From contig NGBS01001171.1 in the NCBI GenBank assembly GCA_002245135.1, forward strand, positions 1 to 64,000: 64,000 nucleotides of DNA, written 5' to 3'. The position numbers were made by a program, and so were the translations under genes. A model generated the notes under the pieces. The model was not told where the DNA came from and made no database searches. It was given only the letters and a program-made list of their open reading frames with translations. How positions within the stretch are numbered: position 1 is the stretch's first letter; each line of letters opens with the position of its first letter. Shown in pieces: positions 1 to 64,000 of the stretch. The stretch is from Proteromonas lacertae. Its lineage: Eukaryota.

Positions 1-655
1 GTTCATCTCTTGTGAATCATTACTATTTCCATCATCTTTTTTTCTTTTAGATGGTTGTTTCTTGTTTGGTCCGTTTATAGCATTTATCGCCCTTTGCATT
101 GCTTTTTTTACACTCTCATCTGATTCAAGTGATAAATACTTGTTAATTCTCTTGATTAGAATTGCAGCAAAACTTTCATCATAGCTTACCTTTCCTTTTT
201 CTGTTACCTATATTAGATAATAAACAATAAATACTAAATAGTGAATATTGTTCCAAAATCTTTCTTTTCTAAAAGATTCTTTGTGAGCTCCCCACGAAGC
301 AAATAATTCATATTCCTATACTTATAACAATATAGTGAATACATTCACCATTATTGGTATCACGCAGTCCTTAATGATACTTAAATCTTTAATATCCATT
401 CGAGCTTCTGGAAAGTCACATAGAAACCCTATTTGAGCGTAATTAGTGGTTGATAATTCAACATGATATTCGTCAGTTCCTTCAATTTTAGTTAACTCAC
501 GGCTAGTCAATATAATAAATAATAAAGAATACATAATATGACATCTAAAACGATCAGTCATATTTATTTACATGAATGTTTGATTAGGCTTGATATTAAT
601 CTTTTGTATTTATGTAAGTTACAATCAAGATTACATTGTTGTAATACTCCAGCAT
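1..655 (-). CDS. Hypothetical multi-exon protein, left copy (3' end outside window)
   Basis: Mirror of 36395-37111. Small exons joined by GT-AG introns give an open frame; start codon uncertain. Confidence 0.6.
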
Positions 656-788
656 GGCCTCATTATTGTAGCACGGGTATAACTAAATATTAGAAATTAA
701 TACTTATAAAAATCATAATTTGTTGTTAGTTTGATATAATCTTTACAAATAATGAAAAAATATAACTAATATAATAATAATATTATCA

Positions 789-3588
789 TTATTTACTGCA
801 TACTGGACAAAACCAATCACCTTTAGGAATTGACTTTAATCCAACACATTGTTTATGATAAACTCTTGGACATGTTTCACAACATAATAAATTACCTTTT
901 CTCTTACAAATTTCACATTTATCATTCCATACATCCTTCTTTTTGTTCTTCTTTTGTTGTTGCTTTTCTTTCTTCTTTAATTCTTGTTTCTTCTGTTCTG
1001 TTATCTGTTTTAATGGTTTTTGAATGATGTTAAAAATAAAGATTCAAAAAAGCTCCAAATTCACTTTCAGTTTTACATTCTTTTAATTCATTTAAAAAGT
1101 CTATTTCTACTTTTTCTCCTATTTCTTTTATTTTATAGGAATCATCACTTGCTTTCGCTGTTTTTACTTTGTTAAATGGATAATCAAATATTTCATCATA
1201 TTGAGGAATTAATTCACATAATCCTATTTCTATTAATTCTTTGAAATTATGATTATCATCATCTTCTTTTTCTTTTTCTTTTTCATCATTACCTTCTTCA
1301 TTATCTTCATCTTTCTCTTCATTTTCTTCTTCTTCTTTCATCAATTTCTCTAAATTTTCTTCGATTTTGGAATATTCTTTACTCACTTTAACTAATTCGT
1401 TCACTTCATTATCTATTCTAAATATCTCTTTTTTAACTTGTTTTATTGTAGAAATGTTATTTTCATTTGCCTGAAATATACCTTCATCCACTTTTCTAAA
1501 CTGTTTTCTTATGACATTTTGATAGAGTTTTATCTTTGGCATAACTATTTCTAAATGTTTATGTAATTTCTCTTCTTTTATTCCTTCTATAAAGAGATTA
1601 TTTTGTAGTTTTTCTACATCATCGTAATTATCATAATATGACCATTTACTCACTAATGTTAGAGGATCTATAAGTGAAATTACATCTTTTTCTATACTCA
1701 ATTATTATATATAACTATAAATATATACTTTTATTGTTTGATAATATCATATTCTCATCATATTCTTCTACAAATATCATATTTGGTTCAGTTGAGAAAT
1801 ACCAATATCTATTATTACAATAATCACTACCTAACGCTTTCGTTCTTATGTTATTCTCATTGGTAGATGCTTTATTCAAATACTATTTCATTTATATATA
1901 TAAATATATACATTTTCTTTCTTTTCTTTCAATTTATTCATAGACATATCTTTACTACTTATATTTTCTATATCTTCTAAAAGAGATTGTATTATGAAAA
2001 ATGGTAATATAAGTGGATGACAATATTTATCATTTCCTCTACCTCCTAATAAAGAACATTCTTCAGCTGAACTAATTATTTTCTAATACAAATAAATAGA
2101 AAATTACATACATTTACTACATCTATTTTATTAGCCGATTTTACTGAAGACTTTATTAATTCAAGTAATGATTCTTGTTGACCTTTTATTGATTGAACAA
2201 ATTGCATATACATATCTTCATCTCTTCTATAACCTTTCATCTTCTTTTCAACATTATCTTTATATTTTTCAATATATTTTAAATAGGATTTGTAACTGGT
2301 ATGAGTTTTAAAATATGTTTTATAGTTATCTGGAAGATTAGATGGTTTGAATGGGTCTTTTAAACTGTCTATTTTATAAGAATAATAATTGAATTATATA
2401 TATATATATGTAATTAAATACTTGGATATAAATAACTTGAAGATATTTCAAATATTTTATTATCTTCTAATATTGTACTACTTAATTCATTAATGTCATT
2501 ATTGATTGACTTTTTCTGCTGTTTTATTTCTTTTAATTTCTCTTTTTCACTATTTATATAACTCAAATGTTTAGTTATTTTTTCTTGTTGATTGTCAACT
2601 TCTGATTTTATATAATCTATTATGTTATCACAATCATATATTAGCGTAGAAACATTGTATAATACCATTATTCTATTCTCAAAATCTAGTTCTTTTATAC
2701 TATCATTATTTAATATCTATTATGAATAATTAAACAGATTTATACAATATTAACTACTTCTTGATCAAAATTAATAATATTCTCATACTTAGTCACAAAC
2801 AACTGCAATAAATAATAACTGGAAATAATATTTATATCACTCTTTTCATCTTCAAAGTATGTATATATTGTCTCGATATTTTCACTTTCAAATATTTTTA
2901 TTTTTTCTTTACTATTACTTGATTCTATACAATAGGAATGGTATAATAATGAAACGAACTCATTTAATATTATTTCCAATTTATATTCATCTTCTTTTAC
3001 TCTTAATGAAGCTATGAATTCATCAAGTGTAATTTCATTGTATTGTTCCACTAATAAAAATAAATTGAAAGTATTCCAAGTCTATTTAGGACATTATTTT
3101 AAGGGATATTTATACTTCCATTATATAATATAGTAAATTAGATGGAACACTCAAGTATTCACTCAGATCTTTTGGCTTTGGACGATTTTCAATAAGTTCT
3201 TTCGGAATTTTGGGAATACTAAAACGTCTTTCAATTTCTAATAACTCATCTAATTGCTTTTTATACTACAAATATGAAATAAGACAGATATACTTCCTTT
3301 AACTGTTCTTTTGTGCTTAGTACTTTGAAAGTTTCTTGTAATGGACTTGGTGTTACTGGACTTGTAACTTTTATCTTCCTTTTCTTCATCGGGATCTCAA
3401 TCTTCATATCATCGTCACTCAACTCTCTAATTATAATTATTGACATATAAATACTCTGCTTTTCTTTTTGATAATTCTTCTGTATTTTGGACTTCTGTAG
3501 GTGAAGTTTTCACTGATGGACTGTTTTTATTTTCTATGCTATCGTTTAATTCAATTGGCACGGGTATTTCACTAGCAGTTTCTGACAT
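789..3588 (-). CDS. WHIM/WSD + C-terminal PHD finger chromatin protein (BAZ/ACF1-like), left copy; 1-bp frameshift near 1035
   Basis: Start [14 protein letters not shown]-like [13 protein letters not shown]...[16 protein letters not shown] finger [41 protein letters not shown]5 run versus T4 in the right copy breaks the frame. Confidence 0.8.
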
Positions 3589-3630
3589 TCTAACACAAAA
3601 CTATCTCTATAAAAAACAAAAAATGAAATA

Positions 3631-3647
3631 TTCAAAAACGCGCCAAA
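3631..3647 (-). promoter_or_regulatory. E2F-like site (TTTGGCGCG) followed by CHR-like TTTGAA
   Basis: Minus strand reads TTTGGCGCGTTTTTGAA about 45-60 nt upstream of the PHD-gene ATG. A GC-rich motif in AT-rich DNA, retained in both arms. Confidence 0.4.
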
Positions 3648-3968
3648 TACAATTAAGTGAAAATTTTCAAACACCAAATATTAAAAAGCTTGAATTTTTG
3701 TTGTAGAAACAGCCAAATAACAACAGAAATATGCGCGAATGAAAATTCAATTAATTACAACATAAATAATAGGAGTAGTTAAGTACAAAAATACTAATGT
3801 TAAACTATTTATATGTTATAAGTAAATCTATCCACAACCATGAAAAATGGATATCAAATGGGTAGGAGGTTATATACACATTATAATTTCAAATTTAAAC
3901 ATTTAGGTTATCCAAAAACTGAAAAAATAGCTTGGCTTGAATTCTTTCGTTATTGTTGATTCTATATA

Positions 3969-6854
3969 ATGGGAAGTGTTCCAAGTAAAATTGATGGATA
4001 TTCTGTATATTGAGATTGGTATTATATTGTAGATATTAAAAGAAACATCATCAAATGGATTTAGTAGTTGTTTAGAAGTGAAAGAAGAAACATCAGATCA
4101 AGAGAAAGTTTTGAAGATTTACAATCGCAAATACATTCCTGAAGTTAATATTACCAAGTATTTAGATGAATTAAAGAAAACTGAAGAATTAATAATACCG
4201 CATATTGGTAGATATGATGAAGTTAAAAATGAAAATGATTTTCTAGCCATTAAAATGAAAAAATACCCTAAAACATTAGAAACTATTAATCCTTTACACT
4301 ATTTCAATAAACACGGTATAGGAGGTATATTAATTAATATTTGTGAGACACTTGAAGCATTCCACAGAAAAGGTTTGATATATGGTAATTTAAAACCATC
4401 CAATATATTAATAACTGAAAATGGAAAATATATGTTGATTGACTATTTTTCCAACTTATTAACCAAAAATTTTGAAATTGAAAAAGAGAACTTATCCTAC
4501 TGTAGTCCAGAAATGATAATAAACGAAGGAATTAATACCAAAACAGATATGTGGAGTTTAGGATGTATTATCTATTATTTAATGACTGGAAAGAAAGTGT
4601 TTGAAGGTGAAACAACCACCGAAATAAAAGAGAAGATAATAAACTGTGATTATAAACAATTAGGTTTCGAATATGTTAGAGGGTATGTTCAACTGATTGA
4701 GAGATTATTAAGAAAAGATCCAAACGAAAGAATATCTGTGAAAGAAGTTAAAGAAGAAGTTATTAGTATATATATATATATATAATTATAATTATTAAAT
4801 ATAGAAATGAATCCTATTCCTATTGATTTACACCCCAAACCATCAGAAACTAGTAAAATGCCATTATCCTATGATGAAAATAAAGATAAAGGTGATGAAC
4901 TTTATGAAAATAGTGAATATCAAGAAGCTATAAAATACTTCACGGAAGGATTAAAATATTGTGAAAGAGATAATCAAAAGTGTTATATGAATGCTTATTT
5001 AGGTTATTCTTACCTTAATCTAGTATATATTTATATATATTATATTTTCTATTTGTTTAATAGAAGAATTATGGTGAAAGTGTAAAGTATTTATGTGAAG
5101 CTTATAGATATGCAAGTGAAGAACCAAAAGTAGTGAAATTAAATATTTGTGAAAATATTGGAAAGTTATATTTTAGTACAGTATATATATATATATATAT
5201 ATTATTTTATTGTAATTATAATTAGAATCAATTTGTTGAAGCATTACCTGCTTTTAATGAAGCATTAACCTATACAACAGGAAGAGAAAAATTTACTAAA
5301 TGTGAATTATACAAGTATTTAGGTAAAACATATTATAACCTTGTATTTATAAATATATTATTTATTTATATGAAATAGGAAAGATATGAAGAATCAATTG
5401 AATCATTCAATACATCAATGAGATATTGTGAAGAAGGAGAAAAGGATGATGATGATAATGCTGAACTTAAATCTGATTTGAATTTATCAATTGGTAAATC
5501 TTACTTCAAAACTGTATTTAATATAAATATATATTCACAATATAATGATAGGGGAAAAACAAAGAGACATTAACTTCCTTAACAGAATCATTAAAATATT
5601 CGAAAGAATCTCATGATCATGTTAAATGTGAAATATATAGACATATTGGTTATGCTTATTTAAATATCGTATATATATAATAATAATAATAATTATTATT
5701 ATTAGAAATATTATCTTGAGAGTTTATCTGCATTTAGACAAGCTGAAAAGTATTGTGGTGATGAACCAAGTGAAGTAAAATCAAATATTGCAGAAAATAT
5801 AGGTAATTTATATTATCTAGCTGTATAAATATATGAATATTTATTATTAATAATTACTAGGAACATTATAAAGAAGCTATTCCACCATTTGAAGATACTT
5901 TAAAACTTGCTAAGAGAAGTGAAAATGATAAATTCAAGTATTATAAATTGTTAGGTAAATCATATTTCTTAATCGTATATTTAATGTTGTTGTTATTTTA
6001 TAAATAGAAAAGATATGCTAAAGCTGTATTAGCCTTTAAGAAAGCTATGCATTATTTCAATGATGAAAGTGAAGATGATAAAGTTGATATATATTTGTCA
6101 CTTGGAATATCATTTTACAGAAATGTATTTATTTAGTAGTTTATTACTTTTATATAAATATAGTCACAATATGAAGAATGTTTAAGTATCTTAACAAGAT
6201 CAATTAAGCATGCAAAAGGTTCAAAAGATCTTGTAAAATGTGAAATTTATAGACATATCGGTTATTCTCAATATATTCTTGTATATATATTATTTATTGT
6301 TATGAAATAATATAAATAGAAACATTATGATGAAAGTTTTGCTGCTTTTAAAGAAGCTAAGAAATATTGTGATGAGGAAAGTGATGAGATTAAGTGTGAT
6401 ATATATTCTCATATAGGAAAAATAATGTATGATACAAATCATTTCAACGAAGCAATTTCCCCATTTGATAAGTCAGTTATGTATATTAAAGATGTAAGTG
6501 ATTCAGTCAAATGTGAGATATTTAAATTGTTGGGTAAATCATGCTACAATGTCGTATATCATATTATATATATATTTAATCTAATATATAGGGAAGAATT
6601 AATGCTGCAATTAAGTCATTAGTTGAAGCTGTTAAATACTGTAAGAAAGAAAGTAATGAAATCAAATCAGATATTTATCAGTCTTTAGGAAAAGCATATC
6701 AGAAGAATGTATAAACATATTGTTGATAATCTATTATTAGGGTGATAATAAAGAAGCAAAAGAGACATTCAACGAAGCAATTAAGTTCAAAGATGAGATA
6801 AATAGAGGTGAAGTGGATGAATTGTTGCTAAGTGGAAGTTGGTTCTTTGAATGA
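3969..6854 (+). CDS. Putative N-myristoylated pseudokinase fused to ~12 TPR-like repeats, left copy
   Basis: Starts MGSVPS. Kinase fold has YGNLKPSN (no catalytic Asp), DYF for DFG, CSPE and DMWSLG. It is spliced to mostly 117-nt phase-0 exons, each encoding one TPR-like unit. Stop TGA at 6852-6854. Confidence 0.85.
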
Positions 6855-7841
6855 TCTATATAAATAGAAATAATTATATTAACTATATAAATATGGTATC
6901 ATCGCTGTTGTTTTTGAGTAAATGTAAAGAATTTTGTAAGTAAAGATAATTTAGGTTTATTTATATTGTTCACAAATTATATGATATATTATTATATCCT
7001 AGTTTATATTCTCATCCATCAAGTGTAATTAACCACTATAAACAAAGATTTAAAAAATATCATTAAAGATTCGGTTTTCGGTTTTCTGATATTTGAAAAT
7101 CTTTTAATTAAATGATATACAAGAATAAGATTTGGTCTAAAATTAATTGATGCGTTTATGTGTGATGGAAAGTACTGTATAGCATAAATGTTCATTAAAT
7201 TCAGTTAATTAGGAGTTGAGCAGTATATTTTATAGTATAATTGAAAGAAATAATATGTATATAGATTAATCATTATTATTTCTAGACAACCTTCTCAGAT
7301 GTGTTAATTTATTCATAAATGTTCTAGTAGTTTGAATTATGTTCTGCATATGAATACTACCGCATTAATTTAGTAATGCTAATTAAATATCGTATTCTGA
7401 TATAGCATTTATAGAATTAGACATTACTCTCTGAAACAAAGTGCTTTTCATTAGCAACAATTCATTATGAGTTTGCACATGTTTATCGGTTGTTTTCTAT
7501 TATGGAGGTAATATGTGATAAGAGAGCCAAAGAATTATTGTAAAAAAGAAAATTGAAAGTTTTTTCTTTTTTGCATTTCTTTGTTTTCTTCTTAAGTGAA
7601 CATTTAAAAGCAGTTAAATTTGCATTATTTGTAGTTGGTATATATCTATCTATTATTTTACGCAATATCTCTCTCACTTTCATACTCATTACCTCATTAT
7701 CTAATTTTATAGATAAAGAATGAGTTATTTTTCATATTGTTCAACCAATGCAGCAGATATTGGCAAAAATAAAGAAGAAAAAGTAGAATTTTCACTATTA
7801 CTTGATAATTTATACAAGATCAATATCAAAACTCCTAATGT

Positions 7842-10249
7842 ATGATATTTATGGTTATATGTATTTCTTTTGTAGTGAATTCCAATACTTTATTCTTCAA
7901 ATTTTCATACCTTAGTAGTAATAGTAGATGGGGATATAGAATGTTTGTTATTGGATTAGGAGATTCAGAAATATTATCTGAAAGAGCTTTTGTATCAAAT
8001 CCAAATTTAGAGTGGTCATTATGGTTATTGAATATTATATTACATCAATCAAATATAATAGATTCATTAAACAAAGAAATCAAACAACAACTATTCAATA
8101 CTTTAGTTAAACAATTTGTTAAGTCTATAAACAAAGAAAGAATAATAAATATATTAGTTACATTATTCAGAGATGAAAGATTTAAAGATTTAGTAACACA
8201 ATCAAAAGAAATAGATGATTTAGCATCACAATCATTTAATAACATTAACTATGGAAGAAAAAGAGACAATATAGATTTATTCTTGATAGAATTGTATTGT
8301 CTGTCAAAATATCATTCAAATCCAATAAATATTAATAAATTAGAAAGTGATGAAATATCAATAGAGAAAATATCATCAGTCTATTCATTGTTATATGAAA
8401 TGTCTATCAGTCAATATATTCCTTTATTTAATCATTCAAATTCAATAAATTATAATACAAAAACATATGAAGCAACCTCATATCCACGTAAAAACAGATA
8501 TATGAAATATGAATATGAATGTAATTGTTTTAATAACTTTAAAGTGATTATTCACAAAAATACAAATGTTGGAAAAGAAAAAATAAATATAATATATAAC
8601 AATGATTCCAAGCAATTTATTGGTAAATTTGATGATGATTTAGTTGTTGAGATTAATAATACAAACAGAATTAGTATTGAAACATGGTTGTTTAAATCAA
8701 AATCATTCAAATACATGTTATCTATAAGATATTTAAAAGTAATAAAAGATAATGGTGAGAAGAAATAGAGACATATAATCATAATTATCAAGAAGTAACA
8801 AATATAATGAATGTTATAAACAGAATAAATGAAACAAATTCTATTCCTGAAAGAGATGTTTATAATCAATACATAAATGAAAATGGAATTGATAATATTC
8901 CAACATGGGATGTATTTGAAGAATTACATAAATCAGTTGATATAATAAGAAAGAATATGATTGAGGTATTAAAATATGTTGATTTGTCTCAATTAAATGT
9001 GAAAAGCAGTTTTGCATATTTGATTAAAGAGAATAAGATATTTATATCAAAGAAACAAAAGAAGTTATATTCCAATAAAGTAAAGAATGAATTAAGAATT
9101 AGATATGGAAATAGTGTAAAATCTGTAGAAATTGACAGATTTAAAGCAAATAATGAAAAGGTAAAAGGAAAAATAAACTCATTACAATCAAATTGTGTAT
9201 TTAAACAATTATACAATCAATTATATGGATATGGAGAAAGAATATGGTTTGCAACATCTGATGGATATCAAGTATTTACAGTTCATTTTACAAATGAAGG
9301 TGCTTCAGATGCAGGTGGACCATATAGAGAATGTTTAGAAGAAATGATTGAAGATTTATTCAGTGAATATTTTGATTTGTTTATTCCAACAAGTAACAAT
9401 AAACATAAATATGGTATTGATACTGATTGTTTTATTCCCAATCCAAATTGTAAAGAGATAGAACATTTGAAAATGTATGAATTTGTTGGTAGAATAATGG
9501 GATATTCAATATTATCAAATGCCTCTTTACCATTTATGTTTCCCAAATGTTTTTGGAATGTTTTTAATGGAAATGAATTAAGATATGAAGATATCTATGA
9601 TTTAGATCAATATTTATATAATAATCTAGAAGAGATAAGAAATGCCAAAAATGAAGAAGAATTACCAAAACAACCAGCATTTGTGATAAGTGATGAAAAT
9701 GGTGAGATAATGAATCTAAATGAAGGAATTGAAGAAGAATTGAATATGGAGAATAAAGAAAAACATTGTGAATTAATAACCAATTATTTTATTCATCGAT
9801 GTGATATTCAAATAAAATCAATATTAAAAGGATTGTATAGTGTAATTCCACAATCATATTTCTTCTTATTTAATGGAGATGATATAGAAGAATTTGTGTG
9901 TGGAAAAGCAGAGATAGATGTTGAATATTTGAAACAACATACTAGATATGAAGGATATGATAGTAATAGTCAAACAGTACTTGATTTTTGGAAAGTAATG
10001 GAGAGTTTTAACAATGAAGAAAGAAGAAAATTCATAAGATTTGTTTGGGGAAGAAGTAGATTGCCTTTGAAAGGAGAAAATTGGAATAATTCATTCATAA
10101 TATATAGATGTTGTTCTACAGATAGATTACCATCATCACATACCTGTAGTTTTCAAATTGATTTACCAGATTATTCAAATTATGATTTGTTGGAAAGAAA
10201 TTTGAGAATAGTAATAAATTATGGATTGGGATCTATGTTAAATGCCTAA
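7842..10249 (+). CDS. HECT E3 ubiquitin ligase, left copy, split by apparent 1-bp deletion near 8758
   Basis: EGASDAGGPYRE, FVWGRSRLP and RLPSSHTCSFQIDLPDY (catalytic Cys). Adding one base at ggtgagaagaaatag joins the two ORFs into 802 aa. True 5' end unresolved. Confidence 0.85.
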
Positions 10250-10487
10250 ATAAACATTTGATTAATAAAAATACTGTTTATTAATTACTTCTCTTTGATT
10301 TATGAATAATTTATGTAAAAATCTATGTACACACCAGAAACTCTCTATAACTCCATTTCTATAATAATATATTATCATCATGTATTCATCATAATTACAC
10401 TTAATTTAAAATTTAAAAAATATCAAAATTATGATCGTTTCATTCAAGCCAAAAACTTGATCCTTTTTTATTCTTTTTCATTTTAAG

Positions 10488-11967
10488 ATGCATATAGTTG
10501 TATATTTCACTATTTTATATGCTCAGATTATTGACACAAGAGTAAATGATGGAATGAAAGAAGAAGGTGAGGAATTGGTGAAGAATCTGAAGAATTGTCT
10601 TGAAAACTACAGTATATTGTTGATTAATATATTCCAGTGTTAATAAAAAGTACAATGGAATTGTTATGTGAAGAATATGTGAGTTGCTTGTGTATTAGTG
10701 AGAAGTAGAGATAATCTATGAGTTATATAAAATGTATAGAGTGAATGTGATGTTTAAACCCTGCCAATTCAAAGATAGTTTAAAGAATTTCGAGAATAGT
10801 TGTTTAAGACTAAATGTGAGTGAATTAAGCAAGACCAACTCTCCATTAGAATCAGTGGCATTGACTGTTAGTTGTAAATTGATCCAAATGAACTTAGGTA
10901 AAAAGAATGAGGATATAAGAATCTCTTATTTTACCTCCAACATATTTGAGAAAGATGAAAATATTGAGAAATTGTACAATTATTTATTTAAGAAATGTAT
11001 AAAATTGGAAATATTATACATATCATCAGCATGTGAAATAGAAATAGATAAAGTATATATATATATATATATAATATACATAATATTGATAGTTAATTGA
11101 GTTTAAAAGATCAATCGAAGAATATGCGAATATTGAGATAATTCCATTATTAAATGATTATTACAATATATTAAAAAAGACAAGAGAATGGATTTCATTA
11201 GAATTACCATCCATTGAATCAGTTTTAATACTTTCAAATCCAACAACAACAACAACAACAGTATTTATATATATATTAATAATGACAATAGAAAAGAGAA
11301 ATAAATGTTAAAATCATTTTACCTTATATTTATGGTCCTCCATTCACTTCTTATTCTATTTCTTCGTTATTTCATAATGGAATGACCAAATTTACATTAT
11401 TATGCAAAATTGAGTTAGATTCAATTGATTTAAGTATTATCTCTTATACCTTATTAATAAAGATTCCTTTAATGAATAATACTTTTAATTATGATAATTA
11501 CTTAAATAATATGAAGAATTTCAATACCTTAATATACTATTTACATAGCAATAGTAATATAGGATTATTATTCTACACCTATAATCCAATAAATAGATTA
11601 AAAGAATATTATATTATAATAAGTAGTGATAATAATGAAAATACAAATGAATGTTTATTATTATTAAGAATCCCAACAAATGAACAAATATTATATAGAC
11701 AAAATCGAAATGAAGATACAATAAGTGAAGAATATAATAATGAATTAATAATGTATATAATATATATTAATGTATGTGTATAGGGATTTAGATGGAATGA
11801 AAGTAGATAGTTTTAATCCTTTATTATACAGTAGTGATTTGAAAGAACCAAAGAATGTTGTTATTAATAATAATAATAATACTTCAGTAAATGATAAGAA
11901 AAAGAAAAGAGTGAAAAGAAAACTATTATTAACATCACCTCCTTCTAAACCTACAATCTCAATTTAA
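10488..11967 (+). CDS. Possible M1AP (meiosis 1 arrest protein)-like protein, left copy
   Basis: Spliced model. C-terminal motifs YLNNMKNFNTLIYYL, YYIII..LLLLRIPTNEQIL and LDGMKVDSFNPLL resemble the M1AP C-terminus as I recall it; not searched. Confidence 0.5.
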
Positions 11968-12112
11968 TTATATTTTTATTATTTTTGATATTTTTGTTGT
12001 AATTTGTTTGTTGAGTTGAAAATAAAATAAATAACAATGAAAAACAGTTAACAAATCACTTATTTATTAATTTTACACAAAAACAGTGAGATAATGAGAG
12101 AGATTATTCAAC

Positions 12113-13495
12113 CTATTCATCAGTTTCATTACTGTGTGTTATATAATAATAATTTATTCTTCTTTTATCCAAAATTTCTTTTCTTTTTCTATATAAATAA
12201 CAATAATAATAATAATAACATATACTCATAATAACTAATATCATAAGGTGTTTTTTCTTTCAATTTCTTTTCTTCATTCGATATTCTATAAGCCATAAAC
12301 ATACAAATAGCTATTATTATTGCTGAAATATATAATATTATTCTTTCAAATTCATTCAATCCTTTCATTGAAAAGTGAATTTGATTTATTCCTGGTAAAT
12401 TTACTTTATCTTCTTGGTATAACAAATATAACCTATTAAATATATATATTCATCATTATTACAATACATGATATGAACAAATATCATATTCAAAACAAAT
12501 AACATAAACTCTTTGTATTTGAAATCTTTATATCTCTTTGAATCATTGATTCTTTTTTCTATTTCTAATCCTATTTCATTTATATCTTCTCCTACTCTTT
12601 CTTCATATTTATTTATTTTATTATTAACTAAATTTTCTATTTTTGAACAAATCTCATTTAAATCTGATGAATTATTAATCTTTTCAGTTTCATATGGCTT
12701 TGGTATTGATAAAGAATAAACTTTATCAATATTTACACTTAAACTACTTAAACTACTTCCTAATCTCACTGAACAATTAACCAATTCATTTCTATTCAAT
12801 AAATCTACTTTTGTTAAACAATATATCATTTTCTCTTTATATTTCTCATTCAATTTTATTATTATTTCTCTTGTTTTATTACAACTTAATACTACATGTT
12901 CATCTAGAAATACCAACACTAAATCACATTTATCTACTAATTCCAATATTATTTCTTCTTCTTTGTAATTGCAATATAAATCATCAGATAAACCAGGAGT
13001 GTCTATCAAATCTACCAACTTTGAGTCATGTGAATTAAACACAGTAAATTTTGTTTCAAAATAATCCAAAAAACTTTCACTTTCTTTCAATTTTTCTATC
13101 TCAGGCCAATAACTTAAAGCATTTAATCCAATTTCTGTATCATGATTTATAGTAACAAATCTAATTAAGGTGAATTTGGTTGTATCTATTTGTTCTCCTG
13201 TTTGTTGAACTATCCCTCCAACATACCCTAAATATCATCATAATACATTTATCATACAATTCACAAACTGACTCTTACCTGAAGACTGATTTCCAATTAT
13301 TAACACTTTCGTTCTTTTATCTTTTGCTTTTAAATCAACCGATAAATCTTTGCTTAATGATCTTAAACCAATTTTACAGTTTCTGTCTCTATACAGTTCA
13401 TTCAACTCCTTTATTTTCATCTCTTTTGTGTCTAATATTTCCTAATAAATCATCAAAAAAAGATATACTGGTGAATCACATTCATATGTTGACAT
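12113..13495 (-). CDS. Dynamin/EHD-like P-loop GTPase with C-terminal hydrophobic helices, left copy
   Basis: G1 GNQSSGKS, G3 LIDTPG, G4 TKVD; two hydrophobic segments near the C-terminus. Confidence 0.75.
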
Positions 13496-13665
13496 TTTTA
13501 TGATTTATAGACTTTTTAAATTTGGTGGTTATTGAAAATATGAAAATGGTTTATGAAAATTCATTCAAACATTTGGCTTGACTTTTCTTTTTTCATTTTC
13601 ATCAAGATAGAATGTGTTTACAATTACCAAATACACAAAAACAACAATAAAATTGTAATTGTATT

Positions 13666-16600
13666 TTATTTATTATGTTTTATCATGTGAACCATATTAT
13701 CTACTTGTCTTGTGGCAGTATTTAACGATTTTACTATCTCTTTCTTATATTCACTTTTTGCATCTTCTTCATTCGCATCTAATAATAACATATCACATAA
13801 ATAATTTATATCATCATCTTTTACTAATTCATCTAAACCAGCACTTACCATTAATTGAAATAAACTAATAAACAATGAACTATTCTCTCGAATTATATTA
13901 TAAGCTTCACAACATTTCGTTTCAAATTCATTATATCGTTTATCTTTCGTATTTCCCATTACAGCTAACATTTGAGGAGTAAATACAAATTTACTTCTCT
14001 CTCTTTTTACTCCCAATTTCTTTTTGAAGTTGCCTAAAATATGACCAAAATCAATATGAAATAAATTACCTTTTCGAGTTAACATTATATTACTTGGATG
14101 TCGATCACCTATTCCGATTATATAAGTAGCTACACAATAACCAGCACAACTCTTTATAAATGTTTCAACTGCTGTGTTATAAGATCCTTCAGCTTTATTA
14201 TTATCTCTTAACCAATCATCTAATGGAGATTTTACAAAAGCACCTTTCAAACCAACTTTATTCATTATATTATTTGTAGTTTCAGAATCAGCTACAAATT
14301 CGATTATTCCACTATGATCACCTGTTGCATAACAACCATATAATTCTAAACCCAAATTCAACTTTTCTTTACTTTTACTCCAATACTATTCATTCATTAT
14401 AAAACATATAAATAGATATTATATTATTATATATACTCGATCCATTATTCGAATGATTTGGAGTGTTAATTGATCTTGTCGAACATCATCTCCTATCTTT
14501 ATCATTGTTACAATATTTCGACAATCTTTATCTAGATTTTGAAACACTATCTTTAAAGGCTTTTGTTTACTATCCATTATTTTACATTTATCCACTATTA
14601 TATTACTTATCTTCAATCGATGAGATAAACAAAGTTCTGTATTCTTTGGAAAGTTATTTGATTCAATCAATTTTGTTAGTTCATTTTTGGCAAATTTAGT
14701 TTTATCTATTCCTACACCTTGATTTATTGCTTTTCGACTTATCTCTTCAAGTTGTTTTTGTAACATATATTGATCATATAAATGTTCGGCATGTAATGGA
14801 TAACTCTCTAAATAGATGTGAATTAGGATTTTATAGATATTATTATAAGATGTATGTAATTCACCTATTAAAGTCCAAAATACTACATGACCAACTCGAA
14901 TTGGACTGTGAAATGATCGATATAATAAAAATCGCAATAATACATTATCGATATTAGATTCATGTTTTAATGCTTGGATTAACGGCATTATAAACATACA
15001 TAAATCTTCATCAGATAATTCACTTAGTAATTGAACTGCACTTGCTCGAACTATTGGATCAGGATATAATGAAGATAATAACTCGATTCCTATTGAAGGA
15101 TTTAGATTTCGAGTATTTATTAACAATCTTCGACTTTTTTCAGCACTCTTTTTATCACACCAATTGGTCGCTCGTAGTATCTTACAGATTGAACGAGTGG
15201 GAAATCCATATTCATTTTTACCATTCATCTCATTGAAGATAAAATCACTATATTTATTCACTAATTCGATTGATTCTCTTTCATTTAATTCTATTCCATT
15301 TCCACTATTATTGTTATTATTATTTGTATTGGAATTTATATTAGAATTTGATATATTTCCACTATTATTACTGTTATTATCATTTAAATGACCATGAAAT
15401 TCAGCTATTGGATCTATTTACATTAAAAACTATAATAATTTATATACTCAATTTACAGATATTTAATAAACATTCTATCTCATTCTTATTGGGTTGTAAG
15501 ATTATCTCATTCTCTATTCGAATGTCATTTATTACTAATGGCATTGGAATATAGATGTTTTCATTGAATTGGGGAAATTCGATTGTTATTATTGGAGGAT
15601 TATCATTTGGAGGATCATTATACACTCCATTTATTAGATTCAAATCTTTCTCATTATTATTTAACCATAATTTATATTCTTTTCGACCTTGTTGAATTTC
15701 ATTGTTATATTCATAATAAGATACATTTGTACCAGCGATTAAACTGTCTTTTTCAACATTCATCACTTTTATTAAGATTCGAGTTCCTATTGGAATACAT
15801 TTTAATTCCAATGAACTGTTTAACCAGTCACTATTTATATGACAAGATTTTGAATATTCTACTATATATTTCTTATTTATTTTTGTTGATAATATTATTT
15901 CATTCTTTCGATAATCATTTAATACAAATCCACCATACATCAACATTATTATTACATAGATATGACTGTTGTTATTATTTACATTACTCGGTAAATTGTC
16001 AATTCCATTCACTTTGATTCGGAATGGATAACCATCAGGAATTTTATCTAAACTTATTCGATTTTTATTATTTCGATTTTCATTCTCCATTATATTTGAT
16101 AAGTTCACTATTGGATCAGCCACACCAGCTTCAGTTAAACCCATCATCGAAATTGTATTATCATAACTACATCGATGACTTATTGAATTATATATCGATT
16201 CTTCAAATGGTAATAGATTTAATTCGATTGTACTGTTACTTACAATATAATGCATTATATTTGTATAATCGGTTAAATGTTTATCACCATATACCAAATA
16301 TTCATTAAAACCACGAATCTTTAGGATAAAATGCATATTCTTAGGGATTTCATATCCATCTACCTTTTTCAATTGAGATTTTATTCTCTCTATACACATA
16401 TCAGGGGTTGAAGAGGTTGGAATATTTAATGTCAAAATTTGATTGCTATTATTGTATTTTATTAAAATTGTAGGTAAATAGATTGTTATTGAAACTACTT
16501 TGGAGATCTTTTCACTGTTCTGATTACTTATATCTATATAACTAGGATATTCTAAATGATTATATAAAATATCTTCATTCAACAAAATCTTATATTTACT

Positions 16601-17245
16601 TATCCAGTTTCGAAGATTCTTTAATAACATTTTCATTTCTGTACTGTATTCATTTGGACTTCCAACTATTGAACGAATTACTCGATTTAAATCATTTCGA
16701 TTATCACTTAAAGGTAACATTTTATTTACTTTACTCACTAAATTTAATGGATTTTCATATAAAATCGATTTATTTACATTATTATAATAATATATTTCAC
16801 CATTATCTACATTGATCTATTATTTATTATATATTCATTATCATTATATATATATATATACTTTAATATGCCAATTATTTTTATATTCTCTTTCCCAAAC
16901 ACTTACATCACTGTTTATTTCATTATTTTCTACATTTTCTTCACTCTCTTCTTCGTCATTCTTTTCTTCATTCTCATAAGATATTAAATCCCAATCATTT
17001 TCATCTAACAACCATACTTTCAACTTTTTTTCTTCATTCAAGTAATAATAGGTTCCACTTTTATTATAACATTTCTTCCAATTATCTAATCATAAATTAT
17101 TTATTATCATTATTTTATACTCAAAGGAATCACATTATCTATTCTACTCACACCATCCATATCATAATAACCATCATCCACATAATCTCCTATCTCACTT
17201 TCACTCTATTCATATTTATATATCATAAATCTATTTTTATACCAT
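13666..17245 (-). CDS. Class I-like phosphoinositide 3-kinase with two N-terminal WW domains, left (intact) copy
   Basis: RBD-like, C2, helical and kinase regions (KIGDDVRQDQL, GIGDRHPSNIM, HIDFGHILGNFKKKLGVKRER). Spliced N-terminus gives two WW-like motifs. Confidence 0.9.
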
Positions 17246-17377
17246 CAAAAAATACAAAAATCTAAATCAAACAATCGGTACAATCGACATGGAGTGATTG
17301 TTAATGTTTTTTATAGTCAATCATACAAGCATTTATAATAAATATTAATATGTTATAATGAAAATTGCTATTGTTAT

Positions 17378-18581
17378 TTACCAAAACTTTCGAGGAATAT
17401 CCTTCGGCAGTAAGGCATTATAACTTCCACACTTTTTATCCTCTTTCCAGCATGGACTTACTCCTTTAAATTCTTTAACAAACCAAGAAAAATTGTGACA
17501 TTTTAATCTTTCTTTTAGTTTTAAGTTTTCTGATATATCACCAAAATCAACACTTCCTCTCTTTAAACCACGTGCTTTATAAAAATTGTTGATATACTCT
17601 TCACCTAACCAAGTTTCTGCTAGTCTTACATAATTTCTTCGAATTTGATAACCATCAATCTTATAAGGAATCTTTCTAAATCCGTGTGCAATAAAGCATG
17701 ATTTAGCTACCACAATTCTTCCTCCACATAACCATGTTTTTAATGAAATTTCAATATTTTCAGCTCCCCACTGTTTCATTCTTTTATCCATTCCATTCAC
17801 TTCAGTCCACCATTTCTTTGTTATGAAAAATTCACCCATTGTACCGGCACTTATCATTGTACCAGGTTTTGCACAAGACCATCTATGAATTAAAGACCAA
17901 TAAAACCCTGCAGAACTACCAATTCCATGTAAAGCAGAAAAAAATTCATATGTAGTTACATTTAGACTAAATACTACAGGATTTACTACAGTTCTATAAT
18001 TCTCTTTCATTAATCTATAAGGTTCCTCTAGCCATCCTTCTGCTACTTTAATATGGCAATCCATCATTGCTATATATTCATATGCTGCTTCATTACCGCC
18101 TAAATTACGAGCTGCAATCAAACCAGTTCTTACATCATTTCTAACTATCCTCACAATTGGATTTGGATGACTAACTGGAATAGGTGAACCATCATCGATA
18201 ACAAGAATCTCACCAAGCAATTCTTTCGATGTATTAAACAAGATAGAATCAACATTAAAATATTTATTAAGAAAATCATATTGAATTAACTATATATAAA
18301 AATGATATGTTTTATAAAGTAAAGTTTCATTGAAATCAACAAGAACTACAGAAAATTTACCTGGCTTAAATGGTGGACCTATATGAAATTGATATTTTGG
18401 TTTATTATACGATGCTTAAGTTCTTCCTCACTATATCCTTCCCTAAAAATGAATGTTTTAGCTTCTTCAATATCAGGAACTAGTCTCAAAGCTAAATATA
18501 TGTTTAATGGGAAAGAAAGCACAACAAAAAGAATCTATTAATTTAAAACGCAGAAAATACTATAAATCTAACACATTTCAT
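17378..18581 (-). CDS. Polypeptide N-acetylgalactosaminyltransferase (GT27) lacking ricin lectin domain; in IR spacer
   Basis: N-terminal hydrophobic anchor; EILVIDDGS, GLIAARNLG, DCH metal motif, WGAENIEISLKTWLCGG, LKCHNFSWF, then stop. Confidence 0.9.
18255..18308 (-). other. Probable U12-type (minor) intron with AT-AA termini
   Basis: 54 nt: 5' ATATCATTTT, branch-like TTTCTTAAT 11 nt before the end, 3' AA. Removal restores NETLLYKT-VDSILFNT; the unspliced frame has a TAG. Confidence 0.75.
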
Positions 18582-18678
18582 TTTCAAAAATAATAGAAAA
18601 ATAGATTCGTTTCAATTTCATTCTTTTTGTTTTTATTAATTTAATAAAACCCTAACATAATTAAATAACTTTTACAAC

Positions 18679-19539
18679 CTATATAAAAATCGAAAATTGT
18701 CTCTTTTTAGGAGGAACTTTTGTTACACGAGTAAAATAATTTGAAAATTTTACAAAACATTCTTGGCTTAAAGTATTATACTTATAAGGCAAATCACAAT
18801 CTGGAGAATTATCAGCTAATAAACTAGGATATAAATGAAGAAGCAACATTTCAAAATTATGTACAGCTAATTGTCTATCTTCATTTACAATAATATAATC
18901 ACTATGTTTATAGCCATATATCATGTCATTCTCTACATTCTTCATCCTAATCTTAATCATTGTCTCTGATTCTGTATGTCTTGCTTTTAATCTCTTTTCC
19001 AGAGAATCAATAGTAGGAGGAACTATGTATAAATAATTACAATGTAGTTTATGACATGCTAGTATATGTTGCATTCCATGAATGCTTACTTCTATTATTG
19101 GAACACAACCACAACTTCTAATTTCATCTAAAGTTCTAAAACTAGTACCATAGATCGCATTATATAGTCTATCATATTCTAAAAACATGCCTCTTCTAAT
19201 CATTTCTTCCATTTCTGGTGTTGATGTGAAGTAATAATCAAACCCATTTCTTTCACCTCTTCTTGGCAGTCTGGTAGTATGGCTAATTGAGGTTTTAATA
19301 AGATGAGGAAACATATGTTTAATTTCATTTATTAATGTACCTTTACCCACACCAGAAGGACCAGAAACAACCAATGGCCTTATATCAAGTCCACGCTATG
19401 GATTAATAGCTTATAAAATCTATACAGTCGTTATGTGTGATGTGTTCCTTGGTATAAGCGAATTAGAAGCATTAATCCATTTTGATAAGGAGTAAGTTCT
19501 AATGATTTATACCTAATAAATATACCCCCTCTCATTCAT
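18679..19539 (-). CDS. Guanylate kinase; in IR spacer
   Basis: RPLVVSGPSGVGKGT, SISHTTRLPRRGERNGFDYYF, YGTS. Two upstream introns inferred; start uncertain. Confidence 0.88.
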
Positions 19540-19652
19540 AGAATTTGCCAAAGTGGACAACACCTCTCTATTACGCTTTACCAAAAATTTTAAAGTCTGT
19601 TTCAAAGAAATTGTTTGTACTTTGTGGGGAAGTTTCGGCAGACGTTTGACTA

Positions 19653-19700
19653 AAACAATCGGAAAATACAATCACTCCATGTCGATTGTACCGATTGTTT
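19653..19700. repeat. Quasi-palindrome at the arm/spacer junction
   Basis: AAACAATCGG-aaaa-TACAATC-actccatgtc-GATTGTA-CCGATTGTTT: 10-bp and 7-bp stems, 4-nt bulge, 10-nt loop. Confidence 0.85.
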
Positions 19701-19723
19701 GATTTAGATTTTTGTATTTTTTG

Positions 19724-22700
19724 ATGGTATAAAAATAGATTTATGATATATAAATATGAATAGAGTGAAAGTGAGATAGGAGATTATGTGGATGATGGTT
19801 ATTATGATATGGATGGTGTGAGTAGAATAGATAATGTGATTCCTTTGAGTATAAAATAATGATAATAAATAATTTATGATTAGATAATTGGAAGAAATGT
19901 TATAATAAAAGTGGAACCTATTATTACTTGAATGAAGAAAAAAAGTTGAAAGTATGGTTGTTAGATGAAAATGATTGGGATTTAATATCTTATGAGAATG
20001 AAGAAAAGAATGACGAAGAAGAGAGTGAAGAAAATGTAGAAAATAATGAAATAAACAGTGATGTAAGTGTTTGGGAAAGAGAATATAAAAATAATTGGCA
20101 TATTAAAGTATATATATATATATAATGATAATGAATATATAATAAATAATAGATCAATGTAGATAATGGTGAAATATATTATTATAATAATGTAAATAAA
20201 TCGATTTTATATGAAAATCCATTAAATTTAGTGAGTAAAGTAAATAAAATGTTACCTTTAAGTGATAATCGAAATGATTTAAATCGAGTAATTCGTTCAA
20301 TAGTTGGAAGTCCAAATGAATACAGTACAGAAATGAAAATGTTATTAAAGAATCTTCGAAACTGGATAAGTAAATATAAGATTTTGTTGAATGAAGATAT
20401 TTTATATAATCATTTAGAATATCCTAGTTATATAGATATAAGTAATCAGAACAGTGAAAAGATCTCCAAAGTAGTTTCAATAACAATCTATTTACCTACA
20501 ATTTTAATAAAATACAATAATAGCAATCAAATTTTGACATTAAATATTCCAACCTCTTCAACCCCTGATATGTGTATAGAGAGAATAAAATCTCAATTGA
20601 AAAAGGTAGATGGATATGAAATCCCTAAGAATATGCATTTTATCCTAAAGATTCGTGGTTTTAATGAATATTTGGTATATGGTGATAAACATTTAACCGA
20701 TTATACAAATATAATGCATTATATTGTAAGTAACAGTACAATCGAATTAAATCTATTACCATTTGAAGAATCGATATATAATTCAATAAGTCATCGATGT
20801 AGTTATGATAATACAATTTCGATGATGGGTTTAACTGAAGCTGGTGTGGCTGATCCAATAGTGAACTTATCAAATATAATGGAGAATGAAAATCGAAATA
20901 ATAAAAATCGAATAAGTTTAGATAAAATTCCTGATGGTTATCCATTCCGAATCAAAGTGAATGGAATTGACAATTTACCGAGTAATGTAAATAATAACAA
21001 CAGTCATATCTATGTAATAATAATGTTGATGTATGGTGGATTTGTATTAAATGATTATCGAAAGAATGAAATAATATTATCAACAAAAATAAATAAGAAA
21101 TATATAGTAGAATATTCAAAATCTTGTCATATAAATAGTGACTGGTTAAACAGTTCATTGGAATTAAAATGTATTCCAATAGGAACTCGAATCTTAATAA
21201 AAGTGATGAATGTTGAAAAAGACAGTTTAATCGCTGGTACAAATGTATCTTATTATGAATATAACAATGAAATTCAACAAGGTCGAAAAGAATATAAATT
21301 ATGGTTAAATAATAATGAGAAAGATTTGAATCTAATAAATGGAGTGTATAATGATCCTCCAAATGATAATCCTCCAATAATAACAATCGAATTTCCCCAA
21401 TTCAATGAAAACATCTATATTCCAATGCCATTAGTAATAAATGACATTCGAATAGAGAATGAGATAATCTTACAACCCAATAAGAATGAGATAGAATGTT
21501 TATTAAATATCTGTAAATTGAGTATATAAATTATTATAGTTTTTAATGTAAATAGATCCAATAGCTGAATTTCATGGTCATTTAAATGATAATAACAGTA
21601 ATAATAGTGGAAATATATCAAATTCTAATATAAATTCCAATACAAATAATAATAACAATAATAGTGGAAATGGAATAGAATTAAATGAAAGAGAATCAAT
21701 CGAATTAGTGAATAAATATAGTGATTTTATCTTCAATGAGATGAATGGTAAAAATGAATATGGATTTCCCACTCGTTCAATCTGTAAGATACTACGAGCG
21801 ACCAATTGGTGTGATAAAAAGAGTGCTGAAAAAAGTCGAAGATTGTTAATAAATACTCGAAATCTAAATCCTTCAATAGGAATCGAGTTATTATCTTCAT
21901 TATATCCTGATCCAATAGTTCGAGCAAGTGCAGTTCAATTACTAAGTGAATTATCTGATGAAGATTTATGTATGTTTATAATGCCGTTAATCCAAGCATT
22001 AAAACATGAATCTAATATCGATAATGTATTATTGCGATTTTTATTATATCGATCATTTCACAGTCCAATTCGAGTTGGTCATGTAGTATTTTGGACTTTA
22101 ATAGGTGAATTACATACATCTTATAATAATATCTATAAAATCCTAATTCACATCTATTTAGAGAGTTATCCATTACATGCCGAACATTTATATGATCAAT
22201 ATATGTTACAAAAACAACTTGAAGAGATAAGTCGAAAAGCAATAAATCAAGGTGTAGGAATAGATAAAACTAAATTTGCCAAAAATGAACTAACAAAATT
22301 GATTGAATCAAATAACTTTCCAAAGAATACAGAACTTTGTTTATCTCATCGATTGAAGATAAGTAATATAATAGTGGATAAATGTAAAATAATGGATAGT
22401 AAACAAAAGCCTTTAAAGATAGTGTTTCAAAATCTAGATAAAGATTGTCGAAATATTGTAACAATGATAAAGATAGGAGATGATGTTCGACAAGATCAAT
22501 TAACACTCCAAATCATTCGAATAATGGATCGAGTATATATAATAATATAATATCTATTTATATGTTTTATAATGAATGAATAGTATTGGAGTAAAAGTAA
22601 AGAAAAGTTGAATTTGGGTTTAGAATTATATGGTTGTTATGCAACAGGTGATCATAGTGGAATAATCGAATTTGTAGCTGATTCTGAAACCACGAATAAT

Positions 22701-23304
22701 ATAATGAATAAAGTTGGTTTGAAAGGTGCTTTTGTAAAATCTCCATTAGATGATTGGTTAAGAGATAATAATAAAGCTGAAGGATCTTATAACACAGCAG
22801 TTGAAACATTTATAAAGAGTTGTGCTGGTTATTGTGTAGCTACTTATATAATCGGAATAGGTGATCGACATCCAAGTAATATAATGTTAACTCGAAAAGG
22901 TAATTTATTTCATATTGATTTTGGTCATATTTTAGGCAACTTCAAAAAGAAATTGGGAGTAAAAAGAGAGAGAAGTAAATTTGTATTTACTCCTCAAATG
23001 TTAGCTGTAATGGGAAATACGAAAGATAAACGATATAATGAATTTGAAACGAAATGTTGTGAAGCTTATAATATAATTCGAGAGAATAGTTCATTGTTTA
23101 TTAGTTTATTTCAATTAATGGTAAGTGCTGGTTTAGATGAATTAGTAAAAGATGATGATATAAATTATTTATGTGATATGTTATTATTAGATGCGAATGA
23201 AGAAGATGCGAAAAAGTGAATATAAGAAAGAGATAGTAAAATCGTTAAATACTGCCACAAGACAAGTAGATAATATGGTTCACATGATAAAACATAATAA
23301 ATAA
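19724..23304 (+). CDS. WW-WW class I-like PI3K, right copy; +1 frameshift near 23210 truncates the C-terminus (stop 23217-23219)
   Basis: Mirror of the left copy; gatgcgaaaaagtga versus gatgcaaaaagtgaa. Confidence 0.88.
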
Positions 23305-23474
23305 AATACAATTACAATTTTATTGTTGTTTTTGTGTATTTGGTAATTGTAAACACATTCTATCTTGATGAAAATGAAAAAAGAAAAGTCAAGCCAAATG
23401 TTTGAATGAATTTTCATAAACCATTTTCATATTTTCAATAACCACCAAATTTAAAAAGTCTATAAATCATAAAA

Positions 23475-24866
23475 ATGTCAACATATGAATGTGATTCACC
23501 AGTATATCTTTTTTTGATGATTTATTAGGAAATATTAGACACAAAAGAGATGAAAATAAAGGAGTTGAATGAACTGTATAGAGACAGAAACTGTAAAATT
23601 GGTTTAAGATCATTAAGCAAAGATTTATCGGTTGATTTAAAAGCAAAAGATAAAAGAACGAAAGTGTTAATAATTGGAAATCAGTCTTCAGGTAAGAGTC
23701 AGTTTGTGAATTGTATGATAAATGTATTATGATGATATTTAGGGTATGTTGGAGGGATAGTTCAACAAACAGGAGAACAAATAGATACAACCAAATTCAC
23801 CTTAATTAGATTTGTTACTATAAATCATGATACAGAAATTGGATTAAATGCTTTAAGTTATTGGCCTGAGATAGAAAAATTGAAAGAAAGTGAAAGTTTT
23901 TTGGATTATTTTGAAACAAAATTTACTGTGTTTAATTCACATGACTCGAAGTTGGTAGATTTGATAGACACTCCTGGTTTATCTGATGATTTATATTGCA
24001 ATTACAAAGAAGAAGAAATAATATTGGAATTAGTAGATAAATGTGATTTAGTGTTGGTATTTCTAGATGAACATGTAGTATTAAGTTGTAATAAAACAAG
24101 AGAAATAATAATAAAATTGAATGAGAAATATAAAGAGAAAATGATATATTGTTTAACAAAAGTAGATTTATTGAATAGAAATGAATTGGTTAATTGTTCA
24201 GTGAGATTAGGAAGTAGTTTAAGTAGTTTAGGTGTAAATATTGATAAAGTTTATTCTTTATCAATACCAAAGCCATATGAAACTGAAAAGATTAATAATT
24301 CATCAGATTTAAATGAGATTTGTTCAAAAATAGAAAATTTAGTTAATAATAAAATAAATAAATATGAAGAAAGAGTAGGAGAAGATATAAATGAAATAGG
24401 ATTAGAAATAGAAAAAAGAATCAATGATTCAAAGAGATATAAAGATTTCAAATACAAAGAGTTTATGTTATTTGTTTTGAATATGATATTTGTTCATATC
24501 ATGTATTGTAATAATGATGAATATATATATTTAATAGGTTATATTTGTTATACCAAGAAGATAAAGTAAATTTACCAGGAATAAATCAAATTCACTTTTC
24601 AATGAAAGGATTGAATGAATTTGAAAGAATAATATTATATATTTCAGCAATAATAATAGCTATTTGTATGTTTATGGCTTATAGAATATCGAATGAAGAA
24701 AAGAAATTGAAAGAAAAAACACCTTATGATATTAGTTATTATGAGTATATGTTGTTATTGTTATTATTGTTATTATTGTTATTTATATAGAAAAAGAAAA
24801 GAAATTTTGGATAAAAGAAGAATAAATTATTATTATATAACACACAATAATGAAACTGATGAATAG
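23475..24866 (+). CDS. Dynamin/EHD-like GTPase, right copy
   Basis: Mirror of 12113-13495; one S/G change in the main exon. Confidence 0.75.
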
Positions 24867-25011
24867 GTTGAATAATCTCTCTCATTATCTCACTGTTTTT
24901 GTGTAAAATTAATAAATAAGTGATTTGTTAATTGCTTTTCATTGTTATTTATTTTATTTTCAACTCAACAAACAAATTACAACAAAAATATCAAAAATAA
25001 TAGAAATATAA

Positions 25012-26492
25012 TTAAGTTGAGATTGTAGGTTTAGAAGGAGGTGAAGTTAATAATAGTTTTCTTTTCACTCTTTTCTTTTTCTTATCATTTACTGAAGTAT
25101 TATTATTATTATTATTATTAACATTCTTTGGTTCTTTCAAATCACTACTGCATAATAAAGGGATTAAAACTATCTACTTTCATTCCATCTAAATCCCTAT
25201 ACACATACATTAATATATATTATATACATTATTAATTCATTATTATATTCTTCACTTATTGTATCTTCATTTCGATTTTGTCTATATAATATTTGTTCAT
25301 TTGTTGGGATTCTTAATAATAATAAACATTCATTTGTATTTTCATTATTATCACTACTTATTATAATATAATATTCTTTTAATCTATTTATTGGATTATA
25401 GGTGTAGAATAATAATCCTATATTACTATTGCTATGTAAATAGTATATTAAGGTATTGAAATTCTTCATATTATTTAAGTAATTATCATAATTAAAAGAA
25501 TTATTCATTAAAGGAATCTTTATTAATAAGGTATAAGAGATAATACTTAAATCAATTGAATCTAACTCAATTTTGCATAATAATGTAAATTTGGTCATTC
25601 CATTATGAAATAACGAAGAAATAGAATAAGAAGTGAATGGAGGACCATAAATATAAGGTAAAATGATTTTAACATTTATTTCTCTTTTCTATTGTCATTA
25701 TTAATATATATATAAATACTGTTGTTGTTGTTGTTGTTGGATTTGAAAGTATTAAAACTGATTCAATGGATGGTAATTCTAATGAAATCCATTCTCTTGT
25801 CTTTTTTAATATATTGTAATAATCATTTAATAATGGAATTATCTCAATATTCGCATATTCTTCGATTGATCTTTTAAACTCAATTAACTATCAATATTAT
25901 GTATATTATATATATATATATATATACTTTATCTATTTCTATTTCACATGCTGATGATATGTATAATATTTCCAATTTTATACATTTCTTAAATAAATAA
26001 TTGTACAATTTCTCAATATTTTCATCTTTCTCAAATATGTTGGAGGTAAAATAAGAGATTCTTATATCCTCATTCTTTTTACCTAAGTTCATTTGGATCA
26101 ATTTACAACTAACAGTCAATGCCACTGATTCTAATGGAGAGTTGGTCTTGCTTAATTCACTCACATTTAGTCTTAAACAACTATTCTCGAAATTCTTTAA
26201 ACTATCTTTGAATTGGCAGGGTTTAAACATCACATTCACTCTATACATTTTATATAACTCATAGATTATCTCTACTTCTCACTAATACACAAGCAACTCA
26301 CATATTCTTCACATAACAATTCCATTGTACTTTTTATTAACACTGGAATATATTAATCAACAATATACTGTAGTTTTCAAGACAATTCTTCAGATTCTTC
26401 ACCAATTCCTCACCTTCTTCTTTCATTCCATCATTTACTCTTGTGTCAATAATCTGGGCATATAAAACAGTGAAATATACAACTATATGCAT
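25012..26492 (-). CDS. M1AP-like protein, right copy; +1 indel near 25161 in last exon
   Basis: Mirror of 10488-11967; aatccctttattatgc versus aatcctttattatac. Confidence 0.5.
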
Positions 26493-26730
26493 CTTAAAAT
26501 GAAAAAGAATAAAAAAGGATCAAGTTTTTGGCTTGAATGAAACGATCATAATTTTGATATTTTTTAAATATGAAATTAAGTGTATTTATGATGAATACAT
26601 GATGATAATATATTATTACAGAAATGGAGTTATAGAGAGTTTCTGGTGTGTACATAGATTTTTACATAAATTATTCATAAATCAAAGAGAAGTAATTAAT
26701 AAACAGTATTTTTATTAATCAAATGTTTAT

Positions 26731-29193
26731 TTAGGCATTTAACATAGATCCCAATCCATAATTTATTACTATTCTCAAATTTCTTTCCAACAAATCATAA
26801 TTTGAATAATCTGGTAAATCAATTTGAAAACTACAGGTATGTGATGATGGTAATCTATCTGTAGAACAACATCTATATATTATGAATGAATTATTCCAAT
26901 TTTCTCCTTTCAAAGGCAATCTACTTCTTCCCCAAACAAATCTTATGAATTTTCTTCTTTCTTCATTGTTAAAACTCTCCATTACTTTCCAAAAATCAAT
27001 TATTGTTTGACTATTACTATCATATCCACTGTAAATAGTATTTTCTTTCAAATATTCAATATCTATCTCTGCTTTTCCACACACAAATTCTTCTATATCA
27101 TCTCCATTAAATAAGAACAAATATGATTGTGGAATTACACTATACAATCCTTTTAATATTGATTTTATTTGAATATCACATCGATGAATAAAATAATTGG
27201 TTATTAATTCACAATGTTTTTCTTTATTCTCCATATTCAATTCTTCTTCAATTCCTTCATTTAGATTCATTATCTCACCATTTTCATCACTTATCACAAA
27301 TGCTGGTTGTTTAGATAATTCTTCTTCATTTTTAGCATTTCTTATCTCTTCTAAATTATTATATAAATATTGATCTAAATCATAGATATCTTCATATCTT
27401 AATTCATTTCCATTAAAAACATTCCAAAAACATTTGGGAAACATAAATGGTAAAGAGGCATTTGATAATATTGAATATCCCATTATTCTACCAACAAATT
27501 CATACATTTTCAAATGTTCTATCTCTTTACAATTTGGATTGGGAATAAAACAATCAGTATCAATACCATATTTATGTTTATTGTTACTTGTTGGAATAAA
27601 CAAATCAAAATATTCACTGAATAAATCTTCAATCATTTCTTCTAAACATTCTCTATATGGTCCACCTGCATCTGAAGCACCTTCATTTGTAAAATGAACT
27701 GTAAATACTTGATATCCATCAGATGTTGCAAACCATATTCTTTCTCCATATCCATATAATTGATTGTATAATTGTTTAAATACACAATTTGATTGTAATG
27801 AGTTTATTTTTCCTTTTACCTTTTCATTATTTGCTTTAAATCTGTCAATTTCTACAGATTTTACACTATTTCCATATCTAATTCTTAATTCATTCTTTAC
27901 TTTATTGGAATATAACTTCTTTTGTTTCTTTGATATAAATATCTTATTCTCTTTAATCAAATATGCAAAACTACCTTTCGTATCTAATTGAGACAAATCA
28001 ACATATTTTAATACCTCAATCATATTCTTTCCTATTATATCAATGGCTAAAACAACTAATTTAAATATTTTCCATGTTGGTATAGTATCCATCCCATTTT
28101 CATTTATGTATTGATTATAAACATCCAATAATTGTTCCGGTGTTTTAAATTCCTCGCTGAATTTATCTTTTATCTTCAGAATATTCTTAATTATTGCTCC
28201 ATTCTTTATACAATCATTCACTTTTTCAACCACATCTTTATTATCTTCTCCAACTTTATGCAATATATTAAAATCATTTATTCTTCCAGTTGGAGATAAA
28301 ATCATCATTATTCTATATGCATTGTGAGAATCGGATTCTGATGGATTTACATTTATACATATCTTATCAACAATATCATCCATATGAATATAAGCTTCTT
28401 TATCAAATTTTCTATAGCTGTTACTACTACACCCATTATTTAGAAAACTAATACTTCCATTTCCAACATTTGTATTTTTACATATAACTACATCAACTCC
28501 ATTGAAATAACTACATTCATATTCATATTTCATATATCTGTTTTTACGTGGATATGAAGATGCTTTATATGTTTTTGTATTATAATTTATTGAATTTGAA
28601 TGATTAAATAAAGGAATATATTGACTGATAGACATTTCATATAACAATGAATAGACTGATGATATTTTCTCTATTGATATTTCATCACTTTCTAATTTAT
28701 TAATATTTATTGGATTTGAATGATATTTTGACAGACAATACAATTCTATCAAGAATAAATCTATATTGTCTCTTTTTCTTCCATAGTTAATGTTATTAAA
28801 TGATTGTGATGCTAAATCATCTATTTCTTTTGATTGTGTTACTAAATCTTTAAATCTTTCATCTCTGAATAATGTAACTAATATATTTATTATTCTTTCT
28901 TTGTTTATAGACTTAACAAATTGTTTTACTAAAGTATTGAATAGTTGTTGTTTTGTTTCTTTGTTTAATGAATCTATTATATTTGATTGATGTAATATAA
29001 TATTCAATAACCATAATGACCACTCTAAATTTGGATTTGATACAAAAGCTCTTTCAGACAATATTCCTAAATCTCCTAATCCAATAACATACATTCTATA
29101 TCCCCATCTACTATTACTACTAAGGTATGAAAATTTGAAGAATAAAGTATTGGAATTCACTACAAAAGAAATACATATAACCATAAATATCAT
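26731..29193 (-). CDS. HECT E3 ubiquitin ligase, right copy (820-aa uninterrupted ORF)
   Basis: Same HECT motifs; central region differs strongly from the left copy. Confidence 0.9.
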   Translation of the reverse strand: MIFMVICISFVVNSNTLFFKFSYLSSNSRWGYRMYVIGLGDLGILSERAFVSNPNLEWSLWLLNIILHQSNIIDSLNKETKQQLFNTLVKQFVKSINKERIINILVTLFRDERFKDLVTQSKEIDDLASQSFNNINYGRKRDNIDLFLIELYCLSKYHSNPININKLESDEISIEKISSVYSLLYEMSISQYIPLFNHSNSINYNTKTYKASSYPRKNRYMKYEYECSYFNGVDVVICKNTNVGNGSISFLNNGCSSNSYRKFDKEAYIHMDDIVDKICINVNPSESDSHNAYRIMMILSPTGRINDFNILHKVGEDNKDVVEKVNDCIKNGAIIKNILKIKDKFSEEFKTPEQLLDVYNQYINENGMDTIPTWKIFKLVVLAIDIIGKNMIEVLKYVDLSQLDTKGSFAYLIKENKIFISKKQKKLYSNKVKNELRIRYGNSVKSVEIDRFKANNEKVKGKINSLQSNCVFKQLYNQLYGYGERIWFATSDGYQVFTVHFTNEGASDAGGPYRECLEEMIEDLFSEYFDLFIPTSNNKHKYGIDTDCFIPNPNCKEIEHLKMYEFVGRIMGYSILSNASLPFMFPKCFWNVFNGNELRYEDIYDLDQYLYNNLEEIRNAKNEEELSKQPAFVISDENGEIMNLNEGIEEELNMENKEKHCELITNYFIHRCDIQIKSILKGLYSVIPQSYLFLFNGDDIEEFVCGKAEIDIEYLKENTIYSGYDSNSQTIIDFWKVMESFNNEERRKFIRFVWGRSRLPLKGENWNNSFIIYRCCSTDRLPSSHTCSFQIDLPDYSNYDLLERNLRIVINYGLGSMLNA

Positions 29194-30181
29194 ACATTAG
29201 GAGTTTTCATATCGATCTTGTATAAATTATCAAGTAATAGTGAAAATTCTACTTTTTCTTCTTTATTTTTGCCAATATCTGCTGCATTGGTTGAACAATA
29301 TGAAAAATAACTCATTCTTTATCTATAAAATTAGATAATGAGGTAATGAGTATGAAAGTGAGAGATATATTGTGTAAAATAATAGATAGATATATACCAA
29401 CTACAAATAATGCAAATTTAACTGCTTTTTTATATTCACTTGAGAAGAAAACAAAGAAATGCAAAAAAAAGAAAAAACTTTCAATTTTCTTTTTTACAAT
29501 AATTCTTTGGTTCTCTTATCACATATTACCTCCATAATAGAAAACAACCGATGAACATGTGCAAACTCATAATGAATTGTTGCTAATGAAAAGCACTTTG
29601 TTTCAGAGAGTAATGTCTAATTCTATAAATGCTATATCAGAATACGATATTTAATTAGCATTACTAAATTAATGTGGTAGTATTCATATACAGAACATAA
29701 TTCAAACTACTAGAACATTTATGAATAAATAAACACATCTGAGAAGGTTGTCTAGAAATAATAATGATTAATCTATATACATATTATTTCTTTCAATTAT
29801 ACTATAAAATATACTGCTCAACTCCTAATTAACTGAATTTAATGAACATTTATGCTATACAGTACTTTCCATCACACATAAACGCATCAATTAATTTTAG
29901 ACCAAATCTTATTCTTGTATATCATTTAATTAAAAGATTTTCAAATATCAGAAAACCGAAAACCGAATCTTTAATGATTTTTTTTAATCTTTGTTTATAG
30001 TGGTTAATTACACTTGATGGATGAGAATATAAACTAGGATATAATAATATATCATGTAATTTGTGAACAATATAAATAAACCTAAATTATCTTTACTTAC
30101 AAAATTCTTTACATTTACTCAAAAACAACAGCGATGATACCATATTTATATAGTTAATATAATTATTTCTATTTATATAGA

Positions 30182-33067
30182 TCATTCAAAGAACCAACTT
30201 CCACTTAGCAACAATTCATCCACTTCACCTCTATTTATCTCATCTTTGAACTTAATTGCTTCGTTGAATGTCTCTTTTGCTTCTTTATTATCACCCTAAT
30301 AATAGATTATCAACAATATGTTTATACATTCTTCTGATATGCTTTTCCTAAAGATTGATAAATATCTGATTTGATTTCATTACTTTCTTTCTTACAGTAT
30401 TTAACAGCTTCAACTAATGACTTAATTGCAGCATTAATTCTTCCCTATATATTAGATTAAATATATATATAATATGATATACGACATTGTAGCATGATTT
30501 ACCCAACAATTTAAATATCTCACATTTGACTGAATCACTTACATCTTTAATATACATAACTGACTTATCAAATGGGGAAATTGCTTCGTTGAAATGATTT
30601 GTATCATACATTATTTTTCCTATATGAGAATATATATCACACTTAATCTCATCACTTTCCTCATCACAATATTTCTTAGCTTCTTTAAAAGCAGCAAAAC
30701 TTTCATCATAATGTTTCTATTTATATTATTTCATAACAATAAATAATATATATACAAGAATATATTGAGAATAACCGATATGTCTATAAATTTCACATTT
30801 TACAAGATCTTTTGAACCTTTTGCATGCTTAATTGATCTTGTTAAGATACTTATACATTCTTCATATTGTGACTATATTTATATAAAAGTAATAAACTAC
30901 TAAATAAATACATTTCTGTAAAATGATATTCCAAGTGACAAATATATATCAACTTTATCATCTTCACTTTCATCATTGAAATAATGCATAGCTTTCTTAA
31001 AGGCTAATACAGCTTTAGCATATCTTTTCTATTTGTAAAATAACAACAACATTAAATATACGATTAAGAAATATGATTTACCTAACAATTTATAATACTT
31101 GAATTTATCATTTTCACTTCTCTTAGCAAGTTTTAAAGTATCTTCAAATGGTGGAATAGCTTCTTTATAATGTTCCTAGTAGTTATTAATAATAAATATT
31201 CATATATTTATACTGCTAGATAATATAAATTACCTATATTTTCTGCAATATTTGATTTTACTTCACTTGGTTCATCACCACAATACTTTTCAGCTTGTCT
31301 AAATGCAGATAAACTCTCAAGATAATATTTCTAATAATAATAATAATTATTATTATTATTATTATATATATTTATACGATATTTAAATAAGCATAACCAA
31401 TATGTCTATATATTTCACATTTAACATGATCATGAGATTCTTTCGAATATTTTAATGATTCTGTTAAGGAAGTTAATGTCTCTTTGTTTTTCCCCTATCA
31501 TTATATTGTGAATATATATTTATATTAAATACAGTTTTGAAGTAAGATTTACCAATTGATAAATTCAAATCAGATTTAAGTTCAGCATTATCATCATCAT
31601 CCTTTTCTCCTTCTTCACAATATCTCATTGATGTATTGAATGATTCAATTGATTCTTCATATCTTTCCTATTTCATATAAATAAATAATATATTTATAAA
31701 TACAAGGTTATAATATGTTTTACCTAAATACTTGTATAATTCACATTTAGTAAATTTTTCTCTTCCTGTTGTATAGGTTAATGCTTCATTAAAAGCAGGT
31801 AATGCTTCAACAAATTGATTCTAATTATAATTACAATAAAATAATATATATATATATATACTGTACTAAAATATAACTTTCCAATATTTTCACAAATATT
31901 TAATTTCACTACTTTTGGTTCTTCACTTGCATATCTATAAGCTTCACATAAATACTTTACACTTTCACCATAATTCTTCTATTAAACAAATAGAAAATAT
32001 AATATATATAAATATATACTAGATTAAGGTAAGAATAACCTAAATAAGCATTCATATAACACTTTTGATTATCTCTTTCACAATATTTCAATCCTTCCGT
32101 GAAGTATTTTATAGCTTCTTGATATTCACTATTTTCATAAAGTTCATCACCTTTATCTTTATTTTCATCATAGGATAATGGCATTTTACTAGTTTCTGAT
32201 GGTTTAGGGTGTAAATCAATAGGAATAGGATTCATTTCTATATTTAATAATTATAATTATATATATATACTAATAACTTCTTCTTTAACTTCTTTCACAG
32301 ATATTCTTTCGTTTGGATCTTTTCTTAATAATCTCTCAATCAGTTGAACATACCCTCTAACATATTCGAAACCTAATTGTTTATAATCACAGTTTATTAT
32401 CTTCTCTTTTATTTCGGTGGTTGTTTCACCTTCAAACATTTTCTTTCCAGTCATTAAATAATAGATAATACATCCTAAACTCCACATATCTGTTTTGGTA
32501 TTAATTCCTTCGTTTATTATCATTTCTGGACTACAGTAGGATAACTTCTCTTTTTCAATTTCACAATTTTTGGTTAATAAGTTGGAAAAATAGTCAATCA
32601 ACATATATTTTCCATTTTCAGTTATTAATATATTGGATGGTTTTAAATTACCATATATCAAACCTTTTCTGTGGAATGCTTCAAGTGTCTCACAAATATT
32701 AATTAATATACCTCCTATACCGTGTTCATTGAAATAGTGTAAAGGATTAATAGTTTCTAATGTTTTAGGGTATTTTTTCATTTTAATGGCTAGAAAATCA
32801 TTTTCATTTTTAACTTCATCATATCTACCAATATGCGGTATTATTAATTCTTCAGTTTTCTTTAATTCATCTAAATACTTGGTAATATTAACTTCAGGAA
32901 TGTATTTGCGATTGTAAATCTTCAAAACTTTCTCTTGATCTGATGTTTCTTCTTTCACTTCTAAACAACTACTAAATCCATTTGATGATATTTCTTTTAA
33001 TATCTACAATATAATACCCATCTCAATATACAGAATATCCATCAATTTTACTTGGAACACTTCCCAT
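30182..33067 (-). CDS. Pseudokinase-TPR protein, right copy
   Basis: Mirror of 3969-6854 with the same exon structure. Confidence 0.85.
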
Positions 33068-33448
33068 TATATAGAATCAACAATAACGAAAGAATTCAAG
33101 CCAAGCTATTTTTTCAGTTTTTGGATAACCTAAATGTTTAAATTTGAAATTATAATGTGTATATAACCTCCTACCCATTTGATATCCATTTTTCATGGTT
33201 GTGGATAGATTTACTTATAACATATAAATAGTTTAACATTAGTATTTTTGTACTTAACTACTCCTATTATTTATGTTGTGATTAATTGAATTTTCATTTG
33301 CGCATATTTCTGTTGTTATTTGGCTGTTTCTACAACAAAAATTCAAGTTTTTTAATATTTGGTGTTTGAAAATTTTCACTCAATTGTATTTGGCGCGTTT
33401 TTGAATATTTCATTTTTTGTTTTTTTATAGAGATAGTTTTGTGTTAGA

Positions 33449-36261
33449 ATGTCAGAAACTGCTAGTGAAATACCCGTGCCAATTGAATTAAACGATAGCA
33501 TAGAAAATAAAAACAGTCCATCAGTGAGAACTTCACCTACAGAAGTCCAAAATACAGAAGAATTATCAAAAAGAAAAGCAGAGTATTTATATGTCAATAA
33601 TTATAATTAGAGAGTTGAGTGACGATGATATGAAGATTGAGATCCCGATGAAGAAAAGGAAGATAAAAGTTACAAGTCCAGTAACACCAAGTCCATTACA
33701 AGAAACTCTCAAAGTACTAAGCTCAAAAGAACAGTTAAAGGAAGTATATCTGTCTTATTTCATATTTGTAGTATAAAAAGCAATTAGATGAGTTATTAGA
33801 AATTGAAAGACGTTTTAGTATTCCCAAAATTCCGAAAGAACTTATTGAAAATCGTCCAAAGCCAAAAGATCTGAGTGAATACTTGAGTGTTCCATCTAAT
33901 TTACTATATTATATAATGGAAGTATAAATATCCCTTAAAATAATGTCCTAAATAGACTTGGAATACTTTCAATTTATTTTTATTAGTGGAACAATACAAT
34001 GAAATTACACTTGATGAATTCATAGCTTCATTAAGAGTAAAAGAAGATGAATATAAATTGGAAATAATATTAAATGAGTTCGTTTCATTATTATACCATT
34101 CCTATTGTATAGAATCAAGTAATAGTAAAGAAAAAATAAAAATATTTGAAAGTGAAAATATCGAGACAATATATACATACTTTGAAGATGAAAAGAGTGA
34201 TATAAATATTATTTCCAGTTATTATTTATTGCAGTTGTTTGTGACTAAGTATGAGAATATTATTAATTTTGATCAAGAAGTAGTTAATATTGTATAAATC
34301 TGTTTAATTATTCATAATAGATATTAAATAATGATAGTATAAAAGAACTAGATTTTGAGAATAGAATAATGGTATTATACAATGTTTCTACGCTAATATA
34401 TGATTGTGATAACATAATAGATTATATAAAATCAGAAGTTGACAATCAACAAGAAAAAATAACTAAACATTTGAGTTATATAAATAGTGAAAAAGAGAAA
34501 TTAAAAGAAATAAAACAGCAGAAAAAGTCAATCAATAATGACATTAATGAATTAAGTAGTACAATATTAGAAGATAATAAAATATTTGAAATATCTTCAA
34601 GTTATTTATATCCAAGTATTTAATTACATATATATATATATATATATATAATTCAATTATTATTCTTATAGAATAGACAGTTTAAAAGACCCATTCAAAC
34701 CATCTAAATCTTCCAGATAACTATAAAACATATTTTAAAACTCATACCAGTTACAAATCCTATTTAAAATATATTGAAAAATATAAAGATAATGTTGAAA
34801 AGAAGATGAAAGGTTATAGAAGAGATGAAGATATGTATATACAATTTGTTCAATCAATAAAAGGTCAACAAGAATCATTACTTGAATTAATAAAGTCTTC
34901 AGTAAAATCGGCTAATAAAATAGATGTAGTAAATGTATGTAATTATCTATTTATTTGTATTAGAAAATAATTAGTTCAGCTGAAGAATGTTCTTTATTAG
35001 GAGGTAGAGGAAATGATAAATATTGTCATCCACTTATATTACCATTTTTCATAATACAATCTCTTTTAGAAGATATAGAAAATATAAGTAGTAAAGATAT
35101 GTCTATGAATAAATTGAAAGAAAAGAAAGAAAATGTATATATTTATATATATAAATGAAATAGTATTTGAATAAAGCATCTACCAATGAGAATAACATAA
35201 GAACGAAAGCGTTAGGTAGTGATTATTGTAATAATAGATATTGGTATTTCTCAACTGAACCAAATATGATATTTGTAGAAGAATATGATGAGAATATGAT
35301 ATTATCAAACAATAAAAGTATATATTTATAGTTATATATAATAATTGAGTATAGAAAAAGATGTAATTTCACTTATAGATCCTCTAACATTAGTGAGTAA
35401 ATGGTCATATTATGATAATTACGATGATGTAGAAAAACTACAAAATAATCTCTTTATAGAAGGAATAAAAGAAGAGAAATTACATAAACATTTAGAAATA
35501 GTTATGCCAAAGATAAAACTCTATCAAAATGTCATAAGAAAACAGTTTAGAAAAGTGGATGAAGGTATATTTCAGGCAAATGAAAATAACATTTCTACAA
35601 TAAAACAAGTTAAAAAAGAGATATTTAGAATAGATAATGAAGTGAACGAATTAGTTAAAGTGAGTAAAGAATATTCCAAAATCGAAGAAAATTTAGAGAA
35701 ATTGATGAAAGAAGAAGAAGAAAATGAAGAGAAAGATGAAGATAATGAAGAAGGTAATGATGAAAAAGAAAAGAAAAAGAAAAAGAAGATGATGATAATC
35801 ATAATTTCAAAGAATTAATAGAAATAGGATTATGTGAATTAATTCCTCAATATGATGAAATATTTGATTATCCATTTAACAAAGTAAAAACAGCGAAAGC
35901 AAGTGATGATTCCTATAAAATAAAAGAAATAGGAGAAAAAGTAGAAATAGACTTTTTAAATGAATTAAAAGAATGTAAAACTGAAAGTGAATTTGGAGCT
36001 TTTTTGAATCTTTATTTTAACATCATTCAAAAACCATTAAAACAGATAACAGAACAGAAGAAACAAGAATTAAAGAAGAAAGAAAAGCAACAACAAAAGA
36101 AGAACAAAAAGAAGGATGTATGGAATGATAAATGTGAAATTTGTAAGAGAAAAGGTAATTTATTATGTTGTGAAACATGTCCAAGAGTTTATCATAAACA
36201 ATGTGTTGGATTAAAGTCAATTCCTAAAGGTGATTGGTTTTGTCCAGTATGCAGTAAATAA
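33449..36261 (+). CDS. WHIM/WSD + PHD finger chromatin protein, right copy; frameshift in GAAAAA repeat near 35770
   Basis: Mirror of 789-3588. PHD ORF 36004-36261 is in frame here. Confidence 0.8.
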
Positions 36262-36394
36262 TGATAATATTATTATTATATTAGTTATATTTTTTCATTA
36301 TTTGTAAAGATTATATCAAACTAACAACAATTTATGATTTTTATAAGTATTAATTTCTAATATTTAGTTATACCCGTGCTACAATAATGAGGCC

Positions 36395-37111
36395 ATGCTG
36401 GAGTATTACAACAATGTAATCTTGATTGTAACTTACATAAATACAAAAGATTAATATCAAGCCTAATCAAACATTCATGTAAATAAATATGACTGATCGT
36501 TTTAGATGTCATATTATGTATTTCTTTATTATTTATTATATTGACTAGCCGTGAGTTAACTAAAATTGAAGGAACTGACGAATATCATGTTGAATTATCA
36601 ACCACTAATTACGCTCAAATAGGGTTTCTATGTGACTTTCCAGAAGCTCGAATGGATATTAAAGATTTAAGTATCATTAAGGACTGCGTGATACCAATAA
36701 TGGTGAATGTATTCACTTATATTGTTATAAGTATAGGAATATGAATTATTTGCTTCGTGGGGAGCTCACAAAGAATCTTTTAGAAAAGAAAGATTTTGGA
36801 ACAATATTCACTATTTAGTATTTATTGTTTATTATCTAATATAGGTAACAGAAAAAGGAAAGGTAAGCTATGATGAAAGTTTTGCTGCAATTCTAATCAA
36901 GAGAATTAACAAGTATTTATCACTTGAATCAGATGAGAGTGTAAAAAAAGCAATGCAAAGGGCGATAAATGCTATAAACGGACCAAACAAGAAACAACCA
37001 TCTAAAAGAAAAAAAGATGATGGAAATAGTAATGATTCACAAGAGATGAACATTAAAAGAAGAAAAATTGATGATAAAGCCAGCAAAGATACAGATAAGA
37101 AGAAACAGTAA
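36395..37111 (+). CDS. Hypothetical protein with lysine-rich C-terminus, right copy
   Basis: Five small exons with GT-AG introns give an open frame ending ...DTDKKKQ*; start uncertain. Confidence 0.6.
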
Positions 37112-37256
37112 ATAATAATAAATACTTGGATTATTATAATATAATATTGTTTTAAATAACATTACCAAAACAACAACAATGATACTGATGTAAGGGAAAA
37201 AAATATATATTCTATATTAGAATTTACTGTGTTAAACATGTAACAAATTATATATT

Positions 37257-39112
37257 CTATTCACATAAGATTTTATTATCAAAACTACTCAAACATATTG
37301 CAAATGCTTGAAAAGCACTTAACGGATATTGGAAATCCATTGTGAACTGATCTTTACCAACTCTTCCAAACTGTAGAATAACGTTATTTTCATCATCAGC
37401 ACGAACTAGCTGGAAATTCTTCACTGATGCCATAGTTACTCTGCCACTAAAGTTAAGTACATAAGCACCAACTTGTTCATTCCATCTAGGGCTTTTATTA
37501 TGAAGAAAATCTAAATCAGCAAACTCTTGTTTTTCATACTTAGCTTTTATACCATCCTTCTTTTTGATAGGTTTCCATTCCTTTACTTCACCATCACCTA
37601 TCACCTTTGGGGAAGATGACTGTCATTTTTCTAGGTCCTCTTGATCCTAGTAGATTACTAGCATAGAGAATTACCCCACGTTCATCTCTAACTAATGCAT
37701 CAGTTGTAGCAAGTGTATCTGCGTCTAAATCCTATTTTAAAAAATAATCAGATTTAATTAATACTTTTGGATTTTTACCTGGACCATATATTGTAAATTC
37801 TGTACCCATGAAATTGGATCTTAATTTACCTAAAAATGTTGGACCGATCTGTTCTTCTAATCCAGCACGATCTGAAGCAATATAGTAATTGGATGTCTTA
37901 TTGTGTGATTTCTTCTTTCCAGATAGTATATATTGACTATAAAAATATAAATCACAAAAAATAATAAAAATACTTTCCATCTTTCAAATAAACGTCATAT
38001 TGACATGAATTACCTCTAAATCCTTGTTTGGTTCTTTCAATATAACATTGTACAACTCCATATTTCATAGGACAAGGCTTAGTAAGAAAAATCTTCTTCT
38101 CATCAGCATTAGCAAATGTAATAGGTTCTGAAGAAGAAAATTCTTCATCAGATGCACCAGGTGTAGAAGGAGTAGAAACAGTAATGGATGGTTTAATAGA
38201 TTCATCTAATTTCCCTTCATTACTCAAACTACTACTATTTCTTCCCCTTTGTTGTTGTTCCTCATGTCTTTTTCTATCTCTTCTGCTTGGACTATTATAC
38301 TTATCACTATCATTATCACTATCATCATCATCGTGAAAATAACTATCTTTACTAATATTACTACCTCTATTATGACGGCTACTACTTCTACTATTACTAC
38401 GCTCATTATTACGACGATGTATTGAAGAATCATCCTTTTTCCCTTCATTTGTGTAATTATTCATATGAGGAGGTGGTTCTTGAAATGGACTCTTATTTTT
38501 TGAGATTTTTCTATCGTTCATTGGTGGAGTTAACAGTACTTCTTCCTCTATATCATCATCTGGATCATAACTATCTCTTACTCCTGTTCTCTTTAAATTC
38601 TGTTCTGTTTCTGTGTGCATTGCTGGTTTTTGGTATGGAGTTGATTCTAGTGGATTGACTAATTTGTGTACTTCTGCTCTGACTGGTTCTAATGAGTTCT
38701 TTGATTCATTTTCTTTTCCTGGATATTTATTGTCTGTCTCTGGCGCTTCTTCTTCTTCTAGATCATTATCACTAATAAATATAGAGAATTAACTTATAGA
38801 AAAAATACGGTGTCCATGAACTTGTTGTATTTACATATTTCAAAGACATGCCCATAGGTTTAACAGCGGATTTAATGGTTGGTTGTATTGAAGTTCCTAG
38901 TGCTCTCTGTTGCTGTTTCCTTCTCTCCATATCCCTTCTTCTTTGGATCATTGCCTTTCTATCGTTAACTGCTCCAGCTCCTGAACTAAACAGATTAAGT
39001 GAAGAAACAAAAATACGTTCCACCAGTCTTCATTTCCTCATCACTATGTAAAATATAACATAATATAAATATACTCAAGCTTTGATTCATATGAATTGTT
39101 AGAAAAGTACAT
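37257..39112 (-). CDS. Tubby-like protein
   Basis: [72 protein letters not shown]. One extra base in the G4 run at 37609-37612. Confidence 0.93.
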
Positions 39113-39228
39113 AATTTCAAAAAAAACAACGATATAAAAATTACTATTCGTTATGTTTTGTTTTGTCAGTTATATTTTTTTTCAAACGAAAAAAGCTCGA
39201 ATTCCCTTCAAGCTTTTTCATTTTAGAA

Positions 39229-40221
39229 ATGAACAGTGAAGTAAAAGAAATTGCTGATGAGCTTATTATTACTACCGTAAAGTATAAGAGGCAGTAAATA
39301 ATATAATAGAGCTTTCTATACTGATAAGGAACTAGCTATTATACAATATATACTAAGTAAAGGATATATAGCTGAATCGGAATTTTCAGATGTTATAAAA
39401 TTGCATAATAAATCAATTAAGAAGAGTATAACTTTGCTACTTGGAACAGGTATTTTAGATCAAGAACATATCACTATACCTAAAGAAATACGTGAAAAAA
39501 GGCCAGTATACACAAAATTAATATCTATTTTACTAATAGGAATTGCCATATGCTTCTGATTATTACTATATTCATTATGAACAAGCTTGTAATATTATAA
39601 GATATAGAATTAATTTAATCCAAAAGGAATTGGAGAGATTAGAGAAACAGAATAGAGAATTCCAAGGAGATGCTTATAAATGTAGTTATTGTGAAAAGAA
39701 ATATTCAATGAATGATGTTTCTGTATTTAAATGTGATGCTTCAGGATTTTATTGTGAAACCTGCAATAATTTACTAATTGAAATTGATACAAGTTCAGTA
39801 AAAAATAATTATGAGAAAAAATATAATAAGTTTATAAAACAAATAAAAAATTCAAGTTATCACAAAGGTATATTTGAATTATTAGAAAAATTGGATGGGC
39901 AGATTGTTACATCTGAATTACCAAGCAAAATGTTACATCTTAGTGAAGAGCCAGTAACAGAGAATAAAAATGTTAATAGAATTGAATCTTCTGCAACTAG
40001 TATTATTAACTGTTATTGTTTATTTAATATGTATAGGAGTTGAACATTTTATACCTTCAAGTACTAATTCTCAACGAAGACCTGAATTTCTACAAGATGA
40101 TGAAGAAGGAGGAAGAGATAATAGTAATGTTCAAAATACACCAACTGTGAATAATACATCTTCTTCTACTTCAGGTGGAATTGAAGATGATTTTAACACT
40201 GATGATTGGAATGATATATAA
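39229..40221 (+). CDS. GTF2E1: Transcription initiation factor IIE alpha subunit
   Basis: VKAFY N-terminus, YYYIHYEQACNIIRYRI, zinc ribbon YKCSYC...FYCETC, acidic tail. Confidence 0.8.
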
Positions 40222-40449
40222 ATTTTGTGTGTTTATTTGTTTATGTTTATTTTTTTGTAAAGAGAGAATATAAAAGATACTGTGTGCTTTGTTAAAGAAT
40301 CTTGTTAATAAAACTGGGGAAAGTTTGTGCTTAAAGTTTGATTTATTATGCAAAATCCCTATTTGCAAAATAGATTTGAAATGACTGTTGGGGTTTGTGA
40401 ATAAACCGAAAAAAACGAGTCATTTTGATAAAAATCACTTCTTCTTTTT

Positions 40450-42639
40450 ATGATTTCTGGAGAAGCTAGACCATCAACGAAAGAATGTAACAGTGTCAGT
40501 TCTATTCCAGTATAATTTGCCTAAATATATTATCTATTTAGAACTTAATATACTTTCCTTCAACACCTGTATTCTTATTTAATATATATTTCAGGAAAAG
40601 GAAAAAGCAATGAAAGCTTTGAGGGTAATTCAAAACAGATTTAGAACAAAGAAACATTTCAAGATCAGTATGTTGTAGTTTATAATGCATTTTAGATAAG
40701 TCTCCATCATCAGTTACTGATATTACAATAGCTGAATCCTTATTTAACAAGGATATAGGTTATTATTACGCGTATGAACTTCATAGTATGTTTGCCAAAG
40801 GAGACATACTGCCATATGAAGATGTATGTTTCATTATAAACAGAGCAATTTTTCTGTACTCTCAAATCGGACCTATTAATCATCTTCATGTTGAAGATAA
40901 TGAATTAAATGAAGATATCACGATAGTAGGTGATCTACATGGTCAATTAGAAGATTTATATACAATATTTTTAGCAAAATGCATTCCTACCCCAACACAT
41001 ACAGTATATTTAATTGTTTTATATATATATATAGTTTGTGTTTAATGGTGATTTTATCGACAGAGGATCCAATGCAATAGAAATATTATTATTGACATTA
41101 TACTATAAGTTATTGCTACCTAATAATATATATCACAACAAAGGAAATCATGAAACTAAATTCTGTAAACATAATAATATGAATAATGGTAATAATAAAG
41201 GTGATTTTGAATCAGAAATATTTAAGAAATATCCAAGTCATTATAAAGAATTAATACAATTATTTACTGTATTTATATATATATATATATATTATAAATA
41301 GAAATTATTTGATTCCTTTCCAGTTTGTACGTTAATCAATAATGAAGTATTAATTGTTCATGGAGGAATTGGTGAAGATATGAATATAAATGATATATCA
41401 AAAATAAAAAAGAATGATTATGATAGTAGAATCATGACTGAATTAATGTGGAATGATCCAAGAGAGAATTTAGAAGGATGTGAGTTTAATAAGAAAAGAA
41501 ATATTGGTAAAATATTTGGAAATGATGTAAGTCAAAGTTTTTGTGAAAAAAATGATATAAAATATATAATAAGAAGTCATCAATATTGTGAAGATGGTTT
41601 AAATGTATTTATTATTATTGTTATTATTTATAAATAGATTTTACATAATAATAAAATAATAACATTATTTAGTGCAAGTTATTACTGTGGTATCAATAAG
41701 AATCAAGGAGCTATTATTATATTAAACCATACATTAGATCCTATATCAATACAGTATTATTCAGATAAGAATCTTTATCATAATTTCTATAAAGTACCAA
41801 CCATTGAAGAATATATTAATCATTTAGAAGTAATAGAAGAAGAAAAAGATGATGATGATGATGATGAAAAGCAAGTAGAAATTAGTAAAGAAAGAATATA
41901 TGAAGTAGAAAATGAGATGATTAAAAAGATAAGTGATAATATTGGGAAGATTTATTATATATTATGTAAATATGATAGATATAATTGTGGATTTGTATAT
42001 ATATATATATTTATTTATTTATTATATATTTAGATTGAACGATTTGATTTATTGTTTTTATTATATCAGAACTTTGAAATTGTATTAAATACAGAAATAG
42101 AAAATTCATCTATGTTTGTTAACTATGAATTAGTATATTATATAATATATTTATTTATTTAATAGTTTTTAAGTAACTGCATGAATATAACTTCAAATAT
42201 AAGTGAAAAGGTGGATAGTATAATATATAAATATAGAGCAAATGAAGATCAAAGTGTTTTACAATTGTTTAAGAATAAAACAAGAGTAAAATATGATGAA
42301 TTGTATAAAGTGATGTGTAAGGTTGAAAGTGATTTGAATATCAATGATATTTATTATTTAAAGAGATTACTTAATAACAGGAACTGTGTAATCGATTTTG
42401 AAGATTATTTGTCATTTTTGTACATTGAATAACTACTAATGATTATATGTTTGTAATTGTGTTAATGTTTTAGACTTGTTGGTTTTACATTAGCATAATA
42501 TGTTTAATTCTTTTGTAGATGATGAGATATCTTCAATGTTACCACCTTATTGTTTAGTATTTCAACGCATGTATATATTGTAGATAATAGATAAAGTGAT
42601 AAAGAAGTAGATTTGAAATTCCAATGCCAAAATGATTAA
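40450..42639 (+). CDS. PPEF/RdgC-type Ser/Thr protein phosphatase (PPP family); 3' end uncertain
   Basis: IQ motif VIQNRFR; VGDLHGQ, GDFIDRG, GNHE, HGG, RSHQ, FSASYY; degenerate EF-hand-like tail. Confidence 0.8.
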
Positions 42640-43019
42640 AATGTGATAAAAATAGTTAATATTGATGGAATAAAAGAAAAGAAGATATTAAATTATTGTG
42701 AAAATAACTCCTTGTTGATAGAAAGTTGTATTTCATTCGTCTATCTTATAAAAGTGAGTTAATTCAGTATAAGCGCATTACAAGAAATGATATAAGTAAT
42801 GTGATGTGTTCCATATGTGATATGTTAATGATATTGAGTGAATATGATATAAAGGTTGGTAATTTAAAAGAGTAGTGATGAATTTATAAAATATAATAAG
42901 CAATTATTATCCTTCATTAATAGTATATTTTACTCTGTTTATTTTTCTGAGTGAAGGATATATTAATGATTTTTAAAACATAATAAAAAATTATCCGTTT
43001 TCTCAAGTCTTTATCAAAC

Positions 43020-44045
43020 ATGAATTTTCTTAATTATCAAAATTCTGAGATGGAAACCTTAATATCAAGACTTAAATATATATTCCTCATTGTGCTTAAT
43101 GTATTTGTTATGATACTGCTAGTATTTTACTTTTTTCTCAGTATTAAACTTTCCCATAACCGTGAAATGATGTTACAAATGTCAAGAAGTGCTATATCAA
43201 ATCACTACAGTGTGAAAGGCAAAAGCAATATCAGATACCCTCTCCCTTATCTCTTTGTTACTTCGACATTTGGTTTATCTCACAAAGAAAGTGAAATAAA
43301 TATAAATCGAGAAATAATTAACCATTTTATCAAATTACTTAACCATTCAATCCTCATTTTTACAGATCCACTTTACAACAGGTATATACCAAGCATTCCA
43401 GGAATTTATAAACATTTATATGATGAATATGCAGATATTGAATGTATTAAACGACTGTTCAGTGTTCAAAACTCATATGATCCGAAACTTATACATAATA
43501 GAAGTTCAATATACAAAATATTCACATCAAGCATTTGTTTTACAAAATATGCAACAGATATGATCAAATCAAATTTCTATTTTTGGCTAGATATAAAGAG
43601 TTTAATGAAAATTAAAAGAATAAAAAAACAATTCCCAAGTCAAAAATTTGTGATTTCATTACCTTATATAAAGAGACCATTGTTTTTTACATTGACAGAA
43701 AAGAAGAAACAAATTTATTCATTAAATCAATTTCTTAAATCACCGTTTATACAAAAGACATTCTGGGGTGGAACAAAATATTCAATTAGAAGAATATCAG
43801 ATAGTTTTTGGAAAGAGTACGTGTTGTTTTTAAAGTCTAAACAACTGCTAGAATCTGATCAAAATCTATTCAATGCATTAGTGATATATTATTTGGAAGA
43901 TTCTATTCTTGTATCTCAAAACGTGAACTATGGAGTGAAAAGATGTACAAATGATAGTTCTTTGTTCTTTGCATACTATATATCCAGTAGCTCATGTAGT
44001 TCTACAGCCATTACTCAGAATGTCAAAGATTATTTAAGACATTAG
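43020..44045 (+). CDS. Intronless type II membrane protein, HtrL/YibB-like putative glycosyltransferase
   Basis: N-terminal TM helix; FYFWLD, FWGG and SDQNLF spacing recalls the HtrL/WlaTC family (from memory). Confidence 0.5.
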   Translation: MNFLNYQNSEMETLISRLKYIFLIVLNVFVMILLVFYFFLSIKLSHNREMMLQMSRSAISNHYSVKGKSNIRYPLPYLFVTSTFGLSHKESEININREIINHFIKLLNHSILIFTDPLYNRYIPSIPGIYKHLYDEYADIECIKRLFSVQNSYDPKLIHNRSSIYKIFTSSICFTKYATDMIKSNFYFWLDIKSLMKIKRIKKQFPSQKFVISLPYIKRPLFFTLTEKKKQIYSLNQFLKSPFIQKTFWGGTKYSIRRISDSFWKEYVLFLKSKQLLESDQNLFNALVIYYLEDSILVSQNVNYGVKRCTNDSSLFFAYYISSSSCSSTAITQNVKDYLRH

Positions 44046-44197
44046 TGTGTTATCAATATAGTGCACTAGTTATAGATTAATAATTTGTATAATTGTAGTT
44101 TCAATGAATGTTTGTTTTTATTTCCTGAGAAATTTAATGAATTTTAATCACTTCAAGCCAAAAGCTTGTGTATTCATTAAAATTATTTTGTGGATTT

Positions 44198-45085
44198 ATG
44201 AACCATTTCGTAAGAAAAGTCGGTTTAAGAAATTTATTATCAAAATATGGCCACCAATCTGTATGCTTATGATGAATATACTTTTTTATACTACAGAACA
44301 TTCAAGTTACAGTGTTAGGTGCAGCTGGTGGTATAGGTCAACCACTAAGCTTATTATTAAGGAATAATGCTGCTATTAAACAATTAAATTTGTATGTATA
44401 TGTTGTATATTCACTTAGATACGATATAGCTCCTGTTGAAGGAATAGCAACAGATTTATCTCATTGCGATATCCATGGTGATGTATTTCATCTGCTTCAA
44501 TATATAAAAATAGGTTACTGCTTATAATCAAGACAGATTAGACGATTGTTTGAAAAGTTCAAACATTGTTTTAATCTCAGCAGGTCTAGCAAGAAAACCA
44601 GGAATGACAAGAGATCAATTATTCGATGTAAATGCAGGAATTGTAGCAAATCTAGTTTCTCATTGTGCTAAAAACTGCCCAGATGCACATATTGCAATTA
44701 TTACCAATCCAGTCAACTCATTAGTCCCAGTAGCCTGTGAAATAATGAAGCAGCACGGCATATTCAACCCAAGAAGAATAATGGGAATTACAAAACTAGA
44801 TAGTGTAAGAGCAGTGTCATTTTTAGCTGATTTTATTCATTGTCATCCTAATGAAATAAATGTGCCAGTTATAGGAGGCCATAGTGGTGAAACTATAATT
44901 CCGTTATTTTCATTAACTCATGCACCTGGTCATTTTGGTAAAAGACCAGAAAAAGTATAATTATAATAATTGTATATATATATATATAGTTTGATATGAA
45001 TGAATTCACACAAGAACATTTAGATGCTTTAACAAGAAGAGTTCAATTTGGTGGTGATGAAGTAGTCAATGCTAAAGTATATATC

Positions 45086-45119
<34 letters not shown>

Positions 45120-45427
45120 AGAATGGTGCTGGTAGTGCCACATTAGCTATGGCTTATGCTGCTTCATTATTTACTGATAGTTTAATTCGTGGGTTGGAAG
45201 GTGAAAGAGATGTTTATGAATATGCTTATACTATGAATAATGTAGCAAAAGTACCTTATTTCGCTACACGAGTTCATATAGGCAAGAATGGGATTGATGA
45301 GATAATTCCATTATCTGCAGTGTGGGATTACGAAGAGGAAAGTATTAGGAGAATGATACCAATATTACAAAAACAAATTGATAAAGGAGTTGCATTTGGA
45401 AAGAGTTATAAAATACAAAAAGATTAG
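44198..45427 (+). CDS. MDH2: Mitochondrial-type malate dehydrogenase with N-terminal presequence
   Basis: VTVLGAAGGIGQPLSLL, RKPGMTRDQLF, ITNPVNS, VIGGHSGETI, GAGSATLAMAYA; basic presequence MNHFVRKVGLRNLLSKY. Confidence 0.93.
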
Positions 45428-45601
45428 TCGTTGTAATTATATATTCAATGAATATATATTATATATTATACACATACAAATAAAAAATTAAAATATTATT
45501 ATAATTCCTATATAAATAAAAAAATAAATGTTTGATTGTAATAACTGATTTTGTTTAATCATATGTTTTAAAATTGTTTGTATTTAGCTTAATTCTGTAA
45601 A

Positions 45602-48048
45602 TTAATAGTATACATTAGTTAATTGAGTATATTTCTTCATTATACTCTTTAATTGGATTAATTCATCATTGTCATAATTGTTACCACTTATACTTAATGA
45701 TTTCAGTGATTTCAATATACTTAAATTCATTACAAATAATCTGATACCTGCATTCTTGATTTTGTTATCTAATTGAGATAATGATTTAAATTTTCATAAA
45801 TAATATATATATATATACTGAATAGAAATATTGAATTCAATTGTCTCATATATTGCAATTTATTGGCTAATTCGATAATACCATCATCACTAATCTTGTT
45901 GTTATCCAAATGAAGAGATTTTATATTAGATAAACTACATATATGTTGACTTAAGAATATCATATCCTTATTAGTGATTTTGTTTTCTAAATATAGTAAT
46001 ATTTAATAAATAATATATACTTGAAAGAACTAATGTTTCTAAACCTGATATATCTTTAAATGTTTTACATATCACCAAACACCTTTCTTTTGTTAATTCC
46101 ATTTCTATTAATCAAATAATGAAGTGATAAAAAAAGAATTAAAATATACCACAAACATGTAATTCAATCAGTTTCTTTAAACAACTAAAACTTTCACAAA
46201 ATAACCTCAAATCTTTTGTTGATATTCTGCAATTATTTAACCATAATTGTTTCAAATTTTTCATATTCTGAAAGAAATTGAAATGATTATTCTTTCTTAT
46301 CAATTCAGTTTTCCATTCAATATCTATACTACAGTCATTAAATTCCAGTATTCTTAAATTAGTTAAATATTTTATATTATTACTTATGCTATTTAATTGA
46401 TACTGTTGTAATGGAAATTGAATAACTAAATATAAGAAGATATATAAATACATGACTCAAATGTGAGTATTTTCAAGTATGAAAAGTAATACATCTTTTT
46501 CATTAAATAATTGAATATCAATTTCATTGGATTAGATGATGGTAAACAACCATTTGAAACTATTTATTTATCATAATAATAATAACAGTATACGTAATAA
46601 ACACCAATGTAAATCATTGTTATTCTTTACATAATCTAATTCAACTAACTTATTGTTCAAAATCATTGAAAATGGACCTGTTATCATAGTCATTAGACTT
46701 TTTTGTAGTGAATTAAATACTCCTTTCATTTCATAGTTTCTGTTGTTATTACTGTTATTGTTATTGATATTTGAATCAAAGAATAAATTAGAATAAAAAT
46801 TTGATATTATATTCTTTATGGATGGTTCAATTATGCAAAGTTGAATTAAAATGAAGTAATACTTTTCATCTCTTGTATTGATATACAATTTAATAATTTC
46901 ACAAATAATATTTGAATACTTATACTTCTGTAAATAATATACATCATTATTGTTTAAAACATAATAGGCAATTTCATGTAAATAATCTTTATCCAAATAA
47001 TCATTGATATAAAATGAATTTACATTGGCTAAAATGAATTGAAAATCATCTTTTGGAATGTAATTCTTTTTTGATGTTGAAAATTTCTTTGAATTAATAT
47101 CTAATACAATAATATTAATAATATTCATACATTTCAATTCCAATAATATTTCTGATGGTAATATTCTACTATTGCTGTTTATATCTAATGTTCTTATTAA
47201 CAAATTATTCATATATTCATAGTTAGGAATGGAGAATAACTGTTCTATTGTTCCATATGTTATTGAATTTTTGATGGTTTTTGTAATACACTCATACATC
47301 TCCATTTTTGAATTATCTCTTTTGAATGTGAAAAATGATTGTCCATTAGTGTAAATATAATATATTACACATCCAAAACTCCATATATCCGTTTCAATTG
47401 TTATTTCTTTCCCACACAGCTGCTCAGGTGATGTATAATTCAGTTTATTTTCATTAAACAAAATGAACAAAAAACTATCAGACAAATAATATTCATTTTG
47501 AGTTTTGTCTTTAAATATTGTTGAAGGATTAATCTTTCCATGTACTAAACTTAAACAATCCAAAGATTTGATTATATTTGCTAGTGTAATGACTAATTTG
47601 AACTTTTCAAGGTGATTCGTTGGTATATTAGCATCTAACATTAACGATGAATTTTGATAGTACTTTTGTTTTACTAGCAAATGTCCACTCTCACTGTATG
47701 TAAGTATTTCGGATGGAATACTGTGATAGACATATTTGAATGTGTTATTGAAGATATACTATTATCATATTATAAAAGATTTATATTTTCATACTGAGAA
47801 ATGAATAAATTTTGTTTCTATTGCCACTGTATTGAAGACTTTGACGATGACGTAATTAGATTTAAGCTTATTTTGGGACACATATATGCTTTGGAATTCT
47901 GTATTGGACAAACAATTCAGAGCCTAATGTAAAATGAATTATATATACAATATATGGAACATTAGAGAAAATTGAAGCCTATTACCACAATATCTAATTC
48001 CTATTATACAATATCAAAACTATCCTTAATGTTAAATAAATAACGCAT
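45602..48048 (-). CDS. Pseudokinase fused to RI-like leucine-rich repeats
   Basis: VHGKINPSTIF (no HRD Asp), LSDSF (no DFG), YTSPE, DIWSFG; LRRs such as IKSLHLDNNKISDDGIIEL. Confidence 0.8.
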
Positions 48049-48098
48049 CACTGTTTATGTCAATAATAGTGACACAATTAAAGAAAGAAAACACAGCT

Positions 48099-48106
48099 TG
48101 GCTTGA
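48099..48106. promoter_or_regulatory. Recurrent upstream motif TGGCTTGA/TCAAGCCA (representative copy)
   Basis: Also at 3933, 10444, 13574, 44153 and 60193, each within ~80 nt upstream of an ATG. Confidence 0.55.
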
Positions 48107-48116
48107 TCATAATAAA

Positions 48117-50066
48117 ATGGATGAATTAGAAATTTTGATGCTACCAAGCAACTCAGATAATATATCTGAATGTAAAATATATGACCATCTTTCTGGTATA
48201 GTAGTAATTAAATAATTTCTAGACTTTGAGCAAATTACAGAGTTTGAGCCAAATGGACCAGTATATGGTGATATAATTCATATTACAGAAAAGGGCTTCC
48301 CTGATTTTAATTATCCAGAGTATTTATTTAATCTTTTATATCGAATTACACAATAGAACGCCACATGAAGAAGAAGAAAGTCAAGAAAAGGAAGAAAAGT
48401 CAAAATTGTCTGAATTATTCAAAGAGGATGATGATTTATATGATCTATTAGGTTTAAGTGATATTTCTTATAATGCTTCACAAGAACAAATCAAAACAGC
48501 ATATAGAAAAATGGTACTGAAATATCATCCAGATAAAATTGGAACTGGAGAATCTACCCCAAAAGAAACAAAAGAATTATTTTTGAAAATCCAACATGCC
48601 AATGAAATACTAAGTAATCCAGAGAAAAGAAGGGGTTATGATTCAAATTTCCACTTTGACGAATGGATTCCAGATGAGCCAATACCTGAATCTGATTTTT
48701 ACACTGTCTATGGTCCAATTTTTCAATCCAACAGTCGATTTTCAGAAAAGAAGCCTTGTCCGGAATTAGGTGATGAAACAACTAGTTATGAAGATTTACA
48801 GAAGTTTTACAGGTTTTGGCGTGATTTTAAATCGTGGAGAGATTTTAGTCAATTTGATGAGCAAGATGAGGATGTATATATATTATCAATTTAATTTAAT
48901 TTATTAGAGTGCAACATGTAGAGAAGAAAGAAGATGGATGCAACAGCAGAATAAAGCCAATAGAATAAAATTAAAGAATAAAGAGAATAAAAGAATATCA
49001 AATTTAATAGAAAGATGTTATAAAGATGATCCAAGAATAAAGAAATATAAAGAAGAATTAAAAGTATGTATTTTATTATTATAATTATTAAAATAGAGAA
49101 AAGAAGAAGAAGAAAAGAGATTAGAAGAGGAAAGACTTAAAGAGATTGAAAGAGAAAGAATAGAAAAAGAAAAAAGAGAAAAAGAAGGTATTATTATTAT
49201 ATATTATTTAATAGAACTTGAAAAACAGAAAGAATTAGAAAGACAAAAGAAAGAAAAGATTCAAAACTTAAGAAAACATCTTCGAACTCTTATACAGAAT
49301 ACACCATCAATAATAAACAATCAAAATATGTCCAAATATATTGGATTATTAGAAGAGAATGAATTAACTGAAATAATCTCAAAACTTGAAGAAAACCTAG
49401 AAAATGGAATCAAAATAATAGAAGATGAATTAAATAGAATAGAAATGAAAAAACAAGAAGAATTAGAAGAAATGAGGAAAAAATTGGAAGAAAAAGAAAA
49501 GAAATCAAAAAGTAAAAGTGTTAATAATACTCCTTGGAAAGATTATGAAGATGATTTATTGTATAAAGGAATAAAGAAATTTCCAGTATAATATATAATT
49601 ATATATATTGATTTACTTTTTATAGGCAGGTAAACCTCACAGATGGGAAAGTATTTCATCATTTTTAGAAAAGAATGGTGCAGAAAATAGAAGTAGTGAA
49701 GAATGTTCATTAAGATATGATTTCCTGAAAAAGAAGAATTTGAATAAAGATAATAAAAGTTCTTACGATAAATTTGTTGAAGAAAATAAACTTAAAAATC
49801 AAATGGAAATTCATTTAGAAACTGATTATGATAGAATTAATGAATCAACTACAAAAACCATTATAATTCCATCATCTACAGCTAATGAAAATGATTGGTC
49901 AGCTGAACAACAAAAACAACTTGAAGATGGTTTGAGAACTTATCCAAATACTATGGATAAGAATGAAAGATGGAGTAAAATAGCAAAATGTGTAAATGGA
50001 AAAACAAAAAAACAATGTGTTGAAAGGTATAAAGAATTGCAAATGAAAATAAAAAATAAAAAATAA
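48117..50066 (+). CDS. DNAJC2: Zuotin/MPP11 J-protein with two SANT domains
   Basis: J-domain with HPD, FYRFWRDFKSWRDFS, REERRWM, WSAEQQKQLEDGLRTYP. Confidence 0.93.
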
Positions 50067-50162
50067 AAAAACATAATTTATGTTGTTGATTTCTTTTTTC
50101 TCAAATTGAAAATATTTCTAAAATCAATTTTTCTTTAAAAAACACATAAAAATCAAGCAAAA

Positions 50163-51521
50163 TCAAATTAAAGGAGGTATTTCATCATCATCATCATTAA
50201 TCACTATATTTTCACTATTTGCTGAAGTAGAAATCTTAACAGTTTTTCTTTCTTTCAATAATGCTTCTCCTTCATCTTCTTTATTCTCATTTTTAACAAT
50301 ACCAGTCAATTTAACAGCTTCTAATATCTGTTCTCCTTTACTTGCATTTTTATTAAATAATTTTACTCTGCCATTGTCATTCACATTATTATTACTCTTT
50401 TTCTTCTTCTCTATATTCAACTCATCTATTGTCTCAAATGTATGTAATGTTGATCCCTTATTTACTTTCGGCATTATTAATTTCAACGTACCTGTTGTTG
50501 TAGATCTTTCCACCTTTGATTTATCACTTTGAACTTCTTCTGGTAATTCCAATCGCAATGTTTTACCTTTAGCTACTACACTTATATAAAATGGTTGAAT
50601 ATCAGCATCGATTAACGAAGTAGATAAAAATTGAGGAAAATCAACTTCAAGAATTAAAGTATTATTCTTATCATCTTCACTAAATCGAAAATTCCAATGT
50701 CCTTGATTACATTGACGAATTACTCCTTGTCTTTCTAAACCTCTTTCTCTTTCCAATGCTTTTAAGTGTTCTAATTCATAATTACGTTGTTTTGGAAGGT
50801 TGGCATTCTTTTTATCTTCTTCTTGTTGTTTTTGTTCTGCTAATTCTCTGTACATGTGTAACCTTGTCTCTGGAGTATTTTCACAATGATCCGGATCATA
50901 TTCTGCTGGTTTTCTGTTCTTTTTTTCTATCGATTTCTTCACTGCTAATTCTCGAAGTTCATTTGTGTTCTTTTCGAGTTCTGCTGTTGCTTTTATTCTG
51001 TCACTTCTTGTTATATCATTACCACTAACTTTTGAAGCTATTCAATAAGAATTATATCTATACTTGTGGTAAATTAGCAATTATATAGTTTTTACATCCT
51101 TCCCATTCACAACATGGATTACCAATTAAATACAACTCATTTAAATGAGTGTTACATTTAAGATTATTGACTGATTCTTCAAGAGCATCAAGATCTATGA
51201 AATTAACCGTAAGATCTAATTTATTTAGAAATTCACAAGTTCTAGGATTAATGACAAAGATTTAATATACTTTAATCCTTCTATTTTCTCTACATTGTTT
51301 AATGCTAAATTAAGATACTCTAGATCTTTTAATGGTTCTAGATTCTCTATTTTAGATATGATGTTATTTTGTAAATATAAAATTTTCAATTTTTTGCATA
51401 AATGACCTATAACTTCTATTTTTTCTATTTCTAATTGATGCAATGATATTTCTTCTAAATCAGCTGTAATACCATCATTGTGTTCTGCCTTCTTTTTGAT
51501 TAAATCTTTGGTAAGCTTCAT
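50163..51521 (-). CDS. DNAAF11: Axonemal dynein assembly factor LRRC6/tilB; apparent 1-bp frameshift near 51025-51033
   Basis: [77 protein letters not shown]. Confidence 0.9.
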
Positions 51522-51622
51522 AATTACAAAAATAAAATTAAAAAAACTGATTTGAAACGGATCCAAGCTTGGGGTTTGAAAATCAAAATTTCCCAAATTT
51601 TATTTATTTATAGGCTATTGAG

Positions 51623-52175
51623 ATGTCTACTGTTTTTAGTGTATCTATCGAAATTTTAAGACTATTAGGCATTCCCAATAATTAGACCTATAATAAATCT
51701 AGAGTGTCGACATACAGATCCAAGTTTGATAAGGGATTATATATCTATAACAGAAGATGCTACATTAAAACCAGTATGTTCATAATTATTTATAATTTAT
51801 TATGTAGACTCTGTTGTCAATACCTGAAGCTAATTTTCAATGTACGTTTTCTAGATGCTTTATGTATCATCCTGCTGATGATGATGGTTTACATCCTCAG
51901 GTTGATGTGTATAACAACATATGAGACTGACTATTTATTTAATAGATACGGTGAAATTGGTGATTCATATATAAGACATCTATTAAAAGGCTATAACACT
52001 TGTGTATTTGCGTATATACACATAATATTACATATATATTAGATTTGGTCAAGTAGGAAGTGGTAAAACTTTTACAATGGAAGGAAATGAAGAAAATCCT
52101 GGTTTGTGTAGATTAATGATGAATAATCTAATGACAAAAGCAGCCAATGATCAGTCAGTAAAGTCAATATCAGTA

Positions 52176-52223
<48 letters not shown>

Positions 52224-55200
52224 ATCTTATTCTTATGGTTTTATAGATGATAATTTTAGAAGATTATAATCTCGAATTATATGATTTATTATCAACCTCC
52301 AGAACCCCACTTCGTGTGCAATTTAACATACAAAAAGGATTAGAAGTAAAAGGAGCAACTGTTCATACATTCACCGAGTTTAATGACACAACAACTCAAG
52401 AAATGTTAAACTTATATACAGAAGCAGTAAACCGAAGAACAATTGGTACAAGCAGTTTAAATCCAAAGTGTTCACTTGCTCATACAATAGTGGAAATTAC
52501 TGTAGAAGTGGAAAAGACTATTAATAATAAACAAATAACCAGAACAGGTCATATGTGTTTGATTGATTTAGCTGGTCATCAAGAGAAAGATAAAAGTAGT
52601 ACAGTCTCTTTAGATAAGCAGACAATTGAAATAAACAAGTCGTTATATAATTTGACAAATTTAATTTCTGATATTTATCGTAAACAAACTGAGTTTCAAA
52701 AATCAAAAAATAAAAGTACAAAGATGGAAATTAATCCAACTTATCTTCGTTCTTGTAACTTAACAAGATATTTATCTCCACTTTTGTTTCATAATAGCAG
52801 AGTGGCTGTATTACTATGTTGTTCTCCAGCTAAATGGAATAAAAATGAAACAATTAATACACTTCAATTTGGTGTTAAAATGATGAATTTGAAAACCGAT
52901 TTTTTAATACCAATCGGTAGTAAAGGTGAAGGTGAATTATCAAAGAATGAAGAAGAAATGGATAATTTGAGGAATGAATTTGAAGATGAGAAACAGAGAT
53001 TAATTAGAGATTATGTAAGTAAAATAGAAAAGATGAATAAACAACATGAAATTGAATTAGCTCAAATGAAAGAGAATAATGAATATAAACTGAAATATGA
53101 AGAATTGTTGAAGAAATATAACCAATTAAAGAATGATTATGATAAATTGAAATTAGAAAATGAAGAATTAAAGAATAGAAATAATCAGGTTGAAAGTGAT
53201 TTAAATAATTGTAGAAGTCAAAGTGGAAAGTGTCAAGCCCAAGTTCAAAGCCAAATTCAAGCAATTAACAAGCTGAAAATGGAAACTGAAAAGTTAAAAA
53301 AAGAAAATCAAGTATTGGGTAATACTAATAAAGGATTGAGAGTTCAATTAGGAAAGACTCAAACCAACTTGAAGAAAATTGTATTTATTCTTTTTTAATT
53401 GTTATTATATTCCATATATAGAATGATGATCATATGAAAGCAACAATGGTTACTTCAGAAATTCAAGAATTAAACAAGAATAAAGATGAAATAATAGCAA
53501 ACTTAGAGATGGAAATTGAACAATTGAAATCTGTCAAAACTGACTTAGAAACAGAGAATGAGGCAGTTACAACAACAAGTAACAATTTAAAAGAAGAGAA
53601 TGATAGTTTAAAGATCCAATTAGAGAAAATAGAAGATGAAATGGGTGAAATGCAAAGAAAACAAGAAGAAATGGAGATGAAAAAGATTGATGAAAATGAT
53701 GATGAAAATAGTAAAAGAAATAATTATAAAGCTGAGTTTTTATTACATGCAATAACAAAGTATAATGAATTATTAGATATCTTACCACCAGATGTATATA
53801 TTATTATTATTATTATGTGTTTATATAGAAGAGATTTAAGCAAATTAGAAGGCTAATAAAACTAGAATATGAGCGAGAAATGTTACAGAAAGAATATGAC
53901 ATAAATAAGGAAGAATATTCAAAGTTGAATGATAAGATAGCTAATTGTAAGAATCCTCAAATGAAAGAAGAGTTGATTGTATTTTTATATCATTTATTTG
54001 CATAGAAAAAGAGAAATGAACTCGAAAAGAAGATGAAAGAGCAATTAGAATTAATCAATGAAAAGAAAAAGAAAGTAGAAAAGTTAAGAAAGAAGAATAA
54101 ATTGTTTTTGACTTTATTAGAAGCAAATAAACATGAAAGAGGTGATTTATCATTACAATCTAAACACCAAAAATCATTATTGAATGATACAAAAGTATAT
54201 ATAATTATATTTGTGTTTTAGAATCATTTCCAAAAAGTCATTAAAGCATTTTATGAAAAGATTAAAGTAATCGAATCCATTGTTGATGTAAAAATTGATC
54301 AAGTAACAGATGATGATGATGATGGATCATCAATACCAAATTATTTCCAAATCAAAGAAAAGATACAAGAATTAGTATTTATATTATAATTATTTATTAT
54401 ATAATAGATGAAAAAAGCTATTAAAGAATTGAATGAAATAATGGAAAATGCCAAAAAATCAATAAAGAAGTATGAAAATAATACAAATGAAGATACAAGT
54501 GTATATAATATTATTATTTCCTTAATATTTATGTATTATATATAATAGAAGAATCTTAACAATGAAGTAAACATCTTTACTAATCAAATGACTGAATTGA
54601 ATAAAATCATTAGAGATGAGTTAGATGAAATATTTATACCAAATAGAACAATTGTATTCACATCGATATTCATATTATTATTTTATAGCCTGATCCGCGA
54701 ATGCCAAAATATTTCTCAAAGAAAGAAGAACTATTAAAAGTACTTGAACAATCTCTACAAGAATTCAATGAAGCAAAGAAATATATTGTAGATAACAGTG
54801 AAACAATTAACACTACAAATGAGATTGTGAATAAATACAACCAAATAAGAGATGTATTAAATGAGAAATTAGATTCGATATTCCAATTGTCACCAGAGTA
54901 TAAGTATTTGAGTTTAGAAGGAGATAATCCATTCAAATTTGATGAAAATGATAATGATAAAAAGAAGTTGAAGTGGTTTGTATAAATAAATATATTCTAT
55001 TTAATTATATCAATAGATAAGTAGAATTCTTAGAGAACTTCAGGAACTAATGACAACTACAAACAAAACAATTGAAGAAAATGAATTAGAAATATTAAAC
55101 TTAAGAATGGAGTTAAAGACACAATTTCAAATCCATCCAGATATCTTATTGAAATTACATCTGTACAATTTAAATAAATTATTATTGGATGATGCAATCA

Positions 55201-56098
55201 ACGGATATCAAAAACATTTAACTTCTATTGAAGTGAAACATAGACATATCCAAGAGTATTGTAACTTATTCATCAAAAATATCAAAGATGAGAAATTAAA
55301 AGAAAAATTCAGTGTAACTTTTGTTGATCCAAATAAAGAGATTGTTCAAATGAATATAATCTATAAGCATTTAATTAATCCTTATAATTATAATACATTT
55401 GATATTGTAAAGTATTTAAGAAGTGAGATTCCTTCACTTTATACTGGAAGAAAGATTCACGATTATTTCACACGAAAAGGTGAAGAGTATATGAGTCAAG
55501 ATTTTATTTATGATGCTGAAGTATGCTTTTTATATTTTTTTATTTATATTTCCAATAGTTATACTTCCCATCATTCTATAACCAATCCAAAGCCATATCA
55601 TTTCAAGATCTTCTTCGTGTAAAAGGAAATGCAGATTTATTAAGAATGAGTTTAAGTTTATTACAAATATTTTTACCTTTAATTGGATATGATTTAACAA
55701 TTAGAGATGATAAAACTGTTCTATGTAAAAGAATTAATGACCATGATAAATATAAAGCAAGAATAATGTTATTAAATGATTTTAACTATCAATTTTGTTT
55801 GACTCAGATATTCTATCATTTACAGGAGACTCACCAAGATGAAATACATATAGCAATATTAAATGCAATTAATGATAGTTTGAATGAAAAGAAGAGATAT
55901 AGCAAAATGTTGAAAATTGATATTTTGAGTGATTTGTATAGAAATGTATGGATTAGATTGATAAGTGATATTTCAGGAGAAGAAACTGAAAAGACATCTA
56001 AGGTTGACAAGCCAAAGGAGAAGATGAAGTTTGTTGATGATGAAGACGAAGATGATGATGAAGGAAATGAAAGTGATAATGACATTTATATATTTTAA
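51623..56098 (+). CDS. Divergent N-terminal-motor kinesin with long coiled-coil tail
   Basis: GYNTCVFAFGQVGSGKTFTM, LIDLAG, INKSL, ETINTLQFG. Splice junctions I checked join in frame; a single gene to 56098 is my best model. Confidence 0.8.
52179..52220. repeat. (TA)21 microsatellite in kinesin intron
   Basis: Direct read; shorter (TA)n tracts occur in many introns. Confidence 0.9.
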
Positions 56099-56217
56099 TT
56101 CGTAAAAATTTATTGATATTGTTATATTTTGTTAATTTTCTTATTCATTTTTTGTTGAATAGTAAGGACTAATAATTACAAGCTTTTTCTTTCAAACTAT
56201 TTACATTTTTCTTTTTT

Positions 56218-56661
56218 ATGGCTGGTAAACAAGCTAGAAGACATAGAATTTGTGCTAAAAAGAAGGGATGGAAGAAACTAAGGTCAGTCAAAAATCGACC
56301 AAAGGATTTAGATCAGATACAAGTATCATTCTTTCTCTAATGATGTAGGATGAAATAAAAAAAGAAATAGAATTGAAAGAAAAAGGTATTGAAGTAGTTA
56401 GAGAATTTGATGAAGATCTTCCTGGGTATGAATATCTACTGTAATGCATTAGAGGTGGTCAATTCTATTGTACTCCATGTGGTAGATATTTTAAAGATGA
56501 AGAATCTATGCGCAAACATGAATTATGCAAAATTCATAAAAAGAAGTATAACTATATATTATTCATCAATTTTATTGTTTTGTCATAGAGTTAAAGCAGC
56601 AGCAGAGCCGCAGTACACACAAAAGGAAGCTGAAGAAGCAGCAGGAATGACACATGAATAG
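56218..56661 (+). CDS. BUD20: Zinc finger ribosome biogenesis protein BUD20/ZNF593
   Basis: KDLDQIQ, DEDLPGGGQFYCTPCGRYF, HKRRVK, YTQKEAEEAAG over four exons. Confidence 0.9.
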
Positions 56662-56952
56662 TTTATATTTTAGATATGTGATATTAATATGTAATTGCTT
56701 TGTATATGTGTGTTTTTCTACTGAAAATACTAGCATTAATATATATTTACATTTTTGAATAAATTAAACCAATTAAACATGTTATATTGAATTTTATACG
56801 TTTAAATCTATGTAACTAAAGTAATTTTTAAAAATAAATTAATTATAACTGTTAGAAGATTCTAAAATTCACAGTTAAAATGAAAAATGATTGGAACAAA
56901 TAAAAATAGTTGTTATAAAAATTCAAAACTTTGAACCTAAAATCAAAATATA

Positions 56953-57981
56953 ATGCCAAAAAACCAAGTATATCCAGACGAAATCGTATCTAAAGCTACA
57001 CATGCAACCGCACAAGCTCCAGTAAAGCCATTAAACAAAGCACAGCGTCCTGCACTAGCTGATATCACCAATGGAGGTTCTTCAAGAAATATAATCCGTT
57101 CCAATTTCAATCATGCAGATAGTTATGTCAAAAACCAAGCAAGATATTCTTCAGAGTTCAAGGATGCTGATGACATTGATGAAGGAGATGAAGAACACCC
57201 TCTTGAAGCTGCGCAATACGTCAATGAGATATATCAATACTACAGAGAGCAAGAACTCAGATTCTGTGTAGATCCTGAGTATATGAGTCGTCAGCCAAAG
57301 ATAAGTCCCAAAATGAGAGAAATTTTGATTGACTGGTTGATAGATGTACATGTTAAATTCAATATGCAACCAGAAACCTTGTTTTTAACAGTCAACTATT
57401 TAGATCGATTTTTGGAGATGTGTCCTGTAGCTAGAAATAAATTGCAATTAGTTGGAATAACATGTTTATTAATTGCAGCAAAATATGAAGAAATGATGTT
57501 TCCAGAAATTAGAGATTTTGTGTATATAACAGATAACGCTTATACTCGTGAAGAAATATTAAAAATGGAATCAGTCATAGTCTCACATCTAAAATTCGAC
57601 TTAACTCTTCCAACAATATACAGATTCTTAAATCGTTACCTTAAAGCAGATCGTGGCAAAGAATGTCATAAAGTATGTGCTGAATACTTAGCAGAAAGAT
57701 GTTTACAGAGTTATGAAATCTTACATTTCAGTCCATCACTTATTGCATCATCATGTGTTTATTTATCAAATATTCTAATGAAAAACAATCAATATTGGAC
57801 ACCCTGTTTATCTAAATATACAACTTATAATGCTAGAGATTTAGAAAAATGTTGCAAAGTGATTATCTGTATGTTAAGTGATTCATCTAATGAATTAGAA
57901 GCCTGTAAAAGAAAATTTGCTGGAAATCAATATTCTGGTGTTAGTAGATATGTTGAGAATAACTTGGCATTATTTATGTAA
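56953..57981 (+). CDS. B-type mitotic cyclin (intronless)
   Basis: D-box RPALADITN; cyclin box MREILIDWL, LQLVGITCLLIAAKYEEM. Confidence 0.92.
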   Translation: MPKNQVYPDEIVSKATHATAQAPVKPLNKAQRPALADITNGGSSRNIIRSNFNHADSYVKNQARYSSEFKDADDIDEGDEEHPLEAAQYVNEIYQYYREQELRFCVDPEYMSRQPKISPKMREILIDWLIDVHVKFNMQPETLFLTVNYLDRFLEMCPVARNKLQLVGITCLLIAAKYEEMMFPEIRDFVYITDNAYTREEILKMESVIVSHLKFDLTLPTIYRFLNRYLKADRGKECHKVCAEYLAERCLQSYEILHFSPSLIASSCVYLSNILMKNNQYWTPCLSKYTTYNARDLEKCCKVIICMLSDSSNELEACKRKFAGNQYSGVSRYVENNLALFM

Positions 57982-58227
57982 TTAAATTAATTAGAAAGAA
58001 ATGCCAAATATATCATCATCAGAACATATATAAATCCTTAATCCTATCATCTAAAAGTAACAATTATCTTCAATCATTCTTTTATTTATTAAAAAGGAAG
58101 TATATTCTTTTTTAAAATAAGTTTTTTTCTATATATAGTTGTTTTTGTTATTGATTATTATAATGATATTTGATTCTGATTTGATCATAATAGATTTAAA
58201 TATTAATTAATTTTTATTTTTCTAGCA

Positions 58228-58668
58228 ATGAGAAATATCTATCTATTTGTTATTTTATTTATATGTATTAGTGTAGTTACAGCAAGACCAAAAATTAATA
58301 AAGTTAGTAAAGATAAACAACATAAAAGTGAAGAAGTGAATAATGAAATGGAAAAAGAACAAATTCAAGCTAAACTGGATATGGAAAGAGATAATAAAGC
58401 ATTTGTTGACAAACATATAAACGCTCTAGTGAATCATTTTTATCCTGATCCTAGTCATCAAATGTTAGTGAAAGATAAGAATTTTGAATATCCAACAGAC
58501 TATGAAGATTGTCAAAATGATTTAATAGCAACTTGGAAGAAATATTGCGGAGAAGTAACAGACTATCTAAAAGAACAGTATCATACATTTAAGAATTTGT
58601 GTTCAATGCATCATGGGGATACTGATGAGTTTTTCATATTTCTAAAGGAATCTTGTTTGAATGATTAA
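58228..58668 (+). CDS. Small secreted hypothetical protein
   Basis: 146-aa ORF with signal-peptide-like N-terminus and four Cys in the C-terminal half. Confidence 0.7.
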   Translation: MRNIYLFVILFICISVVTARPKINKVSKDKQHKSEEVNNEMEKEQIQAKLDMERDNKAFVDKHINALVNHFYPDPSHQMLVKDKNFEYPTDYEDCQNDLIATWKKYCGEVTDYLKEQYHTFKNLCSMHHGDTDEFFIFLKESCLND

Positions 58669-58724
58669 TATTAGAAAGATATATACATTCAGCAAAAACA
58701 AAATAAAACGAAAAATAAATAACA

Positions 58725-60134
58725 TTAATCATAATTTCCATATATGTAAAAATAAAAAGTAAATAATTGATTCATTTCTTCTTTCATTTTTTCATATTTA
58801 TTTAAACCTTCAAAAAAACTATCGCTTCTCCAAATTATCAATGAATCACTGTTTCTATCTATTTCAATATTATTCTCATCTACTTCTTCTATCCTACTGT
58901 CCATTTCTATATTTGAGGTTTCAACAGGAGATAAAAACAAATTAGAATTCTTTAAATTATTTTCATCATTATTGATGATATAACAACAACTATATTTCAC
59001 TCCATTCTCGTTTAATTGAGATACTCCACTATCGAGTCTTGGTTTGGAGTATTGGTTATTAAATTGACTTACTTTTAACATAAATGAATTGGGTAGAGGT
59101 ATACAAAGATGCAAATTATCTATTTTCAATTTCAAATTTAATTCATATGGTAATCCCTATGAAACGATATGTAAATATAAATAATACTTGTAAACGAGTC
59201 ATTAATTTAAATATTGATGGATATTTTACTTGCAGTTGATCAGGTTCAAGCCAAATAAAATTACATTCATTATCTGGTGTGTTATATTGCAATATATCAG
59301 TAGAATTGAAATATCTAAAACAATCTTTAACTACTAATTTATTCAATACACCAACGTAATTGTGTATAACGGTATATTTCTTTGAAATTAATTCTGAAAC
59401 TGAAGAATCTGGTATTTGATTCCATTTAGCTATATATACATAATATATTAGTAATAAAACTATTATATACCTTGTGGTAGATTTATATCAACATAATTCT
59501 TCTGATTTTCACTCAATTTAGATTGTAATTTACTAGAATTCTCATGCATCATCTTAATAACGAATTTAGCAAAGGATTCATTAAATACTCTTGGTTTCAA
59601 GTATAGTTCAGTTTCATAAGGCATTATATCACCATTCTTTTTTCCTTTTTCTTTTGTTCTTTCTAAAACTTCATTTGCTTCCTTTTCAATCTCTTCCATT
59701 GATTCTAATATTATACGTTTATAAAATGGAATGTCCAAAAATGCTAAAAACGAGTGTGGAATATCATGTTCTTTTGGATTTATGCCAGGAAAGAGTGTTG
59801 TAACAAATTGATCAGGATCTAATAATCTTTGGAATAAACCATTTTCAAAAGATTCTTCTCGATTGTTGTTTTTCACCATTTCTCTTATATTGTCATATCT
59901 TGTGATTCGATTTGCATTTTTTGACTTTTTTTCTCCTTCGTATAACTGTCCTTTGCTGATAAATCCAGCCATTTTCTTCGTAACTTTATTTTCTTCATCT
60001 TCCCCTCTTTTCATACAAACAGCTTTGTGTTTCTTCCAATCAAGCTTCTGACATTCAGGTGAACAATAATGAACTAGTTTACATCTACTACATCTCAATT
60101 TTGCATCTTCTTTACTGCAATTATTACAATACAT
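58725..60134 (-). CDS. MYND zinc finger + degenerate prolyl-4-hydroxylase-like domain (EGLN1/PHD2-like architecture)
   Basis: CNNC..CSRCKLVHYCSPECQKLDWKKHKAVC; downstream YTVIHNYVG, FIWLE, RLDSG..NGVKYSCCYIIN and DSLIIWRSD follow the EGLN motif order. Confidence 0.65.
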
Positions 60135-60275
60135 AAAATGTTGTATTAATTTTAAAATATTGGGGGTTTGAAAATATAGAAAAAAAACGAAGTCAAGCCA
60201 GACAAACTTCATAACGTCAATTGAAGTTCGTTTTAATTTTTAAATCATTTTAGCATTTCTATTAGATATTAAAAT

Positions 60276-60593
60276 ATGGCTGATCATGTAATTGAAACTG
60301 TTATCCCAGACACACCAGACGGTGAAGCAGATATTGAAATTTCTGAACATTATGCACTTGATGATGAAGAAGAGGAAGAAAGCAGCACTGAAATTTTCGA
60401 TGATAGTCAACCAATGAATTCTGCACGTGCAACCAAAATGGCAAACCATGTAGTAAATAACATCATCGACAAGCTTGAGGAAGAAGATGCTGAAGAATGG
60501 CATATGAATTTGCAAAAGCAATTATATGAAATGAGTGCTTCTATTACAGCCTTTTCCAGAAAAGTTGATGAAGAGGCAAAAAAATTTACTTGA
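60276..60593 (+). CDS. Small acidic hypothetical protein
   Basis: 105-aa ATG-initiated ORF, relatively GC-rich, helical C-terminus. Confidence 0.7.
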   Translation: MADHVIETVIPDTPDGEADIEISEHYALDDEEEEESSTEIFDDSQPMNSARATKMANHVVNNIIDKLEEEDAEEWHMNLQKQLYEMSASITAFSRKVDEEAKKFT

Positions 60594-60789
60594 GTTAATT
60601 ATCAGTATAATTTATGTAATTATTAGCTATGTATTTAAGGGAAATTGGCTTCATATTCAAATTTATACTGTTTTTTTAATATTTTACACTGATTTTTTAT
60701 TTTTTTCATCAAAACTAAACAAATAAACAATTAAATTAAAGAATCATAAATAACACCAATATATATATTAAATTAACTCAAGAAATATC

Positions 60790-61374
60790 CTATTCCCTCC
60801 AGTATCTTACGAAACACACTGAATCATATGCACTAGCTATACATACAAATGGATAAACAACATTCTTTATATTTGACCACAATAATATTTCTTTACCATT
60901 TTCTTGTTTTATTGACATTGTTTTATCATTCATATTATATATCACTTCATATTCTACTCCTTCTTTACCATACACTTCGTCAAATCCATCTTCTTTCATC
61001 CTTGTTCCATTCAAACCATATAAATATGAACAATCATCCCAAAGACCGATACTGCAAGAAGTTAAATATTTATATAGACGACATCCATCAAATCTAAACT
61101 CTCTGGAACATCCAAAATATATAGCACTTGTTCTATGTAATATTACAAAAATGAAGTGGTGTATTCCACTCCCCATTTGCACATTTAAATAACAATGAGG
61201 CCAACTTTGGCATCCACCATTTCCATTTCTTATTGTCTTACCGTCATCACTTACAAATATTGAACTATGTTTATAGTCGTTCATAAAGAATTTGTTTTCA
61301 TCGTTATATGTCCTCTGCATACATTCATCTATATTTCGATACACTTTCAACAGTATCTCCATCAAAAAAAACAA
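60790..61374 (-). CDS. SPRY/B30.2-like domain protein (5' part unresolved, possibly decayed)
   Basis: IFVSDDGKTI, MGSGIHHF, IYFG, YNMNDKTMSI, VYPFVCI pattern. Confidence 0.55.
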   Translation of the reverse strand: MFFLMEILLKVYRNIDECMQRTYNDENKFFMNDYKHSSIFVSDDGKTIRNGNGGCQSWPHCYLNVQMGSGIHHFIFVILHRTSAIYFGCSREFRFDGCRLYKYLTSCSIGLWDDCSYLYGLNGTRMKEDGFDEVYGKEGVEYEVIYNMNDKTMSIKQENGKEILLWSNIKNVVYPFVCIASAYDSVCFVRYWRE

Positions 61375-61924
61375 AAAACAATTATAAAACGGATAAATGA
61401 AACGATTAGTATTTTAGAAATTAGAGAAAACAATAACATATTACATTATATAATTATATATCAGTATAATCTTATCCTTCTGAGTTTCATCAATATTATA
61501 ATTTAAACTTTTCATAGTTATATACAAATCTAATAAATATCTACAAAAAATATGAAAATATTATGAATAAACTACTATATGTAATAATAATCATATTTTA
61601 ATATTTTAATAATATAAAATCAATATAATGTTCAGTAATACAAGACTAAGCTGAATTATTTAAGTTAACAACCATTAAGAATTTGCATCTTTTCCTTAAT
61701 GTCTATTGTCATTTGTTGCATAGTTTAATTGTCTAATTTTTTTATATACATCAGCAAATAATCTATAATTCTAAAGCTTTCTACATCAAGTACTTTTAAT
61801 CCAACATTTTAAGCTTCCATTTAATTATTTCAATTTCTTCAACATTAATGACTAATAACTACATTTATTCAAAAAATCATTCAAAATTTTTATTCGTTTC
61901 ATTATTGAAACATCTTATTTTTAA

Positions 61925-63299
61925 ATGGACTATCCGCCATTAGATTTTATTTCACAATCAGTAGCAAAACTAACATTTCGTATTTTCTATATATGTGTTA
62001 TATTATTGTAGTTAATCATGTTGATATTGATCTAGTTTGTATAGCATATAAAGAAATGTCGGATAAGTATAAATTTATTTCAGTTATTCATTTCATATAT
62101 TAGTGGTCGTAGAAAAATAGGTCATAAAGAGTTTACTGAATCTGTAGGTTGTGAAGATAACAATCTGGCAAAATTTATATTTGAAAGATATCGTATAAAT
62201 TATTCATTTAAATATCTAGATCAATATGAGTGGAATGATTTCTTTCAATTTGTAATAATAATATGCTTTTTTCCTGGTGATTGGTTTATCAGATGTATGA
62301 ATATACATTAATTATTGTTGTTCTAATTAAATAGATGTGGCGTCATTTATTGGAATTGAACATGATAGACAAGAATTAGACATTAATGAAGTAGCTGCAT
62401 TGACATCCCTACTAGGAAATGCTAATTTAATAAAAAATGCAAATGAAAACGAAAAACCATTAGAATTTCCATTATCGATAATTAAATTCGAACATCTTCT
62501 AGCAGAAACACCTGATTCAATCCGTTATCTAAATTCATTACAAACATCAGTGACAAGTTATGTATTTAACAATACAAAGAAAGCTTATGAGATATACCAA
62601 CGAAGAAAAAGGATCAATTATAAAAGAGAATATGTTGATAATCATCATGGTGAATTACCTCCATTAACCTGTAAAGAATATATGAAAAAAATATTTTCTA
62701 AAAACCATCGACATCCTTATATTTATGACTATGAAATTACAGGTAATTCTGAGAGAGAGACTCTTTATTTAGTCTTGACTTATTATAGAAATAAATTCTC
62801 TAATTTATGCCGTTTAAAGAAGAACAGTAGTACTAAAACATCCTCTGGTGGTACTACAACACCTAACAATAATCCAGGTAATGCAAGTGCATCTAGATCC
62901 TACCGATCTATCAATAAATCAATAACCAATCTTATAGCGGAGGAATGTAGTAATGGAATACCTACTTCCAGTGGTGGTGGTGGTGAATATAGAGTTACAA
63001 CAACAACAACAACAACAACACTTAATTCGCTTCCAAGTTCACATAATACGAATCCTTTATCACCTGCAGCTACTACAACTATTCTTAATAATACTAATAG
63101 CAGTTCATATAGTAACAGTAATAGCAATAATAATAATAATAATATTATTGTTCCTTTACCTACTAATAGTAGTTTATATACTGGTATTAAAAGGGCTTCT
63201 GTTGTTCCTATTTCGTATAGGACTCAGACTGCTTGTACGGGATGTAGTTCTAGAGCGACTGTTAATTTAGATCCTTTTAATGAAACAATAACAGAATAA
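61925..63299 (+). CDS. Hypothetical protein, degenerate EF-hand-like N-terminus and S/T/N-rich tail
   Basis: MDYPPLDF start, several short introns, long terminal exon 62337-63299. Confidence 0.6.
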
Positions 63300-63549
63300 T
63301 AGAATAGAATGTAACTTAATGAAAAATGAAATATATATATATATATATTATTTATCTTAGTTAATTAATTTGATTTATATTATTGTTTCTTGTTTTTTTT
63401 AATATACAAATAAAAACAAATGGCAATTTACCAAAATAGATTAAATTTAGTTGAAAAATGACTTACAGTAAATTATATATTTACATAAAGTTATATATTA
63501 AAATATGTAGACTAGACAGCATTATTAAATCGTGTAAATTAACAGACAT

Positions 63550-64000
63550 TTAAATTTTGAATTTCTTTAATACATCTTTCATCTCTTCATTTAAATTATC
63601 AAATACAATATTAAATTTAACAATCATATCACCCTTCTCACAACTATTTCTTTCACAATTAAAGTAAATCATTCCACATTTAGGTATTACCATCACTGAA
63701 TTACTCGATTTTAGACCTTCAATGTGTTTATTGATTATTTTACCATCAATAGTTGGAATACTAATCTCAGTACCAAGTAAAGCATCAATCCAATTAATTT
63801 CTACTTCATATATTAAATCATTATTAATGCGCTTATATTTCTTGTTTGGAATTTCTTTTACTACGAATTGGATTGACGTTGGATCATAATCAAGTAAATC
63901 TTTTAATGCACTATATATATTATAAATAAATATAATAATAATAATAATGATAATATACGTTGGAGTTTTTAATACAGTTCCATTGGCGCTTCCTTTAGGT
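63550..64000 (-). CDS. DnaJ/Hsp40 C-terminal domain (partial; start beyond window)
   Basis: YKRINNDLIYEVEINWIDALLGTEISIPTIDG, KGDMIVKFNIVF. Confidence 0.85.
   Translation of the reverse strand, partial: PKGSANGTVLKTPTYIIIIIIIIFIYNIYSALKDLLDYDPTSIQFVVKEIPNKKYKRINNDLIYEVEINWIDALLGTEISIPTIDGKIINKHIEGLKSSNSVMVIPKCGMIYFNCERNSCEKGDMIVKFNIVFDNLNEEMKDVLKKFKI

Follow-up and report, generated by a model that had tools for sequence, protein, structure and literature searches.

A deeply diverged patch in two near-identical inverted copies of a HECT ubiquitin ligase gene

Introduction

How can two copies of a gene that are nearly identical along most of their length differ almost beyond recognition over one short coding stretch? 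This question is raised by a HECT E3 ubiquitin ligase gene in a 64,000-nucleotide stretch of DNA from Proteromonas lacertae (hereafter the window), which carries the gene on both arms of an inverted duplication. The first-pass annotation regarded the diverged stretch as a hypervariable cassette and as the best candidate for an undescribed diversification system, in which segments are swapped into a ligase from other family members.

In this study, we compared the two copies with each other and with outside relatives, modeled the fold of the region concerned, and weighed the explanations for its divergence. Overall, the patch is real in sequence and is likely an ordinary conversion patch between two old gene lineages, not a new system for generating variants.

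Results

An inverted duplication carrying the HECT gene

The window has a GC content of 25.6%, and AT-rich sequence has also been reported for a reptile-gut type of Blastocystis (GC 21-23%; PMC12129017). Its genes are eukaryotic and short GT-AG introns are abundant (17 candidates of 23-53 bp in 4760-6800). Self-BLAST identified a left arm at 1-17301 and an inverted right arm at 19668-37051, which match in two segments (1-8575 with 37051-28460 at 98.8% identity, and 8855-17301 with 28125-19668 at 99.1%), and the match breaks exactly at the diverged patch. The arms are separated by a unique spacer of 2366 bp (17302-19667) encoding a family-2 glycosyltransferase and a guanylate kinase. The genes on the arms include ones for a PHD-finger protein, a kinase with a repeat-rich region behind it, the HECT ligase, a GTPase and a PI3-kinase. 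The left arm extends past the window start and is thus at least 17 kb long; it enters the window in the middle of a gene (position 1; 37052 onward), so the duplication may greatly exceed this length.

Several other features of the arms were observed. Their innermost 3 kb, which contain the PI3-kinase gene (14279-17301 and 19668-22690), are 100% identical. A strong DNA hairpin spans the junction of the right arm and the spacer (19653-19701; -14.1 kcal/mol, z -4.5, 0 of 200 shuffles) and may be a template-switch scar of the event that created the inverted duplication. The kinase ORF at 4033-4785 shows 4 nonsynonymous and 0 synonymous changes between the arms. The kinase domain in 4033-6850 (+ strand) and its partner have a non-canonical catalytic loop, and the sequence 3' of this domain is rich in introns, contains an internal repeat (period of about 620 bp, 65% identity) and is TPR-like by eye. 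A second, similar kinase is found at 46571-47758. Finally, small indels at 1032, 1273 and 13759 and at the partner positions disrupt otherwise intact genes in single arms, namely the PHD-finger gene (disrupted in each arm, but not at the same site) and the PI3-kinase gene (in the right arm); these are likely residual long-read errors.

Two copies of a HECT ligase gene

The left copy of the HECT gene (7866-10249, + strand) carries the short type of the patch and a 1-bp frame break; its start is placed where homology to P0058 begins, and its 5' limit is provisional. The right copy (26731-29169, - strand) carries the long type and is a single open frame of 821 codons. HECT domains (PF00632) were found at 9341-10225 (+ strand) in the left copy and at 26755-27639 (- strand) in the right copy, with scores of 230.5 and 229.5 bits against a cut-off of 23.9, and the catalytic cysteine motif HTC is present in the C-lobe of both when these are aligned to HUWE1. 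Judged by domain and motif, both copies are predicted HECT E3 ubiquitin ligases. A Pfam match to Flu_NS2 fell below the cut-off and was disregarded. The best named HECT relative is a stramenopile (Triparma) protein, and P0004 is 56% identical to the window protein over residues 355-821 and 44% identical overall.

The frame of the left copy changes at about 8757-8759, in an A/G-rich run. This break may be a sequencing error, because 8 of the 15 indels outside the patch are of a single base and one of the 15 destroys the conserved PI3-kinase C-terminus in the right arm.

The 5' end was compared with P0058, a longer member of the P0004 cluster (1225 aa). Homology of the window gene begins at residue 375 of this protein, within the final strands of a sandwich domain that lies further upstream, and no remnant of the missing domain was found 5' of the gene (967 of 3000 shuffles score equally). 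Because of this start point and the lack of an upstream remnant, the window gene would be a 5'-shortened form, or its start may differ from that read here. Five 843-aa members of the P0004 cluster begin at the point where homology to the window gene begins, with P0058 extending further upstream, and several cluster members are short and located on contigs of 3-4 kb. These patterns could reflect a short form that is conserved, copies that are broken, or an effect of gene calling.

The patch and its edges

The left patch, related to P0067 and P0068, occupies 8524-8854 (+ strand, 331 bp), and the right patch, related to P0004, occupies 28126-28511 (- strand, 386 bp). Their DNA, with a GC content of 21-27%, is 53.6% identical over 330 aligned columns, and 81 of the 111 aligned residues differ. 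The arm background outside 8480-9010 has only 89 substitutions in 16,770 bp (0.53%), and these are biased toward transitions (54 of 89).

The 5' edge is sharp, with 8478-8523 identical between the copies. Further identical runs are located at 8556-8575, 8855-8886, 8937-8947 and 8949-8995. The first of these is a 20-bp island (8556-8575, + strand; 28460-28479 in the right patch) that encodes KNTNVG; an identical run of at least 20 columns arose in 9 of 20,000 column shuffles of the patch alignment, and the island is likely a micro-conversion. The 3' edge is ragged (8887-9007, + strand), and in 8855-9010 there are 17 differing codons, 15 of them nonsynonymous. Clusters of arm differences occur elsewhere as well, several of them within the HECT gene. 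A second micro-patch inside the HECT domain (9920-9980, + strand; 27000-27060 in the right copy) has 11 substitutions in 61 bp, and random placement of the arm differences gave at most 6 per 61 bp in 5000 trials.

Both patches derive from coding sequence, since neither the 129 right codons nor the 78 left codons that precede the frame break remained stop-free after shuffling (0 of 5000 each). They are also homologous to each other throughout (z 8.9 with the island, z 2.4 for the part after it). The first-pass description of these copies was accurate: it had reported a nearly unalignable segment sharing a KNTNVG island, a sharp upstream edge with patchy mismatches to about 9010, and a right version that is open with a left version one base out of frame. 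Its view that the divergence cannot have accumulated since the arms last matched also agrees with the gulf between patch and background and with the separate outside relatives of the two patches.

A predicted jelly-roll that overlaps the patch

The fold was modeled for residues 150-400 of the right (long-type) copy alone from 6 sequences, giving a mean pLDDT of 50.5 and values of 53-67 in the strands; a single-sequence fold of P0001 (pLDDT 35.5) was unusable. The model contains a predicted jelly-roll beta-sandwich at 28285-28587 (- strand; the left equivalent is about 8448-8735) that starts some 25 codons before the patch. Its structural matches include CBM32 and fucosidase domains (Z 7.6-8.5), the DOC domains of HECTD3 (7.0) and HERC2 (6.8) and CUB (6.8), with GOLD also in the range of Z 6.8-8.5 shared with CBM32, DOC and CUB; only 2 of the 48,161 chains compared reached Z 8. 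The upstream region of the right copy thus likely has a jelly-roll fold of the CBM32/DOC/CUB-like class, of which the model does not fix the family. The beta-sandwich proposed by the first-pass annotation is retained in this prediction, and its assignment as CUB-like is not, as CUB is just one of several equally good matches (Z 6.8, the best being 8.5).

Foldseek returned 0 matches at E<=0.001, and no CUB domain was matched by Pfam in the window HECT protein. An ES.HPY-type domain profile matched the equivalent of the sandwich in P0004 (E 0.003-0.005, in a small sequence set). An alignment that included remote sandwich domains contained misalignments, and we set it aside. The Atlas entry pointed to HECTD4 (0.86), which we take as a lead only.

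In the right copy, the sandwich comprises residues 204-304 approximately and the patch residues 229-357. As modeled, the patch does not coincide with a domain, as it begins about 25 residues inside the predicted sandwich and continues for about 55 residues into helices. DOC domains have a role in substrate binding, and by its resemblance to them the predicted sandwich may function in substrate recognition.

Different outside relatives of the short and long types

Relatives were sought in several ways. A HMMER search of representative proteins gave 2 matches, the fragments P0067 and P0068, both of the short type; it overlooked P0004 and was therefore incomplete. A profile search yielded 1 of 5626 sequences, P0069, which is a fragment of the P0004 type. 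In a word search with residues 30-430, 0 of 6499 candidates were confirmed even though P0004 exists, so searches of this kind miss relatives. Two metagenome scans produced 34 and 291 pattern matches, none of which was confirmed as a relative.

After the island, the left patch resembles P0067 (z 19.9) and not P0004 (z 0.3), and the right patch resembles P0004 (z 11.4) more than P0067 (z 2.5). Informative patch residues group the left patch with P0068 by 23 to 4 (p 0.0003) and with P0067 by 24 to 6 (p 0.0014). In four-taxon trees of the patch, the swapped grouping was favored (bootstrap proportion 0.85-0.96), although the grouping of left with right was not rejected at 0.05 (p-AU 0.058 with P0067, 0.11-0.18 with P0068). 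Sequence comparison thus indicates that the short and long types are homologous and old, each being nearer a different outside relative.

The shared 5' flank is 48-51% identical to P0068 and P0067; the corresponding values are 40-47% for the left patch and 22-28% for the right patch. Since the left patch agrees with the flank in its history, unlike the right patch, the latter (the long type) is probably the imported version. The direction of conversion is nevertheless uncertain, because in the ragged 3' part it is the right copy, not the left, that is nearer P0067 (6 to 2, p 0.29). The right patch and P0004 share just 20-24% identity, and their likeness may be a retained ancestral state.

Two types of patch and no donor in the window

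Word, HMMER, profile and other relative searches revealed two types of patch and no third. In the P0004 group, the patch region is covered by 8 sequences, P0069 and 7 of the 13 cluster members, and each of them has 0-3 differences from P0004 over 94-155 residues; these sequences are from other organisms, and clustering at 90% would hide strongly different variants. P0067 and P0068 are identical at all but 3 of 77 residues. No donor for either patch was found within the 64-kb window, and no direct or inverted repeats bracket either patch (seed 8, length 11). Two nearby HECT variants occur in all four combinations among the 13 P0004-cluster members, where contig chimeras are possible; together with the clustered differences, this pattern hints at ordinary exchange among copies.

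The description of the segment as hypervariable is not supported by these data, which reveal two types and little variation within them. A cassette-swapping repertoire is likewise not supported by a patch that has no donor in the window and no repeats at its edges and that crosses domain borders. Instead of an undescribed diversification system, the patch appears to be a fresh case of a known process.

A block of raised divergence

The divergence between the arms was determined by zone, running toward the gene and away from it: 0.12, 0.61, 1.67 and 1.58%, then the patch, then 1.29, 0.88, 0.20 and 0% (rho -0.65 with distance). A step model with optimized edges describes the data better (AIC 141.2) than a decay does (AIC 152.7). 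It defines a block of about 9 kb (3251-12250) in which, with the HECT gene excluded, the arms differ by 0.74%, compared with 0.10% outside. Divergence shows no trend with distance within the block (rho 0.13, p 0.52), which covers genes unrelated to the HECT gene. A smooth divergence peak around the HECT gene, also considered, is weakened by both results. The sequence in one arm may be that of a second haplotype or of a further copy of a duplicated block, with recent homogenization of the ends. Because a step with no internal gradient fits better, an origin from alleles is kept alive and a selected peak is weakened.

Discussion

Origin of the patch

The first-pass annotation named segmental gene conversion or old alleles as the likely cause, and both stand as candidates, the two types being homologous and old and having different relatives. 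The explanation we favor, with a confidence somewhat short of even, is that unprogrammed gene conversion of an ordinary kind copied one version of the patch from a paralogue that had diverged, and that the edges of this version were later eroded. Conserved coding sequence flanking a stretch of 110-130 residues would have primed homologous recombination with the paralogue, and the conversion tract would have replaced this stretch in one arm, probably the right arm with the long type. Short later conversions would then have eroded the tract edges, leaving the 20-bp island and the ragged 3' side, and the core, about 46% diverged, would now be too different to pair and would persist. The resulting ligase would be chimeric, its predicted jelly-roll surface would differ, and its binding may have changed. 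The clustering of arm differences within the HECT gene, above all the 11 in 61 bp, speaks for conversion. Against it, the 9-kb block of raised divergence over unrelated genes is explained equally well by a second haplotype, and the window holds no donor.

A second haplotype is central to the strongest rival, which we consider unlikely but a serious contender: the short and long types would be ancient balanced alleles of one locus, the 9-kb block would be a second haplotype captured by one arm, and the duplication would have fixed the heterozygote. The extension of the block across unrelated genes and the finding of two types only are consistent with this view, and Blastocystis isolates are reported to be diploid (PMC12129017). 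However, a protein identity of about 27% is extreme for alleles, particularly with at least 169 identical bases adjoining the patch. Moreover, no long-type sequence as close as P0067 and P0068 was recovered (both matches in the incomplete search that missed P0004 were short-type), and the 8 sequences of the P0004 group are of a single type, a count biased by the 90% clustering.

A rather improbable alternative is that the assembler or polisher placed sequence from a paralogous HECT gene or the other haplotype in one arm of a long inverted repeat that is difficult to resolve, in which case both sequences would be real and their arrangement would not. Residual indel errors in the assembly and the complete identity of the innermost arm sequence are in keeping with such a mosaic. 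An artifact is less easily reconciled with edges in codon register and nested identical runs of 11-47 bp, or with the transition bias of the arm substitutions, and the junction hairpin suggests, without proving it, that the rearrangement is real.

It is very unlikely that the patch is a selected island in an old palindrome, in which arm-to-arm conversion homogenizes the copies and selection shields the jelly-roll region (a Teshima-Innan peak). Divergence that climbs toward the gene and then drops would agree with this model, and the opsin genes offer a precedent for such a peak (PMC3924837), but the step is preferred to the decay, the block lacks an internal gradient, and the palindrome would need to be older than a split that corresponds to about 50% protein identity.

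Least probable of all is a dedicated repertoire in which many silent or paralogous donors are repeatedly copied into a constant ligase scaffold so that the choice of substrate varies: the sharp 5' edge, the multiple micro-patches, the predicted ligand-binding fold and the four variant combinations would fit it, yet the near-invariance of each of the two types, the lack of a donor in the 64-kb window or of edge repeats and the disregard of domain limits count against it.

Relation to known systems

Programmed segmental conversion in Borrelia vlsE, Neisseria pilE/pilS and the trypanosome VSG genes produces a variable segment with constant flanks and mosaic edges. The patch is likewise a variable segment between constant flanks with mosaic edges, but it is accompanied by no donor array in the 64-kb window, no edge signal and none of the multi-variant diversity of those systems.

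The closest precedent is Plasmodium falciparum DBLMSP/DBLMSP2, in which, as here, two deeply diverged lineages are confined to about one domain, and conversion between diverged paralogues has been proposed as their origin (PMC10919680). Those proteins are surface antigens with population data; the gene described here encodes a predicted intracellular ubiquitin ligase known from one assembly, with no donor in the window. Duplicates under gene conversion can have a divergence peak, as reported for exon 5 of the human red/green opsins (PMC3924837). The patch is similarly a highly divergent island in otherwise homogenized copies, although its divergence is far deeper and decay is not supported over a step. 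Duplicated blocks with 99% identity, for which homogenization by conversion was proposed, are reported in Blastocystis ST7 (PMC3129679). The present arms resemble them as a multi-gene duplicate at about 99% identity; the ST7 blocks lie mostly on separate scaffolds, unlike these copies, which are adjacent and inverted about a 2.4-kb spacer.

Among ligases, the window protein shares the HECT domain and its HTC motif with large HECT ligases of the HECTD4-, HERC2- and HECTD3-like kind, and its predicted sandwich is similar to the DOC domains of HECTD3 and HERC2 (Z 7.0 and 6.8). It is much shorter than these jelly-roll ligases and lacks the N-terminal 374 residues of P0058, and the likeness does not amount to established orthology. 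A narrow literature search combining HECT E3 ligases with gene conversion, substrate recognition and balancing selection found no report, and neither HECT nor gene conversion is mentioned in the available part of PMC5608401.

Implications

Gene conversion is a well-known mechanism, and one assembly cannot show an active system. A more far-reaching possibility, which we regard as quite unlikely, is a two-state jelly-roll polymorphism older than several species splits within this protist lineage, in which selection keeps the two states apart, conversion homogenizes the rest of the gene and the inverted duplication locks both into a single chromosome. If this were true, an E3 ligase would resemble loci for self/non-self or pathogen recognition in its behavior, and its modules for substrate binding would be interchangeable.

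If the arrangement in the window is real, the two copies are a clear case of a domain swap that arose naturally in a HECT ligase, with proteins that are nearly identical except in a predicted binding module, and their choice of substrates would be directly testable. Dimorphism made by conversion would then extend from the surface antigens of parasites to an intracellular ubiquitin ligase.
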